Shown here: one piece after another, positions 1-64,000 of the stretch
Numbering within the stretch: the first letter of the stretch is position 1
How the letters are laid out: every line of letters starts with the position of its first letter
Assembly: GCA_964588165.1 (NCBI GenBank)
Contig: CAZPMS010000001.1
Coordinates: 27,303-91,302, forward strand
Direction: 5' to 3'
DNA: 64,000 nucleotides
Origin: an uncultured Gammaproteobacteria bacterium
GTDB lineage: Bacteria > Patescibacteriota > Patescibacteriia > UBA1558 > UBA10009
Translations under genes and position numbers: made by a program
The notes under the pieces: model-generated
What the model saw: the letters and a program-made list of their open reading frames with translations, nothing else
Told to the model about the DNA's origin: nothing
Databases searched by the model: none

Positions 1-638
1 ATTTTAGTTGCCAAAAAGGCATTGGATGCGTACTTGATTAGCTCTGAAGTTTCTCTGGAAACAACCAGCTTATGAGTTTTTAATTTAGAAAATAAATTCA
101 TTACCTTATATCCAATAGACCGTTTGGTTGCGCCGACTACAAGCCTATCGGGATGGAAAAAATCATAAATAGCCCTGCCTTCCCTTAAAAATTCAGGACA
201 GGAAACGGCATGAAAAATCCTCCCATTTTTTTTGTTTAGAATCTTTTCCAACATTCTGCCAGTACCAACCGGAACAGTGCTCTTAGTGACCACTACTTTT
301 CCTGTCTTAGCATGCTTGTTAATATCGGCAGCTACTTTTTTTACATAGCTTAAATCTGCACTGCCGTCTTTTTTTGGTGGAGTTCCTACACAAATAAAAA
401 TAAAATTGGATTTATTTACAACATCGGCCAAGCTAGTTGTAAATTTTAGTCTACCGGCCTTAATATTTTTTTTAAGCAGCTTATTTAAGTCCGGCTCAAA
501 GAAGGGTGATTTTGCATCTCTTAATGATTCTACTTTTGCTTTATCGGTATCAACGCAAAAAACTTCATGCCCTAAATCGGCCAAGCCTACACCGCTTACT
601 AAACCCACGTAACCTGTGCCAATAATTGTAACTTTCAT
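1..638 (-). CDS. ugd: UDP-glucose 6-dehydrogenase, N-terminal part (gene runs off the window start)
   Basis: Minus-strand translation from ATG at 636-638 reads MKVTIIGTGYVGLVSGVGLADLGHEVFCVD...VVTKSTVPVGTG: Rossmann GxGxxG plus the STVP(V/P)GT motif of UDPG/GDP-Man dehydrogenases. The frame stays open to position 1. Confidence 0.85.
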   Translation of the reverse strand, partial: MKVTIIGTGYVGLVSGVGLADLGHEVFCVDTDKAKVESLRDAKSPFFEPDLNKLLKKNIKAGRLKFTTSLADVVNKSNFIFICVGTPPKKDGSADLSYVKKVAADINKHAKTGKVVVTKSTVPVGTGRMLEKILNKKNGRIFHAVSCPEFLREGRAIYDFFHPDRLVVGATKRSIGYKVMNLFSKLKTHKLVVSRETSELIKYASNAFLATK

Positions 639-640
639 AT

Positions 641-1585
641 TTATTTTATATTTAATCTTTGTTTAAAATCTTCTACAGTTTTTTTAATACCTTCCTCTAA
701 ATCAATTTTGGGCTGCCAGTTTAATTTTTCCTTTGCTCTAGTAATATCAGGTTTTCTCTTTACCGGATCATCTTTAGGTAAATCGTAGTGATCTATTTTA
801 CTTTTAGAACCGGTAAGCTTAATAACTTTTTTAGCTAACTCTTTCATGGTTATTTCATGGTCGGGATTTCCTAAATTAACCGGCCCAAAATAACTGTCCA
901 ATTCCATCATTTTAACCAGTCCCTCAACTAAATCATCTACATACATTAAACTCCTGGTTTGTTTACCCTCACCAGCTACGGTTAAATTTTCATTTTTAAG
1001 GCCTTGCTTAATAAAATTGGGCAAAGCACGGCCATCATTAAATTGCATTTTGGGGCCATAAGTATTAAAAATTCTGACTATTTTTGTGTTTAAGCCGTAT
1101 TTCTGCCTATAATCATAACACAGGGTTTCAGCACAACGCTTGCCTTCATCATAACAAGAACGAGGACCGATTGGATTAACATGTCCCCAATAATCTTCTT
1201 TTTGGGGATGGACTTTTGGGTCACCGTAGACTTCTGAAGTAGAAGCCTGAAGTATTTTTGCATCATACTTTTTAGCATAATCAAGCATATTAGCCATGCC
1301 TAAAACGTTTGTCCTTATTGTTTCTATAGGATCTTTTACATAGTGTATTGGTGAAGCAGGACAAGCCAAATTATAAATTTCATCAACCTTTCCCCTTTTA
1401 AACGGTTCAGAAATATCATGTTTTATAACACGAAAGTTTTTATCTTTCTTTAAATTTTTAATATTCTCCTTTGAGCCTGTAAAAAAATTATCTACGCAAA
1501 CAACTTCATTGCCGCCAGAAAGCAAATTTTCGCATAAATGGGAGCCGATGAATCCCGCTCCACCGGTTACTATTATCCTTTTCAT
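641..1585 (-). CDS. UDP-glucuronate decarboxylase (UDP-xylose synthase, UXS/ArnA-decarboxylase-like SDR)
   Basis: [16 protein letters not shown] and YDEGKR motifs; ~314 aa; lies directly downstream of ugd. Confidence 0.85.
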   Translation of the reverse strand: MKRIIVTGGAGFIGSHLCENLLSGGNEVVCVDNFFTGSKENIKNLKKDKNFRVIKHDISEPFKRGKVDEIYNLACPASPIHYVKDPIETIRTNVLGMANMLDYAKKYDAKILQASTSEVYGDPKVHPQKEDYWGHVNPIGPRSCYDEGKRCAETLCYDYRQKYGLNTKIVRIFNTYGPKMQFNDGRALPNFIKQGLKNENLTVAGEGKQTRSLMYVDDLVEGLVKMMELDSYFGPVNLGNPDHEITMKELAKKVIKLTGSKSKIDHYDLPKDDPVKRKPDITRAKEKLNWQPKIDLEEGIKKTVEDFKQRLNIK

Positions 1586-1588
1586 AAA

Positions 1589-2500
1589 TTATTTCTTAAA
1601 ACTGTCTATAGTTAATTTTGCTCCTTTGATAAGATCTTTTTTAGGCTGCCAGTTTAGCTCTTTTTTAGCTTTATTAATTTTTAAAACACTTCTCTTAACT
1701 TCGCCTTCAATAGAGGGCTTATGTTTTGCTTTTTTATCAGAAATTAATCCGGCAATAAGATGGTATAGCATGTTTATGGAAATTTCTTTACCTGTTCCAA
1801 TATTGTAAATCCCGGCGCCTTTTCTGATTGATTTAACTGCAGCCTCTACAACATCATCAACATATATAAAATCCCTTGTTTGGCGGCCGGTACCGTTTAT
1901 ATAACACTGCTGTTTTTTAAGAAGTTTACTTATAAAAATTGCAATCACACCGGCCTCTCCCAGCGGATCCTGCCTGGGTCCATATACATTACTAAGCCTT
2001 AAAGAAACATAATTAAGTTTTTTTACTTTCCCGTAATAGTTGTTTAAATAATTATCAATAGTTAGCTTAGTAAGGCCATAGGGTGAATCAGGTTTGGCTA
2101 AAGTTTTTTCTGAAGATGGAATTTCCTTGGCTTCCCCATAAATTGCGCCGCCGGTAGAAACAAAAATAAATTTTTTAGTTTTAACCCTTAAGCAATTTTC
2201 AATAACTTTTAAAGATCCCCAAATGTTATTAGATGCATCATCTAAGGGAAATTTTAAAGAATAAGGAACACTTTTTTGGGCAGCCAGATGGAAAACGACT
2301 TCGGGTTTTTCTTTACTAAAAACTTCTTTTAATTTTGGCTTGGTAATATCTACTTTATAGAATTTAGCTTTTTTATTAACATATTTCTTTTTACCATAAG
2401 AAAGGTTATCTACCACAACAACTTTATGTTTTTTTGCTATTAACTTATCAACCAAATGAGAGCCGATAAAGCCGGCTCCCCCAGTAACTAATATTTTCAT
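1589..2500 (-). CDS. NAD-dependent nucleotide-sugar epimerase/dehydratase (GalE-like, short form)
   Basis: N-terminal [11 protein letters not shown] Rossmann, YxxxK-type SDR core; 303 aa. Confidence 0.7.
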   Translation of the reverse strand: MKILVTGGAGFIGSHLVDKLIAKKHKVVVVDNLSYGKKKYVNKKAKFYKVDITKPKLKEVFSKEKPEVVFHLAAQKSVPYSLKFPLDDASNNIWGSLKVIENCLRVKTKKFIFVSTGGAIYGEAKEIPSSEKTLAKPDSPYGLTKLTIDNYLNNYYGKVKKLNYVSLRLSNVYGPRQDPLGEAGVIAIFISKLLKKQQCYINGTGRQTRDFIYVDDVVEAAVKSIRKGAGIYNIGTGKEISINMLYHLIAGLISDKKAKHKPSIEGEVKRSVLKINKAKKELNWQPKKDLIKGAKLTIDSFKK

Positions 2501-2501
2501 A

Positions 2502-3656
2502 TTATAAATATTTTTTTAAGACATTTACCTTGTCGGTTTTTTCCCAGGTAAATTCCGGTTCGTTCCTGCCAAAATGGCCATAGGCGGCTGTTTTTCTGTA
2601 AATTGGCCTTTTAAGTTTTAAGTGCTTAATAATTTCTGCAGGTTTTAAGGGGAAGTGTTTTCTAACTATTTTTTCTATTTTAGTATCTGCAATTTTCCCA
2701 GTGCCAAAAGTTTGGACCAAAATACTTGTAGGTTCTGCCCTACCAATTACATAAGAAAGTTGAACTTCGCATTTATCTGCCAGTTTGGCGGCTACAATAT
2801 TTTTAGCGATATATCTAGCCATATATGAAGCGCTTCTATCCACTTTAGACGGGCATTTTCCAGAAAAACAACCGCCACCGTGGCTGCCATGTCCACCGTA
2901 AGTATCCACAATAATTTTTCTGCCTGTTAAGCCGGCGTCTGCAGGAGGACCGCCTTTTATAAATTTACCTGTAGCATTAATGAAATACTTGGTTTTTTTA
3001 TCCAAATATTTACCTGCAATAGGTTTTACAACATATTTAATAATATCCTTGGCAACTTTTTGTTCAGAAACTGATTCATCATGCTGGGTGGCAACAACGA
3101 CAGTATCTATCCTAGTAGGCTTACCATTAATATATTCAACAGCAACTTGGGTTTTACCGTCTGGCCTTAAATATTTTAGAGTTCTATTTTTCCTAACAGT
3201 GGCCAATTTTTTAGCCATTTTATGTGCCAAAATTATAGGCAAAGGCATTAATTCTTTTGTTTCCCTGCAAGCATATCCAAACATAAGGCCTTGGTCTCCT
3301 GCGCCCTGTTCCTTGTATTTGCCTTTTCCTTTATCTACTCCTTGGGCAATATCAGCTGATTGTTCGTCTATGGCCACAATCACCCCAACATCATCTCCAG
3401 AAAAACCGTAATTGCCATTATCATATCCGATTTCTTTAATAACCCGCCTTGCAGTACCAGCAATATCAACATAGCCCTTGGTTCTAATTTCACCGCCAAC
3501 CACAACCAAGCCAGTGGTAGCAAAACATTCAATGCCGCCTCTGGTTTCTTTATCTTGCCTAAGAAGTTCATCTAAAATTTCATCAGAAATTTGATCACAG
3601 ATCTTATCGGGATGGCCTTCGGTTACAGATTCCGAAGTAAAAATATATTTATTCAT
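2502..3656 (-). CDS. metK: S-adenosylmethionine synthetase
   Basis: [19 protein letters not shown]-terminus, GGGAFSGKD-like P-loop, 384 aa. Confidence 0.95.
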
Positions 3657-4695
3657 GATTATTGTTTACTAAATTAGTTAATAATTGCTTGTGTGCCCTG
3701 GTATATTCTAATGTTTTATTTAAACCGTTTTCCAGGCTCACCAAAGGATACCAGCCCAGTTTTGATTTAGCCAGACCAATATCAGGCAAAACCAGAGGTG
3801 TAATAAAATCAAGCGACTTTTTATGGACAATCTTTGATTTTGATTGGACCATAGTAATAATTTTTTCGGCTACCTCGGTTAAAGAAACATCCATATTGCT
3901 TCCTAGATTCATAGGTTTATTGTAGTCGCTTTTCATTAATTTAATTAAGCCATCAACAATATCGCTAACATAACAAAGTGAGGTAGAAAACTTTTTATCA
4001 CCGTAAATAACTAAATCCTTATCATCGAGCGCATTTAAAATAAAATCCGATATCATCTGCCCATCATTAAGTGCAAGCCTTGGTCCGTAAGTCCTAAAAA
4101 TTCTGGCAACTTTAAAATCCTTTTTATAAAAATCATTATAAGTAGAAAGCATAGTTTCTGCAAAACGTTTGCCTTCGTCATAACATGCCCTAGGGCTTTT
4201 AAAATCTACAACTCCACGGTAATCCTCTTTAACATATTTATTAGAAGTCCTAGGTCCATAAACAACTGCAGAGGATGCGTGGATTAATTTTGAACCATAT
4301 TTTAAGGCTAAATCCAAAACGTTTTTTATAGCCACAGAGTTCGCTTTAGATGTATCAACCACCAGTTTGTTAAAATTTTTAGCTGAAGTGGGGCAGGCTA
4401 AATTATATATTTCAGAAATTCCAAAAACATTTATTTGAAACTTTTTTAACTCTGCCATGGCTTCAAAATCAATCTTTTCAGATAAATCATGTTTTATAAA
4501 GACAAAATTAGGGTTTTGCATTAAAAACCGTATATTCTCTACTTTGCTGGTTACAAAAGTGTCTAAACAAATTACATTATTATTTTTAACCAGCCTTTCG
4601 CACAAATGAGAGCCTATAAAACCGGCTCCTCCGGTGATAAGGATATTTTTTCTTTTAGTTGATTTTTTTTGATTTTTTTTAGTAAGGCCAAACAT
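3649..4695 (-). CDS. NAD-dependent epimerase/dehydratase, divergent UXS-like paralog with Lys-rich N-terminal tail
   Basis: [16 protein letters not shown] and YDEGKR motifs; second UXS-like copy in the locus. Confidence 0.7.
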
Positions 4696-4704
4696 ATATT
4701 TTTA

Positions 4705-5391
4705 TTAAATATTTAATCGAATTTTAATAAGTTCAAAAAAGAATTTAGGATAACAATTAAGGCTAAATTTTGAATGGGAATCATTTTTCCATACAATGGG
4801 ATACTCCAAAACCTTTAAACCTTTCTTTTTCGCTCTAAGCAGCAGCTCAACATCAAATGCCCAACCTTGATTATTAAGCTCCTTAAATAACTGCACAGCC
4901 TTGGCATCAAACAACTTAAATCCGCATTGAGTATCATTAATCTTTAAACCTGTTATTATTTTAATTAATTTATTGCCTAATTTACCAAATAGTTCTTTCC
5001 AAACAGGCTGATGAACCACAATTTGTGATTTTTTTAAAGCCCTGGAGCCTATTATAATATTATTCTGGCTGATTTTAGGTAAAAACTTACTAATTTCTGA
5101 AATATTTGTAGAATTATCAGCGTCCATGAATAAAATAAGGTCTCCATTGGAATTACTAACACCGGTTTTAACGGCTGCGCCTTTACCCTTATTTTTTGTA
5201 TGGGAAATTAATCTAAGTGCTGGGTGGCTTATTTGATTAACTATGGAAACTGTTTTATCAGCACTGCCATCATTTACCACAATAACCTCATATTCAAAAT
5301 CCTTTTTTTCTAAAAAAAATAAAACATCTTTAAGTGTGGACAAAATACAATATTCTTCATTAAATGCCGGTATAATTATACTTAATTTCAT
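4705..5391 (-). CDS. GT2 family glycosyltransferase (dolichol/polyprenol-phosphate hexosyltransferase-like)
   Basis: LSIIIPAFNEE...VNDGSADKT and DADNS (DXD) motifs. Confidence 0.8.
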   Translation of the reverse strand: MKLSIIIPAFNEEYCILSTLKDVLFFLEKKDFEYEVIVVNDGSADKTVSIVNQISHPALRLISHTKNKGKGAAVKTGVSNSNGDLILFMDADNSTNISEISKFLPKISQNNIIIGSRALKKSQIVVHQPVWKELFGKLGNKLIKIITGLKINDTQCGFKLFDAKAVQLFKELNNQGWAFDVELLLRAKKKGLKVLEYPIVWKNDSHSKFSLNCYPKFFFELIKIRLNI

Positions 5392-5442
5392 ATAGAGAAC
5401 TTGAGATATTATAACCAGTTTAGGTTATTTTGACAAGTCAAG

Positions 5443-5904
5443 TTAAGTTTTAAAAACTAAAAATTTATTAAGAAAAAAATTAGAAATAACACTTAAAATT
5501 AAAACTATAATTTTTGCGTAAATATCAAAAATTCCCAGCTGGGTAACTAAAAAATAGAGAGATATTTCTACCAGAGCCAGAGTAAAAACACTCACTGCCA
5601 AAAATTTAATATATTGAAAAGTAGCTTTGGCCTTATTGTTAAATGTCCAACGCTTGTTTAGGTAAAAACTATTAGTTGCCGCAACTATAAATGCAATTGC
5701 ATTGGCTAAAAGATAATTTTCTAAAAACCATGGGAATACCCTTGTTAAGGCAAAATATATCAAAAAATCTATTAGTGTATTCAATATTCCTACCAAAGAA
5801 AATTTTATAAATTGCCTAAAAGAAGGAAATTTTAAAAAACTTTTTACTATCCATCTGTTAGACAAAAAATTTTTAATTAAAACAAACCAAGAAAGACTAC
5901 TCAT
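5443..5904 (-). CDS. GtrA-family membrane protein (polysaccharide synthesis/translocation accessory)
   Basis: 153 aa, 4 TM, FIKFSLVGILNTLIDFLIYF signature; overlaps the downstream GT2 operon-style. Confidence 0.8.
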   Translation of the reverse strand: MSSLSWFVLIKNFLSNRWIVKSFLKFPSFRQFIKFSLVGILNTLIDFLIYFALTRVFPWFLENYLLANAIAFIVAATNSFYLNKRWTFNNKAKATFQYIKFLAVSVFTLALVEISLYFLVTQLGIFDIYAKIIVLILSVISNFFLNKFLVFKT

Positions 5905-7955
5905 TTAATAGAAAGATTAATGCCGCCTGTAAAGTTGTTATCAATTGCGTTGAATTTATTTTTTAATTGGCCATCTATAGTGAATATTTTTGTAACTGTT
6001 TGATTATCCAAAACATTACTGACAATAACCTCCGGCTCACCATCAAAATCTACATCACCTACTGCCAGGTCGGCTTTATTGCTTTCTTCTTCTGTCCAAG
6101 CATTCCATTGGCTAAGCAGATCACCTGAAGTTGAAAAAATTCTAACTAAAGCATCGTGTTCATTTCTTGGAAAAGTTATTATCTCCGTTCGGCTATCGCT
6201 AAAAACATCATAAGCTGCAGCTTTTAAGCCACCGTCAAATCTTTGTTCGTAAGCATTAAAACTGCTTAAAAGAGTCCCCATTTTATTAAATATTTTAACC
6301 TCAGGGTTTATTACACCCATTGGCGAAGTAACAATTTCCATAATACCATCAGCATTTATATCACTTAATGACAAATTTACGCCGACAATTCTGCTATAAG
6401 AGGTAAAATTTGATTCAAACTGACCAGCCAGATTAAAAACCTTTATTAAAGGAATTTTGCCACCGCGAGGCGCCGTGATAATTTCAATTTCACCATCTCC
6501 ATCAATATCACCAGCAACAACATTAACTCCGCCGTCATACATAAGCTCATAAGCAAAAAACTGATTTAATATATTACCATTCTGGTCAAAAACTCTTACA
6601 TGGGGCCCTCCGCCATGGCCGGCGCCGGTAATAATCTCATTTATTCCATCATTATTAAAATCAGCAGACGCCAAACTAACTCCGCCTTTAAAATTTTCTG
6701 AATAGGCTAAAAATTCCGATTGGCTACTGCCTAGACTGTTAAATGTAATAACTGAAGGTTTATAACTTCCCATTGGGGAAACCAATAAACTTGCCATGGC
6801 TGCATTTCCTCCGGCAGCTTTTAAAGTATTTTCTATATTTAGCCGACCAGAGCCCAATAAATCCCGGTAGTTCGGATTCTGATCATTAATATCATCAGCA
6901 TTTTCCATAATTAATTCATAAATTTCGGTATTGGATAAATCCGGTCTGATATTTTTAATTAAGGCAGCTGTACCGGATACCAATGGTACAGACAATGAAG
7001 TGCCATTCCAATAACCACCAAAGTACTTGTTATAACCAGGAATAACCGGTGAAAAATAAGTTAGCCCCCAAAAGCCTTCACCAGGAGCTACAATATCTAT
7101 ACATTCAGAACCATAGTTAGAAAATTTTGATTTAACGTCATTTGAGTCTACTGCTCCAACGCCTAAAACATAATTATTGTCCTCTGCTCCATCATGACAA
7201 ATAGGATACTGTGGATAAGCAGCCAAATCCAAACTAACATCAGAATCGCCTTTGGTAGTTTCGTTGCCCGCAGCTGCTACAATAACTATCCCCTGGTCAT
7301 AAGCCTCTTTAATAATTTGATTCAGTAAAGGATCAAATAGTTCGCCGACCATGCTTAAGTTAATAATATCCACATCTTTATTCATAGCATATTTAATTGC
7401 CTGATAAACAAGGCTAGTTGCTCCGCTGCCAGAACCATCTATTACTTTAAGAGGCATTATTTTGACATTCCAAGAAATACCCGTAATTCCAAAATTATTA
7501 TTGCCAACGGCACCGATAATACCAGAAACAACTGTTCCGTGGTTAATCCCTATATTAGTGTAGCTGCCACCAAATTTTGGACGGGGGTCTGGACTATTTA
7601 AAACAAAATCCCAACCGGTTATATCATCAATATAACCATTATTATCATTATCAATACCATCTTTTATTTCGCTTGCGTTTTTCCAGATATTACCCACTAA
7701 ATCGGGGTGTTCTATATCCACTCCACTATCAATAACGGCAACTACTACTTCGGGGCTTCGTGAACTAATATCCCAGGCTTCTTTGGCACTAATATTATCT
7801 AAATAATCTTGGTAAAGTAAATTATTGTCATTTGGAATTAAACTAACATCAAAATTGCTGGTATTTTGAGCTAGAATATTTTTTAAACCGAATGTTAAAA
7901 CAAAAAAAATTACTATAATAAAAATAATTTTTCTAAAGATATTAGACTTTTGCAT
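5901..7955 (-). CDS. Secreted subtilisin-like (S8) serine peptidase with C-terminal FG-GAP/VCBS-like repeats
   Basis: Signal peptide; catalytic D (VIDSGVDIEHPD), H (HGTVVSGI), S (GTSLSVPLVSGTAAL); then repeated DxDGDGxxEIIT/FNNDGINEI motifs. Confidence 0.85.
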   Translation of the reverse strand: MQKSNIFRKIIFIIVIFFVLTFGLKNILAQNTSNFDVSLIPNDNNLLYQDYLDNISAKEAWDISSRSPEVVVAVIDSGVDIEHPDLVGNIWKNASEIKDGIDNDNNGYIDDITGWDFVLNSPDPRPKFGGSYTNIGINHGTVVSGIIGAVGNNNFGITGISWNVKIMPLKVIDGSGSGATSLVYQAIKYAMNKDVDIINLSMVGELFDPLLNQIIKEAYDQGIVIVAAAGNETTKGDSDVSLDLAAYPQYPICHDGAEDNNYVLGVGAVDSNDVKSKFSNYGSECIDIVAPGEGFWGLTYFSPVIPGYNKYFGGYWNGTSLSVPLVSGTAALIKNIRPDLSNTEIYELIMENADDINDQNPNYRDLLGSGRLNIENTLKAAGGNAAMASLLVSPMGSYKPSVITFNSLGSSQSEFLAYSENFKGGVSLASADFNNDGINEIITGAGHGGGPHVRVFDQNGNILNQFFAYELMYDGGVNVVAGDIDGDGEIEIITAPRGGKIPLIKVFNLAGQFESNFTSYSRIVGVNLSLSDINADGIMEIVTSPMGVINPEVKIFNKMGTLLSSFNAYEQRFDGGLKAAAYDVFSDSRTEIITFPRNEHDALVRIFSTSGDLLSQWNAWTEEESNKADLAVGDVDFDGEPEVIVSNVLDNQTVTKIFTIDGQLKNKFNAIDNNFTGGINLSIK

Positions 7956-7962
7956 AAAATGG

Positions 7963-8655
7963 CTAATTTATTAAATTTTCCAATTCCTCTATTTTCTTTT
8001 GTGCATTTTTTCTACTGGCAGGCTCAACATGGGGATGCTCAACATAATTATTTAAATAAAGTATGGCTTCTGAATAATTTTTAATATCTTCTAAATAAAC
8101 TGTAAAATGATAAAGTAGCTGAAAATCATTACCAGTTTTATCTAAACCCTCCAGATAAACTGATCTTACCTGGTCTTGTTTTTCCTTTAAATAATTTTTA
8201 TACAATTTTGCCAAATTATAATATGAGAGATAATAATTATCCCGTATATCCATAGCCTTTAAAAAAGCTTCTTCAGCTTCATAATACATACCTAATTGAA
8301 TGTATAAGTTGCCCATATTCAACCATGGTGTAGAGTTGGTTGGTATGAGCTCCCAGGCATGAGTGTAATATTCAATTGCCTGTGAAGCATTGCCTAAAGA
8401 TCTTTCTATATTTCCAAGGTCTAAATAGATTGAATAGTCGTTTGGGAATAATTCTAAGTACTCAAAATTATTTTTTATCCTTTCATTGTATTTACTAATT
8501 TGCTCATCTGATAAATTTACTTCTAAAAATAATTTATCTTCTTTAAACAAATTAAACTGAGTTATAATTAAATAGATGGCAATAATTAAAACTATTAAGG
8601 CTATAAATACAAAATATAATTTCTTATTCATTGCTAGTTTCATTTTCTTGTTCAA
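7963..8655 (-). CDS. TPR-repeat protein with N-terminal membrane anchor
   Basis: N-terminal TM (LYFVFIALIVLIIAIYLII) followed by Y/L/A-rich 34-aa-type repeats (AIEYYTHAWEL..., GMYYEAEEAFLKA...). Confidence 0.7.
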   Translation of the reverse strand: MNKKMKLAMNKKLYFVFIALIVLIIAIYLIITQFNLFKEDKLFLEVNLSDEQISKYNERIKNNFEYLELFPNDYSIYLDLGNIERSLGNASQAIEYYTHAWELIPTNSTPWLNMGNLYIQLGMYYEAEEAFLKAMDIRDNYYLSYYNLAKLYKNYLKEKQDQVRSVYLEGLDKTGNDFQLLYHFTVYLEDIKNYSEAILYLNNYVEHPHVEPASRKNAQKKIEELENLIN

Positions 8656-10906
8656 TTAATTTTAAAATATTTTGGTATTTATCATAGGCTCTACTGGAAT
8701 AAGATGGTATTACCTCTGCTGCACGTAGTAAAACTTTTAGAGCTTTATCATATTGCTTATCTACTGTTAAAAGATCGGCATACTTATCCCAATTATTTGG
8801 TTCATATGGTTCTAAAATGGTCATTTGTCCCACTAAAAAAATTAATCTTTTAATATCCTCATTATTATCGTAATGCGCTATAACATCAGTAATTTGGCTT
8901 AAGGTAAAAAATTCAAGCTCTTTATCTATTATTTTGTCATATTCCTCGTAAAATTTTTCATCATTATCGGTGCTCTTATAAATAACAGCTTTATAATAAT
9001 GGGTTTCAGGAATATTGCTGTTAAGTTCAACTGCTTTATCTAGCTTCTCCAAAGCAACTTCTGGTTGGCCGCCAAATAAATAAATTTGAGCCATTAACCA
9101 ATATGGCCTTATTCTATCAGGACTTAGCTCATGGGCTTTTTCAGCGTATTCAATGCCTTTGTATAAATATTCGGAATCTCCTGTAAATTCGGCAAGTGAA
9201 GAATAGTTTTTTGCCTGAAGATAATAAAGGAACATATTGTTTTGATCATACTCTATGGCTTCATTCATCCAATCAACTGCCTGTTTTATATCTTTTATTT
9301 TGGTTTCTTTGGGAATATTTATACCTTGTGCAATATACTCATTTAGATTTGAAGAATAAACCACTGCCGTATCAAATTTGTTTATTGATATAGCTTTTGC
9401 CTGTTCATAATTTTTAACCATATCTTCATATTCATTGTTTACTCTAGAAACATATGCCCCATAAACGAAATCATTTGCTTTGATTTCGTTAACGTTTACC
9501 GTATAAATAAGTAGGCCGATTAAAACAGATATAATTGGTAAAGTAATTATCAACGGAACGGAAAAAGATTTTTTTTCTTTTATTTCCAGCTGATCTTTGT
9601 CCTTTTGAGTTTTTATAGAAAGAAAATGTATATAAGCCAACAAAAGGAAAAAAACAATATATGTATTTAAAGAGTCAAATACAAACATATTTTGAACGAA
9701 ATATGAAAAGAAAAGCAAAATTAAAACCATAAATGTAATTGGAGAGATAAAACCTTTCTTTTTAAATTCAAATAGATAATATATTACTGATCCAAATATA
9801 AATAAATAAAACAAAAAGCCGAAAATTCCTAAAGTGGCTGCCTGATCAACTAAAGTATTATGCGCCCTATCAAACCAAATTTCATTTTTAGAATAATCAT
9901 AAAAATCTGCTTCAAAATATTTATTAAAAACAATCTGAAAATTTTCCGGTCCCACACCAATCAATAAATTATCTCTAAAGCCCTTTATTCCCCAAGACCA
10001 GGAATGTAGCCTAGTTTGGATGGTATTATCCTCCAAGGAAAAACCTGTTACACGCCTTAGTAAGTAATTTTCTTTAACAAAGTCTGCATCCTTAAATGAA
10101 AACAGCACCCCCAGGCTGATCATTAACATCAAAAAAATACCAATAAGAACTTTAATTGATTTTTTCTTCCAATTTCCCTGCCAAAAAACTAAAACTAAAA
10201 ATCCTATAACAGAAGCAAATAAAGCCAGCAGGGCTCCCCTGGTTCCGGTTAAAAAGAGGACAAATAAATCAATCAAGGCAATAGCCAAATAATAAATTTT
10301 CCAGTTCCAGGCTTTTTTTTCCGCAAAAAAGAACAATGCCAAAAAAATATGCAACAACATATAACTGGCTAAAAATGAAGCATTGCCCAAGGTGCCATTA
10401 ACTCTTTCTAAGCCGGTTTGCAATATAAAAGAAAAACCAAGCCTTTGAGCAATGGAATATAAGCCGATTAAAAGGCTGGCTATAAGAGACGAATTTAACA
10501 GGCGGTTCCAATATTTTACTTTTTTAAAAACTGATATTAAAGCTATGAACCATACAAAATAATGAAGCACATTAAACGTACCTAAAGACCTTTCCCAATT
10601 TCCCCACCAGCTTCTTAAAAAACTTTGGCTGGTAAAGGTACTAATGATTATGACTGCAAAGTAACCTAAAACAGTCCAAAGAACCAAAGATTTTTTAGGA
10701 CGATATTCCGGCTTCCATAAAGCCAAAATTAAATAAGCGCCAAAAATAAATTCAATTAATATCCTAAGATAGACGGTTTTTTGGATGATATAAGGAAAGT
10801 ATGATTGAGGCACTACAATTAAGGGTACAAAAACCACCAAAAAACTACCCAATATTACAATATATTTGAGGCCTTTTTCTAAAATTTGATTAGTTGGATT
10901 TTGCAT
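8624..10906 (-). CDS. O-antigen ligase (Wzy_C) family polytopic membrane protein fused to C-terminal TPR repeats
   Basis: ~12 TM segments, LTGTRGALLALFASV ligase-type motif, then soluble TPR-like C-terminal half (AIEYDQNNMFLYYLQAKNY...). Confidence 0.75.
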   Translation of the reverse strand: MQNPTNQILEKGLKYIVILGSFLVVFVPLIVVPQSYFPYIIQKTVYLRILIEFIFGAYLILALWKPEYRPKKSLVLWTVLGYFAVIIISTFTSQSFLRSWWGNWERSLGTFNVLHYFVWFIALISVFKKVKYWNRLLNSSLIASLLIGLYSIAQRLGFSFILQTGLERVNGTLGNASFLASYMLLHIFLALFFFAEKKAWNWKIYYLAIALIDLFVLFLTGTRGALLALFASVIGFLVLVFWQGNWKKKSIKVLIGIFLMLMISLGVLFSFKDADFVKENYLLRRVTGFSLEDNTIQTRLHSWSWGIKGFRDNLLIGVGPENFQIVFNKYFEADFYDYSKNEIWFDRAHNTLVDQAATLGIFGFLFYLFIFGSVIYYLFEFKKKGFISPITFMVLILLFFSYFVQNMFVFDSLNTYIVFFLLLAYIHFLSIKTQKDKDQLEIKEKKSFSVPLIITLPIISVLIGLLIYTVNVNEIKANDFVYGAYVSRVNNEYEDMVKNYEQAKAISINKFDTAVVYSSNLNEYIAQGINIPKETKIKDIKQAVDWMNEAIEYDQNNMFLYYLQAKNYSSLAEFTGDSEYLYKGIEYAEKAHELSPDRIRPYWLMAQIYLFGGQPEVALEKLDKAVELNSNIPETHYYKAVIYKSTDNDEKFYEEYDKIIDKELEFFTLSQITDVIAHYDNNEDIKRLIFLVGQMTILEPYEPNNWDKYADLLTVDKQYDKALKVLLRAAEVIPSYSSRAYDKYQNILKLIEQENETSNE

Positions 10907-10963
10907 AAATAATACAAAAAGTATAACGGATTCTCGCCTTTTTTACAAGCATCTAACAGCCCC

Positions 10964-10991
10964 TTGAAAAATAAGCAAAAAATACTATAAT
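10964..10991 (+). promoter_or_regulatory. sigma70-like promoter TTGAAA-16-TATAAT ending 9 nt before the ATG (near-leaderless transcript)
   Basis: TTGAAA at 10964-10969, TATAAT at 10986-10991, ATG at 11001; divergent from the ligase gene. Confidence 0.5.
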
Positions 10992-11000
10992 TAAGCTTGT

Positions 11001-12371
11001 ATGAATTACTTTTGGCCCAAAATTAGCAGATTTTTAACCCTTTTAGGCGATCTTTGCCTATTTTATATAAGTCTTTTAATAACCCTCTTAATCAGATACC
11101 AAACGGGTTTTGATGAAGGAATTTGGGATCTTCATTGGCCTATCTTTTCTGGGCTGTTAGTTTTATGGTTGATAATCTTTTATTCTTTTAACTTGTACGA
11201 ATTAACTTTCAGTAAAAGAAATTTTGATTTTTTAAATAACTACTTTAAAGCTACTATTCTAAATACGGCTCTAGGAATTATTTATTTCTATATTCTTTCG
11301 CCAAAAACAGATATTTCTCCAAAAACAAATCTGATAATTTTGGTAGTAATTTTTTCTGTATTTTATCTGGTTTGGCACAAATTACTTTCTAAATTAACTA
11401 AAAACGAAAAATTTTATCAAAACCTTTTATTTATCGGTTATCAGCCTTTAATAAAAGAATTGCTGCCTAAATCAACTTCCAATAGACGCTTTGGCTTTAT
11501 CTTTAAAGGTTTAGTAGCAGATAATGAAACAAGCGATCTTAGAGACTTAAAACTGAAAAAATATGATATATCACAGCTTAATAAAGTAATTAAGAATGAA
11601 AAAATAGATCTTTTGGTAATTAATGAGCCAGACAACCAAAAAATAATTAATTTACTTTTTCAGGCAATCCCACTTAGAGTTAATTTTATAAGCTTAACAA
11701 ACTTTTACGAAAGAATAACAAACCGTATTCCTTTAAAAAATATCAGCAGGGGTTGGTTTTTAGAAAATTTTTCTGAAGGCAATAAAAGTTTTTTTGAATT
11801 CTTTAAAAGATTTATTGATTTATCTTTCTCAATTATTTTTGGAGTTATTTCCTTTTTCCTTATTCCATTTATAATTATTTTTATTAAATCCGATAGCAAA
11901 GGAAAAATTATTTTTAAACAAAAACGTGTAGGCAAAGACGGTAAAACTTTTATGGCCATGAAATTTAGAAGCATGTATGAAAATGCAGAAAAAAACGGGG
12001 CAGTTTGGGCTAAACAAGATGATCCGCGCATTACCAAAATTGGCAAGTTCTTAAGAAAAACCAGGCTAGATGAAATACCTCAACTTTGGAATATACTAAA
12101 AGGCGAAATGAGTTTTGTCGGCCCCCGCCCGGAAAGGCCTGAATTTATCGCCAAGCTAAAAGTAGAAATTCCTTTTTATAATGAACGCTTATTGGTTAAG
12201 CCGGGCTTAACAGGCTGGGCCCAAATTAACTTCCCTTACGCAGATTCAGTTGAGTCTACTCTCAAAAAACTTCAGTATGATCTCTACTACATTAAACATC
12301 GCTCGCTTATTTTAGACCTAAGTATTATTTTAAAAACTTTAAATATTATCTTAAAGCGAGGCGGTAGATAA
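11001..12371 (+). CDS. Undecaprenyl-phosphate sugar phosphotransferase (WbaP/EpsB-type priming enzyme)
   Basis: N-terminal TM bundle, C-terminal Bac_transf domain: KRVGKDGKTFMAMKFRSM, DEIPQLWNILKGEMSFVGPRPERPEF. Confidence 0.85.
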   Translation: MNYFWPKISRFLTLLGDLCLFYISLLITLLIRYQTGFDEGIWDLHWPIFSGLLVLWLIIFYSFNLYELTFSKRNFDFLNNYFKATILNTALGIIYFYILSPKTDISPKTNLIILVVIFSVFYLVWHKLLSKLTKNEKFYQNLLFIGYQPLIKELLPKSTSNRRFGFIFKGLVADNETSDLRDLKLKKYDISQLNKVIKNEKIDLLVINEPDNQKIINLLFQAIPLRVNFISLTNFYERITNRIPLKNISRGWFLENFSEGNKSFFEFFKRFIDLSFSIIFGVISFFLIPFIIIFIKSDSKGKIIFKQKRVGKDGKTFMAMKFRSMYENAEKNGAVWAKQDDPRITKIGKFLRKTRLDEIPQLWNILKGEMSFVGPRPERPEFIAKLKVEIPFYNERLLVKPGLTGWAQINFPYADSVESTLKKLQYDLYYIKHRSLILDLSIILKTLNIILKRGGR

Positions 12372-12427
12372 TTGATATTTAATGACTGATTATTAATGAT
12401 TAATGATTGATGAATAATTAATATTTT

Positions 12428-13390
12428 ATGAAGACAATATTACTAACTGGGGGTGCAGGATTTATAGGTTTCCATACAGCCAAAAAACTTCTGCAAAAAC
12501 GATATAAGGTTATTTTAATTGATAATTTAAATGATTATTATTCTCCTAAATTAAAAAAAGACAGGTTAAAACAAATTGAGTCTGAAGAAAATTTAAAAAT
12601 CCATAAAATAGACATCGCCAATCTTGATAATCTAAAAAAACTTTTTAAAGAAAATGAGGTAGAAATTATTTGCCATTTAGCTGCACAGCCCGGAGTTAGA
12701 TACTCTTTTGAAAACCCGGAAGCTTACCATCAATCAAATGTTAAAGGAACTTTTAACTTATTGGAATTGGCCAGAGAATACAAAATTAAAAAGTTTGTTT
12801 TTGCTTCCAGCTCTTCTGTTTACGGCAATAGCCAAAATGAGGCTTTTTTAGAAACTGATAATACAGATAAGCCAATTTCATTGTATGCAGCCACTAAAAA
12901 GGCCGGTGAGCTTCTGATTCATTATTATCATGATGCTTTTGGTTTAAATGTTATTGCCCTAAGGTTTTTTACAGTTTATGGCCCCTGGGGCCGGCCGGAT
13001 ATGGCTTACTACAAATTCAGCAAGTCAATTTTAGACGGTAAAACAATAGACGTTTATAATAAAGGCAGGCACCAACGGGATTTTACTTATATAGATGATA
13101 TTGTTGAAGGCATTATTAAATCTATTGAGTTTGAACAAAATGACCCTTACTTTGAAGTAGTTAATTTAGGCAACTCTAAGCCTGTTGAGCTGGAATACTT
13201 TATAGGAACTTTAGAAAAATTTTTGAGTAAAAAAGCTGATAAAAATTATTTGCCTATGCAGCCCGGTGATGTTTTAAAAACCTCCGCCAATATTGATAAA
13301 GCAAAAAGGCTGCTCAATTGGCAGCCCACTACTTCTATAGAACAAGGTTTAAAAAAATTTGTAGCTTGGTTTAAGGAATATAATAAATAA
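12428..13390 (+). CDS. NAD-dependent nucleotide-sugar epimerase (UDP-glucuronate 4-epimerase, CapI/Cap1J-like)
   Basis: [11 protein letters not shown], YxxxK (YAATKKAGE), 320 aa; co-occurs with ugd. Confidence 0.75.
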   Translation: MKTILLTGGAGFIGFHTAKKLLQKRYKVILIDNLNDYYSPKLKKDRLKQIESEENLKIHKIDIANLDNLKKLFKENEVEIICHLAAQPGVRYSFENPEAYHQSNVKGTFNLLELAREYKIKKFVFASSSSVYGNSQNEAFLETDNTDKPISLYAATKKAGELLIHYYHDAFGLNVIALRFFTVYGPWGRPDMAYYKFSKSILDGKTIDVYNKGRHQRDFTYIDDIVEGIIKSIEFEQNDPYFEVVNLGNSKPVELEYFIGTLEKFLSKKADKNYLPMQPGDVLKTSANIDKAKRLLNWQPTTSIEQGLKKFVAWFKEYNK

Positions 13391-13391
13391 A

Positions 13392-14090
13392 TTATTTTTT
13401 CTTTAATAAAAACCTAGCCAATTCCAGATCAAAGTTATCATTAATATCTACAGATTTTTCGGCCGGCATAATATAAGGCACAGTCTTTTTACCAAAGAGG
13501 CTGTTTTTTAACAACACCGAACGCTTAGTTAAATACAAGCCGCCGTTCCGTTTAAACATTTTTGGGTAATCCTGCCTGCGCATGCCTTCTTTCTCTTTAG
13601 AAACGTAATCTTTTAACAGGCCGTTCTTAATTACTTTTAATTTCGCCGGATGGAAATCAGATAATTCATATACACTTGTTACCGAATCTGCCTTATGTTT
13701 GGCAGCAAGTTTGATAGATTCATCAATATTTTTACCTGATAAAAAAGGATTTGTTGGCTGCAGACAGATGATATAATCGTATTTAGTTTTGTTTAGTTTT
13801 TCCATTTCTTTTAGCCCATGAACTAAAACATCAATTGATTTTGCAGTATTAGATGCCAATTTTTTAGGCCTAATAAAAGGCACCTTGGCTTTATATTGTT
13901 CGGCAACCTTTTTAATCTTAATATCATCCGTAGAGACAATTACCTCATCAGTAAGCTTACTGGCTAAGGCAGCTTTAATTATATAAGAAATTAACGGCTG
14001 GCCGTTTACTTTAACAATATTTTTATAAGGAATGCTTTTTGAGCCTCCTCTGGCCGTAATAATGGCTAAAATTTTTTTATTTTTTATCAT
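13392..14090 (-). CDS. Acylneuraminate/nonulosonate cytidylyltransferase (CMP-NulO synthetase, CTP_transf_3)
   Basis: ILAIITARGGSKSIPYKNI N-terminus typical of NeuA/LegF/PseF. Confidence 0.85.
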   Translation of the reverse strand: MIKNKKILAIITARGGSKSIPYKNIVKVNGQPLISYIIKAALASKLTDEVIVSTDDIKIKKVAEQYKAKVPFIRPKKLASNTAKSIDVLVHGLKEMEKLNKTKYDYIICLQPTNPFLSGKNIDESIKLAAKHKADSVTSVYELSDFHPAKLKVIKNGLLKDYVSKEKEGMRRQDYPKMFKRNGGLYLTKRSVLLKNSLFGKKTVPYIMPAEKSVDINDNFDLELARFLLKKK

Positions 14091-15234
14091 AAAAACTTTT
14101 CTGAGTGTATAAATTTATATTTTCTAAAATATTAATTATTTTTTCACTAGTATTTAGTTGGTAAAAATAATTATCCTGTTCATATTTGCCATGTTCAACC
14201 TGAAAATCAATGCCTGCTTTAATCTCATCTGCTAAATAATTAACCTGTTTAACATTTTTACCTTGGTAGCGATTATTCTGCCTATTACCCACTAAAATAT
14301 AAGGAGTTCCCAGATAAGAACATTCTTTTATGCCGGCTGATGAATTACCAATTAAACACGTAGTTCTTTTTAATAAATTCAAAAATTGTTCGGCTGGTAA
14401 GTGGCCAATAAATCTGATATTTTGCGGGCTATTTTCTTTAATGTAATCTTTAATAGACAGGGTAACATCATTGTTGCCGGCATCAATATTTGGGGCAAAC
14501 CAGAGAGTGGGCATATTTTTATTATCAACTGCTTTAAGAATTTCTTTAACATGTTTATAATTATCTTCTTCTGAAGTAACAGGATGCTGCATAACCATTA
14601 GAAAAGGTTTAACTACATCAACTTCTGCTCCTTTGCCGTTTTTATTAACAAATGAAAAGTCAGTAATCTCTGATAGATAATTTAGGTATTCAATATCTAA
14701 AGAACCAACATTAGAAACATAGTTTGGATTCTCGCCCATAGCTAAAACCCTTTGTTTGGATTTTTCGTTAGTTACAAAATGAATATGGGACAGTTTAGTA
14801 ATGGCATGCCGTACACTTTCATCAATATTGCCGGAAACATCACCGCCTTCTATATGGACGATAGTTTTATTCATATAAGCTGCCACAATAGCAGCTGCCA
14901 GCATTTCGTACCTATCCCCTCTTACCACCACAAATTTTGGATTTAGTTTTTGAATAGCTTTAGAAAGTTTTAAAATTATTTTGCCGGTTATCTGGGACAT
15001 GGCCAAATTATCGCCCTTGCCAATATTAACTACCAACTGTTTATTTACTTTAAAACCTTCATCGGCCAGTTCTTTTAAAACATTGCCGTGCTTTTCCATT
15101 AAAGCCGATCCGCCAATTACCAACTGCAGTTTTAAATTATAATTTGGCAGCAATAATTTTAACAGGTGTTTGCATCTGGCAAAATGCACCCGGCTGGTTA
15201 TTACAAAACAGATTTTTTTAGGATTATTTTTCAT
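14077..15234 (-). CDS. UDP-N-acetylglucosamine 2-epimerase, hydrolysing (NeuC/LegG family)
   Basis: HIEGGDVSGNIDESVRHAITKLSHIHF core motif of non-reversible 2-epimerases. Confidence 0.85.
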   Translation of the reverse strand: MKNNPKKICFVITSRVHFARCKHLLKLLLPNYNLKLQLVIGGSALMEKHGNVLKELADEGFKVNKQLVVNIGKGDNLAMSQITGKIILKLSKAIQKLNPKFVVVRGDRYEMLAAAIVAAYMNKTIVHIEGGDVSGNIDESVRHAITKLSHIHFVTNEKSKQRVLAMGENPNYVSNVGSLDIEYLNYLSEITDFSFVNKNGKGAEVDVVKPFLMVMQHPVTSEEDNYKHVKEILKAVDNKNMPTLWFAPNIDAGNNDVTLSIKDYIKENSPQNIRFIGHLPAEQFLNLLKRTTCLIGNSSAGIKECSYLGTPYILVGNRQNNRYQGKNVKQVNYLADEIKAGIDFQVEHGKYEQDNYFYQLNTSEKIINILENINLYTQKSFYDKK

Positions 15235-15236
15235 AA

Positions 15237-16064
15237 TTATTTCCCCCAGCGGCCAATATAAAACAGCCGATTGTTTTCTTCTTCTTCAGAAAGCTGCCGA
15301 TGTTCTTCACCAAATAATGATTTATTATCTATAGCAACCTTTTTAAGCTCTTCAGGATTTTTAGCCAGCTCAATAATTTTTTTTAAGCCATTTGTATCTA
15401 CTGAAACCGGCTGGTCTTTTGTTTGCCAGCTTCTATCCAGTATATAGTGCCTTTCCAAAAAATCAACTCCAATATGCATGGCAATGGCGCTGGCCCTAAA
15501 ATCATCACCTGCAGAATGGTCGCTGTAGCCAACTTGTGGCGCTAAGGTCCTTAACCAATTAATCCTGTTTAAATTGAATTGATCATCTTTAATTGGATAT
15601 TTAGAAACACAATGAAGCAAAGCAAAATTTTTAGCTTTAGCTTTTAAAATTTCAGTGGTTTTTATAACCTCTTCGTCATAATGCATGCCGGTTGAAACAA
15701 TAATATGTTCAAATTTTTTAGCTAAATTTTCCAAAAGTTCATAGTTAGCACATTCCGCACTTCCCACTTTAATATACTTAAGGCCCAAGCTTCCTAAAAA
15801 ATTTACTGAACCGGAATTAAAACAGGTGGTTAAAAATTCTATACCTGCTTTTTTAGCTTCAGCCATTAGCTCCATATGAGCTTCTTCGGAAAGTTCAAAC
15901 TTAGACATTTCATCAGCTTGCCCTCTGGTGTTATCTTCGGCTTTCCATGATTGGAATTTTATAAAATCGGCTCCAACTTCTTTAGCCTGATGGATCATTT
16001 CTTTAGCAATTGATAGATCACCTTTATGATTAGCACAGGCATCTGCAATAATTTTTAATTTCAT
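15237..16064 (-). CDS. NeuB-family nonulosonic acid synthase, short form without C-terminal SAF domain
   Basis: ADACANHKGDL...GADFIKFQSW TIM-barrel NeuB signature. At 275 aa it ends before the usual ~60-aa antifreeze-like SAF domain. Confidence 0.8.
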   Translation of the reverse strand: MKLKIIADACANHKGDLSIAKEMIHQAKEVGADFIKFQSWKAEDNTRGQADEMSKFELSEEAHMELMAEAKKAGIEFLTTCFNSGSVNFLGSLGLKYIKVGSAECANYELLENLAKKFEHIIVSTGMHYDEEVIKTTEILKAKAKNFALLHCVSKYPIKDDQFNLNRINWLRTLAPQVGYSDHSAGDDFRASAIAMHIGVDFLERHYILDRSWQTKDQPVSVDTNGLKKIIELAKNPEELKKVAIDNKSLFGEEHRQLSEEEENNRLFYIGRWGK

Positions 16065-16065
16065 A

Positions 16066-16764
16066 CTATTTATTCTTTCTTAAAAAGTAACATAATTTAT
16101 CGGAAAAAAATTCACTTTTTGGGTGCTTAATTTTTATTTTAGCAAAAATCCAAAATCCCGGACGTTTTCTTTCTCTATAAATTGCTTTTTCTACTTTAAA
16201 ATTCTTAAGAAGCATCATAAAAATATCTTTGGGAATAAAAGAGATATGATTATGAAGTTTACGGCGCCTGTAATCTGATTTATGATAGCCCTCTATTTTA
16301 TTTCTGAATAAAAATTTTAGCCTGCTATAAAAATTCCAGCCATTGGGCATAGAAATAATAAATAAACCGCCCGGTTTTAAAACTCTATCCACTTCACGCA
16401 GGTGATTAAAAGGATTTTCTAAATGTTCAATTAACTGGAACGAAGTAACTACCTCAAAGCTGTTATCGGCAAATGGTAATTTTTCAAAACTCAAATCCAC
16501 TTGGTAGAAAGGTTTTTGTTTTTCGTGAACCCGGTAGTCATCAATATCAACCATTTTAATTTTATTTTGCTTGAATTTTTCAGAAAGTACCTTGCCAAAT
16601 AAACCACTGCCGCAGCCCAAATCCAAAATCTCTAGATCATTAGATAGCTTGCTGATCTCTTGCCAAAATTCATCTCGGCCATAAACCCAGGAATTAAGCT
16701 TGGTTAAAGACTTTTTATATTCCTCAAAATTATCGGCTAATTCTTCTTTGCTAAAATATTTCAT
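16066..16764 (-). CDS. Class I SAM-dependent methyltransferase
   Basis: LDLGCGSGLFG motif I. Start placed at M10 (16764) so that it abuts rather than overlaps the upstream gene's stop. Confidence 0.75.
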   Translation of the reverse strand: MKYFSKEELADNFEEYKKSLTKLNSWVYGRDEFWQEISKLSNDLEILDLGCGSGLFGKVLSEKFKQNKIKMVDIDDYRVHEKQKPFYQVDLSFEKLPFADNSFEVVTSFQLIEHLENPFNHLREVDRVLKPGGLFIISMPNGWNFYSRLKFLFRNKIEGYHKSDYRRRKLHNHISFIPKDIFMMLLKNFKVEKAIYRERKRPGFWIFAKIKIKHPKSEFFSDKLCYFLRKNK

Positions 16765-17570
16765 TACTTTTTGCCTACCAAAAAATGGCACTGTGACATT
16801 AAATAATTAGTTTTGTAAGGCTGTTTTAAAAAGACTCTTCTTAAACCAACCCAAGCCTTCCAAACCTTTGTAACTTTTTTATCCCATTTTATGCTCATAG
16901 GGGCAAATAAAGGAACGGGATTGGCATTTACCGTGTAACAATCTTTAAAGCCAGCTTCCTCAGCTTTCTTTCTATAAACTGACGGTTGGTCATTATTCCT
17001 GTAATAATCACTCTGCAATTTGGCTACCGGCTGGAAGATTTTTTTGAATAATTTGTAAACTTTATTTATTTCTTGAATAGAAAATTTGCCCGGCACGTTC
17101 ATGGATATCATAAGCCCGCCCGGTTTTAAAACCCGGTATTGCTCTTTAATTATCTGCTGATAATTCTCCAGGTGTTCAAGCAGACCCATGGAAATGGTTA
17201 AATCAAAGCTATTGTCTTCAAATGGCAATTTTGCTGAATCACCCACCATAAAAGTTCCATCTTGATTATATTTTTTAAAATTATTTTTAGCCAGCTCAAT
17301 GGCTTCATCTGATAAATCCAATAAAGTCATTTTTACGCCATCATAATCAGATAAATAAAGTGAAATGGTTCCCCTGCCACAACCCAGTTCTAAACCTGAT
17401 TCAATTTTTTTATCGCCAATAAATGACCTTATTAATTTGTGGTAGTTAACAAAAGTCAGTTGACGCTGGGTTATTGGCTTAAAACCTTTGGGCACAAATA
17501 AATCAGTTTCTTCAAACTTATCTTTATCCAAGGTTTTTTGCCATTTATCTGAAAATTGCTTATTATCCAT
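16764..17570 (-). CDS. Class I SAM-dependent methyltransferase (second, distinct paralog)
   Basis: LELGCGRGTISLYL motif I. Start placed at the internal Met (M21) just after the stop of the dehydrogenase gene. Confidence 0.75.
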   Translation of the reverse strand: MDNKQFSDKWQKTLDKDKFEETDLFVPKGFKPITQRQLTFVNYHKLIRSFIGDKKIESGLELGCGRGTISLYLSDYDGVKMTLLDLSDEAIELAKNNFKKYNQDGTFMVGDSAKLPFEDNSFDLTISMGLLEHLENYQQIIKEQYRVLKPGGLMISMNVPGKFSIQEINKVYKLFKKIFQPVAKLQSDYYRNNDQPSVYRKKAEEAGFKDCYTVNANPVPLFAPMSIKWDKKVTKVWKAWVGLRRVFLKQPYKTNYLMSQCHFLVGKK

Positions 17571-18519
17571 TCTTGAAATGTTTCTTAATCTTATTAGCAA
17601 TAAACACCTCTGTTTTAGCCCATGACTCATAGGTAGCTCCGCCTAGATGATGAACCAATAATAAATTACGATTGGCTTTGGCGAATTTAACCATATGATT
17701 GCTAAGTAAATTCTTTTTAATTTTATGTTCGTTCCTAATTACATCTGTAGCAGCACCAGCCAGCCAGCCGTTTTTTAGGCCTTTTAATAATGCCTTTTCG
17801 TCAATCAACTCACCTCGGGCTGTATTAATAAACAAAGCATTGCTTTTCATCATTTTAAAATGGCGTTCCTTAACCATATCTTCAGTTTTATCTGTCAGCA
17901 AGACATGGCAGGAAAGAACATCTGACTTCTTAAATAAATCATTCATGAAAACTTGCTTAACTTTGGCCTTGGTAAATTCTGACTTTTTAAGGTGAGGATC
18001 ATAGGCTATTACTTCCATGCCAAAAGCTTTTCCGTACGTGGCAACTTTTTTACCCAATCTGCCCAGTCCTAAAATACCTAAAACCCGGCCGTTTAATTCA
18101 TAACCGGCATTAGTATCTCTTTCCCACTTACCCTTTTTAAGTGTTTCAAAACTCCAAGGGATATTTCTGATTAAAGCCAGAAGTAATCCCCAAGTAAGTT
18201 CGGCCGTAGCATGAACACCAGATAGAAATTTTGTATCACCCCTTAAGCTGGCCACAGTAACATTCTTTTTCTCAGCAGCTTTTAGATCAATATGATTCAA
18301 GCCAGTGGTATTAGTGCCTATAACTTTAAGATTAGGAAACTGATCCATAAATTTCTTATTTATCATATTTTCCAGTTTAATAACCAAAATTGTAATTTTT
18401 TTGCCAATAGCTTTATTTTTTTTATACTGGTCCCAAGTATAAACGCGGCCGATTTTTTTATAAATATCGGTGGCGGCTTTGGAATAATACTCTGGTTCGG
18501 CAATTAATGTATGTTCCAT
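17563..18519 (-). CDS. D-isomer-specific 2-hydroxyacid dehydrogenase (NAD-binding)
   Basis: GILGLGRLGKKVA Rossmann, catalytic R/E/H region (NTARGELIDEKAL...HHLGGAT). Confidence 0.8.
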   Translation of the reverse strand: MEHTLIAEPEYYSKAATDIYKKIGRVYTWDQYKKNKAIGKKITILVIKLENMINKKFMDQFPNLKVIGTNTTGLNHIDLKAAEKKNVTVASLRGDTKFLSGVHATAELTWGLLLALIRNIPWSFETLKKGKWERDTNAGYELNGRVLGILGLGRLGKKVATYGKAFGMEVIAYDPHLKKSEFTKAKVKQVFMNDLFKKSDVLSCHVLLTDKTEDMVKERHFKMMKSNALFINTARGELIDEKALLKGLKNGWLAGAATDVIRNEHKIKKNLLSNHMVKFAKANRNLLLVHHLGGATYESWAKTEVFIANKIKKHFKNG

Positions 18520-18543
18520 AAAATTATAATTATTTTATCTTAA

Positions 18544-19920
18544 TTATGATATTTTTTCTACCTCTTTGTTCACAAATTTAGCCATTCTCTCACCGGCCCG
18601 GCCGTCAAACTGGCCATATTGCTGCTTAATCATGGCCTGTCTGCCTGCTTTATCAGTTTCTGGATTTTGAATATAAAGATTGATGGTTTTTATAAGCTCA
18701 TCAAAATTGTAAGATAACTTAGTTCCTCCAGTTGAAAATAATTTAGCGTTATGAGTTTTTATATAAATCCATTCCACAAATTTACGTCCTTTAGCTGGCC
18801 TGTCATCAAAAACAATATTTATAAGCGGTAGATCAAATGCAGCTCCATCTATATTTAAAGTTGAACCGTAATTCATCATTACTTCTGCATAATAAAGTGA
18901 GTTGGCAAAATGGCGCATATCATCTTTAGTAAATTCCCAATCTTTCCTGCCCACACCCCAGTCATTTGCAGCACCCGGATTAAAATAGTTGCCGGGCTTA
19001 TCATATTTAACAACCGGATCATTTAGATTATATTGAGTCATATCTTCATCATCTGTTGGCGCGAACCTGACTAAAATCTGCATATCTTTAGGAAGCTGCC
19101 CATTAATTATCTCATTTTTTAGATCTTTAATGAGATTTTGCCAAGACCATTTTAAGGAATTAACCGGCGGACAAAACAATAAAAACTTTTTACTGGGATC
19201 AAGCCCGACTTTTTTACAAAAATCTTCCTTGCTGTCTGGCTGGTAGTTCACATAATAATCAAAGTGCGGCATACCAACCACTTCTATATCTTTATTTTTC
19301 ATGTTTGACCATTTTAAAGCTTCAGACTTTACATAATTGTTATGGACAACCAATTTATCAGGCAAAATTCTCATAATTCCACGGGTAGATAGATTATCCC
19401 AGGAATTTACCACAGCTACAGACTTTACTTGGCGTTTTTTAGCTTCCCTTAACATGGCCATATTTTCTTTGCCATAAATATGCGGGCAAAAAACTAAATC
19501 TGGTTTATATTTTTCAAAATATGGGCCAAAAAAATTATCAGACATTACTTGCAAATATTTTTTGTAATATTTTTTCCTGGCGCACGGGATAATGCTGAGA
19601 ATTCTGATGGCAATTGACTTTAATAAATATTTGAACGGATTTTTGGCGGACATCTTCTGTTTTATAAAATTGGTTTTGGAATCCAAAAATAAATAGCTTT
19701 TATTGTTAATTTTTAGAGCATCTTTATTATCGGTATGGAAATCTACCGGTTCTAAAATTAAATTTTCTTGTTTGAATTCTTCAGCATAAAACTTAGCCTT
19801 TATTTTAGGATAAAATACCACCACCCTGTGACCGGCAGCTAAAATATTTCCTAAAACTGAAGTTCTTAGAATGTTTCTGGCCACATGGCCGAAGAATATG
19901 GGAATAAAAATGGTTTTCAT
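18544..19920 (-). CDS. Uncharacterised GT-B-like (MurG/PseG-like GH-x-x-RN N-terminus) protein, paralog 1 of 3; candidate glycosyl- or nonulosonate transferase
   Basis: 458 aa. Shares conserved blocks with ORFs 19997-21394 and 32293-33669: MKT(I/L)FIP(I/V)F.G...RN, KPDLVF, (S/G)WDNL, DIEVVG.P.FDYY. Confidence 0.5.
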   Translation of the reverse strand: MKTIFIPIFFGHVARNILRTSVLGNILAAGHRVVVFYPKIKAKFYAEEFKQENLILEPVDFHTDNKDALKINNKSYLFLDSKTNFIKQKMSAKNPFKYLLKSIAIRILSIIPCARKKYYKKYLQVMSDNFFGPYFEKYKPDLVFCPHIYGKENMAMLREAKKRQVKSVAVVNSWDNLSTRGIMRILPDKLVVHNNYVKSEALKWSNMKNKDIEVVGMPHFDYYVNYQPDSKEDFCKKVGLDPSKKFLLFCPPVNSLKWSWQNLIKDLKNEIINGQLPKDMQILVRFAPTDDEDMTQYNLNDPVVKYDKPGNYFNPGAANDWGVGRKDWEFTKDDMRHFANSLYYAEVMMNYGSTLNIDGAAFDLPLINIVFDDRPAKGRKFVEWIYIKTHNAKLFSTGGTKLSYNFDELIKTINLYIQNPETDKAGRQAMIKQQYGQFDGRAGERMAKFVNKEVEKIS

Positions 19921-19923
19921 AAA

Positions 19924-20017
19924 TTCTAATAGCTACGCTGACGTCGCTGACAGACGCGAACCGCGAACTAATTTAGTCTGCGGTCAGCGGTTTGCGCTAG
20001 TTCGCGCTGTCTGCGTT
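19924..20017. repeat. GC-rich imperfect palindromic intergenic element (family C, AGCTACGCTGAC head); encodes the last ~7 codons of the downstream paralog
   Basis: agctacgctgacgtcgctgacagacgcgaaccgcgaacta...tagttcgcgctgtctgcg inverted repeat; ~60% GC within a 30% GC genome. Confidence 0.6.
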
Positions 20018-21394
20018 ATTACTTATTTTATTTAAATAATCTAAAACATAATTGCCAACTCGCTGGCTACACTGCCCGTCAAACTTCCAGGTTAGTTCTT
20101 TAAGGATCCTGCTCCTACCCTCCTTTTCCTGCCTTGGATTTTTTAAGTATGAATTAATTTGTTTGACCAACTCCTGGTTGCTTCTGGCCATCTTCATGCA
20201 ATTTGCCTTAAGTACCGGCTGGTAATGGTCATTTTTATAAATATACCTGATGCTGATTTTAGTTGAATCAGGTTTAACAACATCATAGTCAATATTTATA
20301 ACCGGCTTATCTAAAGCAGCCGCATCAACTGTCATAGTGGAAGCAAAGTTGATGGTAACTGATGAATAGTAAATTGAATCAGCCAAGTGCTGCATGTCGG
20401 CTGTTAAAAACTCCCAGTCGTTACGGTAATTGTCTAAAGGAAACTGTTTGCCCGGCACATCATAAATAATATTTTGGTTTGATTTGAATTCACCCAGCTC
20501 TTTATTATAACTTGGCGCCAGCCTAACCAGCAGTTTTATTTTTTCATCAATCTCACCATTACTAATAGCTTGATCTAAATATTTAATAATTTCTTTAACA
20601 CTATCGCGGTAATGTCCAAAAAAAGGCGCAAATAAAATTAATTTATATTCTGGGCTAACGCCGATTTTTTTATAAAAATCTTCTTTGGCAGAAGGCTTAT
20701 AGCCAACATAATAATCAAAAATAGGCACGCCCGATGTGTAAATATCTTTTTCTTTCATATCAGCATACTTTATAGCTTCCTCCTTCATTAAATCAGTATG
20801 AACAATAATTTTATCTGGCCTAACCCTTACTACGCCTTTAGAGGTTAAATTATCCCAGCCTCTAACCATGGCAATTTTAGGCACCTTTTTCTTTTTAGCT
20901 TGTTTTAAAAACAAAGCGTCGGCCGGCGCTAAAACATCTGTTACAAAAACTAGGTCCGGCTTATACTTATCAAAATAGTTGCCAAATATTTTTTCCGGTA
21001 CTACCACAAAATCCAGCCAACGTACGAAATTTCTAAGCATCCGACTGCCCGAAAAAACTTTAGACAAAATTCTGCCCAGAGCATATCTTAATTTATTTTT
21101 ATCGGATGAATATTCAATTAACTGCAAACTTTTTTTAGACTGGGTATTTAAAAAACTTTTAGCCAAAAAATCAAAAAAGAATTCTACTTTACCTTTTTTA
21201 TGTTTCCATTCTACAGGCTCAAAAATGACATTCTTAAAGTGTCCATATTTTTCTTTAAAGAATTTTTCCTTGAGCGGTGGAACAAAACAAATAATCTTGA
21301 TATTTGGATTATCAAGAATTGGTTTAAGCATGTCTGTTATAAAAAGATTTCTGGTGCACATGCCATGGAACACGGGAATGAATAATGTTTTCAT
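19997..21394 (-). CDS. Uncharacterised GT-B-like protein, paralog 2 of 3
   Basis: 465 aa; same conserved blocks as paralog 1. Confidence 0.5.
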   Translation of the reverse strand: MKTLFIPVFHGMCTRNLFITDMLKPILDNPNIKIICFVPPLKEKFFKEKYGHFKNVIFEPVEWKHKKGKVEFFFDFLAKSFLNTQSKKSLQLIEYSSDKNKLRYALGRILSKVFSGSRMLRNFVRWLDFVVVPEKIFGNYFDKYKPDLVFVTDVLAPADALFLKQAKKKKVPKIAMVRGWDNLTSKGVVRVRPDKIIVHTDLMKEEAIKYADMKEKDIYTSGVPIFDYYVGYKPSAKEDFYKKIGVSPEYKLILFAPFFGHYRDSVKEIIKYLDQAISNGEIDEKIKLLVRLAPSYNKELGEFKSNQNIIYDVPGKQFPLDNYRNDWEFLTADMQHLADSIYYSSVTINFASTMTVDAAALDKPVINIDYDVVKPDSTKISIRYIYKNDHYQPVLKANCMKMARSNQELVKQINSYLKNPRQEKEGRSRILKELTWKFDGQCSQRVGNYVLDYLNKISNNADSAN

Positions 21395-21409
21395 TTACTA
21401 TTTTCATTA

Positions 21410-21466
21410 AACGCGCCACAACTTCGCTGTACGAACGCGCCACGGCGCGTTCCTACGTGGCGCGTT
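21410..21466. repeat. REP-like palindromic element, family A (GTACGAACGCGCC / GGCGCGTTCCTAC)
   Basis: aacgcgccac..tgtacgaacgcgccacggcgcgttcctacgtggcgcgtt, nested inverted repeats. The same core flanks and interrupts the RAYT gene at 47.9-48.4 kb. Confidence 0.65.
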
Positions 21467-21468
21467 AA

Positions 21469-23361
21469 TTATATTTTAATTTTCTCAGCAATAGATCCTC
21501 CGTCAAGTTTAAAATGTTTTAATACCTCAATATGCCCGCCACTTTCCGGGAATCTATCCAAACCAAACCTGATCAATTTTTTATTCAAACCTGATTGATT
21601 AATAATATTTAAAATCTCATCACCTTGTCCGCCTGCCAACATATGGTCATCAATATGAACTAACTGTTTTACATCCTTGATTTCATTAATCAGCCACTCA
21701 CTATCTATATTATTTAACCACGGGATATTGATAACTTTAACTTGCTTACCATCTTTTTCAAGTATGTCGGCTGCTTCCATTGCCATAGAGAGCATAATTG
21801 GTCCATAGGCCATAATGGCTATATCTTTACCATCTTTTAATGCAAAACCTTTGCCTGGCTCAATTTTATAACCTTCAGGCAGTTTTATTTCCCTAAAGCC
21901 TGGACAAATTGCCAGCCGTAAATAACTTGGAGTTTTAACCTCATTAGCCAGATATTTAATGGCCAGTTTTGACTCTTCATAATTACAGGGTTCAAAAATT
22001 TTCATTTCATGAATAGTCCTCATTAAACCAATATCCCTAACTGCCTGATGTGATTTACCAGGAATGGCTGGAATTAAACCGGCTAAATGCCCAACATAAA
22101 TAACCTGGCTATATTCTGTTGAGTTATTAAAAATTTGTTCATTGGCTCTGGCTGCCAAAAAGGCAGCAAAGGTATTTACTACCGGCAAATATCCTTGACG
22201 AGCAAGGCCACCGGCAATACCCACCATATCTTGTTCAGCAATGCCAACTTCCAAAAAATTATCAGGATAGTTCTCTTCAATTACTTTTATGCCGCAATCA
22301 ACGGCTAAATCACCATCTATAGCAATTATTTTTTTATTTTCTTTAACCAATTCAACCAAACCTTCGGAGTAGCCGCTTTTAACATCTGTATCGCACATTT
22401 TAATTTGAGCTCGCTCAAACTCCTTAGGAATTTCCGGAAACTCAATTTGATTATTACCTAAAAGATCTTTAATTCTATCATCAACTTCGCAAATTGCAGC
22501 TTCGTATTCTTCTTGGTTAGGGACTTTATTGTGCCATAAATACAAGCCGTCCTTTTTTAAAGCCTCTGGATGTTCCATAAAGGAAATTCCTTTGCCTTTT
22601 ATGGTATCTAAAATCACGGCCTTAGGCTTGCCATTAGAATAATCAATTTTCTCAAATATCTTAATTAAATCACCCATGTCATTGCCTTTTACCTCAATTA
22701 CTTCCCAGCCAAAAGCTTTTATTTTTTCTTCCAGCGGCGGCATATCTAAAATATCAGTTGTCAGCAAATCGGACTGGACTTTATTTTTATCCACCAAAAC
22801 TACTAAATTATCTAATTTCCAAGCAGGTGCTGATTGGAAACCTTCCCAGTTTTGCCCTTCTTCCAGTTCCCCATCCCCTACCATGACAAAAACTTTATTG
22901 GGTTTGTTTTCTTTTTTAAAAGCCAAGGCATGTCCTTTACCTTTGGAAATGCCCATTGCCAAAGCACCGGTATTGGCCTCAACTCCCGGAGTGGCTATAT
23001 CTACATGACCGGCCGGCCCGCCAAGTTGTCTGAATTTAAATAAATCATCATATGGCACTAAACCAACTGAGGCTAAGATTGAGTTCATCATTGGCCCGGC
23101 ATGCCCTTTGGATAGAATGAAGATATCACGTTCAGGATCATCTTTATCATTTGGATTAATCTTCATTTCCTTGTGATAAAGTAAAGTCATCACATCCGCA
23201 GCAGAAAGTGATGTACCCAGATGCCCTGTTCCTGGAACCATGACCACGCCTAAAATATTATGGCGTACCATTTCAGCCATAATTTGTAGTTTTTGTTCTT
23301 CTGACAAGTCAAAACTTTTAACTTTGTCAAAATCTTGTTTGGTGAAGAATATATTGTTCAT
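21469..23361 (-). CDS. Transketolase, N-terminal (TPP) and C-terminal (Pyr) halves fused in one 630-aa protein
   Basis: GHLGTSLSAADVMT, GDGELEEGQNWEG (TPP-binding), then EVGIAEQDMVGIAGGLA pyrimidine domain. Confidence 0.85.
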   Translation of the reverse strand: MNNIFFTKQDFDKVKSFDLSEEQKLQIMAEMVRHNILGVVMVPGTGHLGTSLSAADVMTLLYHKEMKINPNDKDDPERDIFILSKGHAGPMMNSILASVGLVPYDDLFKFRQLGGPAGHVDIATPGVEANTGALAMGISKGKGHALAFKKENKPNKVFVMVGDGELEEGQNWEGFQSAPAWKLDNLVVLVDKNKVQSDLLTTDILDMPPLEEKIKAFGWEVIEVKGNDMGDLIKIFEKIDYSNGKPKAVILDTIKGKGISFMEHPEALKKDGLYLWHNKVPNQEEYEAAICEVDDRIKDLLGNNQIEFPEIPKEFERAQIKMCDTDVKSGYSEGLVELVKENKKIIAIDGDLAVDCGIKVIEENYPDNFLEVGIAEQDMVGIAGGLARQGYLPVVNTFAAFLAARANEQIFNNSTEYSQVIYVGHLAGLIPAIPGKSHQAVRDIGLMRTIHEMKIFEPCNYEESKLAIKYLANEVKTPSYLRLAICPGFREIKLPEGYKIEPGKGFALKDGKDIAIMAYGPIMLSMAMEAADILEKDGKQVKVINIPWLNNIDSEWLINEIKDVKQLVHIDDHMLAGGQGDEILNIINQSGLNKKLIRFGLDRFPESGGHIEVLKHFKLDGGSIAEKIKI

Positions 23362-23380
23362 ATTATTTTATTAATTAAAG

Positions 23381-24490
23381 CTAAAAAAATTCACATTCAG
23401 ATTGTTCAACTGAATAAGGCTGAATAAAACTTGTTTTTAAGGTTTCAACGAAACTATTCTCTCTAAATGGCTTAATGATTGATGGAAATTCACCACCAAT
23501 TAAAATTGTATCCTTATTTATATCAGTATCGACAAGATACTCTTCTTCTACATCTTTATCGCCTCCCGATACTATTTTGTAATTTACTATTTTATAAATT
23601 TTGGATATTGAAAATGGCTTGCCATCTATTTCTTTTTTATAGTTTATATCAACTTTAATAAAAAAATCTGTATTACTTGTATTTTCCCTTATATTACTCA
23701 TTATTGAATTTAAATCATTAAAATCAATTGAAAAAGGAATTTCTTCAAGTGATTTAAGGTTATATAGTTTATTATCTAAAATACTAGTAGTTAATCGATT
23801 CTCTTCAAATTTAAAATCTGGATTATTTTCATAACTCACATAAGCAAAAGGGCAAATCGAAAGTAGTTGTGATTCTTCATCTATATCTATGCGCTTTTCA
23901 AGCATAATCATGTTAATATCAATGTCTTTAAGTCCACCTAAAAAATTATTTTTTAGTACAAAATTTGCTGTTGAGCTTGATATCTGACTGTGTCCTAAAA
24001 ATGGTAATTTATTTTTATTTAAACCACTATATTCTTTTATAGATATTGAAACTTCAGGTATAGCGCTTAGTTCTAACGATTGTTGAGTTTGTTTTAAGGA
24101 AGATTCACTTAGTTCTAACGATTGTTGAGTTTGTTTTAAGGAAAAAAAATTAATAGATAACCCTACAATTGCAACAACTAATAAATATATTGCAATTTTT
24201 ATTGCTCTGCTACTTGATTTATTAGCATTATCTAGTTGCTCAAATTCAAGGAGTTTAAACCTACCTTCAGTTGAAATTGTATAAAGATTTTCTTCGCCAT
24301 TGTCCGTTTTTTGAGTTCTTCCTAAATTTTGAAGTAAACTTTTTTCATTTATTAGCTTTCCAAAAAATAACCCTTTTTCATTTTGATTAAAATTTAAATC
24401 ATCTAATAAATTATTACAAAGAAACTCATTGTGCTTATGAGCATATTTTAGTATTTCAATATGAATATTTTTTCTTATTTTGCTATTCAT
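23381..24490 (-). CDS. Hypothetical membrane protein: cytoplasmic N-domain, one TM, extracytoplasmic C-domain; contains a 39-bp perfect tandem duplication
   Basis: Very AT-rich (~25% GC). TM IKIAIYLLVVAIVGLSINFF. Tandem repeat SLKQTQQSLELSE x2 = DNA 24085-24165. Confidence 0.6.
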   Translation of the reverse strand: MNSKIRKNIHIEILKYAHKHNEFLCNNLLDDLNFNQNEKGLFFGKLINEKSLLQNLGRTQKTDNGEENLYTISTEGRFKLLEFEQLDNANKSSSRAIKIAIYLLVVAIVGLSINFFSLKQTQQSLELSESSLKQTQQSLELSAIPEVSISIKEYSGLNKNKLPFLGHSQISSSTANFVLKNNFLGGLKDIDINMIMLEKRIDIDEESQLLSICPFAYVSYENNPDFKFEENRLTTSILDNKLYNLKSLEEIPFSIDFNDLNSIMSNIRENTSNTDFFIKVDINYKKEIDGKPFSISKIYKIVNYKIVSGGDKDVEEEYLVDTDINKDTILIGGEFPSIIKPFRENSFVETLKTSFIQPYSVEQSECEFF

Positions 24491-24574
24491 TAAACTTAAA
24501 TTTAATAATCATGCTGTAGAATAATAATAAAAAATTTTAAAATTTTATTCCACATTTTTTTCTACAAATTAATA

Positions 24575-24603
24575 TTGACAATATCTTTGAAATAGTTTAT
24601 AAT
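24575..24603 (+). promoter_or_regulatory. Consensus sigma70 promoter TTGACA-17-TATAAT
   Basis: TTGACA at 24575-24580, 17-nt spacer, TATAAT at 24598-24603; a GGGAGG RBS lies at 24634-24639 downstream. Confidence 0.6.
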
Positions 24604-24644
24604 CTGAAATTATTGTTCTTTCATTCTTTTTTAGGGAGGTTTTT

Positions 24645-24809
24645 TTGAAGAAGCCAGAAGGTGCTACAAGGTGCAAGAGATGCGGGTTGATACATTATGA
24701 TGGATCTAATTTGATCCAAGATTCAGAAACCAAGCATTGGCTTTGTAACACGCCTTTTTGTTTCGGAATTGTTCACCCGATCAGAATCGCTTTCAAGCAC
24801 CAAAACTAA
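24645..24809 (+). CDS. Candidate small (54 aa) zinc-ribbon protein gene with TTG start; alternatively a structured small RNA
   Basis: Perfect promoter, then GGGAGG, 5 nt, TTG. ORF (L/M)KKPEGATRCKRCGLIHYDGSNLIQDSETKHWLCNTPFCFGIVHPIRIAFKHQN with CxxC...CxxxxC. ~44% GC versus ~27% surroundings. Below the length cut-off of the supplied ORF track. Confidence 0.35.
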   Translation: MKKPEGATRCKRCGLIHYDGSNLIQDSETKHWLCNTPFCFGIVHPIRIAFKHQN

Positions 24810-24917
24810 CCTTTATACACAACATTACGACCTGTGGTGACGCTATGTGCGCAGCTAATGTTATCAAGATCAGCGATGATCCAAAACCCAAAAGCTAGCT
24901 TTCCCTATTCATTCAAG

Positions 24918-24949
24918 AGCCGTATGAGATATTCTCTGCGGCTTTTTTC
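24918..24949 (+). terminator. Rho-independent terminator (copy 1 of a 44-bp direct repeat)
   Basis: agccgtatgagatattctctgcggct followed by TTTTTT. Confidence 0.6.
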
Positions 24950-24962
24950 TTTATTAAATAAC

Positions 24963-25454
24963 TTATTCTAAATCAAATGGTCCGTAAAATCCACCTCCAG
25001 CAGATGCCCATTCTTGAATATAAAAAACCTTACCACAAATAATAGCCAATCGTGATACACCCACCCCAATCATCATTTTATCTTTATCTCTTTTATAATC
25101 TTCAGGATTTAAATCTGAACAACTTAATATTTTTATTTCATGATTATTTATACATTTATAGCCACCCCACCTATCTAATGATGTAGGTAAAATATTTCTA
25201 TCACTACCATAAAAACCTTCATCCATATTAATATGCTTTTTATAATCTACAGGATCAATTTGTGTTTTATAAGAAAAATTAATATCAAGGGAGCAATAAG
25301 TTTTTATTTTGGCCGATAAATTTTCATTATCTATAATCTGAAGTGTTGAGTTTTTTGGCACATAAAACATTTTTTTTATGGTTGGATAAAAGTAGATGAC
25401 TAAACCTGCAATAATAACTAGAATTATTAGTAATATAAAATTTTGTTTTTTCAT
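24963..25454 (-). CDS. Hypothetical secreted/membrane-anchored protein (163 aa, N-terminal TM, 6 Cys)
   Basis: MKKQNFILLIILVIIAGLVIYFY signal-anchor; no recognisable domain. Bracketed by near-identical 44-bp direct repeats. Confidence 0.6.
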   Translation of the reverse strand: MKKQNFILLIILVIIAGLVIYFYPTIKKMFYVPKNSTLQIIDNENLSAKIKTYCSLDINFSYKTQIDPVDYKKHINMDEGFYGSDRNILPTSLDRWGGYKCINNHEIKILSCSDLNPEDYKRDKDKMMIGVGVSRLAIICGKVFYIQEWASAGGGFYGPFDLE

Positions 25455-25499
25455 AATTTTTAGAAATTAATTATTCTTTATATATAAATTATTTTTTTA

Positions 25500-25545
25500 G
25501 GCCGTATGAGATATTCTCTGCGGCTTTTTTTCTTTTAAATAACAA
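25500..25545 (+). repeat. Copy 2 of the 44-bp terminator-containing direct repeat (ggccgtatgagatattctctgcggcTTTTTTTcttttaaataac)
   Basis: ~90% identical to 24919-24962; lies immediately upstream of the start of the 163-aa gene. Confidence 0.55.
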
Positions 25546-25552
25546 TTTTTTA

Positions 25553-25600
25553 GTAGCTACGCTGACTGACGCTGACTTGCCTGCCTACCGGCAGGCACGG
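25553..25600. repeat. GC-rich palindromic element (family C head AGCTACGCTGAC plus CCTGCC..GGCAGG hairpin, family D core)
   Basis: agctacgctgactgacgctgacttgcctgcctaccggcaggcacggac, immediately 3' of the ALDH stop. Confidence 0.5.
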
Positions 25601-25602
25601 AC

Positions 25603-27090
25603 TTAACTCTTTTTAGTTTGTGAATTTTGGATGCCGCCAGAATAATCTAAATAAACTGTCTGCCATTCACTAAAAATATCAATTCCGCCTGGGCCGGCCT
25701 CACGATGGCCGTTGCCTGATAGTCCGAATCCTCCGAATGGTAAGTGGACTTCTGAACCAAAAGTAGGGGCGTTTAAATAAACCACGCCGGTTTTTATTTT
25801 ATCCAACATCTGTAAACCTTTAGCAGAACTGTTACTGAAAACTGAAGCGGATAAACCATATTTAGTACCGTTCATAATTTCTATCCCCTCTTCTGGAGTT
25901 TCAAATTTAATTACTGATACAACCGGACCAAAAACTTCTTCCTGGCAAATTTTATCGTTTGGTTTGGCACCTGCAATTACAGTTGGCGCATAATAAAAAC
26001 CTTTAGCATGTTCACCATCTGTGAGGATTTGGCCGCCAACTAAAATTTCTGCGCCACCTTGTTTAGCTTCATCCACATATTTAGCTACATTATCCAATTG
26101 TTTTTGATTGATAACCGGCGTTACATAACTATCATCATTGGCAGCTGGGCCAACTTTAAGTTGTTTAGTTTTACTGACCAACTTGGCTACAAATTCATCA
26201 TAAATTGAGGCATGGACAACTGCCCGGCTGGTAGCCACACATCTTTGGCCGGCAATAGTAAATGAACCGGACATTACGCCATCTACTGCTAAATCTACGT
26301 CTGCATCATCCATAACCAGTACTCCATTCTTACCACCCATTTCCAAACTTACTTTAATAAGCCTGTCTGCTCCGATTTGGTTTAAATGGCTGCCAACTTC
26401 TGTTGAACCGGTAAAAGATATTAGATTGATGTCTGGATGGTTGGCTAAAAATTCACCTGCTTCCTGGCCATAACCCTGGACTAAATTAGCCACGCCTTTT
26501 GGCAAATCTGCTTTTTCTAAAATTTCAAATAGTAATTGAGCGGTTTGCGGAGTATCAGTAGATGGTTTTAAAACAGCTGTGTTGCCGCAAGTTAAAGCTG
26601 GGAACAATTTCCAGGCAATGGCCGCAATTGGAGCGTTCCAGGGAGTAATTAAAGCGCAAACACCAACAGGTACTCTTCTGGTTAAAGCCATTCTATTATC
26701 TAAAGCGGACTGGGTGGTTTGGCCATATAAACGCCTGCCCTCACCAGCAGCATAATAAGCCATATCTGCAGCTGCTTTTACTTCACCCATAGCTGCAGCC
26801 TTAACCTTGCCCATTTCTTTTACTATTACATCTGCGATTTCTTCCTGCCTTTCCATAATTATTTGGCCAACTTTAAAAAGAATATCAGCCCGCTGGGGTG
26901 ATTTTGTTTGTTCCCAGCTTAATAAAGCCTTCTTGGCTGATAAAACTGCTTCATTAACATCATCCTGATTAGATCTGGGAAATTCACCAAGAACTTCTTC
27001 TTTATTAGAAGGATTTATATTTTTAAAAGTTTGATTTGATTTGGACGGCACAAATTTGCCGTTCATGTAATTTAGGCTTTCTTTTGACAT
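25603..27090 (-). CDS. NAD(P)+-dependent aldehyde dehydrogenase
   Basis: 495 aa; ALDH glutamate and cysteine active-site regions (LEMGGKNG..., FTIAGQRCVATSR). Confidence 0.9.
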   Translation of the reverse strand: MSKESLNYMNGKFVPSKSNQTFKNINPSNKEEVLGEFPRSNQDDVNEAVLSAKKALLSWEQTKSPQRADILFKVGQIIMERQEEIADVIVKEMGKVKAAAMGEVKAAADMAYYAAGEGRRLYGQTTQSALDNRMALTRRVPVGVCALITPWNAPIAAIAWKLFPALTCGNTAVLKPSTDTPQTAQLLFEILEKADLPKGVANLVQGYGQEAGEFLANHPDINLISFTGSTEVGSHLNQIGADRLIKVSLEMGGKNGVLVMDDADVDLAVDGVMSGSFTIAGQRCVATSRAVVHASIYDEFVAKLVSKTKQLKVGPAANDDSYVTPVINQKQLDNVAKYVDEAKQGGAEILVGGQILTDGEHAKGFYYAPTVIAGAKPNDKICQEEVFGPVVSVIKFETPEEGIEIMNGTKYGLSASVFSNSSAKGLQMLDKIKTGVVYLNAPTFGSEVHLPFGGFGLSGNGHREAGPGGIDIFSEWQTVYLDYSGGIQNSQTKKS

Positions 27091-27217
27091 ATATTTATTA
27101 TTACTACTAATTACTAATCTGTACTAATATACGAATTCATTATTATTTTAGCTAAAAGAATGATTTTTAATGATGGTATTATTCGTATATTTGTATTGAT
27201 TTGTAATTCATAATCAA

Positions 27218-28774
27218 TTACTTTCGTTTAAATATAAGATTCTGTGTTATCCGGCCTGACTCTTGAAAGTCGGAAAGTTCTAAACCACGTTGTTTGAAAA
27301 AATCTACAAACCATTTTTCCCGTTCTTGCCAACCCTCATACCTAGTGGTTTCCACTAAAACTGATTTTAACTGCTCAGAAGCAAAAATTTTGTCGCCGCC
27401 TGCAACCACTTGCTGTTCAATGCCGTCCACATCGATCTTTATATGGTTAGGCTGTTCTAAACCATAATCATTAACCAGTGAATCGAGAGTTAACCCGATT
27501 GAACCTTGAATATGGACAGGTGTAAAATCTTTATCCAAATTATCCTTGGTAATGCCAAAAGCATTTTTTGCTTCACCATAACCAAATTCTTGAATATTGA
27601 AATTATTAAGCTGGTTTTTATCAGTTAAAGCTATTGGATAAGCTATAATTACTTCAGAAAAATTATTCTCTTTTATGTTTAAATTAAGTTTGGCAAAATT
27701 TAAAGCTTCCGGCTCAAAAGCATAAATTTTACAACTGCCTTTTAACAATTTTGCCGGATATAAACTGTACTGGCCAATATTAGCTCCGATATCGTAGATA
27801 ACATCACTTGGTACAAAATTATTCTCAATCCATTTTAAGGTTCCCGGCTCTTTAGTGTTATAGCTTTTACCTCGGCTAAATTCGGCTTTGGAATCTATGA
27901 TTAAAGACATTCTCTCTTTCCCGACCTGAAACTGCTTAACTTTTTTATGAGCTGAAATGATAAAACTGGTATTTTTTTTCTCACTAGCTTTAATATCCAA
28001 ATTATCGTTAATCTGGTAAAACGAGCTTAAAAAACCATTTGACTCCAGATTGGCTAAAAACTTTGAAAATTTCCGAGGGCTGTCTTTTATATTATGATAT
28101 TCTAAAATAATTTGGTTAACTTCAATTATTTTTTCAGACCTGATTATTTCTTCTAAAACCTCATCTTCTTTGCCCTCAATATCCAGTTTCAATAAATCAA
28201 TTGGCCTGTTGATATAGTTAGAAAGTTTTTTATTCTTAACTGTAATAGTTTCTGGCCTCTTATTACTCTTAACTGTAAAAAGGTCTTTGTCTAAACTATG
28301 GCCGGTGCTGCTAATTCTACTAGCATCATAAAACAAAATTTGCTCTTTTGAATCATTTGCAGAAATAGCCGCCTGAACAAGCTGAACTGACTTTAAATTA
28401 TTGTGCTTAATATTTTCTTCTAAAACTTTAAAGGTGCTTGGAAACGGCTCAAAGCAAATTATTTCCGCTTTAGGATACAAATATTTAAAATATAAAGTGG
28501 CCATTCCAATATTAGCGCCGCAATCTATAATAAAAGGATTTTTTATCAAGGTCTCAAAGTAGTAGGTTCGCCTTATAAAGATATCAACAAACATTGCGTA
28601 AAAGCTTCGGTAGCTTAAAACTTTGACTTTGTATCCTAAAAAATTTTCATTTTTAAAATCAATCCATTTAGATAAATGATTTTTAAAATTTAGTTTTAAA
28701 TAGCAAAAAAGAAGCCGAATTTTTTTCTTTTTACCAGTTTTGCCCTTAAAAATATATTGGATATCTCTAACCAC
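27218..28774 (-). CDS. Tandem-domain FkbM-family methyltransferase
   Basis: Two FkbM-type cores in one 518-aa protein: IDCGANIGMATLYF...FEP and YDIGANIGQYSLY...FEPE. Confidence 0.75.
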   Translation of the reverse strand: MVRDIQYIFKGKTGKKKKIRLLFCYLKLNFKNHLSKWIDFKNENFLGYKVKVLSYRSFYAMFVDIFIRRTYYFETLIKNPFIIDCGANIGMATLYFKYLYPKAEIICFEPFPSTFKVLEENIKHNNLKSVQLVQAAISANDSKEQILFYDASRISSTGHSLDKDLFTVKSNKRPETITVKNKKLSNYINRPIDLLKLDIEGKEDEVLEEIIRSEKIIEVNQIILEYHNIKDSPRKFSKFLANLESNGFLSSFYQINDNLDIKASEKKNTSFIISAHKKVKQFQVGKERMSLIIDSKAEFSRGKSYNTKEPGTLKWIENNFVPSDVIYDIGANIGQYSLYPAKLLKGSCKIYAFEPEALNFAKLNLNIKENNFSEVIIAYPIALTDKNQLNNFNIQEFGYGEAKNAFGITKDNLDKDFTPVHIQGSIGLTLDSLVNDYGLEQPNHIKIDVDGIEQQVVAGGDKIFASEQLKSVLVETTRYEGWQEREKWFVDFFKQRGLELSDFQESGRITQNLIFKRK

Positions 28775-28789
28775 TGTTTTATCTGTTAA

Positions 28790-29611
28790 TTACCAAGCAG
28801 TCCAACCGCCGTCTATTACTAAATTAGCACCTGTCATATAACTGGAAGCATCACTGGCCAAAAAGATTACTCCACCATTTAATTCATCTTTTTTTGCCAT
28901 TCTGCCCAAAGGAGTTCTTTTGTTATATTCTTCCAAAAATGATTCGTCTTGATTATTAAAAACTCCTCCTGGAGTTAAAGTGTTAACCCTAACGCCATCT
29001 TTTGCCCAGTAAGTTGCCAAATATCTGGTTAAGTTAACTAAAGCTGATTTTGTGGCGCTGTAAGATGCAGGTTTAGTAAATTTTTCCGGCATGCTTTCAT
29101 AAATCCTTTGATCAGGAGAAACTAACCCATAGGTTGAACAAATATTTATAATGCTGCCTTTTTTATTGGCTGCCATCCTGGCACCTATAACCTGGCAGGG
29201 TAAAAAAACGCCAGTTAAATTGACTTCCAAAACTTTATTCCAAATTTCTAAAGGATAACCCTCAAAAGTTGCTGTAGCTTCACTGCCAGAACCTGGTGGG
29301 TTATCCAGTGCCGCACAGTTAATTAAAACTTCCGGAATGCCTAAGTCTGCTTCCACCTTCTTTAAGGTTTCTGAAAGTTGATCTTTATTAGTAACACTGA
29401 CTTTATAATATTTAACATTATTAACTTCTTTAAGGTCACCAGTTAACTCATCACTAATATCAAAAACAGCCACTTTGGCGCCTGCATCAGCTAAGGCTTT
29501 GGAAAAATTTGAACCCAGTTGCCCATTACCGCCAGTTATAATTGCTACTTTATTTATTAGACTGAAGATGTTTTCGATATAATTCATATTATTTAAATTA
29601 CCAATTAACAA
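28790..29611 (-). CDS. SDR-family oxidoreductase
   Basis: AIITGGNGQLGS Rossmann, YSATK catalytic YxxxK. The start could alternatively be M9 (29587). Confidence 0.85.
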   Translation of the reverse strand: MLIGNLNNMNYIENIFSLINKVAIITGGNGQLGSNFSKALADAGAKVAVFDISDELTGDLKEVNNVKYYKVSVTNKDQLSETLKKVEADLGIPEVLINCAALDNPPGSGSEATATFEGYPLEIWNKVLEVNLTGVFLPCQVIGARMAANKKGSIINICSTYGLVSPDQRIYESMPEKFTKPASYSATKSALVNLTRYLATYWAKDGVRVNTLTPGGVFNNQDESFLEEYNKRTPLGRMAKKDELNGGVIFLASDASSYMTGANLVIDGGWTAW

Positions 29612-29699
29612 TTTCCAATTGCCAATAAATTTTTAATTTGAAATTAATTAATTTATTAATTGATTGGATATTAGTAATTGGAAATTGGATATTTAATTC

Positions 29700-30800
29700 T
29701 TACCAATATAGTGCTTCTTTAGGGATTACCGTATCTTCCTCAATATCTATTTTGGCTACCTTGCCTAAAAGTTCGTTTATTTTATAAGGCTTAAGGCCGC
29801 TGCCTGGGCTTTTAACCGTCAGCATCTCTACAGATATAGGCGTACCGGTAGAAATCCTGGTTTTGGCCACAATACTTTTTGAATGTTTTTCTCTGGCCCT
29901 TACTTCTGATTGCCTGATTTTTTTATGGGGATCACCCAAAGCTTTTTCCAACTTCCTAATGTGGTAAACCAAATCTTTAAGTTCATTCATATCCAAGCTG
30001 ACTGTGGTGTGGTCTGGGCCTGGCAGATTTTTATCAACTGTTATATGTCTTTCCACTGTACAGGCTCCCATGGCAGCCGACATAATGGTTGGCATTATGC
30101 CCTTTTCATGTCCGGAGTAACCGATTGGCAATGGCCCGTATCTTTCTATTAAGGTTTTTAGATTATTTAAATGGACATCTCCAAGCGGTGTTGGATAAGT
30201 AGAAACGCAGTGGTTAATTATCAGTTGATTATTATGCTTTAAAATTAAATCAATTGCCCTATCCATTTCTTCTATGGTAGACATACCTACAGAAAGAAAG
30301 ATTGGTTTTTTTAGCTTAGCAATCTTTTCCAAAAGATCATGGTAAGTTACATCAAAAGAAGAAATTTTATAACCATCCACTCCAAGTTCTTCTAAAAAAT
30401 CCACGCTTTTTAAATCAAATGGTGTTACAAAAAAGAAAGCTCCCAGTTTTTCTGTATGTTTTTTAAGTTCCCTAAATTCATCCATGGTAAGTTCTTGGAA
30501 CTCACGGTATTCACCATATGTTTTGCCAAATTCTAAAGTTTTGGTCTGTTTTTTATCCCGCATTTCCTTTATAAAAACATCGTCTACAGACCTTTTTTGG
30601 AATTTAACTGCATCAGCACCTGCAGCCACAGCCTCTGTAATATGCCTTTTGGCCAGTTCCACATCGCCATTATGGTTGCAGCCAACTTCGGCCACCACAA
30701 AAACCGGTTTATTTTTGCCCACCAATCGGTTGCCCACTGCTACTTGCTCGGGTATATCCAAGTGCTCAAATGGCCTCTTGGAAGCTGAATCAATTGTCAT
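29700..30800 (-). CDS. NeuB-family nonulosonic acid synthase, full length with C-terminal SAF domain
   Basis: VFVVAEVGCNHNGDVELAKR...GADAVKFQKRS; C-terminal antifreeze-like SAF fold (VAKIDIEEDTVIPKEAL). Confidence 0.85.
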   Translation of the reverse strand: MTIDSASKRPFEHLDIPEQVAVGNRLVGKNKPVFVVAEVGCNHNGDVELAKRHITEAVAAGADAVKFQKRSVDDVFIKEMRDKKQTKTLEFGKTYGEYREFQELTMDEFRELKKHTEKLGAFFFVTPFDLKSVDFLEELGVDGYKISSFDVTYHDLLEKIAKLKKPIFLSVGMSTIEEMDRAIDLILKHNNQLIINHCVSTYPTPLGDVHLNNLKTLIERYGPLPIGYSGHEKGIMPTIMSAAMGACTVERHITVDKNLPGPDHTTVSLDMNELKDLVYHIRKLEKALGDPHKKIRQSEVRAREKHSKSIVAKTRISTGTPISVEMLTVKSPGSGLKPYKINELLGKVAKIDIEEDTVIPKEALYW

Positions 30801-30906
30801 ATTTCTTTAATAATTACTACTTAAAAAGCATGGGTAGCAATGCCCTGCGCTTTCCATTTTTTATAATAGAAATGGTGCAGGGTAAATATTACTATAACAA
30901 AAAACC

Positions 30907-31569
30907 TCAAATTTCGTCAAGTTTAAACTCATTTATGGAATTTAACCTTAAATTTGCCAGTTTTTCCATAATTTCTACATTTTTTTTAGGATATGGAATA
31001 GCTACTGTAAACATACCTGCTGCTTTAGCTGCCTTTACTCCTTTTAGGTCATTTTCAAAAACCAAGCAATCTTTAGGATTAACTTCCAATCTTTTGGCCG
31101 CTAATAAAAAAACTTCAGGATCTGGTTTATTATTTTTTCCCTCATGAGTTGAAGTCAAGACTGAAAAATATTCACTCCAGCCAAAATAGTTAACCACAAA
31201 CTCAATTATTTTTAAATTCATTCCTGAAGCAATGGCCATAGGCAATTCATTTTTTTTGAAAATCTTAAGTATTTCATTTACTCCAGGTAAAACTTCTAAT
31301 TCATTTTTATATATCTCAAACATCTTTTGCATCCTTAAATCCATAATCTGTTCAGGTGATTCCTCTTTATTAAAAATCTCCTTGAGTTTAGACATAATCT
31401 CTTTTAGTTGAATTATTTCCGATTTCATCTTCAACCAGATTGGCTGCCACTCTTGCCAGGCAGCCTCACCTAAATATTCAGTAAAAAATACCTGGTCAAT
31501 TTCTGGCCAAAGTTTTTCTGAATCCACTAAAAGATTGTCCATGTCAAAAATTACTGCTTGATATTTCAT
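30907..31569 (-). CDS. HAD-IA family phosphatase (candidate NulO-9-phosphate/sugar phosphatase)
   Basis: VIFDMDNLLVDSE (DxD motif I), 220 aa. Confidence 0.8.
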   Translation of the reverse strand: MKYQAVIFDMDNLLVDSEKLWPEIDQVFFTEYLGEAAWQEWQPIWLKMKSEIIQLKEIMSKLKEIFNKEESPEQIMDLRMQKMFEIYKNELEVLPGVNEILKIFKKNELPMAIASGMNLKIIEFVVNYFGWSEYFSVLTSTHEGKNNKPDPEVFLLAAKRLEVNPKDCLVFENDLKGVKAAKAAGMFTVAIPYPKKNVEIMEKLANLRLNSINEFKLDEI

Positions 31570-31572
31570 ATA

Positions 31573-32289
31573 TTATTTTTCTAATCTTTTTTTAAGAAGT
31601 TGCTCTGCTATTAAAAAATCTTTTTCATCATCAATATCAACCGCATCTAGCTTATCAATCTTATGAAATAGAATCTTGTTACCTGATAATGATTTATCTT
31701 TCATCAATGTATCATACTTTACGGCAATTACATCTGTATGTGAAAGAGCCTCGGGAAACGATTGCCTTGGTTGATTTGCAATATCAGGTCCGGTAATTTC
31801 TTCCGGCATAAATGGCTTTAATTGTTTGCCCTCAACTCTCCATAATTTATATGGATGCTTAGATGCTTCAATTACAGTTCTGCATGAAGTGGCTTCTTTA
31901 TCTCCAGCTAATAGCTCTATGCACTTATCAATGGATTCTGTTTTACATAATGCAGAAGTAGCTGGTAAACGCAATATAATATCCGGCTTCCAATTTTCAT
32001 TCTCCTCAAACCATTTAACTGCATGGGTTAAGTATTTAATATCCAGTGCTTTATCATCAGATATTTCTTTAGGCCTTAAAAAGGGCGCTTCAGCTCCGTA
32101 CTTTTTGGCAATATCAGCATATTCTTGTGAATCAGTAGAAATAATTAGCTTATCAATTAACTTGGAAGCTTTAGCTGCCTCGGTTATCCAAGCTAAAAGA
32201 GGTTTACCGAGCAGCAGTTTAATATTTTTATGAGGCAGCGCTTTAGAACCTGACCTGGCTCCAATAACTGCTAAAACATTTAAATTCAT
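31573..32289 (-). CDS. Second nonulosonate/acylneuraminate cytidylyltransferase (CTP_transf_3)
   Basis: LAVIGARSGSKALPHKNIKLLLGKPLLAW. Confidence 0.85.
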   Translation of the reverse strand: MNLNVLAVIGARSGSKALPHKNIKLLLGKPLLAWITEAAKASKLIDKLIISTDSQEYADIAKKYGAEAPFLRPKEISDDKALDIKYLTHAVKWFEENENWKPDIILRLPATSALCKTESIDKCIELLAGDKEATSCRTVIEASKHPYKLWRVEGKQLKPFMPEEITGPDIANQPRQSFPEALSHTDVIAVKYDTLMKDKSLSGNKILFHKIDKLDAVDIDDEKDFLIAEQLLKKRLEK

Positions 32290-32292
32290 AAT

Positions 32293-33669
32293 CTAAAGAT
32301 TCTTAATTATATAATTATACATTCTCTTGCCTGTTTGGCCGTCTGAATGCTTGCACTGCTCCCTAACTATCCTTTGCCTGCCTTCAGCGTCTTGCTGAGG
32401 GTTTTTTAAATACATATTTATTATCTCACCCAGTTCTTGTTTATTATTGGCCGGCCGTTCACCACCTGTGGCCACAATTTGACGGTAATGAGTGTAATCT
32501 CTTAAGCGTTTGATTGAAAACAAATATTTTTTCTTGGCTTTGCCGTCGTAATTAATATTGATGACCGGCTTATCAAAAATACTGGCTTCAATAACTATAG
32601 TACAGTAGTTGGTAATCAATAAATCCAAATGGTAAAACAAGTTGGTGAAAAAATCATCATCTTCCTGCTTTATTTCCCAGCTTTGTTCTTCACCCACAAA
32701 CTCGCAAGGTTGGTTATAAATGAATCCGTAATTTTTAATTTTGCCAATAAGCTCATCAGACAAGGCATATTTAGGATAAGTTCTGATTAAAAACTTATGT
32801 GGCACTTCAATTTTATTTTCTTTTTTTAACTCATTCATGTCGCCGATTACATCGTCATAATTTGGTGAAGTATTTGTAGAAGACAAGCCATAAACAACCA
32901 ATTTCTTATCCAGCGGACAACCAATCTGCTTAAAAAATTCCTCTTTAGAAACTATAGCCTCTTTTTTAAAATACCTGTCATATTTTATTACGCCAACCAC
33001 TTCAATATCTTTCTTTTTAATATCGCCCATACTTATAGACTCTTGTTTTACAAAATCGGTAGTAACAATATATTTATCTGATTTATGGAAGATAAACAGC
33101 TTAGAATTCAAATTATCCCAGCTTAAAATATAGGAAACAGTCTTAATTCCTTTTTCTCTGGCCCTTTTTAACATTCTAAATTCATCAAACCTTAAAAGGT
33201 TAACAGCATAAATTAAATCAGGCTGGTATTTGGCAAATAAATTATCATAATGTGAACCATCCGCAAACTTTTTAAACAAAATTCTTATAAATTCCCGCCA
33301 AGGCCGAAGTTTAGCTAAATACCAAAAAAGTCTTTTAGCTAAAAATGTTATAAGCTTCCTTAAAAAACTCATATTTTTTACATCAGTAAAAAACCTTTGA
33401 TGATGAATCTTGATAGTTCTAGTGGAAATACCGCTTTTGCCCATAAAATAAACTAAAGCTTCTGGCTTAGTTTTAGCTTTTTTTTCTGCAACCGCTTCTA
33501 CGATAACATTATCCGACTCATAACTTTCTTTATAGTAGTCAACCTTACCCCTGGGGACCAACAAAATAACTTTTAAGTCATTATTCTTTTTTAAGGAATC
33601 AAAAAATTCCGACCGCAGCAGATCTCTGGCCTGGAAGCCTGTTTCTATGGTAATAAATATTGTTTTCAT
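32293..33669 (-). CDS. Uncharacterised GT-B-like protein, paralog 3 of 3
   Basis: 458 aa; MKTIFITIETGFQARDL..., KYQPDLIY, SWDNL, DIEVVGVIKYDRYF blocks shared with paralogs 1 and 2. Confidence 0.5.
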   Translation of the reverse strand: MKTIFITIETGFQARDLLRSEFFDSLKKNNDLKVILLVPRGKVDYYKESYESDNVIVEAVAEKKAKTKPEALVYFMGKSGISTRTIKIHHQRFFTDVKNMSFLRKLITFLAKRLFWYLAKLRPWREFIRILFKKFADGSHYDNLFAKYQPDLIYAVNLLRFDEFRMLKRAREKGIKTVSYILSWDNLNSKLFIFHKSDKYIVTTDFVKQESISMGDIKKKDIEVVGVIKYDRYFKKEAIVSKEEFFKQIGCPLDKKLVVYGLSSTNTSPNYDDVIGDMNELKKENKIEVPHKFLIRTYPKYALSDELIGKIKNYGFIYNQPCEFVGEEQSWEIKQEDDDFFTNLFYHLDLLITNYCTIVIEASIFDKPVININYDGKAKKKYLFSIKRLRDYTHYRQIVATGGERPANNKQELGEIINMYLKNPQQDAEGRQRIVREQCKHSDGQTGKRMYNYIIKNL

Positions 33670-35054
33670 AACTTGTTGGATATATTTGATAATTTGTTTT
33701 TAGATTTAGTTAAAATATTTTTTATTATTTCTAAATCAAATTGAGTAAATTTAAACATACCTGTAAATGCGTGCCATTTTAAACCTAATTTTTTTATAGT
33801 GCTAAAATAAATTATCAATCCCACTAAAAAATTGCTTATTATAAATTCAAAAGCCATACCGTAGATCCCAAATATTGGCAAAAGTAAAGAATTTAAAATA
33901 ATCACTAAAAATATTTTTAAAACAGGAAAGTAGGCTAGAATTTTCTGCTGTCTTAGGCTGAACAGTATAGAATTAGCAAACCTGTTTACCCCACCAAAGC
34001 TAAGAGGCACCACGCTTAAAATCATAAAAATTGGTATAGATGCCCAATACTTAGGGAAGGCAATATAAACAAAAATTGGCATCAAAATAAGACCGGCTAA
34101 ATAAGTTAAAACCAAAATTATGGTTGAATATTTGCTACCGTAAATAAAAGCTCTTTTAAGGCGACTTCTATCTTTAATAATTTCCGGCAGTAATTGGTTA
34201 ACAACTTTTTTAATCGGAATCAATCCATCTAAATGGGTATAAAGGTTCTTGCCAAAATTATAAATAGCCACTGCTTCGGTACTGATAAAAAATTTAATCA
34301 GCCAGGGCTTAATATTTTTTTGGATTTTTGAGACAACCCCGGCAAAAATATTCCACTTGCCATGAGCTTTTATAATCTTCCATAATTCCAGATTTTTTAA
34401 ATCTATTTTAAAACCGCTAAACCAGCACATTAGATCTTTCCGGTTGTAAAAAAAGATAAAAATAATAGTTAAAAAATTAGCCACCACCATGGTAAAAATA
34501 ATCTTGGCTATACCTGGATCAAAATAAAATACTATCGTAAGAAGTATCACAATCTTTATTAGTTCTTTCAAAAAAGTAAAACTACCCATTTGGAAAAACT
34601 TTTTATTAACTTTAAAATTAATTCTTAAAAAATTATCCAAACCCCTAAATAAAACTAAAAACGCTCCTAACTTAATAAATAAGCTGATTGAATTATAGCC
34701 ATATTGGCTGGCAATCATCTCGGCGCCAAAAAATAAAACAGCAAAAGCAATAAAACCCAGTATAATCTTAGTTATAAAATATTCTTGAAAAATTTTTTTG
34801 GCCTTAGATAGTTCCCCTTTCCCCCGCTCTATCATAATATCGGTAGCCACTAACTGATCCATGCTTTCAAATAAAATTGAGCTGGCAAAACCGATTATTG
34901 CCAAAACTAAAACATATAGTCCATATTCATAAATTGTTAAAAGGTATAAAACAATAAATGAATTAACAATTCCTATTACCTGGCTCAAGGTTCCCCAAGA
35001 ACCCAAAAAAACTGTGCCTTTTAATGCTTCGGCTGTTAATGATTTTTGGCTCAT
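33666..35054 (-). CDS. Wzx-like polysaccharide/oligosaccharide flippase (MOP superfamily)
   Basis: 462 aa, ~12 TM, no soluble domain; overlaps neighbours by 4 nt. Confidence 0.65.
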   Translation of the reverse strand: MSQKSLTAEALKGTVFLGSWGTLSQVIGIVNSFIVLYLLTIYEYGLYVLVLAIIGFASSILFESMDQLVATDIMIERGKGELSKAKKIFQEYFITKIILGFIAFAVLFFGAEMIASQYGYNSISLFIKLGAFLVLFRGLDNFLRINFKVNKKFFQMGSFTFLKELIKIVILLTIVFYFDPGIAKIIFTMVVANFLTIIFIFFYNRKDLMCWFSGFKIDLKNLELWKIIKAHGKWNIFAGVVSKIQKNIKPWLIKFFISTEAVAIYNFGKNLYTHLDGLIPIKKVVNQLLPEIIKDRSRLKRAFIYGSKYSTIILVLTYLAGLILMPIFVYIAFPKYWASIPIFMILSVVPLSFGGVNRFANSILFSLRQQKILAYFPVLKIFLVIILNSLLLPIFGIYGMAFEFIISNFLVGLIIYFSTIKKLGLKWHAFTGMFKFTQFDLEIIKNILTKSKNKLSNISNKL

Positions 35055-36232
35055 AAAATTGATTTATAGATATCAACCAATTTGCTTGCGGACTTTTCCC
35101 AGGAAAAAACCTGGCCTCTGGCTAATCCTTTACTTGTTAATTGTTCTTTTAATTCCTGATTTTGTAAAACCTGATCAATGCCGGCAGCAATATCACTTAA
35201 ATCCAAAGGGTCAACATATTTTACTGCATCACCGGCCACTTCTTTATAAACCGGAATATCAGATACCACTTGGGCAACCCCAACTTTCATCGCTTCAACC
35301 AATGGCAGCCCAAAACCTTCATTTAAACTTAAATTTACGGCCAGGTCTGCCGCACCATAAATTGCTGGCATATCTTCTGCCTCTATATCTTTAGTAATTA
35401 TTACATCATTTTCAAGATTATTTTCTTTAATAATATTATCCACTTTTTCTGAATAATCTTTTAAATGCCTTCCGCCAACCAATATTAAATATTGATTGAT
35501 TTTATATTCCCTTTTTAATTTGGCATAAGCTTTAACTAAACGGTGGACATTTTTATGCGGATCAAAACGGCCTACCTGGACAATATAAGGTTGTTTAATA
35601 TTATATTTCTTTTTTAAAACATCCCGGCATCCCGGCATCCCGGCATCCTCGATTGGCCTAAAATTATCTTTGCAACTATTATAAAAATAATTAATTTTAT
35701 CTGATTTAATATTATAGTATTTTGCGATCTGCTTTTTGCCGGTTTCTGAAACAGCTAAAAATATATCCACAAAAGGTTTGGCCAAATATTTAATATGGAA
35801 ATTCCACCAACTGCCGGCTTTCCTAAAATGCTTAGGGGTGAACTTATCCGGCGCACCATGCAAGGTAACAACAAACTTTTTTATCTTGCCCCGCCACTTA
35901 GCAATTAAAAATCCCGGGTACAGATTGTGTCTGGGCACCATAAAAATATCAAACTTTTCTTTGGTGGTTATAAAAAACCATAGCCAGGAAAAAGTCCCTG
36001 ATAGCATTGGTAGCTTAAAGGTTTTAATGGTAATATTTTTTGCCAGCTTACAAACAGGGTGGTGGCATTTGCCCTCCCTGTGCACCAAAGTTAAATCAAT
36101 CTGATCAGCATAGTTATTTACCAGCTGCTCAATCAGTTTTTGGGAATAAGTGGCTTGGCCTTTGGTTTTCCTGTCTATGTCGTCTGTAAACCAAGCAACT
36201 TTAATTTTGTTATTATTTTTCATTTGATTCAT
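35051..36232 (-). CDS. GT4 family glycosyltransferase
   Basis: EGFGLPLVEAM motif. The ORF-track start (36319) reads 29 extra codons through a GC-rich repeat; the start was moved to M30 (MNQMKNNNKIKVAWF). Confidence 0.8.
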   Translation of the reverse strand: MNQMKNNNKIKVAWFTDDIDRKTKGQATYSQKLIEQLVNNYADQIDLTLVHREGKCHHPVCKLAKNITIKTFKLPMLSGTFSWLWFFITTKEKFDIFMVPRHNLYPGFLIAKWRGKIKKFVVTLHGAPDKFTPKHFRKAGSWWNFHIKYLAKPFVDIFLAVSETGKKQIAKYYNIKSDKINYFYNSCKDNFRPIEDAGMPGCRDVLKKKYNIKQPYIVQVGRFDPHKNVHRLVKAYAKLKREYKINQYLILVGGRHLKDYSEKVDNIIKENNLENDVIITKDIEAEDMPAIYGAADLAVNLSLNEGFGLPLVEAMKVGVAQVVSDIPVYKEVAGDAVKYVDPLDLSDIAAGIDQVLQNQELKEQLTSKGLARGQVFSWEKSASKLVDIYKSIL

Positions 36233-36343
36233 AGTCCGTGAAAGTCTGTGTCTGACCGCGTCGTCTGTGCTTGACTGCGAAAGTCCGTACAGACATACAC
36301 GGGCAAATACAGACGACACTGACCTACGCGGACCTGCACAGAC
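36233..36343. repeat. GC-rich palindromic element, family B (GTCGGTGTCGTCTGTAC.../...CGGACGACACGGAC), inverted orientation copy
   Basis: Shares >20-nt blocks (gaaagtccgt, acagacgacac, gacctgcac) with the reverse complement of the copies at 51367-51491 and 52596-52735. Confidence 0.6.
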
Positions 36344-36652
36344 TTATTTATTACCCTCTCCAATATTCTTATTCTTCTTTATAAAATATAAATTCCTGAT
36401 ATAAATTAAAATTGCTAAAAGTTGGCCCAAGAAGAAAACCGGATCACGCCTTACTATAGCGTAAACAAAAATTATTAAAGCGCCAATAATGCTTAAGTAC
36501 CAAAAATAAATTGGTATCACGCTCATTTTTGCTTTTTCTGAATACCACCACTGCACTACAAACCTTAAAAAGAAAATAAATTGCCCTAAAAAGCCGACAA
36601 TTAGCCAGTAGTCGTAGTTTATTGATTCGAGATAACTAATTATATTATCCAT
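36344..36652 (-). CDS. LAB_N (lipid-A-biosynthesis N-terminal domain) small membrane protein, usual partner of polyprenol-P-sugar GT2 enzymes
   Basis: WLIVGFLGQFIFFLRFVVQWWYSEKAKMSVIPIYFWYLSIIGALI...RRDPVFFLGQ signature. Confidence 0.75.
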   Translation of the reverse strand: MDNIISYLESINYDYWLIVGFLGQFIFFLRFVVQWWYSEKAKMSVIPIYFWYLSIIGALIIFVYAIVRRDPVFFLGQLLAILIYIRNLYFIKKNKNIGEGNK

Positions 36653-36706
36653 GTCCTAAATTAATTAATAATTAATGATTAAAAAATAATGATCAATCAT
36701 TAATTT

Positions 36707-38425
36707 TCAATTTTTATTTATTAATCTGTATACCTCTACAAAAGGCCCATACCCTTGTATATTGTTTAAAGTATCATCAACTTCTCTAGGTGAATTAGGA
36801 ATGTCGTAAATTACTTCCAAGCTGTCTGACGGATAAAATTCTTGAATCAATACTTTATCAAATTTTTCTAAAGCACTATAGCGTTCCCACTTGCTGGGAA
36901 TCTTTAAATAATCTTTCTGCCAATATGAAACAATATAATAATCGGCCCTAACTCCCTCTACAAATAATTTATCAAAATCCAAATGGTGCCAATCATAAAT
37001 AAAGTAATTGGGTTTAGGATAATTTTCATCAGTCAATTGGCTTAGATATTTATCTTTAGTGTTTACCCAAAAGCTGTTGTTGTATCTTAAAAATTCAATG
37101 CTTTTTTTATCCTTTACTAGGGCGTGGATTATATCTTCTTCATCAATAATAACTCTGCTACCTGCCGGAATATTTTCCCCAATCCAATCAAGGGTTTGGA
37201 TTCTGGTATCGGTAACTGTAAATTTTTGCAAAAACCTGGCATCTGTATAAAATGCCGGAATTAATAAAATAACGGCTAAAATATAAGTTAGGCCTTTTTT
37301 TTCTTTAATTTTAAATTTTAAAATAACTTGATATAAGCCGTAGGCGGCAAATAAAAGCAAGATCGGTATTAGTGGAATGTTAAATCTATGGAAAGCTTTG
37401 GAAAAGAAGAAAAACAAGGAAAACAAATAAATTATAGGAAAGCCGATAAATAGCCATTTTTCAAACCAATTCCAAATTTTATTTTTAAAGATGAAATAAA
37501 AACCTGCTACTGCAAATAACAATAAATATTTTAAATCATACAATAAAGAGACCAGAATGGTTTTAATGTTCTCAACTATATCAGAGCTTCTTTCCACATT
37601 GGAAATTTGCTCAAAATTAAATTCAACCCCAAAATTACTCAAGACTATGGCTATCACCCTGCCAAATTGGCGCAGGATTGAATGAGTATTGCCTAAAATA
37701 AAAAAGGTGACGATTACCAATAAAATTACTAAGCTAATAATTATTTTTTTATTAAAAAACTGGTTAAAGTTTTTCGGCCTAAGATAATATGCATGAGCCA
37801 GCAGTAGCCAAGGCACCAATAAAATTGCCAAAAGGCCGGTGCCAAAACCTAGGCCCATAAAAACGGCAGACCAATAATAATATTTTTTACTGCCGGTTTT
37901 TGCCAGTTGCCATAATAAATAAACGGCCACTAAAATAAAAAAGCCTAAGGGTATCCAAAACCTGCCGGATACTGAACCATGCAAATGCAAAAAATCAAAA
38001 GCTAACCATAATGAGGCAACAACGCCAATTAATGGATTAAACAATTTTTTACCAAACTTATATAAAAACCAAACAGTTAAAGTTCCAAATAAAATTGAAA
38101 TTATCCGAGTGAAAATTAATAGTTGTTCGCTGTTTAATAAAACAAACTCTTTATAACCGGTAAGACCGGCAAATTGGCCAAAGACCATACCAACTAAACC
38201 GTAGATGACAATAAATGGCATTAATAAATATGAGGTTAAAGGCGGTAGATAGCTAAATGCCAGCCACAATGTTTTTTGGTCCATCATTTTTAAAGCATTG
38301 GCCAATTGGATGTACTCATCGCCAAACAGCCTTAAAGGCAAGCCGTAATTAATTGGCAGCAACCTTATTAACAGAGCTGCCAACAAAATTCCTATTAAGA
38401 CCCAAGTTGTTTTTGCAAATTTCAT
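36707..38425 (-). CDS. GT-C fold glycosyltransferase, GT39/GT83 (PMT / ArnT-like) family
   Basis: 572 aa polytopic; first periplasmic loop carries GDEY (DE motif), as in ArnT/Pmt. Confidence 0.75.
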   Translation of the reverse strand: MKFAKTTWVLIGILLAALLIRLLPINYGLPLRLFGDEYIQLANALKMMDQKTLWLAFSYLPPLTSYLLMPFIVIYGLVGMVFGQFAGLTGYKEFVLLNSEQLLIFTRIISILFGTLTVWFLYKFGKKLFNPLIGVVASLWLAFDFLHLHGSVSGRFWIPLGFFILVAVYLLWQLAKTGSKKYYYWSAVFMGLGFGTGLLAILLVPWLLLAHAYYLRPKNFNQFFNKKIIISLVILLVIVTFFILGNTHSILRQFGRVIAIVLSNFGVEFNFEQISNVERSSDIVENIKTILVSLLYDLKYLLLFAVAGFYFIFKNKIWNWFEKWLFIGFPIIYLFSLFFFFSKAFHRFNIPLIPILLLFAAYGLYQVILKFKIKEKKGLTYILAVILLIPAFYTDARFLQKFTVTDTRIQTLDWIGENIPAGSRVIIDEEDIIHALVKDKKSIEFLRYNNSFWVNTKDKYLSQLTDENYPKPNYFIYDWHHLDFDKLFVEGVRADYYIVSYWQKDYLKIPSKWERYSALEKFDKVLIQEFYPSDSLEVIYDIPNSPREVDDTLNNIQGYGPFVEVYRLINKN

Positions 38426-39357
38426 TATTTAAGAGTTTTTTTAATTCTAAAATAATCTTTTTTACCGGAATGTTTGCTTACAATAATTTCACCTAAAATG
38501 CCAATGGAAAATAACTGCACGCCCACAATAACCAAAAGCAAACCAACAAAGAATAAATATGGGTGCTGGTTAATTAAAATGCCATAAATAAATTTAGCAA
38601 GATATAATCCTACAATAACTAAAAAGCCTAAAATTGAACTGAACATTCCTAAATTTCCAAAAAAATGTGAGGGCTTTTGGGAAAATCTCAAGAGAACCCA
38701 CAAGGTAGTAATATCAAAAAAACCTTTAATCAAACGTCCAGCTCCGTATTTGGATTTTCCAAATTTGCGGGCGTGATGCTTAACGCCAATTTCTTCCACA
38801 CTAAAGCCTTTAGTATACAACAAAGCCGGAATAAACCGATACAAACCGCCATAAAGGTTTAATGATTGGGCTGCCTCTTTGGTATAAGCTTTAAAACCAC
38901 AATTAAAATCATGGACTTTTAACTTGGTAATTTTAGAGACCATAAAATTAAATATTTTAGAAGGGAAGGTTTTAGAAATTGGATCATGCCTATGCACTTT
39001 CCAGCCGGTTACGCAGTCGGCGCCTGCCTCTATTTTTTCTATAAACCTAGAGATCTCCTCGGGCTCATCCTGCAAATCACCGTCCATTGTAATAATTATA
39101 TCTCCTTCCGCCTCGGCAAAGCCTGCCATTAAAGCGGCGGACTTTTCAAAATTTCTAGTAAACTGAATTACCTTTGTATGTTCAATATCCTGTTTATGAA
39201 CATTTTCCAATTCAAAAATTGTTTTATCATTACTGCCGTCATCAATATAAATAATCTCATACTTCCTATTAAGTGAAGATAAAACCGATTTTAATTTTTG
39301 CTGCAGAGGATTAATGCTTTCCTCTTCATTATAAACCGGGATAACTATTGAAATCAT
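38425..39357 (-). CDS. GT2 polyprenol-phosphate sugar synthase (ArnC/Ppm1/GtrB-like) with two C-terminal TM helices
   Basis: ISIVIPVYNEE...YIDDGSNDKT...TMDGDLQDEPEEI; C-terminal TM pair. Confidence 0.85.
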   Translation of the reverse strand: MISIVIPVYNEEESINPLQQKLKSVLSSLNRKYEIIYIDDGSNDKTIFELENVHKQDIEHTKVIQFTRNFEKSAALMAGFAEAEGDIIITMDGDLQDEPEEISRFIEKIEAGADCVTGWKVHRHDPISKTFPSKIFNFMVSKITKLKVHDFNCGFKAYTKEAAQSLNLYGGLYRFIPALLYTKGFSVEEIGVKHHARKFGKSKYGAGRLIKGFFDITTLWVLLRFSQKPSHFFGNLGMFSSILGFLVIVGLYLAKFIYGILINQHPYLFFVGLLLVIVGVQLFSIGILGEIIVSKHSGKKDYFRIKKTLK

Positions 39358-39379
39358 ATGTTTTAAAATTAATTTTATT

Positions 39380-39490
39380 TAGAATAACACTGATGGTTCG
39401 CGGATGGCGCGCAGATAACTCACAGATATCAGCGAGTTATCCGTGATTTATCAGTGGGTATTCAGTGAATCTCCGTGATTTATCCGCGTT
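39380..39490. repeat. GC-containing repeated element with internal direct and inverted repeats (TCCGTGATTTATC x2)
   Basis: gataactcacagatatcagcgagttatccgtgatttatcag...ctccgtgatttatccgcg; overlaps the stop of the GT4 gene. Confidence 0.4.
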
Positions 39491-40607
39491 TCTTCTGATA
39501 AATATTTAGAATAGTCTCTTTTAATATTTTAACATTTTTTTGGATAGAAAAGTCTTTTACTCTGGCCAAAGCTCCTTTTGAAATTTTACTTCTTAAATTA
39601 GAATCATTAATAAGTAAGTTCACTTTTTCGGCTATAGCCACTGGATCTTTAACCGGCACAATTAAACCATCGGTTCCATCATTTAAAACTTCTTTAGCTC
39701 CAGAAACATCAGAAATAACCATTGGCTTGCCTGCTGCCATAGCTTCTAACATTACCAAAGAGAGTCCCTCCCAAAGCGATGGCATTACAAAAATATCAGT
39801 TACAGAAAAAAGTTTGTTTATTGGTAAGATGCCCAGCATTTTTATTTTATCGGCTATATTTAAATCAGCTGCCAGTTGTTCCAGTTCTGACCGTAGTTTG
39901 CCTTCACCGCCGATTAAAAAATAAATTTCTTTATCTGAATTTTTATCAATTATTTTTTTAGCAGCTTCTATAAAATAAGTTTGGCCTTTTTGCTCCACTA
40001 AACTGCCAGCGTTGGATACAACCATGGCCGCCTCTGGAATACCCAAATCTTTTTTGAATACTGATTTTTCTTGTGTTGATAATTCTTTAAAATCCAATGG
40101 CACAGCATTGTAAATGAGCTTGAATTTACTTTTGGGAATATTTTCTTGTTTTGAAGTAAATTCCAAAACTTCTTTTGAGACCGGAATTATGGCATCAGTA
40201 AAGTATGAAAGTATTTTATCAGCCAGGATCTGGACTTTAGATTTATTTATATAAACGTTCTGCTCATAAGAACAAATAACCGGAACGTGGCTAAGCTTAG
40301 CCAAAATTCTTAAAGAAAAATTTGTTAAGAATAAATAACTTATAACTGCATCAAATTTTTCTTTATCCAAAAACTTTTTAACTTTAGGCATGGCCGCTAA
40401 ATCTAAAACGTTTTTATAACTAAACTGAATGGTTTTATCTGCTGAAATTTGCAGCTGATCCCTAAAAGTTTTTTTACCTTTTTCAGTCACTGTTGTTAAA
40501 ACCCAAACATCAAAATTTGGATCTTTATTAAGTTCATTAACTTGGTTTACAAAAACTCTTTCGGCTCCACCTATTACTAAACTGTTTATGGCAAATAAAA
40601 TCTTCAT
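39480..40607 (-). CDS. GT4 family glycosyltransferase
   Basis: EGLSLVMLEAMAAGKP. Start set at M17 (MKILFAINS), which abuts the upstream gene's stop. Confidence 0.8.
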   Translation of the reverse strand: MKILFAINSLVIGGAERVFVNQVNELNKDPNFDVWVLTTVTEKGKKTFRDQLQISADKTIQFSYKNVLDLAAMPKVKKFLDKEKFDAVISYLFLTNFSLRILAKLSHVPVICSYEQNVYINKSKVQILADKILSYFTDAIIPVSKEVLEFTSKQENIPKSKFKLIYNAVPLDFKELSTQEKSVFKKDLGIPEAAMVVSNAGSLVEQKGQTYFIEAAKKIIDKNSDKEIYFLIGGEGKLRSELEQLAADLNIADKIKMLGILPINKLFSVTDIFVMPSLWEGLSLVMLEAMAAGKPMVISDVSGAKEVLNDGTDGLIVPVKDPVAIAEKVNLLINDSNLRSKISKGALARVKDFSIQKNVKILKETILNIYQKKRG

Positions 40608-41815
40608 ATTTTTTGATTGATGAAATCCATAATTTTTATTGCCCGTTTTTCCCAAGTATAATTTTTTACTTTACTAAAAGCGTTTTGGGCTAGTTGATTT
40701 TGCCTATTGCTATCTGATACTAATCTGGATATCTGATTAGTTAAATCTTGATAATCGTCTGTTTTAAAAAATTCAATTTCTTCTTGATTAAAAACTTCTT
40801 TAATGCTACTTACATCTGGAGCAATTATTGGCCGCTGGCTGGCCGCATAATCAAACAGCTTCATTGGGCTTAAAGAATATTGGCTTAAAACTTCACTGCT
40901 ATACGGTAAAACAAAAATGTCTGCTGCTGAATAATACTCCTTAACTTTTGAAAATTTAATATGAGGTAAAACCAAAGCATCTTTATCTAAACTATTTTTG
41001 GCCAGCACAAAATTAATTCGTTTAATATCCTCCTCCTTAATTCCTGCAATCATTAAAAACAAATTTGAATTTAAATCATGGGCTTGTTTAAAGGCTACAA
41101 TGAAATCGGTTAAGCTTTTTTCTTGATTAAATATTTTACTCTTGCCCACGTATGAAACTATGACTTTATCAAAGGGCAAGTTATGCTTTTTTTTCATTTC
41201 TTCCTGATTAGGCAAATTGGCAAAATCAGTTATAGAAACGGCACTGGGTGCCACCCTGATCTTTTCTTCTTTAAGATTGAACTTTTTAATGAAATCTTCT
41301 TTTGATTGGCTATTGATTGTAATAATGCCTTTTACTTTTTTTATTGTTTGGCTCCAAGATTTATCAGCCAGCTGATGAAGTTCTACAAAAACATTTTTAT
41401 GAAATTTTGAAACAACTTTGGCAATTAATTTGCTTCTGGTATAAATGATTTTATCTTGATTTAAAATGGTTAAAAAAATCAATTCCAATAAATAAATCGG
41501 CATTCTAATTAAGTAAGCCAGCTTGCCTAAGCCGATTTGATGGAAAAACTGGATATCAAAACAAAATAGTTTTTTTATTTTAAACTTCTCCCCTATCTGA
41601 TAATAACTGAATGGATCTCCATTGATTTGACTTTCCTTGCCGGCATACCTTATTGGTAAAACCAAAGTGAGCTTAACCCCTGCTTTGGTTAAGCCTTCGG
41701 CCATTTTTATAATGGCTAATCCATGGGCTTTTTCTGTGGGAATCCGGGCATCAGCCAGATATAATATTTTCATAAATTTCTCGCAAATTATACAATTTTT
41801 GTTATTTTTTAGCAA
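40604..41815 (-). CDS. GT4 family glycosyltransferase
   Basis: GT-B Rossmann halves; the start may instead be M15 (41773). Confidence 0.75.
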   Translation of the reverse strand: MLKNNKNCIICEKFMKILYLADARIPTEKAHGLAIIKMAEGLTKAGVKLTLVLPIRYAGKESQINGDPFSYYQIGEKFKIKKLFCFDIQFFHQIGLGKLAYLIRMPIYLLELIFLTILNQDKIIYTRSKLIAKVVSKFHKNVFVELHQLADKSWSQTIKKVKGIITINSQSKEDFIKKFNLKEEKIRVAPSAVSITDFANLPNQEEMKKKHNLPFDKVIVSYVGKSKIFNQEKSLTDFIVAFKQAHDLNSNLFLMIAGIKEEDIKRINFVLAKNSLDKDALVLPHIKFSKVKEYYSAADIFVLPYSSEVLSQYSLSPMKLFDYAASQRPIIAPDVSSIKEVFNQEEIEFFKTDDYQDLTNQISRLVSDSNRQNQLAQNAFSKVKNYTWEKRAIKIMDFINQKI

Positions 41816-41819
41816 TATC

Positions 41820-41848
41820 TTGACAAAATTCCAAATTTATTATAAAGT
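41820..41848 (+). promoter_or_regulatory. Candidate sigma70 promoter (TTGACA ... TATAAA/TAAAGT) for the higher-GC islet
   Basis: TTGACA at 41820-41825; AGAGGTG RBS at 41885-41891; ATG at 41897. Confidence 0.4.
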
Positions 41849-41896
41849 TTGTTATTAAATTGAACCTTAAAACAAAACTATAAAAGAGGTGAACAC

Positions 41897-42874
41897 ATGG
41901 ATCCATTTATCCTAATGGCTATTGTGGGAGCGTTTTTGGTCGGTTGCAATGAAACCATCAACAAACGCCTGGCCATGGAAATCCCGAACAAATTCCTGCA
42001 TATTGCCGGAATCAACTTTTTCTCAGCCATTTGGACACTGCTGATGATTTGTATTTTCAGCCTGCAAACCAAAGTGTCTCTCTTTGAACTTGAATGGAAA
42101 TTTTCATCCTGGTTCTGGATAGCCTTTCTTTTGGTGGCAGCCCTGAATATTGTAATCCGTTTCTGCGATTTTAAATCGTACGAAAAAGGCCAACTTTCAC
42201 AGGTGATTCAGATTAAAGGTACCACAATTGTTTTACTGATGTTTGTGGGCTGGCTGATTTTGGGTGAAACCTATAACTTTTGGGGAGTAGTTGGTTTACT
42301 GCTGATTTTCTTCGGCACATGGGTATTAGGGATTGAGCGGGATAATCCTTTCAGTCTTAAAGGACCCATAGTAAATCTTATGAAAAACACCAGTATCCGC
42401 TATGCTTTAGTTGCCGCCGTTGTTGCCAGCATCACTCTCACCCTGGAAAAACTGGGTGTGATAAATGTCTCTCCGGCCGGCCAAGGCGCTACCATGAAAA
42501 TCCTGCTCCTGGAGCTTTCCTTTGCTGCCCTGTGCGGTACATTTGTCTTCAAGCTCTTCCTAGGAATAATAGCACTGGGCATTGCTATCCCATGGCAAAA
42601 AAGAATTAGCAGATTCGAGCCTCAAATGGAGCTTGGTAAAATATTGTGGTCCATAATTGTTGCTGGCTTCTTTTCTGCCTCGCATCAATGGTTTTTGTTC
42701 AGCGCCTATATTGGCTCACAAGCAGCTTATGTTGGCGGAGTTAAACGGGTATCTATTCTGTTTGCAGTTATCTTGGCTTTCATCTTCTTTGGTGAAAAAC
42801 AGCGTGTCCAGAAATTGATTTCCGCCAGTATTATTGTTGCCGGTGTACTGATTATTTCATTTTTGGGAAGTTAA
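41897..42874 (+). CDS. Polytopic membrane protein (~10 TM, EamA/DMT-like topology), higher-GC foreign-looking gene
   Basis: ~45% GC and CTG/GCC/GGC codon bias versus ~30% GC neighbours; hydrophobic throughout. Confidence 0.6.
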   Translation: MDPFILMAIVGAFLVGCNETINKRLAMEIPNKFLHIAGINFFSAIWTLLMICIFSLQTKVSLFELEWKFSSWFWIAFLLVAALNIVIRFCDFKSYEKGQLSQVIQIKGTTIVLLMFVGWLILGETYNFWGVVGLLLIFFGTWVLGIERDNPFSLKGPIVNLMKNTSIRYALVAAVVASITLTLEKLGVINVSPAGQGATMKILLLELSFAALCGTFVFKLFLGIIALGIAIPWQKRISRFEPQMELGKILWSIIVAGFFSASHQWFLFSAYIGSQAAYVGGVKRVSILFAVILAFIFFGEKQRVQKLISASIIVAGVLIISFLGS

Positions 42875-43026
42875 TCATCAAGCTTCCTAACCGTTCTCTA
42901 CTTTGAGGGCGGTTTTTTCTTACCCTGCCCTGCCGATGAGGCGGGTTGACTTTTTCATAGAAATCTATCTATAATTAACTTAAAGGAGTGGCACTGTTCA
43001 TATTAATAGCTAAAACGGAGAGAAAC

Positions 43027-43383
43027 ATGCATGCTGAACTTAGAACCCCAGGAGCTATCAGGATAGATATTCAATTTGAGAAAGACAAACTGGATGAAAT
43101 TTCGGATGATCAGGCTCATTCTGTTCCTTGTGCCACTGACGCAGGCAGAGGTGATGCAACACAAAAGATAATTGCCATGCATGAAAGGGAACTGCGTGCA
43201 TCAGAGGAAATAGAAGATCTTGATAATAAACTTAAGCTTCTCAAAAAAGAACTGCCAGAAAACAACACTAGCTCTGGCTATTATATTTCTCCTGCTAAAG
43301 ACATTCGCCGCCTTAGATGGAGAATTTGGTGGTTGGGAAGAAAGTTGGCAAGAAAAATAAAAAGAGCAAAACGAGAATTTTAA
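43027..43383 (+). CDS. Hypothetical charged/coiled-coil protein (118 aa from M14; the track start is an RBS-less GTG)
   Basis: GGAGAG, 4 nt, ATG at 43027; followed by a hairpin plus T7 terminator at ~43395-43437. Confidence 0.4.
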   Translation: MHAELRTPGAIRIDIQFEKDKLDEISDDQAHSVPCATDAGRGDATQKIIAMHERELRASEEIEDLDNKLKLLKKELPENNTSSGYYISPAKDIRRLRWRIWWLGRKLARKIKRAKREF

Positions 43384-43457
43384 GCAACACGTAATCCTGG
43401 ATTAGCTTACAACTTTAGTTAATTCAGGATTTTTTTAATTTTATTAAAATATTATGC

Positions 43458-43486
43458 TTGACATTCTAATTATATATAATTATACT
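43458..43486 (+). promoter_or_regulatory. sigma70 promoter TTGACA-17-TATACT giving a leaderless transcript
   Basis: TTGACA at 43458-43463, TATACT at 43481-43486, ATG at 43494 (8 nt downstream, no SD). Confidence 0.55.
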
Positions 43487-43493
43487 TAATTAT

Positions 43494-43709
43494 ATGAAAA
43501 ATTCTAACAAATACACCACTGTATCCATTCCTACTCCTTTAAACGCTAAGGTCCAGGAATTGATAAAAGATACCGGTTTTAGTTCCACTTCCGGTTTTGT
43601 ATCTTATATTTTAAGGCAGCTTGTTTCTGACGCCGGAACTAAAGGCTTTTCCAAAAAGGATGAGCAAAAGGTAAAAGAAAGGTTAAGAAGTTTGGGATAT
43701 TTAAAGTAA
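43494..43709 (+). CDS. Ribbon-helix-helix (Arc/MetJ/CopG-like) small DNA-binding protein
   Basis: 71 aa; beta-strand TVSIPTPL followed by two helices (NAKVQELIKDTG / GFVSYILRQLV); basic C-terminal tail ending LRSLGYLK. Confidence 0.55.
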   Translation: MKNSNKYTTVSIPTPLNAKVQELIKDTGFSSTSGFVSYILRQLVSDAGTKGFSKKDEQKVKERLRSLGYLK

Positions 43710-43778
43710 GCCAACCGTTAAGCAAAGGGTTTAGCCTTTGCGCTGTTCGGAGACTAAACCCTCCTCTAAACATTTTTT

Positions 43779-44582
43779 ATGTCACATCTAGACCAGTTGG
43801 AAAATAAAAGTATCTACATTATCAGAGAGGCTTGGTTTCAATATAAAAACCTGGCTCTTTTGTGGTCTGTTGGCAAAGATTCCACCACCCTTTTGTGGCT
43901 GGTAAGAAAAGCTTTCTTAGGCAAAATTCCCTTTAAAGTCATTCATATTGATACCACTTATAAATTCCCAGAAATGTATGCCTTTAGGGATAAGTATGCC
44001 CGGGAATGGAATTTAGATTTGCTGGTTGAAAAAAACCAAACTGCTATTGCCAGCGGTATTGGCTATAAAACTCACGATGCTTTTACTTGTTGCCATGAAT
44101 TAAAAACTGTAGCCCTGCAGCAAGCCATTATTAAACATGATTTAAAAGCTTTACTGGTTGGCATCAGGCGGGATGAGCACGGCATTAGGGCCAAAGAAAG
44201 ATATTTTTCTCCCCGGACCATTGATTTTAAATGGAACGCTAAAGATCAACCACCCGAGTTATGGGATCAATACAAATCTAAAGTTGGTAAAGAAACCCAC
44301 ATTAGGGTCCATCCCCTTTTGCATTGGACAGAAGAAGATATCTGGAACTATATTAAGCGTGAAAATATTCCTACCAATGAACTTTATTTTGCTAAAGACG
44401 GTAAACGTTACAGAAGCTTAGGTTGTATGCCAATAACTAAACCAATCAAATCAACTGCTGATACTGTAGATAAAATTATTGAAGAATTAAAAACCTCTCA
44501 AGATGATGAAAGGGCTGGCCGTGCTCAGGATAAGGAAGAAGCAAATACTATGGAAAAATTAAGAGCGCTTGGATATATGTAG
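43779..44582 (+). CDS. cysD: Sulfate adenylyltransferase subunit 2
   Basis: PAPS-reductase-like PP-loop SVGKDSTT; 267 aa; C-terminus ends LRALGYM. Confidence 0.9.
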   Translation: MSHLDQLENKSIYIIREAWFQYKNLALLWSVGKDSTTLLWLVRKAFLGKIPFKVIHIDTTYKFPEMYAFRDKYAREWNLDLLVEKNQTAIASGIGYKTHDAFTCCHELKTVALQQAIIKHDLKALLVGIRRDEHGIRAKERYFSPRTIDFKWNAKDQPPELWDQYKSKVGKETHIRVHPLLHWTEEDIWNYIKRENIPTNELYFAKDGKRYRSLGCMPITKPIKSTADTVDKIIEELKTSQDDERAGRAQDKEEANTMEKLRALGYM

Positions 44583-44646
44583 CACCCCACGACCCGCTCC
44601 CTACGGTCGCCTGCTCGCGGGGACCCCGCCTTTTTTGGAAAATTTT

Positions 44647-45867
44647 ATGGATAAAACTAACAATCAACTAAAATTTATAATCGTTGGTCATGTGGACCAC
44701 GGCAAGTCAACTTTAATTGGCCGGCTGTTATTAGATACTAACTCAATTTCTCAAGCTAAAATTGATGAAGTAACAGAAATTTGTGAAGCACTAGGCAAGC
44801 CTTTTAAACCTGCTTTTTTAATGGACCACTTAACTGAAGAACGTCAAAAAAACATAACCATTGATACAGCCCAAACCTTTTTCAAAACAGATAAACAGGA
44901 TTACGTGATAATTGATGCGCCAGGCCACAAAGAATTTTTAAAAAATATGATTACTGGTGCCACTTTGGCTGAAGCAGCCATTTTAATTGTTGATGCTGAT
45001 GAAGGAGTTAAAGAACAAACTAAACGTCACGCTTACATGTTAAGTTTGCTGGGAGTTGATCAATTGATTGTAGTGGTAAATAAAATGGATAAAATTGATT
45101 TCCAAGAAGATAAGTTTAATAAAGCTAAAGACAACCTACAAAATCATTTAAAAAAAGTGAACTTATCAGCTAATTATTTAATCCCTATTTCAAGTAAACA
45201 AGGTGATAACATTGTCCATAAATCTGATAAATTCAATTGGTACAGCGGACCGACAGTTTTAGAAGCCCTGGATTCATTTAAAAATAAACTTGCTGAAAAT
45301 TTACCGCTTCGCTTGCCTGTTCAGGATAAATATGATGATATTTTGCTGGGCCAAATAGCCAGTGGTGTTTTAAATAAAAATGACGAGGTTATTATATTTC
45401 CTTCAGAACAAAAAACTTCAATTAAAGAAATTAAAAAATGGCAACAGACTTTGGATAAAGCTGAAGCAGGAGATAATATTGGAATTACTTTAACTGATAA
45501 AATTGATGTCAAACGAGGTGATATTATCTGCGATACTGACAATCTTCCTAAAGTCACTAATGAATTCAAAGCTACTATTTTCTGGATGAGCAAAGATTCA
45601 TTAAAAACTGATGAAGCTTTTAGCTTAAAACTGGCTACTCAAGAAACTTCAGTCCAAATTAAAAAAATCCATAAGCTTATGGATTCTTCTACTTTAGAAC
45701 AAATTGACCGAACAAGTGAGATCAAAGAAACTGAAGTTGCGGAAGTGGATATTAAAACTGATAAAAAAATTGTTATTGAAGATTTTAATTATATTCCTGA
45801 ATTAGGACGATTGGTAATTGTAAAAAATGAAGATATTTCCGGCGGCGGGATTATCAATCTAAACTAA
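44647..45867 (+). CDS. cysN: Sulfate adenylyltransferase subunit 1 (GTPase), no fused APS-kinase domain
   Basis: GHVDHGKSTLIGRLL (G1), DAPGHKEF (G3), NKMD (G4). Start moved to M27 (MDKTNNQ), past a GC-rich spacer. Confidence 0.9.
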   Translation: MDKTNNQLKFIIVGHVDHGKSTLIGRLLLDTNSISQAKIDEVTEICEALGKPFKPAFLMDHLTEERQKNITIDTAQTFFKTDKQDYVIIDAPGHKEFLKNMITGATLAEAAILIVDADEGVKEQTKRHAYMLSLLGVDQLIVVVNKMDKIDFQEDKFNKAKDNLQNHLKKVNLSANYLIPISSKQGDNIVHKSDKFNWYSGPTVLEALDSFKNKLAENLPLRLPVQDKYDDILLGQIASGVLNKNDEVIIFPSEQKTSIKEIKKWQQTLDKAEAGDNIGITLTDKIDVKRGDIICDTDNLPKVTNEFKATIFWMSKDSLKTDEAFSLKLATQETSVQIKKIHKLMDSSTLEQIDRTSEIKETEVAEVDIKTDKKIVIEDFNYIPELGRLVIVKNEDISGGGIINLN

Positions 45868-45932
45868 AAAAGTGGCTAGATTCTATCGTCGAGCTTAGCT
45901 CAACTCCAGAATGACAGCCACTTTTTATATAA
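45868..45932. terminator. Long hairpin between convergent genes (aaaagtggct...agccactttt), likely bidirectional terminator
   Basis: 10-bp stem with T-run on + strand. Confidence 0.4.
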
Positions 45933-45934
45933 TC

Positions 45935-46201
45935 TTATTTCACTAATTGCTTCTCCAGTTTTATAATCCTACGGTCATGTTCCCATAAATTGAGCTTAAT
46001 TTCCTTCTTATCTTTTTCGTAGAAATTCATGGTTTCTAAAATTGCGTCTAAAACTTTATCTATCTTTTTAAATCCTTTATTCATCTCGATTCTTAAATTA
46101 TCAGAGTCTGATTTTATTGCACTGAAATAACCTTCAAAGTAATTTTCCATTACTCCTACAGTAACGGTTGCATTTTTGTTATTTTTTGCTTTTCTGGGCA
46201 T
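45935..46201 (-). CDS. Hypothetical small protein (88 aa)
   Basis: Intact ORF with good local coding bias, no recognisable motif. Confidence 0.45.
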   Translation of the reverse strand: MPRKAKNNKNATVTVGVMENYFEGYFSAIKSDSDNLRIEMNKGFKKIDKVLDAILETMNFYEKDKKEIKLNLWEHDRRIIKLEKQLVK

Positions 46202-46275
46202 AATCTTTTGATTAATTATTATCAGACCCTGTGGAAATATATTCTAACTTTTTCAAATTGCTAAGTCAATGTGGA

Positions 46276-46989
46276 TTAATCACTGAATTGCTTAAGCCAG
46301 TCGTAACAACCTTTAAACCACAGTTGGAAGATAAAATCAGGCAGATCCGGATCTAATGAATCCCGATGCATTAGTAAAGCATCAGTTTTTTTCTTGCCCG
46401 CCGAATCGGAGGGATTGTTAAAGTTTGGTAAAATGGTAAATCCGTACATAAACCCGGCTTTTTTAACTTCTGCTATAACATTTATATTAAAACTGTTTTT
46501 ATCTCCATAAGGGTAGGCAAAAAATTCAGATTTTTGCGATTGCCAAACTTCTTGTTCCAATTCTTCCGGTTTAATCTCTGTTAAACGTTTGTGGCTTAAA
46601 GAATGCCCGCCTAGGCTATGCCCGGCTGCTTCTAGCTCCCCTGCTCTGATATAAAAAGCTTGGTTAATAAAAAATATTGCCTTAACCTGTTCCTTTCTTA
46701 AAACGGGTAACACATTGGCAAACCAGCTTTCATCACCATCATCAAAAGTAACTAAAATATTTAACTTCTTTTTAGAAAAATCATTTTCCAAAAACTGCTG
46801 GGGAGTGATAATATTGTATTTATTTTTTAAATAACTTAATTTTGTTTTGAATTGTTCAACCTGATCATTAGGCACTTTATGAAGCGTCCAAACCCGCAAC
46901 AAAGGCTTGCGCAAAAACTGCCTTCTTAAAAAAGGAATACCGGTTAAGTAAAAAATGATTATGAATATGTTTCTGATTGATTTTTTCAT
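46276..46989 (-). CDS. Polysaccharide deacetylase (CE4, NodB homology) with signal anchor
   Basis: LVTFDDGDESW (TFDDG), HSLGGHSLSH motifs. Start set at M31 (MKKSIRNIFIIIFYL) to clear the divergent promoter. Confidence 0.75.
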   Translation of the reverse strand: MKKSIRNIFIIIFYLTGIPFLRRQFLRKPLLRVWTLHKVPNDQVEQFKTKLSYLKNKYNIITPQQFLENDFSKKKLNILVTFDDGDESWFANVLPVLRKEQVKAIFFINQAFYIRAGELEAAGHSLGGHSLSHKRLTEIKPEELEQEVWQSQKSEFFAYPYGDKNSFNINVIAEVKKAGFMYGFTILPNFNNPSDSAGKKKTDALLMHRDSLDPDLPDFIFQLWFKGCYDWLKQFSD

Positions 46990-46992
46990 ATA

Positions 46993-47021
46993 TTGACAAT
47001 ACTCTAAATTATTTATAAAAT
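46993..47021 (+). promoter_or_regulatory. sigma70 promoter TTGACA-17-TAAAAT
   Basis: TTGACA at 46993-46998, TAAAAT at 47016-47021; AAGGAGGT RBS at 47049-47056. Confidence 0.55.
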
Positions 47022-47060
47022 CAATTATTGAAATGTACCTTTTAAACAAAGGAGGTAAGC

Positions 47061-47267
47061 ATGATACGCTGTCAAACATGCGGTTTTGTTTTTCCTTCTT
47101 TATCTCCAGATAAAAAAGGAATAATTACTGTTGAAAAGCATAATGATTCTACAAGCCCTGAAGCTGTTTGTCCTGGCGGGACCTGGAAACCAAATAGTAA
47201 TGGCCGAAAGGGAGAGAAAAATAAACTCCGTTGGCAACCGGCAAAAAAACTAAAAGCTGCCAGCTAA
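47061..47267 (+). CDS. Small hypothetical protein (68 aa) with N-terminal CxxC, higher GC
   Basis: MIRCQTCGFVFP...; excellent RBS; followed by a weak hairpin plus T6 at ~47268-47296. Confidence 0.45.
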   Translation: MIRCQTCGFVFPSLSPDKKGIITVEKHNDSTSPEAVCPGGTWKPNSNGRKGEKNKLRWQPAKKLKAAS

Positions 47268-47377
47268 AACGTTCTTGCAAAAAGGACGTTTTTTATATAC
47301 TCTTGACAATATCATGCTAAATGGTTACAAAGAAAGTAGTTGAACCTTTGCTAGAATCTCAACTGGAGGATAGGAAG

Positions 47378-47593
47378 ATGGCACTAAATCAACAAAAGGC
47401 TCAAGAACTTCAAGAAGTTATCAAGATAGTGGGATACAGGATCGAGCAAGAATTTTTTGCTGTTAGCCAACTGCACAACTCAGTGCAAGCGCAAATCCGC
47501 AAGCATGTTACTCGGTTCGAAATCCTGACTGCCAACGGCCTTGCAGGTGTGTTGAAAATTCTGGAAACTAAACTGGCTGAACAACTTGCATAA
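47378..47593 (+). CDS. Small hypothetical helical protein (71 aa from the RBS-supported ATG)
   Basis: GGAGGA, 7 nt, ATG at 47378; ~42% GC. Confidence 0.45.
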   Translation: MALNQQKAQELQEVIKIVGYRIEQEFFAVSQLHNSVQAQIRKHVTRFEILTANGLAGVLKILETKLAEQLA

Positions 47594-47631
47594 ATTATCT
47601 TGCAAATTTCTACCAGAAACCTAATTTTCCT

Positions 47632-47666
47632 CCCGACAAACACAACTTTGTCGGGATTTTATTTTA
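47632..47666. terminator. Rho-independent terminator (cccgacaaa-cacaac-tttgtcggg, then ATTTTATTTTA), bidirectional position
   Basis: 9-bp perfect stem; sits between a + sORF and the - RAYT stop. Confidence 0.6.
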
Positions 47667-48224
47667 TTAATAATTTTTATCGGTTTCCCATTTAATAGGA
47701 TTATTTATAATATACTTTTGAATTTCTGATAATGATTTTTCATTTCTAATTATATGGTCGTAATATCTGGCTTGCCAAAAGAAATATTCAAAACCTTTTT
47801 TATTGCATTCCTTCTTAACCGCGCCTTTATAATGATTGATTATTGATGGCAATGAATTATTTATTAATGAACCAAATCTATTTTCATGAATTGTACGAAC
47901 GCGCCGCGCCTCCTCTGTACGAACGCGCCGTGGCGCGTTCCTACGGCGTGGCGCATTTTTATTATCAATTATTACAATTCCGTGAATATGATTTGGCATA
48001 ATTATGAATCTATCCAACCTAACATTCGGATATCTTTTAGAAATTCTTTTCCAATTTCTTTTGGCAATTTTACCTATTGCTGATAATCTCATTCTACCTT
48101 CTATAACCTCGCCAAAATAATGGCTCCCATCCTTTATACAAATTGTAATAAAATAATAGCCATCGCTGGAATAATCATATCCAGGCAGCCTAAATTGCTT
48201 TTTTATTTTAAATTGAAAAACCAC
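47667..48224 (-). CDS. REP-associated tyrosine transposase (RAYT, IS200/IS605 Y1 HUH family, COG1943) carrying an in-frame REP insertion
   Basis: RLPGYDYSSDGYYFITICIKDG, HUH motif PNHIHGIV, C-terminal FFWQARYYDHIIRNE...YIINNPIKW. A 22-aa segment NAPRRRNAPRRVRTEEARRVRT is encoded by a REP doublet. Confidence 0.75.
   Translation of the reverse strand: MVFQFKIKKQFRLPGYDYSSDGYYFITICIKDGSHYFGEVIEGRMRLSAIGKIAKRNWKRISKRYPNVRLDRFIIMPNHIHGIVIIDNKNAPRRRNAPRRVRTEEARRVRTIHENRFGSLINNSLPSIINHYKGAVKKECNKKGFEYFFWQARYYDHIIRNEKSLSEIQKYIINNPIKWETDKNY
47891..47956. repeat. 66-bp family-A REP doublet lying inside, and in frame with, the RAYT ORF
   Basis: ttgtacgaacgcgccgcgcctcctctgtacgaacgcgccgtggcgcgttcctacggcgtggcgcat; 66 nt = 22 codons. 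Confidence 0.6.
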
Positions 48225-48262
48225 TCAAATCACTTTCCTACCCTGATAGCTTTTTTAATTAA

Positions 48263-48383
48263 TTGTACGAACGCGCCTTTATAATGATTTATTATTTGTA
48301 ATGATGAATTTTAATAATGGACGCATTTATTTATATCAATTGTACGAACGCGCCGCGGCACGTTCGTACGTTTATGGCGCGTT
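48263..48383. repeat. Family-A REP elements upstream of the RAYT plus a degenerate copy of the RAYT internal segment between them
   Basis: ttgtacgaacgcgcc at 48263-48277; AT-rich ~60 nt resembling RAYT nt 47824-47890; tgtacgaacgcgccgcggcacgttcgtacg (9-bp perfect palindrome) at 48341-48370; overlaps the kinase gene's stop. Confidence 0.6.
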
Positions 48384-48882
48384 ATTTTAAATAAAGCCAA
48401 GTTTCTAATTTTTTAGTAGTTTCCTCAACTGATAATCCTTCCGTTTCTATAACAATTCCTTCATCAAATTTATTTACTTTATTAAAAACAGCCTCCGCTG
48501 CATCTTTACCATATGAGTTTTCTCTTTGGCTATCTCTTTTTATACAAACGTCCAATGGAGCTTTAAGAGTAAAAATATATCGGTTACCGCCTAAATTTTC
48601 TTTAAAGTTTTCAATCTGCTGGCGGTGATAAAAACAACCGTCAATTATTATACTCTTGCCTTGCTCTAATAAACTTTTCATTTTAGGCAATACCAGTTCA
48701 TTGGCTTTAATATAATTTTCTATTGGAACGTAGCCATCTTCAGGGCCATGGTCTAAATCATTCTCGTGCATAATTTCATCAATAGAAAAATATTCAGCCG
48801 ATAATCTTTCAGCCAACTTTTTAGCAATGGTTGTTTTGCCAACCCCCAGCGCCCCTCTGATTATACAATAAACTGAATTCAT
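48382..48882 (-). CDS. Small P-loop kinase/ATPase (AAA_33-like nucleotide or small-molecule kinase)
   Basis: CIIRGALGVGKTTIAKKL Walker A; 166 aa; not a canonical CysC (no LDGDNVR). Confidence 0.6.
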   Translation of the reverse strand: MNSVYCIIRGALGVGKTTIAKKLAERLSAEYFSIDEIMHENDLDHGPEDGYVPIENYIKANELVLPKMKSLLEQGKSIIIDGCFYHRQQIENFKENLGGNRYIFTLKAPLDVCIKRDSQRENSYGKDAAEAVFNKVNKFDEGIVIETEGLSVEETTKKLETWLYLK

Positions 48883-48892
48883 ATTATTTTAA

Positions 48893-50302
48893 TTAAATAT
48901 TAATGACTTCGCCATCCATCTCATCCGGAATATCTACTTCCAGCATTGATAAAATGGTTGGGGCTAGATTTAGTATGGAAGTATCTATGTTTTGGGGTTT
49001 AATACCCTTAAAATAAGCCAAAAATAGCCCTTCTGGCTCGTTTTCCCCACTCCAGTGCTGTGGAGCGTCAAAAACCTGTTTTTGGCCAATTGAGCCACTA
49101 AAATGGGTATTTTTACCTTGGTCTACGATAAGATCAGGGGCTGAATCAAAATGCTGGCCTGAATAGATTTCTTCCTTAGTATAAACCTTATTTACAATCT
49201 TTATTCCATCGTGCTCCAACTGCTCCAATTCATCAATAAGCTTCTTTTTAAACTCAGCTGATTTGTTTAATAAATAGATTGGACCTTGCCCAGAAGCAAT
49301 AGCTTGTGATTTATCCCAATCAATAATTTCTGCTTTACCGCCAAATTGCACGCTTCCTTGTTCATCTGGTAATTTCTGTTGAACTGACCTTGGAACGATC
49401 TTTTTAATAAAATCTTTTAGACCCAACTTAGTTAATATTTTAGTCACCCTTTGACGGGTAAAGCCGACTTTTTGGAAATTGGAAATTGTTGATTGGGACT
49501 TTAACTTAAGGTAGCCTTTTTGTTCCAACCAAGTTGAAATATTAAACTTAACTTTAATCTCGTTAGTACCATGATCAGACATAAATAAAAAAGTGTAATC
49601 TGTAAATTGATCAACCAACTTGCCTACTCCTTCATCAATAATCTGCCAGGCTTTAAATACTTTATCATCACCCCAGTGGTAATGCTGCAAAACATTGATT
49701 AGATAAGTGGCCACCATAAAAAAATCAAAGTCGCCTTCATTAAGTAAAAATTCTGCCGCTTCAAAACGGATTTTAATCAACCGATAAATTTCTTCAATCA
49801 CTTCATCAGCATCCTTTTCCATGTAGCTGATGTTTTGTGGCAGCACGCGCCAGTTAAATTTTGTTTTTAACATTTTTTCTAAAGCTTCCGGATAAGTAAA
49901 ATTTGATTCCATAGCATCTGGGCCGCCGGCCACCATTAAGCCGTTTATTTTATGAGGTGGATATAAAGTTGGCATATTAATTACTCCCACCCGTTTGCCG
50001 GCATCTGATAAATAATCAAAAATTTCTTTGCCAGAAAATGACTCAGCAGATGGAATGTAGATTTTTCTGTTTTTAACATCAACATTTTCCCACCAAAAAA
50101 CTCCCAGCTTGGCCGGGTTTAAGCCGGTAGAAAAACATTTCCAGTTGGGTGAAGTAACCGGCGGCAGCTGGGATTTCAAAACACCCCAGGCTCCGGCCTG
50201 TTGCAGTTTTTTAAAGGTTGGCAATTTTCCCTCATCTATCCAAGGCTGGATATAATTCCAGCTACCACCATCTATTCCGATAACTATTATTTTTTTATTC
50301 AT
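48893..50302 (-). CDS. Alkaline-phosphatase-superfamily protein, type I phosphodiesterase/nucleotide pyrophosphatase (NPP)-like
   Basis: GIDGGSW and PPVTSPNWKCFSTG (Thr nucleophile region). Start set at M19 (MNKKIIVIGIDGG). Confidence 0.7.
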   Translation of the reverse strand: MNKKIIVIGIDGGSWNYIQPWIDEGKLPTFKKLQQAGAWGVLKSQLPPVTSPNWKCFSTGLNPAKLGVFWWENVDVKNRKIYIPSAESFSGKEIFDYLSDAGKRVGVINMPTLYPPHKINGLMVAGGPDAMESNFTYPEALEKMLKTKFNWRVLPQNISYMEKDADEVIEEIYRLIKIRFEAAEFLLNEGDFDFFMVATYLINVLQHYHWGDDKVFKAWQIIDEGVGKLVDQFTDYTFLFMSDHGTNEIKVKFNISTWLEQKGYLKLKSQSTISNFQKVGFTRQRVTKILTKLGLKDFIKKIVPRSVQQKLPDEQGSVQFGGKAEIIDWDKSQAIASGQGPIYLLNKSAEFKKKLIDELEQLEHDGIKIVNKVYTKEEIYSGQHFDSAPDLIVDQGKNTHFSGSIGQKQVFDAPQHWSGENEPEGLFLAYFKGIKPQNIDTSILNLAPTILSMLEVDIPDEMDGEVINI

Positions 50303-50427
50303 ATTTTCTTGGTCTTTCCTCTCTAACGTCACCCTGAACAAAGTGAAGGGTCCCATTAATCTGGCAAAGTTGGTGGAATAATGGGATTCTTCGCTAAAGC
50401 TCAGAATGACATAATTCAGGAAAGGCT

Positions 50428-51357
50428 TTATTCATTTTTCTTTTTAAATACTACGGTAAATGTTGCGCCATTTTTAGGAAACAGTTTAGCTAACAACTTA
50501 TCATATAATCTCAACATAACATTTTTGTGGGCGTACATAAACACGCGGTACAAATGGTTATAAGTTTCAAAAAAATTAATTTTATAACCATTCAAATCCT
50601 TTTGCTGAATTTCTTTTACACTAAAGCCGGAGGCTGAATAAATATCCACTATCTTCCCCATTTTCCAGGGTGAAAGAGGCTCTGTAATTAAACCTTCCAT
50701 TATCAATTGCTTATTAACTCTTGCCAGTTCTGGAGTATAACGTGATTTATCTTGAAATTTTTTATCAAATAATTTTTTTAAACCTATCCGCTTCATTATA
50801 GCTTCTATAAAAAATTTGGGATTAGTTAAAACTCGCCACAGCTTGTAGTTAAACCATAAAAATTTATGGCTGAAAAAATCTTTATGCGGTTCGTGGGCGA
50901 TAATTAACAACCCGCCAGGTTTTAATACTCGGTTTATTTCTGCAAAAGTTTTTGGTGTATCCGGTAAATGGTGTAAAACTGAATTCAGGGCCACAATATC
51001 CACTGATGAATCCTCCAGCTCCAAACTCTCGTCATTCAGTTTTAAATAATTGAATTTATTGTTAAAGTTTTTATTATTTATATTTGATTTGCATCTAGAA
51101 AGCATTTTTTCAGAAACATCAGAACATACAACCTCATCTTCTTCTTTTAAATATCCTGATATCTGCAATGGTACAAAACCGGTGCCCGATCCAATATCCA
51201 AAATTTTTAATGGATTGGCTGATTTAAAAAACTTACTGGCTAAAACCTGCCACCTTTGTTTTTCCAGCTCAAAAATTTCCGGATGCTCGCTGGTGTATGA
51301 ATCAGCTTCTACATCATGGAAAATTTCATTAACTCTGATTATAAATTCTTTGTTCAT
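50428..51357 (-). CDS. Class I SAM-dependent methyltransferase
   Basis: ILDIGSGTGFVP motif I, VLKPGGLLII motif. The track start at 51441 reads through the GC-rich repeat; the start was moved to M29. Confidence 0.75.
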   Translation of the reverse strand: MNKEFIIRVNEIFHDVEADSYTSEHPEIFELEKQRWQVLASKFFKSANPLKILDIGSGTGFVPLQISGYLKEEDEVVCSDVSEKMLSRCKSNINNKNFNNKFNYLKLNDESLELEDSSVDIVALNSVLHHLPDTPKTFAEINRVLKPGGLLIIAHEPHKDFFSHKFLWFNYKLWRVLTNPKFFIEAIMKRIGLKKLFDKKFQDKSRYTPELARVNKQLIMEGLITEPLSPWKMGKIVDIYSASGFSVKEIQQKDLNGYKINFFETYNHLYRVFMYAHKNVMLRLYDKLLAKLFPKNGATFTVVFKKKNE

Positions 51358-51366
51358 AATTTTAAA

Positions 51367-51491
51367 TCGTCCGTGCAGGTCGGTGAGCGTCGGTGTCGTC
51401 TGTACTTGTCTGTGTATGTCGGTGTAATAACGGACTTTCACCGACTCACACGGACGACACGGACAAACGCGGACTTACCACAGGCACCCCC
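51367..51491. repeat. GC-rich palindromic element, family B
   Basis: gtcggtgagcgtcggtgtcgtctgtacttgtctgtg ... cacggacgacacggacaaacgcggac: long imperfect inverted repeat. Confidence 0.6.
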
Positions 51492-51501
51492 TAATATTTA
51501 A

Positions 51502-52584
51502 TTACTTTGTAACTTTAATAAAAACCTCTAACAGCTTATTTACTAAATTATCAATATTATGATCACTAACTACAATTTGACGTAATTTATTGCCCCACTC
51601 CTGCTTTTCCTCAGCTTTCATATTCATAACTAATTCTAAATGTTCCACCAAGATACTAGCATCTTTTTTAGCAAACTGGGCAAAGGGAAAATCTTTAAAA
51701 ATTTCTTTAAAGCCCGGATTGGAATTAATAACCACGGTGCCGGTGGACATAGCTTCTAAAACGGTTTTATCCAAGCTGCCCGTTTGGCCTGTGTTTATAA
51801 AAACATCCGCCTCTTGATATGTCCTGACAATTTCTTGATGAGGAACAGAGCCGATAAATCTGACATTATTTTCTAACTTCTTATTTTCAACTTCCTTTTT
51901 TAATCCTTCAAAATAAACCTCTTGTACTTTAAGCGGTACTGATCCGATAATATAAAAAGTTAATTGATGACCTTTTTGATTAACCAAAATATCAGCCGCC
52001 TTAATTAAAGTTTCTATATTTTTAACCGGTGAAATTCTGCCCACCCAGATTATTTTTTTAACCTCTTTATTATATTTTTCTTTTTGTTTGAAATAATCAG
52101 TATCCACTCCTTGGCCGGTAATAATTTTCTTATTTGTTTTTATAGGAAAGCCACCCTCTGATGAAGTAACAATTTTAGTTACCAGCTTGGCAGCTAATTT
52201 GGATTTCCAACTTAAATTACCGTGGGCTTTCCACCAAATAATCGGTTTGCCAAAAAATAAAGCCAGTGGCCAAATTAATAACGCAAAAATTTCTATCATT
52301 TGCACAAAAACTACGTCCACATCTTTGTTTTTAAATAGTTGAAAACAATGTTTGTAAAAATTCCTAAGATAACCTCTTTTGCCTTCACCTTTTTCTTTGC
52401 CGATTGACTTTACCTTTACATTATCCGGTAAATCATCATGCTCCCCTTCCTTTAAACATACAACTGTAATTGAGTGAACCTGCTCGGCCATTAATTTAAG
52501 CCATTTATAAAACGGCGCCAGTAAATTATCATGCTTATCTACGCTTTGGGTTAAGTAAAGAATTTTTAGATCTTTTTTATCCAT
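51502..52584 (-). CDS. GT4 family glycosyltransferase
   Basis: 360 aa; GT-B halves; C-terminal GT4 EX7E-like region. Confidence 0.8.
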   Translation of the reverse strand: MDKKDLKILYLTQSVDKHDNLLAPFYKWLKLMAEQVHSITVVCLKEGEHDDLPDNVKVKSIGKEKGEGKRGYLRNFYKHCFQLFKNKDVDVVFVQMIEIFALLIWPLALFFGKPIIWWKAHGNLSWKSKLAAKLVTKIVTSSEGGFPIKTNKKIITGQGVDTDYFKQKEKYNKEVKKIIWVGRISPVKNIETLIKAADILVNQKGHQLTFYIIGSVPLKVQEVYFEGLKKEVENKKLENNVRFIGSVPHQEIVRTYQEADVFINTGQTGSLDKTVLEAMSTGTVVINSNPGFKEIFKDFPFAQFAKKDASILVEHLELVMNMKAEEKQEWGNKLRQIVVSDHNIDNLVNKLLEVFIKVTK

Positions 52585-52595
52585 ATTATTTTTGT

Positions 52596-52735
52596 CAGTA
52601 CATGTCAGTAAAGGTCGGTGTCGTCTGTACTTGTCTGTGCCTGCCTGCCGGCAGGCAGATAAGTCCGTGTAAAATACAGACTTCTACCGACCAACGCGGA
52701 CGACACGGACAGGCACAGACTTTCACAGACTTTTC
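52596..52735. repeat. GC-rich palindromic element, family B, with embedded CCTGCC-TGCCGGCAGGCAG palindrome (family D core)
   Basis: aggtcggtgtcgtctgtacttgtctgtgcctgcctgccggcaggcag...acgcggacgacacggacaggcacagac; overlaps the AsnB stop codon. Confidence 0.6.
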
Positions 52736-54698
52736 ACTTTATAAATGTCTTATACCACAAGGCAAACATATATAGCCGCCAGATTTTATCAAAATTATTT
52801 TTTTTATTTGAATTATGCTCAGCCAAAATCTTTTTGATATATTCTTCGTTGAAATAACCCAAATTTAAAAATTGTCGGCCGAGTAAAACACTTTCAATTT
52901 CATCTTTAAGCGGACTTTGCTTAATCCATCTGTTTAAAGGAATTGAAAAACCTTTTTTATGCCTAAAGATAACTTCGTCTGGTAAAATACCTCTCATACT
53001 TTCTTTAAACAGATATTTGGTTTTTAATCCGTTAAGTTTATATTTAAAAGGAATTTTGGCAATCAGTTCTACCAGCTGATGGTCTACCAACGGCGCTCGT
53101 GACTCCAGCGAGACTGCCATAGTGCACCTGTCTACTTTAGTAAAAAACATATCTGGTAAAAGTGACTTAAACTGGCTGTATAAAATAGCTTCCAGCTTAT
53201 CTTTACCGTCATACTCATTAACTAAATTTTGACGCAGGGCTTTGGCATCTCCGCCGAATCGGCGGTCTACTTTAAATTGATTATAAACTTCTTTATTTAA
53301 AAGATCTTCAGTAAAACCGGTAGTCATATTCAAAAATATGTCCAAAGGTTTTTTTGAAGAATGGAGCTGGGTTTCGGCCAACCGTTTTATTTTATGGAAA
53401 TACCTGATAAAACTTTCCCGCTCATCATTATCCGGAATTGCTTTAGTGATTTTGTAAATGAATTTTCTAATAACCGACGGAAATTTATGATACAGCCGGG
53501 CCAGTTTTAAGGCTTTATACCATTCATATCCGGCAAACAGTTCATCTCCGCCATCACCGGTTAAGGCTACGGTTACAAACTCGCGGGCTGTTTTAGCCAC
53601 ATAATAGGTAGGAATTATAGAAGCGTCTGCAAAGGGTTCATCCATATGCCAAACTAATTTAGGCAAAATTTCTAAAACCTTAGGTTCAATTATAAATTCA
53701 TGGTGGTTGGTTTTAAATTTATTGGCCACCAGCCGGGCGTATCTTAATTCCGAAAAATCTTCCTCCTTAAAACCTACAGCAAATGTTTCTACAGGTTTAC
53801 TGGAGTTTCTGGCCATCATTGCCACTACAGCTGATGAATCTACTCCGCCGGATAAAAATGCTCCTAAAGGGACATCGGAAACCATTCTGCTTTTTACCGA
53901 TTCTTTAAACTGTTTTAAAAATAAATTTTTAATTTCCTCTTCCGGGAAATTAAATTTTTCTTTAAATGAAACCTGCCAATAATCCTTAATCCTTAATCTC
54001 CGAGGAGTCCGAAGATTCTCGGAGTCCTTCGGACCTTGTTCATCAATTATTAATAACTGTCCTGGCTCTAACTTCTTAACACCTTTGATAATACAATATG
54101 GTGCCGGCACCCTACCATAAACCAAATAATAATGCAGAGCTACTTTATCAACTTCCCGTTTAACTTCTGCCGATTCCAGAATTGATTTTAATTCCGAAGC
54201 AAATAGTAATTGATTTTTGTCTTGATAATAATAGATTGGCTTTTCCCCTGCTCTATCGCGGGCAATAATTAATTTTTTTACTTTTTCATCCCAAATTGCC
54301 AAGCCAAACATGCCGTTTAAATGCTGAACAAAATCCTCACCGTATTCTTGGTATAAATGGACAATGGCTTCGGTATCGGAATTGGTATAAAATTGATAAC
54401 CTTTCTGTTCTAAATCTTGCCTAAGTTTTTTAAAATTATAAATTTCTCCATTTAAAATAACTTGGACCGATTTATCTTGATTATGGATTGGCTGATCACC
54501 ACTAACTAAATCAATAATCTTTAATCTGCGCATGCCTAAACCGATTGAACCGTTTTCGCCCGAGGCGAATCCGCCTTTGGCGGAAAAATAAAAACCGTCG
54601 CCATCCGGACCGCGATGCTCTAAAACTGACGTCATCTTTTTTATTAAAGATTGGTCGGCTTGTCCTTTAAATTTTAATTGTCCCACGATACCACACAT
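52734..54698 (-). CDS. Asparagine synthase (glutamine-hydrolysing) family amidotransferase (AsnB/WbpS-like)
   Basis: MCGIVG N-terminal nucleophile, SGGVDSS PP-loop; 654 aa. Contains a short GC-rich nested palindrome in frame at ~54008-54050. Confidence 0.9.
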   Translation of the reverse strand: MCGIVGQLKFKGQADQSLIKKMTSVLEHRGPDGDGFYFSAKGGFASGENGSIGLGMRRLKIIDLVSGDQPIHNQDKSVQVILNGEIYNFKKLRQDLEQKGYQFYTNSDTEAIVHLYQEYGEDFVQHLNGMFGLAIWDEKVKKLIIARDRAGEKPIYYYQDKNQLLFASELKSILESAEVKREVDKVALHYYLVYGRVPAPYCIIKGVKKLEPGQLLIIDEQGPKDSENLRTPRRLRIKDYWQVSFKEKFNFPEEEIKNLFLKQFKESVKSRMVSDVPLGAFLSGGVDSSAVVAMMARNSSKPVETFAVGFKEEDFSELRYARLVANKFKTNHHEFIIEPKVLEILPKLVWHMDEPFADASIIPTYYVAKTAREFVTVALTGDGGDELFAGYEWYKALKLARLYHKFPSVIRKFIYKITKAIPDNDERESFIRYFHKIKRLAETQLHSSKKPLDIFLNMTTGFTEDLLNKEVYNQFKVDRRFGGDAKALRQNLVNEYDGKDKLEAILYSQFKSLLPDMFFTKVDRCTMAVSLESRAPLVDHQLVELIAKIPFKYKLNGLKTKYLFKESMRGILPDEVIFRHKKGFSIPLNRWIKQSPLKDEIESVLLGRQFLNLGYFNEEYIKKILAEHNSNKKNNFDKIWRLYMFALWYKTFIK

Positions 54699-54739
54699 AT
54701 ATTGGTAATCAGTAATTGGTAACTAGTTAATTAAAAAAT

Positions 54740-54792
54740 ATCTGCGAATTATCTGCGTGTTATCCCTGCCTCGCCGGCAGGCAGGTGCGGCT
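54740..54792. repeat. GC-rich element with CCTGCCTCGCCGGCAGGCAGG palindrome (family D)
   Basis: atctgcgaattatctgcgtgttatccctgcctcgccggcaggcaggtgcgg; supplies the last ~12 codons of the GT4 ORF. Confidence 0.4.
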
Positions 54793-55927
54793 CATCTGCG
54801 ATAATCTTCTGCCACATTCTAGAAACTGACTCCACGCTCTTAAACCATGAATAATTATTTTTTATTTCTTCAAAAAGTTTATTTCCCAAAGCTACTCTCA
54901 ATTCTTCATTAACTAATAAAACAGTCATCTTCCTATAACATTCATTTTGATTATCAATATCAAACAGTAATTTTTTATCAAAAATTATTGAAGTTGCCCC
55001 AGTGGTTTTAGAGGCCAAAGTAGGTGTTTTTTGCATAGCAGCTTCTAAAATAACTTTGCCAAAACTTTCGTGCCTGGAAGGTAGTATTAAAACTTTTGCC
55101 AAGCGGTAATAGCTGGCTAAATCTTCATGGCTGACCTCGCCCAATAGTTCTACTCTGTTATGCAAGCCTTCTTTTTTTATTATTTCCAATAAATGCTTCC
55201 TTAAACTGCCTTCGCCAACAATTAAAAAATGGCTCATGGGGACTTCCTTTAAAATGTTTTTAAAAGACTTTAAAAAAAAGCTCAAATTTTTTTCTTTCTC
55301 CAAGCGCCCTACAAATAAAATAACTTTTTTATCTTGATATTTGGCTGCCAGTGATTTAAAAACTTCTTCATTAAATCCAACAAATTTTTCTAGATTAACC
55401 GGTGTTGGTATAACTATAATTTTTTTCTCATCAATACCGGCCTTGATTAACTTACGTTTTATTAATGGATTAACAACCCTTAACTTATCCGCCCTTTTAG
55501 CTAAAAATTTAGAAAGTTTTAGTAAAAAAAAGTTGATCTTTTTTTCATCTAGCCAATCCTTGTTATCCCAAAAATCTCCATGCCAGTTCATTACCAGAGG
55601 AATTTTATGTTTTCTTTTTAACAAATAACCAACTAAGCCGTAGATCATCGGATCTTGGGTATTAATTAAATCAATTTTTTCTTTGGTTATTATGGCTGAA
55701 GATTTTTGATAAAGGTTTTTTAAAATTGAAAAACTGCTGTTGCCTTCTGATGGAATTGCTTCTACGTTTCCCCGCATTACTTTTTTTAATTTTTCCAGTC
55801 CATGGCATTTTATAACTATAAAAAGCCTTTCCAAACTTTTAGCGTAAGCAAGGTGCCTCTGCCAAACATCGCCGCTGGAATTATTTTTTAAAAAAATTGG
55901 ATCTGAACTGATAATTAGTACTTTCAT
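54749..55927 (-). CDS. GT4 family glycosyltransferase
   Basis: 392 aa; ESFGKVILEAAMQKTP EX7E region. Confidence 0.8.
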   Translation of the reverse strand: MKVLIISSDPIFLKNNSSGDVWQRHLAYAKSLERLFIVIKCHGLEKLKKVMRGNVEAIPSEGNSSFSILKNLYQKSSAIITKEKIDLINTQDPMIYGLVGYLLKRKHKIPLVMNWHGDFWDNKDWLDEKKINFFLLKLSKFLAKRADKLRVVNPLIKRKLIKAGIDEKKIIVIPTPVNLEKFVGFNEEVFKSLAAKYQDKKVILFVGRLEKEKNLSFFLKSFKNILKEVPMSHFLIVGEGSLRKHLLEIIKKEGLHNRVELLGEVSHEDLASYYRLAKVLILPSRHESFGKVILEAAMQKTPTLASKTTGATSIIFDKKLLFDIDNQNECYRKMTVLLVNEELRVALGNKLFEEIKNNYSWFKSVESVSRMWQKIIADEPHLPAGEAGITRR

Positions 55928-57057
55928 TTTAATAATTCTAAATATTTTTTATACATTTTATCTTTGGAAAAATTTTTTATTACTTCCTTATTAGCTTGTT
56001 TGAATCTTTCAACCAGCCCGCTATTTGATGATAATTTTTTTATGGAATCCAAAATTTGCTGTTGATTATTATATTCTGCCAGCAATCCGTTTTGGTTATG
56101 CTCAATAACTTCTGGATTACCGCCAACGTTAGAGGCCACTACAGGCAGTCCAAAACTCAAGGCTTCCAATAAAGTATGGGATAGGCCCTCATAACTTGAG
56201 TTTAAAATAAAAATATCTGCTGCCTGATAATAATTTGACATTTTTTCCATAAAAACACTGCCGGCCAAAATAACCTTATCTTCCAGTTTTAATTCTTGAA
56301 TTTTAAATTTTAGTTTTTTCTCCTCCGGACCAGAACCAACTATAACCAACTTAAATTGATTATTAACCATTAATAAAACCGGCATTAAATCAATCAATAA
56401 ATCAAAGCCTTTCCAAGGTGTTAGCCTGCCTACTGATAAAATAACTTCACCTGATAAATTTAATCTTTGTTTGGCGTTTTCCTTTATAACATTGGTTCGG
56501 CCAGGTTTAAATGAATTATAAACTACTTTAACTTTATTTTCACTAACTCCCCAACCAACTACAATTAACTTTAAATACTGGCTTGGAGCAATAACCAAAT
56601 CAGCTTTTTTTGTTGTCCAGCTTCTTAATTTTTTATTACGCTCTATAGAGCCGGAATATTTTTTTGTCTGAAAATCATCAATAAGTTCTTTAACCTTACC
56701 TCTGTTGCGGGCCCTTTCCCAGGCTACATCACCTACTATCTTTATAAAAACTTTTTTACCGGTTAACTTTTTAACCAGAATAGCCGGCAAGCCGGCCGCA
56801 ATCGGGCCCTGGGCAAAAATTAAATCAGCGCTTTTGGTCAATTTTTTTAAAGCCCAAAAATACCGCCAATATCTTAAAAATATTGGCCCTTTACGGCTTA
56901 CCTTAACAAGCGATTCTTCTATAGATTTTTTATCTGCGTAAGTTAAAACTTTAACGCTATGGCCGGCCTTGGTTAAAACAGGCACTAAAGCTTTAACAAA
57001 AGTGGCAGGCCCGCCAACATCTGGCGGATAAATTTCACAGGCAATTATCAGTTTCAT
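55924..57057 (-). CDS. GT4 family glycosyltransferase
   Basis: 377 aa; EGLSHTLLEALSFGLPVV. Confidence 0.8.
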   Translation of the reverse strand: MKLIIACEIYPPDVGGPATFVKALVPVLTKAGHSVKVLTYADKKSIEESLVKVSRKGPIFLRYWRYFWALKKLTKSADLIFAQGPIAAGLPAILVKKLTGKKVFIKIVGDVAWERARNRGKVKELIDDFQTKKYSGSIERNKKLRSWTTKKADLVIAPSQYLKLIVVGWGVSENKVKVVYNSFKPGRTNVIKENAKQRLNLSGEVILSVGRLTPWKGFDLLIDLMPVLLMVNNQFKLVIVGSGPEEKKLKFKIQELKLEDKVILAGSVFMEKMSNYYQAADIFILNSSYEGLSHTLLEALSFGLPVVASNVGGNPEVIEHNQNGLLAEYNNQQQILDSIKKLSSNSGLVERFKQANKEVIKNFSKDKMYKKYLELLK

Positions 57058-58190
57058 AAGTTATATAAAATGCTATCCATTTGCCGGGCAATATTATCCC
57101 AGCTGTATTTTTTTGATACCTCTAGACCGTTACTTATTAATTTATTTTTTAAACTAATGTCTTTTAATCTTTTAACTTGAGTAGCAATACTTTGAGGATC
57201 TTGGACCTCGCAGACTAATCCTGTTTCGTCACTGACTAAAAAATCTTTAATACCGCCTACTCTAGTGGCAATTATTGGCAAACCAGCGGCCATGGCTTCT
57301 ACAAAAGCATTGCCAAACCCTTCGGAAAGCGAAGGCCGACAGAAAACTTCTGCCAAATTAAGATATTTGTAAAGTTCTTTATTATTAACCTGGCCGGCAA
57401 AAATTACTTTATCTTTAAGTTTAAGATTATCTATTTGCTGCCTAAGTTGAAGCCCTAAATGACCATCGCCCACCAATAATAACTTATATTCGGTCGGCAA
57501 AAAAGTAAGTGAATTTATCAAGTCGGCCAGGCCATTTTTTTCTACCAATCTAGAAACACTGATAATAATTTTGTCTTCATTATTGATTCCTAATTCCTGT
57601 TTTAAAATATTTTTTTCCTGACCACTTATTTTTTTCCTGAAAGATTCCTGATCAAAGCCATTTGGCACAACTTCTAGCTGGCCCTGATAGTCATAGCTCT
57701 TAGCTCTTTTTGCTAACCACTTGCTAATGGCCTGGATTAAATCTGCCTGCCTATAGACTTGTTTATAAAGCGGATACCAAAACCAGGTCCGTTTCATAAT
57801 AAATTCATCACTATCACCGCTTTGTAAGGTAAGTAGGTATTTTACTTGATAGCTCCATTTAAATAACAAAGCTGCCAAGCCGGCATAATTGGCCATCATC
57901 CCCCAGATAATTTCAAATTTATTTTCCTGATGTAAAGATACAGCCCTAAACCAAGCCCAGATAAAAAATAGATATTTATCCAGCCTATTGCCAAAACCGA
58001 CCCGATGGATAAAAATATTGCCACGCTTTTCCTCTTCAGGATTTTTTTTATTAAACCTGGCCGTTATCAAATGGAAATCATAATTATCCAGCCGGTTGGT
58101 AATTTCTTCCAAGGCAAGCTCTGCTCCGCCTATTAAAGGGTGGTAAGAAAGAGAAAAAATTAAAACCTTTTTCTTGTTATTTTCCTTCAT
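57054..58190 (-). CDS. GT4 family glycosyltransferase
   Basis: 378 aa; EGFGNAFVEAMAAGLPII. Confidence 0.8.
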   Translation of the reverse strand: MKENNKKKVLIFSLSYHPLIGGAELALEEITNRLDNYDFHLITARFNKKNPEEEKRGNIFIHRVGFGNRLDKYLFFIWAWFRAVSLHQENKFEIIWGMMANYAGLAALLFKWSYQVKYLLTLQSGDSDEFIMKRTWFWYPLYKQVYRQADLIQAISKWLAKRAKSYDYQGQLEVVPNGFDQESFRKKISGQEKNILKQELGINNEDKIIISVSRLVEKNGLADLINSLTFLPTEYKLLLVGDGHLGLQLRQQIDNLKLKDKVIFAGQVNNKELYKYLNLAEVFCRPSLSEGFGNAFVEAMAAGLPIIATRVGGIKDFLVSDETGLVCEVQDPQSIATQVKRLKDISLKNKLISNGLEVSKKYSWDNIARQMDSILYNL

Positions 58191-58986
58191 TCAATTTTAA
58201 ATTTATTTCCTTAGCCGTTTTTAACAATTCAAAATCAACGCCATTCTTTTTAGCAAAATCGATTAAGCTGTAAACATCTTTCCTTAAACACTTGCCGCCA
58301 AAACCCCGGTAGCCTTTATGGATTACTTTTAGATGGCTATCCGAAATTCTTTTATCAGCCGCAAAACCTTCGGCCACTTTTTCATAATCAATTCCGCTTA
58401 CCTGGCAGATATCATAAATCTGATTGGCAAAAATTACCTTAAGAGCATAATAATTATTAACCATATATTTAATCATTTCTGCTTCATTGGAACCCATGGC
58501 TTGTTTAAAAGGTGCATCCGGTAAAATTGCTAAAATTTCTTTGGCTACTGGTTGGCTTTTTTGAGTATAGCCAATAATCTGTTTGTCCGGTTTTAGAAAA
58601 TCCTCCACAGCTGTTGCTTCAGTTAGAAATTCCGGATTAAAAAGCACTTTTAGCTCTGGATATTTTTCTTGGTAATCTTTAGTAGTGCCGGGTAAAACAG
58701 TTGATCTTATAACAATAATTTTATCTTTAAGATTGGCTAAATTATTAAAGACATCATCCATTTCGGTTAGATCAAAACCTTTACCCGCTTCGCCGCCCTC
58801 CTTGACGCGAGGCGAGTCATTGGTATAGGGAGTAGGTACGCAAATAAAAATTATATCTTGTCCTAAAACATCTTCCAACGAATCTGAATCGTTATATTTA
58901 TCGTAAATTTTTGCTTCTTTAAAATACTGCTTCATGGCGTTGCCTAAAACACCGCCGCCAAAAATTCCAACTTTTTGTTTATTCAT
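58177..58986 (-). CDS. Short nucleotide-sugar dehydrogenase (UDP-Glc/GDP-Man DH family) lacking the C-terminal UDP-binding domain
   Basis: GIFGGGVLG Rossmann, IRSTVLPGTT, catalytic Cys motif FGGKCLRKD; stops ~20 aa after the catalytic Cys (269 aa). Confidence 0.7.
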   Translation of the reverse strand: MNKQKVGIFGGGVLGNAMKQYFKEAKIYDKYNDSDSLEDVLGQDIIFICVPTPYTNDSPRVKEGGEAGKGFDLTEMDDVFNNLANLKDKIIVIRSTVLPGTTKDYQEKYPELKVLFNPEFLTEATAVEDFLKPDKQIIGYTQKSQPVAKEILAILPDAPFKQAMGSNEAEMIKYMVNNYYALKVIFANQIYDICQVSGIDYEKVAEGFAADKRISDSHLKVIHKGYRGFGGKCLRKDVYSLIDFAKKNGVDFELLKTAKEINLKLNEGK

Positions 58987-59012
58987 TTTTATGTTCTTAA
59001 ATTTAATTAATA

Positions 59013-59264
59013 TTATCTATACACTTCTTTACGATGGCTAATCATTAAAATAACTATTTGTTTTTCTTCTACATCAAAAATTACCCTATAATTACCAGCC
59101 CTGTATCTATAGTGGCCAAAATCAGGATGGGCCATTGGTTTAGCAAAAGCTAAAGGGTTTTTTTTAGAAATAAAAAAAGATAGCTTTTTAATAATTCTTT
59201 TTCTTGTCTCATCAGGAAGCTTGTCTAAATCTTTTTTCGCTGCTCCGGTAAAAACTATTTTCAT
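59013..59264 (-). CDS. Type II toxin, RelE/ParE family
   Basis: 83 aa; GNYRVIFDVEEKQIVILMISHRKEVY typical RelE fold ending; 4-nt overlap with the upstream antitoxin. Confidence 0.8.
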   Translation of the reverse strand: MKIVFTGAAKKDLDKLPDETRKRIIKKLSFFISKKNPLAFAKPMAHPDFGHYRYRAGNYRVIFDVEEKQIVILMISHRKEVYR

Positions 59265-59530
59265 ATGATCTTATCTAAAGGAATTCTTTTTTTATCTGTT
59301 CTGGATTTTGCGACTTTTGCAGTTAGGTACTTAGATTTTAAAATTTCTATATCTTCGTGAAGATCATCTACAAATAACATATGTTTAGGAGGAACTAAAA
59401 ACCCAATGGTTTCTTTATTCCTTACCACTCTAAAAAAGCCGCCATCTTTAATTTTAGCCGCCAGGGCAGATACTTTAGTCTGTAAATCCCTAACAGTTGC
59501 TATTTTTTCTTGGGAAACTGATAAACGCAT
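59261..59530 (-). CDS. Type II antitoxin (Phd/YefM-like)
   Basis: 89 aa, upstream of and overlapping the RelE gene. TTGACA-16/17-TATATA promoter on the minus strand at ~59577-59604. Confidence 0.65.
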   Translation of the reverse strand: MRLSVSQEKIATVRDLQTKVSALAAKIKDGGFFRVVRNKETIGFLVPPKHMLFVDDLHEDIEILKSKYLTAKVAKSRTDKKRIPLDKII

Positions 59531-59674
59531 AATTTTATTAATTAATGGTTGATTTCTTTATAAATATAGTATATACTAAACGTCGTCAATCTGTCAACAA
59601 TATATTTAATCGCTCTTGCTCTGAATAATAATTTAGGTTATATTATAACATAATAATAATGCTGATTAAAGAAA

Positions 59675-60760
59675 ATGGAAAAAATCATTTATTTAGTAAC
59701 TAAATCTGAATGGGGCGGCGCCCAGGAATATATTTATAACCTGGCAACATCACTGCCTAAAGATAAATTTGATGTTTTAGTTTTGGCCGGTGAAGGCAAT
59801 GGTAAACTATTCAAAGAATTGGCCAAACAAAACATAAAATATCGTAAACTCAAATACACTAAACGATCTATAAACATTTTTTATGACAAACTGGCTCTTT
59901 TGGAATTGATAAAAATATTTAAACATGAAAAGCCGAACATCATCCATCTAAATAGTTCCAAAATAGGTTTTTTAGGCAGCCTAGCCACAAAATTTCTACC
60001 CACTACAAATTACCCACTACAAACTATTTACACCGCCCACGGCTGGGTTTTTAATGAACCGCTCCCCTTCTTATCTAAAAAGCTTTATTATTTTATTGAA
60101 AAATTATCAGCCAAATGGAAAGATACAATTATTACCGTTTCTAAAAATGATGAACAGATAGCAAATAAGTTTAAATTTAAGTCAAAAATAATTACTATTC
60201 CCAACGCTGTTGATCCTGATAATCTCGATTTTTTGAATAAAGACGAGGCAATAAAAAAAATCAGTAAGAACGCGCCCTGGCGCCTTCCTTCCAAGCTAAT
60301 AGGAACTATTGCAAATCTCTATCCCACTAAAGGACTTAACTATTTAATTGATACGGCAAAACTTTTACCTCAATATAAATTCATAATAATCGGTGAAGGA
60401 CCAGCTAGAAAAAATTTAGAAAATCAAATTAAGCATTTGACTTTAAAAAATATAATATTGAAGGGCAGTATTCCACAGGCTCACAAATATTTAAAAGCTT
60501 TTAGCTGTTTTATTTTGCCTTCGGTTAAAGAGGGCATGCCTTATGTAATTCTAAAGGCTATTGCTTCTGATGTGCCGATTGTTACCACTTGCGTTGGCGG
60601 CCTACCGGAAGTTGTAGACAACAATTTTTTGGTTAAACCAGCCGACCCTAAAGCTTTAGCTGATAAGATTAATGAGGTTATTAAAAATCCTGATTTAAAA
60701 CAACAACACACTCCTCCCAGTTTTCATGAGTTTTTAAAGAAAACAATTGAATTATATTAA
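59675..60760 (+). CDS. GT4 family glycosyltransferase
   Basis: 361 aa; KEGMPYVILKAIASDVPIV. Confidence 0.8.
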   Translation: MEKIIYLVTKSEWGGAQEYIYNLATSLPKDKFDVLVLAGEGNGKLFKELAKQNIKYRKLKYTKRSINIFYDKLALLELIKIFKHEKPNIIHLNSSKIGFLGSLATKFLPTTNYPLQTIYTAHGWVFNEPLPFLSKKLYYFIEKLSAKWKDTIITVSKNDEQIANKFKFKSKIITIPNAVDPDNLDFLNKDEAIKKISKNAPWRLPSKLIGTIANLYPTKGLNYLIDTAKLLPQYKFIIIGEGPARKNLENQIKHLTLKNIILKGSIPQAHKYLKAFSCFILPSVKEGMPYVILKAIASDVPIVTTCVGGLPEVVDNNFLVKPADPKALADKINEVIKNPDLKQQHTPPSFHEFLKKTIELY

Positions 60761-60766
60761 TAAAAA

Positions 60767-60801
60767 GTAGGGGTTCAAAATCTTGAACCCCTACTTTTTT
60801 T
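60767..60801 (+). terminator. Rho-independent terminator (gtaggggttcaa-aatc-ttgaacccctac, then T7)
   Basis: 12-bp perfect stem, T-run. Confidence 0.7.
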
Positions 60802-60815
60802 ACTCCAAAACCAAA

Positions 60816-60839
60816 CCCAGCCCCTCGCGAGGGGCTGGG
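60816..60839 (-). terminator. GC hairpin (cccagcccctcgcgaggggctggg) acting as a terminator for the convergent minus-strand surface-protein gene
   Basis: 10-bp stem; U-rich (tttggttttgg) on the minus strand. Confidence 0.5.
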
Positions 60840-60887
60840 TTATTTCAGAGTATCAACTAATACAAGTTGAGATTTAACTAAATTGCT

Positions 60888-63800
60888 TTAGTTAAGAGAT
60901 CTCTGGACATCTAATGTCTTCAACTTATAACCGTTGAAGAAGTCTTTAGATGAAGTGGCAGCAGTACTATTATAGCTGAATTCTGCATCAACATCTTGGT
61001 GGGTATTGTTACCATTTACACCTGTACTATCAGACCAGATGATCCAAGCGGCTGATTCATTAGAAGCATCGCTGTCATCATAGATAGTATCGGTTAAACA
61101 GTACTTGGTAGCACCGTGAGTACTATTATCACCAACTAAGTCACAAGAACCGGCAATACGGGCTGCAGCAGTAGTTGCGCTATCACCATCAAAGAGATAC
61201 ATGCCCATGGAGTCGTTACTGGAAGCGCCAGTATCAACGTTTCCGGCTGTAGCTCTTAAGATGTAATATTTGCTAGTGCCAGCAGTAACTAACCTGTCGT
61301 CATTAAAGACAACGATAATATCATGTGTACTGGAGGCAGAAGCACCAGCAGCGCCTTGACCGGCGATGTTGTGATAAAGAACGCCAGAAGCAGCGCTTAA
61401 TTTACCACCAGCAATACCGGTAGCAGTAGTTCCGGTAGCGCCCCAACCATTGTAGACTTGATAACTATCAGTATTGTTATCGCCTTGAGTTAAGGCAGAT
61501 GCATTACCATAGCTTGAACCTTCCAGGATCTGGAAGTTGGTCAAGGACAGGGTTGAAGAATTAATAACTGTATCGGTGAGTGATAACTTGAAGGATAATT
61601 TCTTCAAGGTTACGTTAGTGCCGCCTTCAGCTGCATCAACTCTAACCCTATATAGATCAACCGGACCATTAGCTAAGGTTAAGTTTTCCGAAGTATCAAC
61701 CACAAATGTTGGCAAAGCGCCATGAACAGTCATAGCATTACCGTTTTGGTCAACATTATTACTGGAGTTGGTAATCTTAGTTGAGCTTGAACCGCCTCCA
61801 ACAGCTTCGAAGTTACCAGCAGCAACAAACCTAGCAATAACAATATCACCGGTATAGGTATTATATGTCTGGTTAATGGCTTCTAAGTTGTAATAAACAT
61901 TAACGGTAGCATAGTTGTTAGATGCAACATAGATAGGATTGTCAGTAATGTTAAAGTCTGCATTAGCGCTAACTACAGCCTGGGTTGCAGTTACAGTATC
62001 ACCAGCTTCATTTTGGTAGCTGATAGTAACACTGTCAATAGCCCTGGTAGAAGTTCCGCCGTTGTTAAACTGCTCGGAAATTCTTATCTTATTAACCTTA
62101 AAGGATTCATTAGTGGACTGGAACCTAAGGTTCATTACTGGGACATCAGAAGTACCGGCAATTACATTAGCCACTGGAGGATTACTTTCGGTAGTAACAT
62201 TTAAGGTACCTTCGTTAGTAATAGTGAGGTAATAGTCACCGCCCATATCAGTAGCCACACCATTACCCTGAGTTATAACCCAAGCAGTACTAAGGTCATT
62301 GTCAGTTAAAGTAACTGATGTGCCGTCGGTATCTTGTGCAGTAATATCACCAACAGCAGCCATATTAAGCTTAACGTACTTGTCGCCGTCAGAACCGTTG
62401 GCATAAGCAGTATTGCTTACATCGCCAACTACCCTTAAGACATGGGTTTCTCCGGCAGGAATTGTCCAACTCATATTATCAAAGGTGACTTTACCGGTAG
62501 TAGAGCCAAAGCCTTCAGAAGTAGAGTTAAGGTTGTTGGTCATATCAGGATCATCAGTCATGTCGTAAATACGCACATTACTGATTAAGTTATTAACATA
62601 AGAGAAGACATCTCCGCCCATATTAATACAATAAGTATCACCGTCTGAACCAGCAGCACAGCCGCCAGCAGCAGCAGGAATACTATTAGCTGTTGTTGGG
62701 GAAGTAGAAGCGTTATAACCGGTAAAGGCTAAGCTTGAAATTTCAATATCAGAACCTTGTCCGGTATTAAAGGCGAATTCGCCTAAGTTAACATCGTCAG
62801 TTCCCTGAACAATAGTTACAGCAGCGGCATTACTGGCCAAAGCCCAACCAACAGAAGCTGCAGCTACTGTCATCTGATTACCAGTTGTATTGGTAGTTGG
62901 AACCAAATCAGTTACCCACTGGTTATTATCAGTATTCTTAACGCCATCAGCACTGTTTAAGGTGTAAGCAGTTTCTGTAGTAGTATACCTTGTACCGCTA
63001 CTACCTAAAACTGCATAGTAGTCATCAGCATCTAAGCTGGTATGCAAGTCTCCCATAATGGCAAAATTCCTGGTTTCACCGGAATCAAAGGTAAAGTAGT
63101 CGGTAAAGTCATAGTAGACACCATCTGCACTATCAATGTTAGTAAAGCCGGAACAGTTAATTGCGCCTGTTGATTCACCATTATCAACGTCAACAATCTT
63201 AACGTTCATAATGTAATCAGTGGCACAAGAATCGCTGGTAGAAGCATCAGTAGCGGCAGTGGCACCAATATCAGAACCGGCACCTGCGTCGCTATGAAGC
63301 TCAACTCTCATCTTTCTCAATTCGGCGTTAATGCCGGCAGTAATAGAGAAATTCATGAAGACTACATCAGTAGCGCCTTTAGCTAAATTAGAAGCTACAG
63401 GGCCGTTCATGGCTACGGTAATCTGGCCGCCCTGGACAACTGAGTAAGTAGAATCACTACAAGTTGCTTCAGTAGTACAACTGGTATCGTTACCATCGTA
63501 ACCTAGATCATCAGCGGCATTGGAAGCATCAGAATCAACACTGGCTCCAAAGCCATAGACAGCGCCAACGGCAAAAATGTCGGCATTATCTTCCAAATAG
63601 ATCTTAACGGTATCATTATTCCTGGCAGAACCGGAAATATCTGCAGTTACCTTAAAGATTCTATTGGTATTCTTTTCCAAGAGGAAAGGATTTGCTGATA
63701 AATCAAAGATAATTAAGCTTTTGTTGGTAATAGAAGCAACAGAGCCTAATTCAGTGTTGCCTTGATAAAGCTTCATATTTGTTAGGTAAGCATTATTAAC

Positions 63801-64000
63801 GCTACCTGCTTGATACAAAGTAACTCTATTAAGGTTTACATCTTCACCGGAACCGGCAGTTAGCTTAAACTGGGCAATATTTGCGCCAATTTGGCCAACA
63901 ACAGGATTGGAAATAGAACCGTTCTCATCAATAACCACAGAACCGGCAGTAGAAGAACCAATGGTTACGGTATTACTGTTTAATGGGAAAGAACCATTAA
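60888..64000 (-). CDS. Giant Ser/Thr/Asn/Gly/Asp-rich, Cys-poor surface protein (S-layer/adhesin-like), C-terminal >1000 aa; N-terminus outside window
   Basis: Low-complexity beta-rich composition with no TM in the visible part; the frame stays open to position 64000. Confidence 0.6.
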   Translation of the reverse strand, partial: NGSFPLNSNTVTIGSSTAGSVVIDENGSISNPVVGQIGANIAQFKLTAGSGEDVNLNRVTLYQAGSVNNAYLTNMKLYQGNTELGSVASITNKSLIIFDLSANPFLLEKNTNRIFKVTADISGSARNNDTVKIYLEDNADIFAVGAVYGFGASVDSDASNAADDLGYDGNDTSCTTEATCSDSTYSVVQGGQITVAMNGPVASNLAKGATDVVFMNFSITAGINAELRKMRVELHSDAGAGSDIGATAATDASTSDSCATDYIMNVKIVDVDNGESTGAINCSGFTNIDSADGVYYDFTDYFTFDSGETRNFAIMGDLHTSLDADDYYAVLGSSGTRYTTTETAYTLNSADGVKNTDNNQWVTDLVPTTNTTGNQMTVAAASVGWALASNAAAVTIVQGTDDVNLGEFAFNTGQGSDIEISSLAFTGYNASTSPTTANSIPAAAGGCAAGSDGDTYCINMGGDVFSYVNNLISNVRIYDMTDDPDMTNNLNSTSEGFGSTTGKVTFDNMSWTIPAGETHVLRVVGDVSNTAYANGSDGDKYVKLNMAAVGDITAQDTDGTSVTLTDNDLSTAWVITQGNGVATDMGGDYYLTITNEGTLNVTTESNPPVANVIAGTSDVPVMNLRFQSTNESFKVNKIRISEQFNNGGTSTRAIDSVTISYQNEAGDTVTATQAVVSANADFNITDNPIYVASNNYATVNVYYNLEAINQTYNTYTGDIVIARFVAAGNFEAVGGGSSSTKITNSSNNVDQNGNAMTVHGALPTFVVDTSENLTLANGPVDLYRVRVDAAEGGTNVTLKKLSFKLSLTDTVINSSTLSLTNFQILEGSSYGNASALTQGDNNTDSYQVYNGWGATGTTATGIAGGKLSAASGVLYHNIAGQGAAGASASSTHDIIVVFNDDRLVTAGTSKYYILRATAGNVDTGASSNDSMGMYLFDGDSATTAAARIAGSCDLVGDNSTHGATKYCLTDTIYDDSDASNESAAWIIWSDSTGVNGNNTHQDVDAEFSYNSTAATSSKDFFNGYKLKTLDVQRSLN

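What the first reader, a model, noticed from the sequence alone, without database searches (positions are those of the whole stretch)
13392..16064. Two independent nonulosonic acid (sialic-acid-like) modules with an unusually rich tailoring set
Module 1 (13392-16064): cytidylyltransferase, hydrolysing UDP-GlcNAc 2-epimerase (NeuC), and a 275-aa NeuB lacking the SAF domain. Module 2 (29700-32289): a 366-aa NeuB with SAF, a HAD phosphatase and a second cytidylyltransferase. In between lie two class I methyltransferases, a tandem FkbM methyltransferase, a 2-hydroxyacid dehydrogenase, an SDR, an ALDH and a fused transketolase. This predicts either two different CMP-nonulosonates or a heavily modified one (methylated, oxidised or chain-extended). 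The HAD next to NeuB-2 suggests a 9-phosphate route (KDN/Neu5Ac-9-P type), and the SAF-less NeuB-1 is atypical.
Basis: partly seen in the sequence, partly recalled or inferred. Interest (0 to 1): 0.65.

Follow-up and report, generated by a model that had tools for sequence, protein, structure and literature searches.

The report
Transketolase-linked sialic-acid-like sugar cassette
This cell-surface sugar island really holds two separate sialic-acid-type pathways. The second belongs to a widespread, undescribed gene cassette, also carried by phages, in which an altered transketolase probably cuts or rebuilds the sugar's side chain.

Summary
In detail: every gene named is present at the stated coordinates. 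The two NeuB copies are 29% identical and the two cytidylyltransferases 35%, so they are not recent duplicates.

The "tailoring" genes split into two conserved modules.
- **Module 1:** 2-hydroxyacid dehydrogenase, methyltransferase(s), SAF-less NeuB, NeuC and a cytidylyltransferase. It recurs in L197 and L198.
- **Module 2:** NeuB(SAF), SDR, cytidylyltransferase and a transketolase, with HAD phosphatase, ALDH and FkbM as optional extras. It occurs at GC 33-68%, in candidate-phylum (CPR) MAGs, a Streptomyces natural-product cluster and a phage lineage.

Supporting evidence for module 2:
- All 13 cassette-type transketolase loci with at least 3 kb upstream carry NeuB. None of 33 ordinary transketolase loci do.
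- The transketolase keeps its catalytic residues but has lost all five phosphate- or acceptor-binding residues.
- The SDR resembles ElaC, which acts at C8 of CMP-nonulosonates.
- NeuB2 lacks the arginine that binds the N-acetyl group.

Best inference (unproven): a Kdn-9-phosphate-type sugar is oxidised at C8, cleaved by the transketolase and oxidised by ALDH to a CMP-activated 7-carbon diacid. I found no literature on this. SAF-less NeuB is a known clade with a solved structure (6NCS).

The parts
13392..14090 (-). CT1: CMP-ulosonate cytidylyltransferase of module 1
   Evidence: PF02348 E 1.8e-25. Best NCBIfam family is PseF at 166 bits, below its cut-off of 205.7. 35% identical to CT2.
14077..15234 (-). 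NeuC: hydrolysing UDP-GlcNAc 2-epimerase (makes ManNAc)
   Evidence: TIGR03568 scores 347 bits, above its cut-off of 235.9. PF02350 also matches.
15237..16064 (-). NeuB1: 275-aa SAF-less NeuB-family synthase
   Evidence: PF03102 only. Metal, PEP and catalytic residues are kept; E25 is Asp. Best PDB match is the 290-aa 6NCS. The clade has more than 80 clusters. Paired with NeuC in L115, L116, L197 and L198.
16066..16791 (-). MT_A: class I SAM methyltransferase (module 1; absent in L197)
   Evidence: PF08241 E 1.4e-19. 41% identical to MT_B over the core.
16764..17630 (-). MT_B: class I SAM methyltransferase, conserved partner of NeuB1
   Evidence: PF08241 E 1.3e-23. A methyltransferase sits in the same position in L197 and L198.
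17563..18519 (-). D-2-hydroxyacid dehydrogenase, conserved partner of NeuB1; role unexplained
   Evidence: PF02826 and PF00389. Best NCBIfam families are PGDH and glyoxylate reductase, both below cut-off. Same position in L197 and L198; also present near NeuB1 in L116.
18544..19920 (-). TagF-like GT-B 1: candidate ulosonate transferase or polymerase
   Evidence: PF04464 at 28 bits. No PDB sequence hit. Homologues lie next to NeuB genes in L032, L033 and L116.
19997..21394 (-). TagF-like GT-B 2
   Evidence: PF04464 at 42.5 bits. Paralogue of the other two (alignment A2).
21469..23361 (-). TK*: cassette-type transketolase with a remodelled substrate channel
   Evidence: Three transketolase domains. 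Closest solved relative is human TK 4KXU. Catalytic H37, H77, H110, H258 and E366 are kept. R318, S345, H416, D424 and R474 become K, D, L, P and I. The same signature is found in 24 loci and in 71 of the top 150 cluster representatives.
23381..24490 (-). unk369: membrane ORF with a short tandem peptide repeat; probably not part of the pathway
   Evidence: No Pfam or PDB hit and no homologue in any fetched locus. Absent from L007 and L197, where ALDH and TK are adjacent.
24963..25454 (-). unk163: small ORF with an N-terminal membrane helix; probably not part of the pathway
   Evidence: No Pfam hit and no homologue in any fetched locus.
25603..27090 (-). ALDH: accessory aldehyde dehydrogenase of the cassette
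   Evidence: PF00171 at 553 bits. Best NCBIfam families are alpha-ketoglutaric semialdehyde and 2,5-dioxovalerate dehydrogenases, below cut-off. Present in the cassette in L007, L040, L041, L043, L047 and L197.
27218..28774 (-). Fused double FkbM methyltransferase (accessory)
   Evidence: PF05050 matches two stretches. These are two separate genes in L031. A single FkbM gene follows the cassette in L007, L096, L121 and L134.
28790..29611 (-). ElaC-like SDR, always next to the cassette NeuB
   Evidence: PF13561. Best PDB hit is 6UH2 at 164 bits; the next hit scores 111. 6UH2 served as the search model for ElaC (PMC13656337). The Ser160-Tyr184 loop is long (24 residues). The published ElaC substrate residues map by offset.
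29700..30800 (-). NeuB2: NeuB+SAF synthase with altered sugar-specificity residues
   Evidence: PF03102 plus PF08666. Below the NeuB and PseI cut-offs. At the N. meningitidis NeuB positions, R314, F288 and E134 become S, K and D; the catalytic residues are kept.
30907..31569 (-). HAD-IA sugar-phosphate phosphatase (accessory)
   Evidence: PF13419. Best NCBIfam family is hexitol phosphatase HxpB, below cut-off. Orthologues in L007 and L031 are 60% identical. A KdsC-like HAD takes its place in L042 and L043.
31573..32289 (-). CT2: cytidylyltransferase of the cassette
   Evidence: PF02348. 81-82% identical to the copies in L007 and L031. A CT lies directly upstream of TK* in L035, L041, L042, L043, L047, L075, L096 and the phages.
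32293..33669 (-). TagF-like GT-B 3, syntenic with the cassette
   Evidence: PF04464 at 38.6 bits. 68% identical orthologue beside CT2 in L031. AF2 model has pLDDT 95.8 and a generic GT-B fold with TM about 0.55 to the nearest solved structures.
33666..35054 (-). Wzx-type flippase of the island
   Evidence: PF01943 and PF13440. Syntenic in L031.

Best explanation
The island encodes two independent CMP-ulosonic-acid pathways, each with its own conserved partner genes.

Module 1 (2-hydroxyacid dehydrogenase, methyltransferases, SAF-less NeuB1, NeuC, CT1):
- NeuC makes ManNAc.
- NeuB1 condenses ManNAc with PEP to give a Neu5Ac-type sugar.
- CT1 activates that sugar with CMP.
- The sugar is further modified, probably methylated. 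The role of the dehydrogenase is unknown.

Module 2 is the local copy of a widespread, undescribed cassette whose core is NeuB(SAF) + ElaC-like SDR + cytidylyltransferase + a specialised transketolase (TK*). Proposed mechanism (inferred, not shown):
1. NeuB2 condenses PEP with a non-N-acetylated hexose 6-phosphate, for example mannose-6-P, giving Kdn-9-P.
2. The HAD phosphatase frees the C9 hydroxyl.
3. CT2 makes the CMP-sugar.
4. The SDR oxidises C8, creating a terminal HOCH2-CO-CHOH ketol, which is the motif a transketolase accepts as donor.
5. TK* cleaves the C7-C8 bond, removing a two-carbon glycolaldehyde unit and leaving a C7 aldehyde.
6. ALDH oxidises the aldehyde to a carboxylate.

The product would be a CMP-activated 3-deoxy-hept-2-ulosaric acid: a seven-carbon diacid related to Dha and equivalent to a periodate-truncated sialic acid. 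It may be O-methylated by the FkbM domains and transferred by the TagF-like GT-B enzymes. Where ALDH is absent (phages, L042, L033), the aldehyde may be reduced or handled by another enzyme. In Streptomyces a class III aminotransferase sits in that position.

Confidence by layer:
- Two independent modules: 0.9.
- SDR, TK* and ALDH belong functionally to the NeuB2 pathway: 0.85.
- TK* remodels the carbon skeleton of the sugar rather than doing housekeeping: 0.7.
- The specific C8-oxidation and C7-C8 cleavage route: about 0.4.
For: Shown by tools:

(1) Cassette conservation.
- L007, a Patescibacteria MAG, has FkbM-CT2(82%)-HAD-NeuB2(71%)-SDR-ALDH-TK(72%) directly beside the same Epim/Bac_transf/Wzy/TPR/S8 genes as the window, with no module 1.
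- L031, L033/L034, L041, L042, L043, L047, L096 and L197 show NeuB-SDR-(ALDH)-CT-TK at GC 0.33-0.67.

(2) Association.
- All 13 cassette-type TK loci with at least 3 kb upstream carry NeuB.
- None of 33 canonical TK loci from the same scans carry NeuB or a CT.

(3) TK* signature.
- The catalytic and ThDP residues are kept.
- The positions equivalent to human TK R318, S345, H416, D424 and R474 are all replaced (x-D-L/Y/M-P/T-x) in every cassette TK and retained in every ordinary TK.
- 71 of the top 150 50%-identity cluster representatives carry the signature.

(4) Mobility as a unit.
- A phage lineage carries NeuB-SDR-CT-TK*(-FkbM) between the large terminase subunit and the portal gene (L096, L117-L123, L134, L149).

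(5) The SDR is ElaC-like.
- Its best PDB hit, 6UH2, stands well above the rest. 6UH2 was the molecular-replacement model for ElaC, the C8 reductase of CMP-8-keto-legionaminic acid (PMC13656337).
- The window SDR has the same elongated Ser-Tyr loop.
- The published ElaC residues S145, Y147, I156, Y157, Y168, K172, Q205, F209 and Y213 correspond by offset to S160, Y162, I171, Y172, Y184, K188, Q221, F225 and Y229. Most are conserved in the other cassette SDRs.

(6) NeuB2 specificity.
- R314S, F288K and E134D occur in 114-118 of 118 homologues, and R314 is replaced in 8 of 9 cassette NeuBs (7 Ser, 1 Ile or Ala), while the catalytic residues are intact.
- The one exception, L107, sits beside NeuC and a split TK.

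(7) Non-orthologous HAD phosphatases sit beside NeuB.

(8) The variable gene near TK* is an aldehyde-using enzyme type: ALDH in the window, L007, L040, L041, L043, L047 and L197, and a class III aminotransferase in Streptomyces L199.

From established knowledge:
- The five replaced TK residues bind the substrate phosphate and the acceptor C2-OH in the yeast and human enzymes.
- His77 and His110, which are kept, bind the donor C1-OH.
- 8-keto-Kdn or 8-keto-Neu5Ac has the D-threo ketol configuration that transketolase donors require (my derivation).
- The closest ALDH families oxidise the terminal aldehyde of 2-keto-3-deoxy acids.
Against: - No enzyme activity or glycan structure is known for any member. 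The substrate of NeuB2 is inferred only from residue changes.
- ElaC itself only reduces the 8-keto group. The oxidation is done by the Gfo/Idh/MocA enzyme ElaA, which the window lacks, so the SDR would have to run in the unfavourable direction.
- ALDH and HAD are absent from the minimal phage cassette, so the diacid cannot be the universal product.
- A transketolase needs an acceptor for the two-carbon unit, and none is evident.
- The Streptomyces locus has no cytidylyltransferase, so the chemistry does not require a CMP-sugar.
- A pathway in which TK* acts before NeuB predicts the same gene set.
Confidence: 0.42

Rival explanations
1. TK* acts before NeuB and supplies an unusual aldose. The SDR oxidises a free polyol or sugar acid, such as gluconate to 5-keto-gluconate, to a terminal ketol. 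TK* cleaves it to a four-carbon aldose or uronate. NeuB2 condenses that with PEP to give a C7 ulosonic or ulosaric acid, which CT2 activates. This is analogous to the AHBA pathway, in which a dedicated transketolase and a HAD phosphatase feed a PEP-condensing enzyme.
For: - The minimal phage cassette (NeuB, SDR, CT, TK*) would then be a complete linear pathway.
- The Streptomyces locus has no CT.
- Lower-ranked SDR relatives include gluconate 5-dehydrogenase, mannitol dehydrogenase and sorbitol dehydrogenase.
- Lys at NeuB position 288 could bind a carboxylate.
- The AHBA precedent comes from my own knowledge, not from a tool.
Against: - The SDR is clearly closest to the ElaC search model and keeps the residues reported to bind the nonulosonate in ElaC. 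This points to a NulO-sized substrate.
- The roles of ALDH and the HAD phosphatase are not explained.
- NeuB-family enzymes are not known to use C4 substrates.
Confidence: 0.18
2. TK* works in the synthetic direction or as an epimerase. It either adds a two-carbon ketol to an aldehyde-bearing ulosonate, giving an 8-keto product that the ElaC-like SDR reduces as ElaC does, or it cleaves and re-forms the C7-C8 bond to invert stereochemistry. The result is a nine-carbon or longer sugar with unusual side-chain configuration.
For: - The SDR would run in the same direction as ElaC, as a keto reductase.
- The donor-binding histidines of TK are kept.
Against: - No enzyme in the core cassette can generate the required aldehyde acceptor.
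- ALDH would destroy such an aldehyde.
- The usual phosphorylated ketose donors should need the phosphate-binding residues that TK* has lost.
Confidence: 0.12
3. Module 2 simply makes CMP-Kdn or CMP-Neu5Ac by the 9-phosphate route. The transketolase, ALDH and SDR are co-located metabolic genes that supply precursors (pentose-phosphate intermediates, PEP) in a metabolically reduced organism, or they belong to an unrelated pathway.
For: - CPR bacteria have reduced metabolism, and gene islands can collect unrelated genes.
- ALDH and HAD are not universal in the cassette.
Against: - TK* has lost all canonical sugar-phosphate binding residues.
- The association with NeuB is 13 of 13 against 0 of 33.
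- The set travels together in phages and in organisms of GC 0.33-0.68.
- The SDR is ElaC-like.
Confidence: 0.05
4. One or both modules make a 5,7-diamino sugar (pseudaminic or legionaminic acid), as the best NCBIfam names (PseF, PseI) might suggest.
For: - Both cytidylyltransferases score best against PseF.
- NeuC homologues also serve in legionaminic acid synthesis.
- Four NAD-dependent epimerase/dehydratase genes lie in the window.
Against: - All PseF and PseI scores are below the curated cut-offs.
- No DegT-type aminotransferase or N-acetyltransferase was found among the 49 window ORFs scanned. The ORFs at 42988-43383 and 47667-48224 were not scanned.
- NeuB2 lacks the arginine shared by NeuB and PseI.
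Confidence: 0.05

Closest known systems
ElaABC, the CMP-legionaminic acid C8-epimerisation system of Acinetobacter baumannii KL49 and Vibrio vulnificus (PMC13656337)
   Same: A cytidylyltransferase plus an SDR with an elongated Ser-Tyr loop that acts at C8 of a CMP-nonulosonate through an 8-keto intermediate. The window SDR is closest to the ElaC search model 6UH2 and shares the reported substrate residues by offset. L033 also has a Gfo/Idh/MocA gene like ElaA.
   Different: - The window has no ElaA oxidase.
- The sugar is not a 9-deoxy diamino sugar.
- A transketolase and an ALDH accompany the SDR, which points to C-C cleavage rather than simple epimerisation.
Kdn-9-phosphate and Neu5Ac-9-phosphate routes (Bacteroides thetaiotaomicron Kdn-9-P synthase and phosphatase; mammalian NANS and NANP)
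   Same: A NeuB+SAF synthase beside a HAD phosphatase and a cytidylyltransferase. The synthase lacks the N-acetyl-binding arginine, as the mammalian 9-P synthase does.
   Different: - Substrate not tested.
- The phosphatase here is HAD-IA, not KdsC-like.
- Those pathways have no SDR, transketolase or ALDH.
- No reference Kdn-9-P synthase sequence was available for comparison.
Classical NeuC/NeuB/NeuA CMP-Neu5Ac pathway
   Same: Module 1 has the same three activities in one operon, and NeuC passes its equivalog cut-off.
   Different: - NeuB1 lacks the SAF domain and scores below the NeuB cut-off.
- CT1 is below the PseF cut-off (no NeuA-specific model matched).
- A 2-hydroxyacid dehydrogenase and a methyltransferase are conserved partners.
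SAF-less 'N-acetylneuraminic acid synthetase', PDB 6NCS (290 aa)
   Same: Best solved relative of NeuB1 (E 1.4e-33), with the same domain loss.
   Different: The substrate of 6NCS is not known to me. Identity is modest.
Transketolases retargeted to non-phosphate substrates, such as the sulfoquinovose-pathway sulfo-transketolase and the apiose-pathway transketolase (from my own knowledge)
   Same: The ThDP catalytic core is kept while the distal substrate-binding end is remodelled.
   Different: Those are catabolic enzymes, and none is linked to NeuB or cytidylyltransferase genes. The signature here is distinct and uncharacterised.
AHBA (aminoshikimate) pathway of rifamycin-type clusters (from my own knowledge)
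   Same: A dedicated transketolase, a HAD phosphatase and an oxidoreductase accompany a PEP-condensing enzyme inside a biosynthetic cluster.
   Different: The condensing enzyme there is a DAHP-synthase type and the transketolase is canonical. The product is an aromatic starter unit, not a CMP-sugar.

Membership tests
N-acetylneuraminate synthase (NeuB, TIGR03569) | Score above the curated equivalog cut-off (399.65 bits) | tested here: not met
   NeuB1 scores 200 bits and NeuB2 320 bits. Both pass the broader Pfam NeuB family.
N-acetylneuraminate synthase (NeuB) | SAF/AFP-like domain supplying Arg314 to bind the ManNAc N-acetyl carbonyl, and Phe288 for the hydrophobic pocket (PMC11339185) | tested here: not met
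   NeuB1 has no SAF domain. NeuB2 has Ser at 314 and Lys at 288, conserved in 114-118 of 118 homologues.
N-acetylneuraminate synthase (NeuB) | Metal, PEP and catalytic residues (K53, Q55, K129, Y186, H215, E234, H236, D247) | tested here: met
   All are present in NeuB1 and NeuB2.
Pseudaminic acid synthase PseI / cytidylyltransferase PseF | Scores above the curated cut-offs (340.25 and 205.7 bits) and accompanying PseB/C/H/G genes | tested here: not met
   PseI: 153 and 243 bits. PseF: 166 and 131 bits. No aminotransferase or acetyltransferase was found in the window ORFs scanned.
Hydrolysing UDP-GlcNAc 2-epimerase NeuC (TIGR03568) | Score above the curated cut-off (235.9 bits) | tested here: met
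   347 bits, full-length match.
Canonical transketolase | ThDP-binding and catalytic residues (human H37, H77, H110, D155, N185, H258, E366) | tested here: met
   All conserved.
Canonical transketolase | Phosphate-binding R318, S345, H416 and R474, and acceptor-binding D424 (human numbering) | tested here: not met
   K, D, L, I and P in the window. All five are replaced in all 24 cassette TKs and kept in 33 ordinary TKs. NCBIfam transketolase NF004559 scores 387 bits, below its cut-off of 488.
ElaC-like CMP-nonulosonate C8 oxidoreductase (SDR) | Elongated loop between the catalytic Ser and Tyr, and substrate residues Y147, I156, Y157, Q205, F209, Y213 (PMC13656337) | tested here: inconclusive
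   The loop is 24 residues against 23 in ElaC. All six residues match by offset from the catalytic Ser and Tyr. The best PDB hit is the ElaC search model 6UH2. The ElaC sequence itself could not be aligned.
9-phosphate route (Kdn-9-P or Neu5Ac-9-P synthase plus phosphatase) | A dedicated phosphatase next to the synthase | tested here: met
   HAD-IA in the window, L007, L031 and L033. KdsC-like HAD in L042 and L043.
9-phosphate route | The synthase uses a hexose 6-phosphate | not testable with these tools
   Needs an enzyme assay. Only indirect residue evidence exists.
TagF-type CDP-glycerol glycerophosphotransferase (PF04464) | Pfam gathering score and GT-B fold | tested here: met
   28.4, 42.5 and 38.6 bits against a cut-off of 22.1. 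The AF2 model has a GT-B fold.
TagF-type CDP-glycerol glycerophosphotransferase | Close structural or sequence similarity to TagF, and a CDP-glycerol supply (TagD) | tested here: not met
   No PDB sequence hit. TagF ranks only 45th in Foldseek, with TM about 0.5. No TagD-type gene is in the window. Homologues sit beside NeuB and CT genes instead.

The most novel reading that the evidence does not exclude
A previously unrecognised transketolase subfamily catalyses ThDP-dependent cleavage of the glycerol side chain of an 8-keto (CMP-)nonulosonate. This would be the enzymatic counterpart of periodate truncation of sialic acids. It would yield seven-carbon ulosonic or ulosaric (Dha-like) sugars that CPR bacteria, actinomycetes and a phage lineage use for surface glycans or natural products.
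Probability: 0.35. Interest if true: 0.85.

Novelty: new variant of a known kind. Interest (0 to 1): 0.72.

Why it matters
- **New sugar chemistry.** Sialic-acid-like sugars shape how bacteria are seen by hosts, phages and immune systems. All known tailoring keeps the nine-carbon skeleton. A dedicated transketolase that cuts or rebuilds that skeleton would be a new reaction for the enzyme family and a new class of bacterial surface sugar.
- **An open biosynthetic question.** As far as I know, no biosynthetic route to seven-carbon ulosaric acids such as Dha has been established. This cassette gives a concrete, testable candidate.
- **Breadth and mobility.** The cassette is small (four core genes) and mobile (phage-borne). 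It is also present in a cultured Streptomyces, so it can be tested directly.
- **CPR biology.** It shows that uncultured CPR bacteria invest in elaborate acidic surface glycans.

Tried and rejected
- **Recent duplication of NeuB or CT:** rejected at 29% and 35% identity.
- **Pse or Leg pathways:** rejected. Scores are below cut-off and the aminotransferase and acetyltransferase genes are missing.
- **Housekeeping transketolase:** rejected by the residue signature and the gene association.
- **Genome scan:** did not return the source genome, only relatives of 72% identity or less.
- **Metagenome scan:** mostly returned ordinary transketolases. These became the control set.
- **PDB sequence searches:** nothing for the TagF-like proteins or unk369.
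- **unk369 and unk163:** no homologues anywhere. They look like unrelated membrane ORFs.
- **Literature searches:** nothing relevant for nonulosonic + Patescibacteria, transketolase + nonulosonic/NeuB, or heptulosaric acid in bacteria.
- **ElaC sequence:** could not be obtained, as no supplement was held. The comparison is therefore by residue offset.
- **Cluster look-up:** gave no organism names. Taxonomy rests on the named relatives (Patescibacteria, Uhrbacteria).
- **tRNA genes:** none in the window.
- **Role of the 2-hydroxyacid dehydrogenase and methyltransferase pair of module 1:** could not be worked out.

Full report
**1. Observation**

The window is a low-GC (about 0.33) bacterial surface-glycan island. 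It holds an initiating sugar transferase, a Wzy_C-TPR protein, a Wzx flippase and many GT2/GT4 genes. From 36319 down to 13392, all genes lie on the minus strand with short gaps.

- CT1, NeuC and a 275-aa NeuB without SAF at 13392-16064.
- NeuB with SAF, a HAD phosphatase and CT2 at 29700-32289.
- Between them: two class I methyltransferases, a 2-hydroxyacid dehydrogenase, a fused transketolase, an ALDH, a two-domain FkbM methyltransferase and an SDR.

- NeuC passes its curated NCBIfam cut-off.
- Both NeuBs fall below the NeuB and PseI cut-offs.
- Both cytidylyltransferases fall below the PseF cut-off.
- NeuB1 and NeuB2 are 29% identical, and CT1 and CT2 are 35% identical, so neither pair is a recent duplicate.

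**2. Source**

The same sequence occurs in marine metagenomes, on a contig of up to 254 kb. The closest named relatives of several genes are Patescibacteria/CPR MAGs. L007, a Patescibacteria MAG, shares synteny with the genes flanking the cluster. The organism is therefore probably a CPR bacterium, though this was not shown directly.

**3. Module 1**

SAF-less NeuB proteins of 265-290 aa form a clade of more than 80 90%-identity clusters. The best solved relative of NeuB1 is the 290-aa 6NCS. NeuB1 keeps the metal, PEP and catalytic residues and ends near residue 295 of the N. meningitidis enzyme.

Its partners are conserved:
- 2-hydroxyacid dehydrogenase, methyltransferase, NeuB1, NeuC and CT recur in that order in L197 (81% NeuB1) and L198 (42%).
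- NeuB1 is paired with NeuC again in L115 and L116.

So the dehydrogenase and the class I methyltransferases belong to module 1. The simplest reading is a ManNAc-derived, Neu5Ac-type CMP-sugar that is methylated. What the dehydrogenase does remains unexplained.

**4. Module 2 is part of a conserved cassette**

- In L007 the order is FkbM, CT2 (82%), HAD (60%), NeuB2 (71%), SDR (72%), ALDH (72%), TK (72%). This block abuts the same flanking genes as in the window, with no module 1.
- L031 is syntenic from GT2 through Wzx, TagF_3, CT2, HAD, NeuB2, SDR and FkbM.
- L033/L034 hold NeuB(SAF)-SDR-TK-CT, followed by a second NeuB fused to a cupin, then HAD, a Gfo/Idh/MocA gene, NeuC and a second CT.
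- A metagenome scan with a transketolase alignment returned L041, L042, L043, L047 and L096 with NeuB-(HAD)-SDR-(ALDH)-CT-TK, at GC 0.33 to 0.67.
- In L042 and L043 a KdsC-like HAD sits beside NeuB in place of the HAD-IA of the window.

**5. The transketolase is a distinct subfamily**

It is closest to the short human-type enzyme 4KXU. Mapped on human numbering:
- The catalytic and cofactor residues H37, H77, H110, D155, N185, H258 and E366 are kept.
- R318, S345, H416, D424 and R474 are K, D, L, P and I.

From established structural work on the yeast and human enzymes, those five residues bind the substrate phosphate and the acceptor C2 hydroxyl.

- All 24 full-length cassette-type enzymes carry the pattern x-D-(L/Y/M)-(P/T)-x.
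- All 33 ordinary transketolases retrieved by the same scans keep R-S-H-D(-R).
- All 13 cassette-type loci with at least 3 kb upstream carry NeuB. None of the 33 ordinary loci carries NeuB or a cytidylyltransferase.
- In an exhaustive search of 1.84 billion cluster representatives, 71 of the best 150 hits carry the signature, and they dominate the top ranks.

**6. The cassette is mobile and self-contained**

- L096 reads small terminase subunit, large terminase subunit, NeuB, a 123-aa ORF, SDR, CT, TK*, FkbM, portal, protease, major head protein.
- Nine IMG/VR contigs of the same phage lineage (portal 50-60% identical) carry the cassette-type TK*. Six of them (L117, L119-L122, L134) show the full NeuB-SDR-CT-TK* order, some with FkbM; L119-L122 and L134 show it between the large terminase and portal genes. 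L118, L123 and L149 are cut just upstream of TK*. The TK* copies lack the C-terminal domain but carry the signature.
- The core is therefore NeuB + SDR + CT + TK*. ALDH, HAD and FkbM are accessory.
- A cultured organism also has it. On the 1.6-Mb linear replicon of Streptomyces sp. NBC_01237 the order is NeuB-SDR-TK*(signature)-RmlD-like-HAD-class III aminotransferase, with no cytidylyltransferase. The block lies inside what looks like a natural-product cluster.

**7. What the partner enzymes say**

*SDR*
- Its best PDB match, 6UH2 (164 bits), stands well above the next hit (111 bits).
- 6UH2 was the molecular-replacement model for ElaC, the SDR that reduces CMP-8-keto-legionaminic acid at C8 (PMC13656337).
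- ElaC is described as having an elongated loop between the catalytic Ser145 and Tyr168, and substrate residues Y147, I156, Y157, Q205, F209 and Y213.
- The window SDR has Ser160 and Tyr184 (a 24-residue spacing). By the same offsets it has Y162, I171, Y172, Q221, F225 and Y229, most of them conserved in the other cassette SDRs.
- This is an offset comparison, not an alignment.

*NeuB2*
- NeuB2 and its relatives keep all catalytic residues.
- They replace N. meningitidis Arg314 (contacts the ManNAc N-acetyl carbonyl; absent from the mammalian 9-phosphate synthase; PMC11339185) with Ser, Phe288 with Lys and Glu134 with Asp.
- This holds in 114-118 of 118 homologues; R314 is replaced in 8 of 9 cassette NeuBs, with L107 the exception.

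*ALDH*
- It is closest to alpha-ketoglutaric semialdehyde and 2,5-dioxovalerate dehydrogenases, which oxidise the terminal aldehyde of 2-keto-3-deoxy acids.

**8. Mechanism (inferred)**

1. A non-N-acetylated hexose phosphate plus PEP gives a Kdn-9-P-type sugar.
2. The HAD phosphatase frees C9-OH.
3. CT2 activates the sugar.
4. The ElaC-like SDR oxidises C8, giving HOCH2-CO-CHOH. With Kdn or Neu5Ac stereochemistry this has the D-threo configuration of a transketolase donor (my derivation).
5. TK* cleaves the C7-C8 bond.
6. ALDH oxidises the C7 aldehyde to a carboxylate.

The product would be a CMP-3-deoxy-heptulosaric acid. FkbM would methylate it and the TagF-like GT-B enzymes would transfer it.

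Two further observations fit an aldehyde intermediate and a substrate without phosphate:
- The variable gene near TK* is always an aldehyde-consuming enzyme type (ALDH or a class III aminotransferase).
- TK* has lost its phosphate site but kept the histidines that bind the donor C1-OH.

Weak points:
- ElaC itself is only a reductase.
- No acceptor for the two-carbon unit is evident.
- ALDH is missing from the minimal cassette.

The main rival has TK* acting before NeuB to make a four-carbon aldose, as in the AHBA pathway. That route also predicts a seven-carbon product, but it fits the ElaC-like SDR less well.

**9. The TagF-like proteins**

- They have only weak PF04464 matches and no PDB sequence hits.
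- A confident AF2 model (pLDDT 95.8) shows a generic GT-B fold. UDP-GlcNAc 2-epimerases and MshA rank ahead of TagF.
- Their homologues sit beside NeuB and CT genes in many loci.
- They are best treated as an uncharacterised family of candidate ulosonate transferases or polymerases.

**10. Comparison and novelty**

- Module 1 works like the NeuC/NeuB/NeuA pathway but fails the NeuB membership tests.
- Module 2 resembles the Kdn/Neu5Ac-9-phosphate route plus the ElaC step. Its transketolase and ALDH have no described counterpart.
- Four literature searches found nothing on it.
- I rate it a new variant of a known kind. It is a nonulosonate-type biosynthetic cluster with an unprecedented, conserved, skeleton-remodelling branch.

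**Verdict**

| Item | Assessment |
|---|---|
| Observation | confirmed |
| Mechanism | plausible but untested |

Noticed in passing
L096 1-13385; L117-L123, L134, L149: A lineage of tailed phages (portal 50-60% identical) carries the cassette. L096, L119-L122 and L134 show NeuB-SDR-CT-TK*(-FkbM) between the large terminase and portal genes. This is a phage-borne ulosonic-acid pathway. The phage TK* copies lack the C-terminal domain.
   Followed up: partly
L199 (Streptomyces sp. NBC_01237, NZ_CP108509.1 808979-830844): NeuB-SDR-TK* with an RmlD-like reductase, a HAD and a class III aminotransferase, but no cytidylyltransferase. The block sits beside P450, AMP-binding, HmaS-like dioxygenase and FMN-dehydrogenase genes and LuxR/SARP regulators. 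The trio appears to be recruited into a natural-product cluster in a cultured strain.
   Followed up: partly
window 16066-18519; L197 8040-9802; L198 8064-9890: A D-2-hydroxyacid dehydrogenase and a class I methyltransferase are conserved directly upstream of the SAF-less NeuB1-NeuC-CT genes in three species. Their role is unexplained. L116 has a different 2-hydroxyacid dehydrogenase-CT-GAPDH-HAD block near NeuB1.
   Followed up: partly
L197 6350-8037: The sister locus (NeuB1 81% identical) has a polysaccharide deacetylase and a formyltransferase inserted upstream of the dehydrogenase, and only one methyltransferase. This hints at N-deacetylation and N-formylation of the sugar in that strain.
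   Followed up: no
window 23381-24490 and 24963-25454: Two ORFs, each with a single membrane helix; one carries a tandem 'SLKQTQQSLELS' repeat. They have no homologues in any fetched locus. They sit in a low-GC stretch that splits ALDH from TK, which are adjacent in L007 and L197.
   Followed up: partly
window 27218-28774 versus L031 11922-13563: The FkbM fusion has its two domains in the opposite order to the two separate FkbM genes of L031.
   Followed up: no
window 58177-58986: Truncated UDP-glucose/GDP-mannose dehydrogenase. The start of the N-domain and the whole C-domain are missing. Probably a pseudogene remnant.
   Followed up: no
window 43779-45867, 48382-50356: CysD/CysN sulfate adenylyltransferase genes, a small P-loop kinase-like protein and a type I phosphodiesterase/sulfatase-fold protein lie inside the glycan island. 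This suggests sulfation of the glycan.
   Followed up: no
window 60888-63938: A 1016-aa ORF with no Pfam match, in a stretch where GC rises to 0.39-0.42.
   Followed up: no
L033 15030-16574: A 514-aa fusion of a SAF-less NeuB domain with a cupin domain (possibly a sugar isomerase). Separate small cupin genes lie near NeuB in L031 and L198.
   Followed up: no
L107 8504-12681; L142, L144, L146: Some loci pair a split transketolase with NeuB and SDR genes. In L142 and L144 the C-terminal subunit keeps the canonical His, Asp and Arg. In L107 the signature was not read; there the NeuB keeps Arg314 and sits beside NeuC. The link between transketolases and NeuB clusters may be broader than the cassette subfamily.
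   Followed up: no

Follow-up and report, generated by a model that had tools for sequence, protein, structure and literature searches.

The three paralogous proteins described here (A, B and C), which are encoded in a window of 64,000 nucleotides of DNA (the whole stretch that was analysed) from an uncultured, ultra-small CPR bacterium, are probably, though by no means certainly, membrane-associated GT-B transferases of CMP-activated nonulosonic acids (NulOs). They would add these sugars to a cell-surface glycan and be built on the TagF/TagB scaffold, with its CMP-binding half kept.

A, B and C are full-length reading frames on the minus strand (Table 1), A and B forming a tandem pair with a gap of 76 bp. 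Pairwise blastp alignments run end to end, with 36% identity over 467 columns for A and B (E = 9.7e-98), 31% for B and C (7.8e-64) and 26% for A and C (6.1e-54), C being the most divergent copy. Because values of this order are obtained over the full length, the similarity lies far above chance level and the three can be taken as paralogs, which confirms what the preliminary description had claimed of their coordinates and relationship. A phmmer search of the whole window returned exactly these three copies of the family. The motif blocks listed earlier recur in all of them with some variation: MKT[IL]FI starts at residue 1, [SG]WDNL and NP[EQR]....GR are common to the three, KPDLVF of A and B reads QPDLIY in C, and a further block differs by copy (A, DIEVVGMPHFDYY; B, DIYTSGVPIFDYY; C, DIEVVGVIKYDRY). 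The N-terminal Gly-His loop, which had been likened to that of MurG/PseG, does not hold as a family feature; Gly11 is present in 53 of 73 homologs, but His is found in only five at column 12 and 18 at column 10.

Table 1. Genes of the surface-glycan cluster around paralogs A, B and C, in positions of the 64-kb window
Feature	Position	Strand	Evidence or remark
Initiating phosphoglycosyl transferase (Bac_transf)	11001..12371	plus	PF02397, 225 bits
NeuA-like cytidylyltransferase 1 (CMP-nonulosonate synthetase)	13392..14090	minus	PF02348 CTP_transf_3, E 1.8e-25
NeuC, hydrolysing UDP-GlcNAc 2-epimerase	14077..15234	minus	TIGR03568 NeuC_NnaA, 347 bits (cut-off 235.9); PF02350
Short NeuB-family synthase, 275 aa, without SAF domain	15237..16064	minus	PF03102 NeuB, E 8e-56
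Two class-I SAM methyltransferases	16066-16791 and 16764-17630	minus	Methyltransf_11/25
D-2-hydroxyacid dehydrogenase	17563..18519	minus	PF02826/PF00389; PGDH/glyoxylate-reductase-like
Paralog A	18544..19920	minus	458 aa; ORF and translation
Paralog B	19997..21394	minus	465 aa; ORF and translation; protein used for modelling
NeuB+SAF nonulosonate synthase 2	29700..30800	minus	PF03102 and PF08666
HAD-family sugar phosphatase	30907..31569	minus	PF13419; HxpB-like, 122 bits
NeuA-like cytidylyltransferase 2	31573..32289	minus	PF02348, E 3.3e-25
Paralog C	32293..33669	minus	458 aa; ORF and translation
Wzx-type flippase	33666..35054	minus	PF01943/PF13440
GT4 glycosyltransferase	35051-36319	minus	PF00534/PF13439
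102-aa ORF	36344-36652		Between GT4 and PMT_2 genes
PMT_2 GT-C protein	36707-38425	minus	PF13231

The paralogs flank two NeuB/NeuA gene sets, and the nonulosonate genes previously reported around them were recovered as two NeuA-like genes, a NeuC, a short NeuB and a NeuB with a SAF domain. The best NCBIfam match of NeuA-like 1 is PseF (166 bits) and NeuA-like 2 is also PseF-like (131 bits), while NeuB_NnaB is matched by the short NeuB (200 bits, its best) and by synthase 2 (320 bits), all four scores being under cut-off. NeuC, a ManNAc-making enzyme, indicates a Neu5Ac-type pathway. The two SAM methyltransferases are probably tailoring enzymes; L005, a related locus, also has a methyltransferase at this place. 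Directly downstream of A is the gene for the D-2-hydroxyacid dehydrogenase, in a gene order matching that of L005, and this enzyme is a partner in 30 of 80 related loci. The HAD-family phosphatase gene lies between those of NeuB2 and NeuA2 and its product may act as a NulO-9-phosphate phosphatase. NeuA-like 2 is encoded directly downstream of C; on its upstream side C shares 4 bp with the gene for the Wzx flippase. This flippase implies that the glycan is assembled on the cytoplasmic side of the membrane, bound to a lipid carrier. In L005 a Wzx gene lies between family paralogs. The GT4 and PMT_2 proteins presumably add to the assembly or transfer enzymes of this island.

The proteins had been said to fit no glycosyltransferase family. 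All three, however, pass the gathering threshold of PF04464 Glyphos_transf (A 28.4, B 42.5 and C 38.6 bits vs 22.1), the match covering profile positions ~134-366 only, and their close homologs carry the name "CDP-glycerol glycerophosphotransferase family protein" at NCBI and JGI. NF046086 BFO_1060 is the best NCBIfam match for each of the 73 members tested (best E 2.6e-22; 50-85 bits), with scores of 50.3 (A), 49.9 (B) and 52.3 bits (C) against a 200-bit cut-off. Since this model gives 42-85 bits on non-CPR relatives against the same cut-off, homology to GtfS, the Tannerella forsythia prototype of BFO_1060, is distant and the A/B/C group is a clade apart from that family. Among the 73 members TarF is touched by nine and TarL by eight, and 18 show a weak match to TIGR04396 (≤33 bits vs a cut-off of 125). 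Pfam and NCBIfam profile searches gave no matches to MurG or LpxB, so that the confident assignment to these enzymes named in the preliminary description as the contrary outcome did not occur. With E values up to 10 there was no Pfam match to Capsule_synth for A, B or C and no Pfam or NCBIfam match to the sialyltransferase families GT38, GT42, GT52 and GT80; profile searches of the PDB returned TarL and a GT28 enzyme only, and no sialyltransferase. GT28 models were matched only under threshold (MGDG_synth, 20.1 bits vs a cut-off of 25), and so were diglucosyl-DAG synthase models (≤24 bits vs 500). The family is large, counting 11,589 representative clusters when E values to 1e-3 are admitted and 2,630 when the limit is 1e-30, and includes tandem two-module fusions of ~900 aa. 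Non-CPR members, and 16 of the 73 members overall, carry R-x-H-P.

The GT-B-like character suggested earlier is borne out by an AF2 model of B (pLDDT 93.6, pTM 0.92), in which a GT-B fold carries a four-helix insertion at residues 69-131. Foldseek matches of this model in the PDB are GT-B enzymes throughout (probability 1.0), TagF 3l7k standing at rank 33. The top matches are UDP-sugar enzymes (MshA, UDP-GlcNAc 2-epimerases), with TM-scores slightly above that of TagF, and none of the top 50 is a GT80, GT52 or GT38 sialyltransferase. The inserted helices are net basic (12 K/R vs 5 D/E), and an amphipathic basic helical insertion of this kind suggests monotopic membrane binding.

The C-terminal domain aligns to that of TarL 8VA1 (E 6.6e-5; HHalign probability 98-99%), and its sequence-detectable relatives are CMP-releasing TagF-like enzymes only. 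In the alignment P257 of B corresponds to P395 of TarL (cytidine pocket), R291 to K431, S352/T353 to S474/S475 (the DYSS serines, at the phosphate-binding helix) and D357 to E479; P257 is conserved in 61, R291 in 72, S352 in 67 and D357 in 70 of the 73 members. The CMP-side residues of TagF are thus kept in the family.

TarL has two essential histidines, H300 (in W299-H300) and H433, both of them invariant (PMC10901376). Six bona fide TagF-like genes served as controls, four of which have tarI/tarJ/tagD next door (L007, L010, L011, L012); both histidines are invariant in these six, and each has Q-x-W-H. A, B and C have lost both. The position of TarL H433 falls, by HMMER and HHalign, on column 293 of B, which holds Ala in A and B (Ala293) and Tyr in C; across the family this column is P in 28, R in 21, H in 16 and A in three of the 73 members, among which His reaches a maximum of 32% at any N-domain column. 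W180-D181 (B numbering) is present in 73/73 members, as S173-W174-D175 in A, G179-W180-D181 in B and S-W-D in C. HHalign places strand 148-151 on β14 of TarL and strand 195-198 on β16, the high-confidence core holding the β16 match only. Exactly one strand lies between these two in each protein, followed by W-D in the family or W-H in TarL, an equivalence by strand topology; sequence-only HHalign instead puts W-H on residues 164-167 of B. Of the invariant APT[FW]R motif the family retains Pro, and the DYSS signature is incomplete. The label "CDP-glycerol glycerophosphotransferase" is probably wrong.

Gene linkage was followed in 80 species-level loci, 38 of them with full 10-kb flanks. NeuB or NeuA occurs within 10 kb in 58 of the 80, as a raw count. 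At least one NulO-pathway gene (NeuB, NeuA or NeuC) accompanies the family in 34 of the 38 full-flank loci; the median gap is 948 bp, and in 30 of these 34 the strand is the same. The linkage is seen in CPR and six other lineages, including 11 of 14 non-CPR loci, and a homolog on a Rhizobium plasmid, 20% identical, comes directly after NeuB-KpsF-GT-NeuC-NeuA. NulO genes accompany the family more often than any other partner (NeuB in 52/80 loci vs Wzx in 20/80). The neuA/neuB co-occurrence that the preliminary description proposed to look for is therefore found, and the lack of it elsewhere, which would have spoken the other way, did not occur. Taken with BFO_1060 as the nearest curated family in 73/73 members, it lends support to the suggestion made there that the three are candidate nonulosonate transferases. 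Neither NeuB nor NeuA is found in seven of the 50 loci that are 18 kb or longer, and loci L003, L014, L020, L034, L057 and L088 are without NulO genes. Up to four paralogs occur beside one NeuB, so a NulO donor need not be used by every paralog.

In the mechanism that we propose, A, B and C would be monotopic, membrane-associated enzymes that derive from the TagF/TagB (PF04464) scaffold and whose C-terminal Rossmann domain retains the CMP-binding apparatus of TagF. A short Ser-Trp-Asp loop, invariant in the family and placed behind the corresponding β-strand, would have replaced the phosphotransferases' polyol-phosphate loop and their two catalytic histidines. Asp181 of B could serve as the general base, activating a hydroxyl group of the acceptor, which would attack C2 of a CMP-activated sugar, presumably of Neu5Ac/Kdn type; CMP would then depart, stabilized by the invariant R291 and R427 and the near-invariant H390. 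Donors would be supplied by the two NeuB/NeuA sets of the cluster. The likely acceptor is an undecaprenyl-phosphate-linked oligosaccharide, whose synthesis the Bac_transf enzyme would begin and which the neighbouring Wzx would export, and the three paralogs may make three linkages or serve three acceptor positions.

The competing explanation with the most to be said for it, although we think it rather unlikely, is that the paralogs are glycosyltransferases of the same pathway and fold which use a UDP-, GDP- or dTDP-sugar or another CMP/CDP-activated group, the NulO link reflecting a shared cluster only. B. subtilis SpsB, which is dispensable for Leg transfer, is perhaps a parallel case; the up to four paralogs per locus with one NeuB, the loci from which NulO genes are missing, the lead of UDP-sugar enzymes over TagF in Foldseek and the resemblance of the N-domain to GT28 lipid glycosyltransferases all point the same way. 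Against this stand the C-terminal domain, whose relatives by sequence release CMP and whose cytidine-pocket proline is kept, the rank of NulO genes as commonest partners, with linkage across at least seven phyla, and the nearest curated family, which is that of a NulO transferase. The CMP side alone does not distinguish NulO transfer from the activity given in the databases, as its conserved residues suit any CMP-releasing donor. The PF04464 scores, the alignment to TarL 8VA1 and the NCBI/JGI names would likewise fit CDP-glycerol/CDP-ribitol polyol-phosphate transferases that make a teichoic-acid-like polymer or decorate a glycan with glycerol phosphate. We regard this as very unlikely, given that A, B and C have neither of the essential histidines (the H433 column being His in 16/73), that APT[FW]R is reduced to Pro and that no family member scores above 30 bits with the TagF HMM. 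Nor does the gene content agree with it: tagD, tarI and tarJ are absent from the 64-kb window, among the 80 loci a TagD-like gene occurs once, a TarI-like gene once and TarJ not at all, as against their presence in four of the six bona fide TagF-like loci, and PF01467 and PF01128 are lacking in the Pfam-annotated loci L001-L006.

We give hardly any credence to a role as soluble GT-B-like pathway enzymes, for example a PseG/NeuC-like nucleotide-sugar hydrolase or 2-epimerase in NulO precursor synthesis. UDP-GlcNAc 2-epimerases including NeuC are among the top Foldseek matches and C shows faint matches to Epimerase_2 (Pfam, E 0.044) and TIGR03568 (E 1.9e-4), but these lie far under cut-off (13 vs 30.6 and 20 vs 236 bits, respectively) and a genuine NeuC is already present in the cluster. 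A pathway enzyme would not typically come as two to four paralogs or as tandem two-module fusions, and the basic four-helix insertion and the adjoining Wzx suggest a membrane-proximal transferase.

Few bacterial transferases are known for NulOs (Pse, Leg and sialic-acid relatives): Maf proteins, KpsS1/GT118 and GtfS of T. forsythia, the last defined genetically only. This scarcity limits glycoengineering and studies of surface mimicry. Members of the present family are systematically given the names of teichoic-acid enzymes or called "hypothetical". If the reassignment to CMP-NulO transfer is true, a widespread annotation would be corrected, S-W-D in place of W-H would become a clear sequence signature by which, on a shared scaffold, glycosyl-transferring enzymes can be told from those that form phosphodiesters, and many CPR/Patescibacteria, including Saccharibacteria, would be seen to invest heavily in sialic-acid-type surface glycans. 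A bolder and improbable extension is that this CPR-dominated clade is a mechanistically distinct glycosyltransferase family outside CAZy, arisen by a Trp-His to Trp-Asp swap on the TagF scaffold, and able to do without the HP histidine that is retained by its non-CPR relatives. Its A-B tandems and ~900-aa fusions would then, in the manner of KpsC, polymerize or alternately link NulOs into a dense, sialic-acid-like polyanionic coat on ultra-small episymbionts, host-associated Saccharibacteria among them.

Comparison with known systems begins with TagF, TagB, TarF and TarL (PF04464; 3L7I-K, 8VA1), which resemble A, B and C in their GT-B fold, C-terminal homology, CMP-side residues and basic helical insertion. 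A, B and C differ from TagF/TarL in being without W-H (TarL H300/TagF H444) and H433 (TagF H584, which contacts the CMP α-phosphate), in the shorter loop after the β15-equivalent strand and in having no tagD/tarIJ linkage. SpsB of B. subtilis (COG1887, "TagB/SpsB family") and the TIGR04396 "surface carbohydrate biosynthesis protein" group are TagB-like or related uncharacterized proteins encoded beside NulO pathways; SpsB is a counter-example that calls for caution, and a TagB domain encoded next to NulO genes is thus not enough for assignment as a NulO transferase.

GT-B sialyltransferases employ a CMP-NulO donor and an N-domain Asp as general base, the CMP phosphate being contacted by basic residues or His. 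The chemistry proposed for A, B and C would parallel that of GT80 PmST1, GT52 NST/Lst and the GT38 polysialyltransferase, to which no relationship is detectable by sequence. CMP-ulosonic acids are also the donors of the Pse transferase KpsS1 (GT118) and of the retaining Kdo transferases KpsC, WbbB and KrkA (GT107/GT99/GT140) of capsule and O-antigen clusters. All of these belong to another fold lineage and sequence family; A, B and C have no Capsule_synth match. The tandem modules of KpsC make alternating linkages (PMC12887879), and its dual modules are a possible analogue of the A-B tandem and the fusions.

The closest counterparts are the Pse/Leg-derivative transferases GtfS (Tanf_01245) and TFUB4_00887 of T. 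forsythia (NF046086). GtfS is a TagB-like protein with genetic support for a role in adding a terminal NulO, since its knockout loses only the terminal Pse5Am7Gra and one methyl group (PMC5420450; PMC6120980). At ~445 aa it is similar in length to A, B and C (458-465 aa), belongs to the same TagB/GT-B superfamily and is likewise encoded beside CMP-NulO biosynthesis genes, and the similarity of its family profile to the A/B/C family is strongest over the S-W-D loop region. The HP and D/E-D/E-G sialyltransferase motifs cited for GtfS are absent from A, B and C. Unlike GtfS, which is found in Bacteroidota, the A/B/C family occurs mostly in CPR bacteria and as two to four paralogs or tandem fusions, and its likely donors are of the Neu5Ac/Kdn type, whereas those of GtfS are 5,7-diamino NulOs.

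The three paralogs A, B and C, which had been put forward as candidate nonulosonate transferases from the sequence alone, are real open reading frames at the coordinates claimed for them, and can be aligned end to end with identities of 36% between A and B (E 9.7e-98), 31% between B and C (E 7.8e-64) and 26% between A and C (E 6.1e-54). A phmmer search of all six frames revealed no copy in the window beyond these three, and the motif blocks described earlier were found in each of them with minor variation. The N-terminal "G-H" loop did not hold up as a family trait: among 73 aligned homologs (alignment A2) histidine occurs at column 12 in five and at column 10 in 18. In the JGI gene call, B (P0001, 444 aa) starts 21 codons downstream of the conserved MKT(L/I)F start. 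The suggestion that the family is an unrecognised one is refuted, as all three proteins score above the threshold of PF04464 (Glyphos_transf, TagF/TagB; 28–42 bits versus 22.1). Their nearest homologs come nearly all from CPR/Patescibacteria metagenome bins and are called "CDP-glycerol glycerophosphotransferase family protein" in the source databases. When 1.84 billion representative proteins were searched with HMMER, 11,589 clusters matched at an E-value threshold of 1e-3 and 2,630 at one of 1e-30.

B, confidently modelled by AF2 (pLDDT 93.6, pTM 0.92), folds as a GT-B protein in which four helices are inserted at residues 69–131 (numbering of B throughout), and these helices are net basic (12 K/R versus 5 D/E). 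Foldseek matched it to generic GT-B proteins only, among them MshA and UDP-GlcNAc 2-epimerases, with TagF at rank 33; the predicted fold confirms the GT-B assignment but cannot tell functions apart. Five representative clusters (P0121–P0125) consist of proteins of approximately 900 aa with two complete family modules in tandem, and at least three of them carry [SG]-W-D in both halves. This architecture resembles that of the adjacent A-B gene pair; some of the fusions may be artefacts of gene calling. Two-module fusions, like genes in tandem, suggest that transfers occur in sequence or alternate. The fusion partners, which include a methyltransferase and a polysaccharide deacetylase but neither NeuA nor NeuB, were also considered as a Rosetta stone for the donor and set aside, since they fit glycan assembly and tailoring and are uninformative on the donor. 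The assignment of A/B/C orthology across loci by best hit was likewise discarded as uninformative, the "B-like" label of 113 of 149 ORFs reflecting query bias.

The paralogs belong to a surface-glycan island, a run of minus-strand genes between about 13.4 and 41.8 kb, and the nonulosonic acid (NulO) genes said to flank them were located as two NeuA/NeuB sets.

Coordinates of the paralogs and of the surrounding glycan genes in the window
Feature	Position	Strand	Remarks
Wzy_C (O-antigen ligase-like) protein	8624-10906		760 aa; C-terminal TPR repeats; low-coordinate side of island
Bac_transf initiating enzyme	11001-12371	plus	low-coordinate side of island
Set 1 NeuA-like	13392-14090	minus	
Set 1 NeuC	14077-15234	minus	true TIGR03568 equivalog, 347 bits versus cut-off 236
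Set 1 short NeuB	15237-16064	minus	275 aa, without C-terminal SAF domain
Paralog A	18544-19920	minus	458 aa
Paralog B	19997-21394	minus	465 aa
Inter-set region	21469-29611	minus	transketolase-like, two matchless ORFs, aldehyde dehydrogenase, FkbM methyltransferase, SDR
Set 2 NeuB+SAF	29700-30800	minus	
Set 2 HAD phosphatase		minus	between NeuB+SAF and NeuA-like
Set 2 NeuA-like	31573-32289	minus	
Paralog C	32293-33669	minus	458 aa
Small ORF	36344-36652	minus	
PMT_2 GT-C protein	36707-38425	minus	572 aa

Set 1 is separated from A and B by two methyltransferases followed by a D-2-hydroxyacid dehydrogenase. As listed, the second methyltransferase (16764–17630) and the dehydrogenase (17563–18519) overlap by 68 nt, and the true start of the former is probably a later codon than the longest ORF implies. 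A NeuB of 279 aa, comparable in length to that of set 1, occurs at the matching position in the related loci L005 and L006, its start in L005 lying at 21040, on the locus edge. In the inter-set region the transketolase-like protein is a fused one of 630 aa, the FkbM methyltransferase (518 aa) has two matched stretches, and ORFs 23381–24490 (369 aa) and 24963–25454 (163 aa) have no match in Pfam or NCBIfam; these genes may serve to tailor the sugar with a two-carbon unit or an acyl group. A split transketolase (12984–13793 and 16897–17814) stands beside family paralogs in the Harrisonbacteria locus L003. Beyond C follow, in order, a Wzx flippase, a GT4 glycosyltransferase, the small ORF, the PMT_2 protein, a GT2 and further GT4 genes; both the Wzy_C and the PMT_2 protein could serve as ligase, polymerase or oligosaccharyltransferase for the final glycan acceptor. 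Since the cluster showed no dehydratase or aminotransferase of the PseB/PseC type, its gene content makes Neu5Ac/Kdn-type donors more likely than 5,7-diamino sugars. CysD/CysN-like sulfate adenylyltransferase genes (43779–45867, plus strand) were also noted inside the island, and in locus L001 two sulfotransferases and an ATP-sulfurylase/APS-kinase (3741–6451, 19005–20717) adjoin the family gene and NulO genes, which may indicate that CPR bacteria make sulfated glycans containing NulO. For a 1016-aa ORF at the edge of the window (60888–63938, minus strand) Pfam gave no match at E up to 1e-5.

Relatives were sought in one genome per species; 313 were found, and the best 80 loci were analysed, with neighbouring genes identified by phmmer, for which both the window and the TagF-like control loci supplied seeds. 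In 58 of these 80 loci NeuB or NeuA is found no more than 10 kb from the family gene; among the 50 that are at least 18 kb long, the figure is 43. Where both flanks are complete a NulO gene is present in 34 of 38 loci, at a median gap of 948 bp and on the same strand in 30 of the 34. The background rate for a random 21-kb stretch of a genome of about 1 Mb is estimated at a few percent at most. The association extends to 11 of 14 loci outside the CPR (Acidobacteriota, Gemmatimonadota, Bacteroidota, including a Pseudotenacibaculum isolate, Planctomycetota and a deltaproteobacterium), and the co-occurrence with NulO genes looked for after the preliminary description is thus found. Of the best 80 loci, 35 have NeuC, 30 a 2-hydroxyacid dehydrogenase and 20 Wzx; genes for the supply of CDP-polyols are nearly absent from them (TagD-like 1/80, TarI-like 1/80, TarJ 0/80). 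Pfam-annotated neighbourhoods give a matching picture. In L001 the family gene has NeuA-NeuB-NeuC on one side and another NeuA/NeuB pair on the other, and L005 repeats the order of the window, with four paralogs followed by 2-hydroxyacid dehydrogenase, methyltransferase, NeuC and short NeuB. As many as four paralogs can stand beside one NeuB, and some loci, such as L003, are without NulO genes. Our literature search found no paper connecting CPR and NulO.

The 80 loci were retrieved through a 21-sequence subset using the peptide patterns WDNLTSKG or ..DKPVIN.., so that Trp-Asp conservation within them is by construction; the claim of its invariance therefore rests on alignment A2 and on a Rhizobium megaplasmid homolog found independently by tblastn. 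The latter, annotated "hypothetical protein", is 20% identical, retains S-W-D, matches the family HMM at 188 bits but not a TagF HMM, and is encoded directly after NeuB-KpsF-GT-NeuC-NeuA. In locus L093, on a plasmid of Rhizobium sp. WL3 (NZ_CP042825), four consecutive "hypothetical proteins" of ~450–510 aa (952–6801) precede NeuB; one of them (952–2493) is a weak match to the family, at 24.5 bits, and they may be additional, divergent transferases from this superfamily.

In those TagF-like enzymes that have been tested, activity depends critically on two invariant histidines (TarL cryo-EM study and references therein, PMC10901376): the base in TarL W299-H300 (TagF H444), and H433, which touches the CMP alpha-phosphate; the H300N and H433A forms of TarL are inactive. 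Bona fide TagF-like genes, six in number and taken from annotated plasmids, served as controls; tarI/tarJ or tagD lies next to four of them, and all six contain Q-x-W-H, [KR]-x-H, APT[FW]R and DYSS. HMMER and HHalign both place H433 at column 293 of B, where A and B have Ala and C has Tyr; the 73 family members show P in 28, R in 21 and H in 16. The R-x-H-P at this position, absent from A, B and C, is kept in the non-CPR members examined (loci L069–L092), and in most CPR members the residue is Pro, Arg or Ala, which on the alignments is a lineage-specific loss of a residue essential in TagF-like enzymes. Neither is there a conserved histidine in the N-domain, no column of which exceeds 32% His, and the only invariant columns of the family are W180, D181, G222 and R427. 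HHalign (global, local or cropped) placed the TarL W-H on B 164–167; this was dismissed because AF2 predicts helix 157–168 there versus strand beta15 in TarL, and sequence-only alignment of the N-domain is unreliable, the high-confidence core beginning only at B195/TarL331. HHalign pairs B strands 148–151 and 195–198 with TarL beta14 and beta16, only the beta16 match falling inside that core, and between them each protein has one strand followed by W-D (family) or W-H (TarL). From this matching topology we infer that Trp-Asp takes the place of the TarL Trp-His.

On its CMP side the active site is conserved. P257 corresponds to P395 of the TarL cytidine pocket and is retained in 61 of 73 members, R291 to K431, S352/T353 to S474/S475 and D357 to the Glu that follows; this conserved Glu is residue 479 by our count, which does not match the ribose-binding E497 of the TarL paper (PMC10901376). 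The simplest reading is that the leaving group, CMP, is unchanged, and that payload and base have changed. CDP-glycerol glycerophosphotransferase is probably the wrong database name for what is a large family with a simple catalytic signature.

We consider it reasonably probable that A, B and C are monotopic GT-B transferases using CMP-Neu5Ac/Kdn-type donors by way of a TagF-like CMP site. Membrane-bound at the cytoplasmic face, they would act on an undecaprenyl-phosphate-linked oligosaccharide begun by Bac_transf. The retained CMP site would bind the donor, Asp181 would be the general base in the attack on C2, and R291, R427 and H390 would aid the release of CMP, the product then being exported by Wzx. 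Although the preliminary description erred in regarding the family as unrecognised, its functional guess, nonulosonate transfer, is the best-supported reading.

Reasoning from a TagB domain within a NulO operon has already failed once: SpsB of B. subtilis has such a domain and is encoded in a legionaminic-acid operon, but is dispensable for Leg on the spore surface (PMC7439481). A closer parallel is GtfS of Tannerella forsythia (Tanf_01245; BFO_1060 is the ortholog in strain 92A2), a 445-aa TagB-like protein whose gene lies beside Pse genes and whose knockout leaves an O-glycan missing only the terminal Pse5Am7Gra and one methyl group (PMC5420450; PMC6120980). The HP and D/E-D/E-G motifs of sialyltransferase type that have been cited for GtfS do not occur in A, B or C. 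NF046086, the "BFO_1060 family glycosyltransferase", is the best NCBIfam model for all 73 members (best E 2.6e-22), with TarL or TarF models matching only eight or nine of them. Because the scores to NF046086 are only 42–85 bits versus a cut-off of 200, the window proteins fall outside the BFO_1060 family in a sister clade, and would represent a variant of the TagB-like NulO transferases.

Follow-up and report, generated by a model that had tools for sequence, protein, structure and literature searches.

We identified a 2.2-kb AT-rich islet (23381-25602) that splits an aldehyde dehydrogenase (ALDH) gene from a transketolase gene, sugar-pathway genes that are normally adjacent, in an uncultured ultra-small bacterium of the Patescibacteria (CPR). 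The islet is set in a very large surface-glycan biosynthesis region, which takes up the whole 64-kb stretch of DNA analysed here (the window). It is probably a horizontally acquired mosaic of three independent transcription units, inserted at the ALDH-transketolase junction (Table 1). In the sole usable syntenic relative, the Patescibacteria MAG L012, the islet is absent: only 10 nt, a tight operon spacer, separate the ALDH stop at 7508 from the transketolase start at 7519, and therefore 23381-25602 is most likely an insertion.

The three parts of the islet have three different compositions. GC content at third codon positions (GC3) averages 0.292 (sd 0.051) over the 50 long ORFs of the window; no other ORF among them falls as low as the 369-aa and 163-aa genes (0.141 and 0.160 respectively, about 2.6-3 sd under the host mean), whilst the short ORF (sORF) of the central unit lies above the mean at 0.46. 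A sequence-only reading of this DNA had noted a sharp change of composition here, and these values bear out a compositionally foreign segment. It had also placed the central ORF at about 44% GC; the segment 24645-24918 is richer in GC than its surroundings, but at 41.6%. Moreover, the islet had been read as the footprint of a cassette or insertion and as a single accessory module. An insertion relative to L012 and a real duplication of a terminator module are both present. However, neither a cassette nor a single module fits, as the three parts differ in composition, homologs of the 369-aa protein were never found with the other two parts, and no recombinase gene was called between 17488 and 34490 (reaching 5.9 kb past the transketolase edge of the islet and 8.9 kb past its ALDH edge) or found in spot checks elsewhere in the window.

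Table 1. Features of the islet and of its two flanking genes, in window coordinates.
Feature	Coordinates	Strand	Basis or remark
Transketolase, 630 aa; left flank, native operon DNA	21469..23361	-	Pfam Transketolase_N, Transket_pyr, Transketolase_C
369-aa gene	23381..24490	-	Predicted N-terminal winged helix (1-72), membrane span (~98-117), beta-rich C-terminal domain
In-frame duplication of juxtamembrane motif SLKQTQQSLELS	24066..24143	-	Repeat finder family D1
Promoter-like site for the 369-aa gene, TTGTCA-16-AAAAAT	24554..24581	-	9/12, weak consensus match; putative
Perfect sigma-70 consensus promoter, TTGACA-17-TATAAT	24575..24603	+	12/12 match
GGGAGG and TTG-start 54-codon ORF with CKRCG...CNTPFC	24634..24809	+	Candidate zinc-ribbon gene or non-coding RNA body
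Untranslated stretch, ~105 nt, sORF stop to terminator	24810..24914	+	Roughly host-like GC; fold z-score -0.5
Terminator hairpin and U run, with the convergent sORF and 163-aa genes on either side	24915..24962	+	-16.9 kcal/mol, z=-4.35
Direct-repeat copy 1, part of terminator	24919..24962	+	Ends exactly at the 163-aa stop codon
163-aa ORFan; N-terminal hydrophobic anchor or signal segment, 4 Cys (54, 101, 112, 140)	24963..25454	-	
Direct-repeat copy 2, same hairpin and U run	25501..25544	+	46 nt upstream of the 163-aa start
GC-rich spacer just past the ALDH stop, with hairpin GCCTGCCTACCGGCAGGC at 25579-25596	25554..25602	-	Motif recurrence
ALDH, 495 aa; right flank	25603..27090	-	Pfam Aldedh, E=8e-166

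At its left edge the islet comes close to the operon, with 19 nt from the 369-aa stop to the transketolase start. At the right edge, the motifs of the GC-rich spacer reappear at 19930 and 52639, and its style is that of other intergenic spacers in the genome. Therefore this spacer is probably native, and the DNA that entered the junction may reach only to ~25553. Around the islet we found neither a duplicated target site nor a repeat marking its outer boundary. Nor does it lie in a phage or prophage, since the surrounding 64 kb is devoted to glycan biosynthesis with no phage genes among those read, and searches of phage collections gave no match.

The central unit runs from its own promoter to its own terminator. 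On sequence evidence the promoter is the sole 12/12 match in the 64 kb, where 0.2 would be expected by chance. The GGGAGG is the sole copy on the + strand of the window and stands 5 nt from the TTG start (7 nt counted from the GGAGG core) of the sORF (24645-24809), whose cysteines form the pattern CxxCG...Cx4C. These elements, together with a strong terminator (hairpin and U run on the + strand) 3′ of the sORF, had all been proposed from the letters alone and were recovered. In 20000 shuffles the probability of an ORF of at least 54 codons was 0.19, that with a Shine-Dalgarno site 0.0043 and that with two Cys pairs 0.0016, and the joint chance of ORF, Shine-Dalgarno site and two Cys pairs is ~3e-5. 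A single-sequence AF2 model of the sORF product has a confident zinc-knuckle core (pLDDT 75-84 over residues 1-40), for which Foldseek returned zinc-finger matches only, none of them significant. We lean towards the central unit being a small protein gene, whose sORF would be translated.

This unit is an orphan. No homologs of the sORF were found in genome, viral or metagenome contigs nor in 5.8 billion protein clusters, and the sORF itself is absent from the protein collection; gene callers missed it on every contig. Searches with the whole unit by nhmmer and blastn against all loci with 369-aa homologs and the rest of the window, and by distant-mode blastn against phages and plasmids, gave nothing; nor did two other ORFs of the unit (46 aa and 45 aa) match Pfam or NCBIfam in a test for decayed genes. 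The presence of rpmG at another locus (L038) suggested ribosomal protein L33 as an origin for the sORF. The two share a similar length (54 aa), a CxxCG knuckle (CKRCGLIHY in the sORF, CKKCGQINY in the L33 of L038) and a second Cys pair with PFC. However, the similarity is local, over 12 aa, and there is no Pfam (PF00471) or NCBIfam match. Moreover, the second pair is Cx4C where the L33 profile has CxxC...CxxC, and an acidic or neutral linker stands where L33 has a basic one; this origin was rejected.

The alternative that survives best, although we consider it unlikely, is that ~24610-24950 specifies a non-coding or dual-function small RNA of ~340 nt, in which the ORF and the GGGAGG are incidental. 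GGGAGG may, for example, pair with CUUUCCCU near the 3′ end and so close the fold, and in the minimum-energy fold of the whole transcript (z=-2.98) the region around GGGAGG is indeed paired to the 3′ end. A unit with its own perfect promoter and terminator and a GC content above the surrounding DNA would suit an RNA gene, as would the failure of every gene caller. Codon usage in the sORF is unlike that of any host gene: its score of -0.17 per codon is lower than that of every one of 3000 in-frame windows drawn from real genes, and it has no three-base periodicity (GC.39/.41/.46 at codon positions 1, 2 and 3). Moreover, host genes do not use Shine-Dalgarno sites, a similar 4-mer lying upstream of at most 4 of the 50 long window ORFs, and therefore the GGGAGG is uninformative for this host. 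Structured RNAs (LOOT and DUF3800-V) are also found in islands that carry 369-aa homologs. However, the z-score came mostly from the terminator. With the terminator left out, z stands at -1.7 to -2.0, which the genomic background covers (mean -0.5, sd 1.4), and the fold of the reverse complement is no worse. A clearly structured RNA was therefore dropped, the body of the transcript being unexceptional. Rfam 15 at gathering thresholds gave no match anywhere in the window, and at E up to 10 only chance-level matches over 24400-25650; ARAGORN found no tRNA or tmRNA in the 64 kb, and the unit has no homolog on which to assess covariation. Against an RNA also stands the combination of ORF, Shine-Dalgarno site and two Cys pairs, which is very improbable by chance.

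Read as a small protein gene, the central unit would be a self-contained, moron-like cassette firing against the operon, from a donor that most likely used Shine-Dalgarno sites and made a small zinc-binding protein. Phage morons are reportedly autonomous promoter-gene-terminator units inserted between two genes of an operon. The central unit resembles them in its strong sigma-70 promoter, ribosome-binding site, one small ORF and intrinsic terminator, in its atypical composition and in its place between genes that are adjacent in the relative. It differs in that it sits in a glycan operon and not a prophage, opposes that operon, has a putative ORF and lies beside two foreign genes. We found no convincing terminator on the - strand between ALDH and transketolase. 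Therefore antisense transcription of the central unit probably also interferes with read-through, in which case the transketolase would depend on the promoter of the 369-aa gene. The putative site for that promoter has a -35 box overlapping the -35 box of the divergent consensus promoter.

With a single syntenic relative, a gain here rather than a loss in L012 has to be argued from composition and from how mobile the 369-aa family is, and these point to the gain. In L012 the ALDH is encoded at 6030-7508 and the transketolase, 72% identical, at 7519-9411; amino-acid identity of the flanking genes is 66-82%. The converse, an ancestral segment that the L012 lineage lost by a clean deletion, is distinctly unlikely. 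It draws on there being one outgroup only, and on the islet being fixed and invariant in the sampled population: it is identical in all population contigs read (from at least seven metagenome samples), and exact look-ups of ALDH and the 369-aa gene turned up no contig that had an identical ALDH but was without the islet or the 163-aa gene. A 20-nt difference in two contigs (L003 and L004), which had the appearance of strain variation, proved to be a scaffold N-gap. However, the two large islet genes are compositional outliers, two of the three islet parts are orphans, 369-aa homologs occupy unrelated contexts in other genomes, and the L012 junction is a tight operon spacer. A second case is the FkbM methyltransferase gene beside ALDH, which L012 does not have at this position; this also points to a region that gains genes.

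The 163-aa protein would be a membrane-anchored or secreted, Cys-containing ORFan. Its in-frame codon score (0.23) supports coding, and it matched nothing but itself, whether among 5.8 billion clusters or when HMMER was run in full over 1.84 billion representatives. Kinship with the 369-aa family, or with a similarly built 166-aa protein at another locus (L042), was rejected for want of any similarity. That the gene is bracketed by direct repeats had been seen from the sequence alone, and the repeats are a true duplication of a terminator module, identical at 44/45 nt overall with two 1-nt indels. Their 24-nt core GCCGTATGAGATATTCTCTGCGGC occurs exactly twice in the 64 kb, at 24919 and 25501, where no occurrence is expected by chance; the search for further copies, as suggested by the same reading, found none in viral contigs or at other loci. 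On the + strand both copies form hairpins with U runs (-16.9 kcal/mol for copy 1 and -14.6 kcal/mol for copy 2), which are much weaker on the - strand (-11.9 and -8.5 kcal/mol). Copy 2 is oriented to stop + strand (antisense) transcription only. A simple terminator scanner missed both hairpins because the stem has a bulge.

Such a duplication would fit recombination at terminators, the 163-aa gene having been added or swapped in at the 44-nt module with one copy left on each side. In T4-type phages, ORFans are moved by recombination between promoter/stem-loop cassettes (PMC2839356), and these promoter-early stem-loop (PeSL) cassettes underlie modular shuffling of ORFans (PMC2839356; PMC4122927). 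The likeness lies in an ORFan bracketed by ~45-nt direct repeats with a terminator stem-loop, and recombination between modules would insert or excise gene and module together. The locus departs from PeSL in having two copies in 64 kb, a repeat without a strong early promoter (no promoter consensus was found inside the 44 nt) and a non-phage context, and no mini-circle or gene-lacking variant contig was seen. We regard it as highly improbable that the repeats are instead the sites of a site-specific recombination cassette, of integron attC-like or Xer/dif type. A promoterless-looking ORFan exactly bracketed by direct copies of an imperfect palindrome, with one copy ending at its stop codon, would suit such a cassette. 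However, the repeat lacks the RYYYAAC...GTTRRRY core of attC sites, only two copies exist in the 64 kb, the region and the window spot checks yielded neither an integron integrase nor any other tyrosine or serine recombinase, and a hairpin with a U run, whose G-U pairs work on the + strand only, looks more like a terminator acting in RNA than like a site in DNA.

The family of the 369-aa gene is small and uncharacterised, with 7 homologs at 35-57% identity. The protein is predicted to be tethered to the membrane by a single helix, which would join a cytoplasmic DNA-binding winged-helix head to a beta-rich domain outside. An alignment-based AF2 model has the topology H-H-H-beta-beta, then a long helix within which the membrane span sits, then the beta-rich domain; pLDDT exceeds 80 over residues 10-110, and the C-terminal domain is of low confidence. 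Phage HTH proteins of the ArsR/PadR type can be superposed on the N-terminal domain, the best hit being a phage transmembrane protein (E=8e-4). The protein matched no Pfam, NCBIfam, PADLOC or PHROGs model, and none of the eight members of the family had any Pfam hit, whether to Trans_reg_C or to another HTH family. The 369-aa protein may share the layout of membrane-tethered ToxR/CadC-type one-component regulators (cytoplasmic winged helix, single membrane helix and extracytoplasmic C-terminal domain), the model being confident for the N-terminal part and not for the C-terminal part, and its gene is divergent from a strongly promoted small gene. In contrast to those regulators, the family lacks the OmpR-type Trans_reg_C match, its DNA binding is predicted, and its neighbours are defence and mobile genes rather than regulons. 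We infer a role as a membrane-bound sensor or regulator, or as an exclusion-type factor.

By neighbourhood, the family is linked to defence islands. Its members appear to wander singly amongst such islands and mobile DNA: homologs stand beside a type I restriction-modification system and DUF3800 (L008-L010), DUF3800 (contig P0006), DpnI (L011) or an N6 methyltransferase (L036), and one has a serine recombinase, Phage_rep_O and DndB nearby (L006). Shorter proteins of winged helix and membrane helix only adjoin HsdS, TIR_2 and DUF4238 (L039) or HEPN_AbiV and an integrase (L042). The 369-aa homologs are more AT-rich than their hosts in these other genomes too. PADLOC defence profiles matched none of the three islet proteins and neither of two 369-aa homologs. 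As a long shot, the family might supply defence or exclusion systems of Patescibacteria with a new DNA-binding component tethered to the membrane, paired here with the sORF or dual-function RNA in a phage- or host-sensing glycan switch. If so, the antisense central transcript would act as a gate on the glycan operon's downstream half, and the islet would tie phage or host sensing to the make-up of the surface glycan.

Patescibacteria frequently gain genes by transfer and carry genomic islands (PMC12455944). The islet resembles those islands as an insertion of atypical composition with genes of unknown function in a CPR genome, and members of the 369-aa family accompany type I restriction-modification islands similar to the one reported there. 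It differs in being very small (2.2 kb), without an integrase or tRNA anchor and inside a biosynthetic operon. Glycan and defence regions are expected to gain genes, and this is a gain of the ordinary kind that leaves current understanding standing. Its value is as a clean, base-resolved example of how a conserved cell-surface glycan operon of ultra-small CPR bacteria takes in surface and defence-linked orphan genes. Moreover, it flags an uncharacterised winged-helix and membrane-helix family in the company of restriction-modification, TIR, AbiV and DUF3800 genes, and an orphan promoter-to-terminator unit for a small zinc-ribbon protein or RNA.

Lastly, the copy of the 369-aa gene in the islet would have gained a recent in-frame slippage duplication of 14 aa. 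The sequence-only reading had reported a perfect 39-bp tandem here; the duplication is real but consists of two exact 36-nt copies (24066-24101 and 24108-24143) with a 42-nt period, and was not reported by TRF. In the protein, SLKQTQQSLELS thus occurs twice with a 2-aa spacer, and the repeat unit is 14 aa. The motif is single-copy in all 7 homologs and its doubling limited to this copy, in line with the recent slippage suggested by the same reading. Its other suggestion, a contingency (phase- or length-variable) repeat, is hardly credible, for although an exact tandem-like repeat in a surface-exposed juxtamembrane segment might serve as one, there are two copies only, a period that is a multiple of 3 makes switching by frameshift impossible, and contigs from at least seven samples have no length variation. 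This copy also has a shortened C-terminus.

The AT-rich islet between the transketolase and ALDH genes (23381-25602) is real, and all of the features that the sequence-only reading had described in it were observed, with minor corrections only. It is most likely an insertion. However, the candidate accessory module that had been proposed is not a conserved one: its three units are foreign and mutually unrelated, and together they form a mosaic. The window is a genome stretch of Patescibacteria type: the nearest relatives of both the transketolase and the 369-aa protein are Patescibacteria MAGs. The entire stretch is given over to surface-glycan synthesis. Its genes include sugar transferases, many glycerophosphotransferase-like genes, NeuB, a CMP-sugar transferase and epimerases, together with a flippase, GtrA, a deacetylase and sulfate-activation genes. 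CysD-like (PAPS_reduct) and CysN-like (GTP_EFTU) genes lie within this glycan region (43779-45867), suggesting a sulfated surface polymer.

Layout of the islet and its flanking genes (window positions)
Feature	Position	Strand	Remark
Transketolase gene	21469-23361	-	left flank of islet
369-aa ORF	23381-24490	-	next after the transketolase gene in order
Divergent intergenic region, 154 nt	between 369-aa ORF and 54-codon ORF		
54-codon TTG ORF	24645-24809	+	
163-aa ORF	24963-25454	-	
ALDH gene	25603-27090	-	right flank of islet

The one syntenic relative that was readable is a Patescibacteria MAG (L012), whose NeuB, SDR, ALDH and transketolase genes are collinear with those of the window at roughly 66-82% identity (translated matches). 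There 10 nt separate the stop codon of ALDH from the start codon of transketolase, and therefore the 2.2 kb of the islet, whose layout had already been read as a possible insertion footprint, is absent. Insertion into the window genome, as opposed to deletion in L012, is very probable as judged against this single outgroup, because of the compositional anomaly, the two orphan parts and the occurrence of 369-aa homologs in quite different places elsewhere. GC3 of the 369-aa ORF (0.141) and of the 163-aa ORF (0.160) are the lowest two among 50 long window ORFs (mean 0.292 +/- 0.051). GC is indeed elevated in the central stretch, although it measures 41.6% rather than the ~44% first given. The islet sequence is identical in all population contigs read, and among these contigs, from at least seven metagenome samples, it is fixed with no polymorphism. 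On the other side of ALDH lies an FkbM-type double methyltransferase gene (27218-28774), a further lineage-specific gene at this site; in L012 the SDR gene (ends 5998) directly precedes ALDH (starts 6030) with no FkbM gene between, and a related methyltransferase is located elsewhere (about 1860-2609). Genes are gained or lost in this neighbourhood.

The 369-aa protein has 7 homologs (35-57% identity) and no model match in Pfam, NCBIfam, PADLOC or PHROGs. Structure prediction (AF2, 8-sequence alignment) gave a confident N-terminal winged helix (residues 1-72, helix-helix-helix-strand-strand), followed by a long helix with a hydrophobic span and a beta-rich C-terminal domain of low confidence. 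Phage ArsR/PadR-type HTH proteins can be superposed on the N-terminal domain; over the whole chain the best match (E=8e-4) is to a phage 'transmembrane protein', and no match to a PDB structure was significant. The full-length homologs directly follow a type I restriction-modification operon that includes DUF3800 (loci L008-L010), follow DUF3800 (P0006 contig), precede DpnI (L011) or an N6 DNA methyltransferase (L036), or share an island with a serine recombinase, Phage_rep_O, DndB and GIY-YIG (L006). Shorter proteins, made up of just the winged helix and membrane helix, are encoded in L039 between HsdS and TIR_2/DUF4238 and in L042 close to HEPN_AbiV and an integrase. At other loci too the homologs exceed their hosts in AT content, and there is no conservation of their flanking DNA from locus to locus. 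We take the 369-aa gene to be a solitary, mobile, defence-island-associated gene and, from architecture and neighbourhood, we infer that its product would serve as a sensor or exclusion factor that is tethered to the membrane and binds DNA.

The motif SL(K/N)KTQQSLELS, just outside the membrane, occurs once in every homolog and twice in the window copy alone. An internal duplication exists as described, although it consists of a 36-nt unit present in two exact copies with a period of 42 nt and not of a perfect 39-bp tandem. It is due to recent slippage, one of the two origins suggested previously, whilst nothing supports phase variation and the notion of a contingency-type repeat is dropped. 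Relative to its homologs, the window copy is also missing about 12 residues internally and 10 at the C-terminus.

The 163-aa ORF has a clear coding-frame signal and encodes a protein with an N-terminal hydrophobic anchor and four Cys, for which no homolog was found in 5.8 billion clusters or 1.84 billion representatives. As reported from the sequence, the gene lies between two direct repeats, each carrying the same terminator hairpin. Identity spans 44/45 nt with two single-base indels, and a search of the window found two copies only, the 24-nt core GCCGTATGAGATATTCTCTGCGGC occurring at 24919 and 25501. On the + strand both copies fold as a hairpin followed by a U run (-16.9 and -14.6 kcal/mol); the - strand folds are much weaker. 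Copy 1 sits between the convergent sORF and 163-aa genes, its end coinciding exactly with the 163-aa stop codon, and copy 2 sits 46 nt upstream of the 163-aa start, where it would terminate + strand (antisense) transcription only. A 44-nt duplication with an exact core, 582 nt apart, did not arise by chance. In the PeSL (promoter-early stem-loop) modules of T4-type phages, recombination at a shared terminator module adds a gene plus a module (PMC2839356). By the same, simplest route, recombination at the shared terminator module could have added the 163-aa gene and a module copy here, a possibility that we raise tentatively. A dedicated site-specific system is unlikely: there are two copies only, attC-type cores are absent and no recombinase lies nearby.

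The consensus TTGACA-17-TATAAT promoter noted ahead of the 54-codon sORF is present as a perfect match at 24575-24603, the sole one in 64 kb, with 0.2 expected by chance. Between it and the 369-aa start, an inverted repeat TGTAGAATAA...TTTTTCTACA surrounds a AAAATTTTAAAATTTT palindrome (24515-24566); it might serve the divergent pair as an operator, or be chance in such AT-rich DNA. An ORF at least 54 codons long arose in 19% of 20000 dinucleotide-shuffled sequences, accompanied by a Shine-Dalgarno-like site in 0.43% and by two Cx2-4C pairs in 0.16%, giving a joint chance of about 3e-5 if independent, in a test that is post hoc. Even so, this remains strong evidence for a protein. The model of the sORF product (AF2, single sequence) has a zinc-knuckle-like fold with pLDDT 75-84 over residues 1-40, and its structural matches are zinc fingers, all non-significant. 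No homolog of the sORF or central unit was found by any search route. We lean towards the central unit being a foreign, moron-like gene for a small zinc-ribbon protein, from a donor with Shine-Dalgarno use.

A non-coding or dual-function RNA would also account for a unit with its own promoter and terminator and elevated GC, whose sORF is called by gene callers on none of the contigs, scores lower in codon usage (-0.17 per codon) than any of 3000 in-frame windows drawn from host genes and has GC flat over the three codon positions. Moreover, translation initiation in the host seems to proceed largely without Shine-Dalgarno sites: a Shine-Dalgarno-like 4-mer precedes at most 4/50 window ORFs (150 aa or more), and upstream sequence is AT-rich. 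As the host is essentially without such sites, GGGAGG is not a native translation signal. However, the unit has no Rfam or ARAGORN match, its fold z-score without the terminator is only -1.7 to -2.0, values that the genomic background also reaches, and an equally good fold is obtained for the reverse strand. We regard an RNA as unlikely, and the remaining probability falls to a decaying remnant.

Within the operon, there is no convincing - strand terminator between ALDH and transketolase, and the perfect promoter points against their direction. The transketolase gene, coupled to ALDH in L012, here follows the 369-aa gene by 19 nt. We infer a consequence for its expression, which would probably rest either on the weak promoter-like site of the 369-aa gene (24581-24554) or on read-through surviving antisense transcription.

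The islet is an event of an already known kind: small islets and morons gained by horizontal transfer in variable glycan or defence regions, which are common among Patescibacteria (PMC12455944). The protein-versus-RNA status of the central unit and the role of the winged-helix membrane family are of modest general interest.

Several further elements were seen near the 369-aa homologs. Two of them (L006 7940-8000, L036 140-203) have in common a leader of ~70% conservation directly ahead of the start, GAGG..ATGGTGYTTTCT...ACRAAAACGAT, that is missing from the window copy and may be a short upstream ORF or regulatory element. A LOOT RNA (RF03000, 60 bits; L006 7378-7499) lies about 500 nt upstream of the homolog, and the 1.1 kb at L006 6437-7553 are GC-rich, with several hairpins and no called gene. 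A DUF3800-V RNA (74.8 bits; L008 5014-5109) adjoins the DUF3800 gene of a type I restriction-modification island where another of the homologs is located. In L011, an rRNA/tRNA cluster (1-3510) lies about 4.5 kb upstream of the homolog; the 16S match spans 1788 nt against a 1533-position model, suggesting an insertion, and is followed by tRNA-Ile, tRNA-Val and tRNA-Pro, with a group I intron match (3115-3337) between tRNA genes. Around the winged-helix and membrane-helix match of a viral IMG/VR contig (L040 5000-11500, = L037), code 11 yields only short odd ORFs, which may reflect an alternative genetic code or poor assembly. Lastly, GC-rich simple-motif spacers between genes of long - strand operons in the window (19921-19996, 25554-25602, 52585-52733) carry GTCAGCGTAGCTA at 19930 and 25554 and GCCTGCC..GGCAGGC at 25579 and 52639. 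They may constitute a genome-specific family of intergenic hairpins, and no fold z-score in the window is stronger than that of the 52.5-kb spacer (-5.6).
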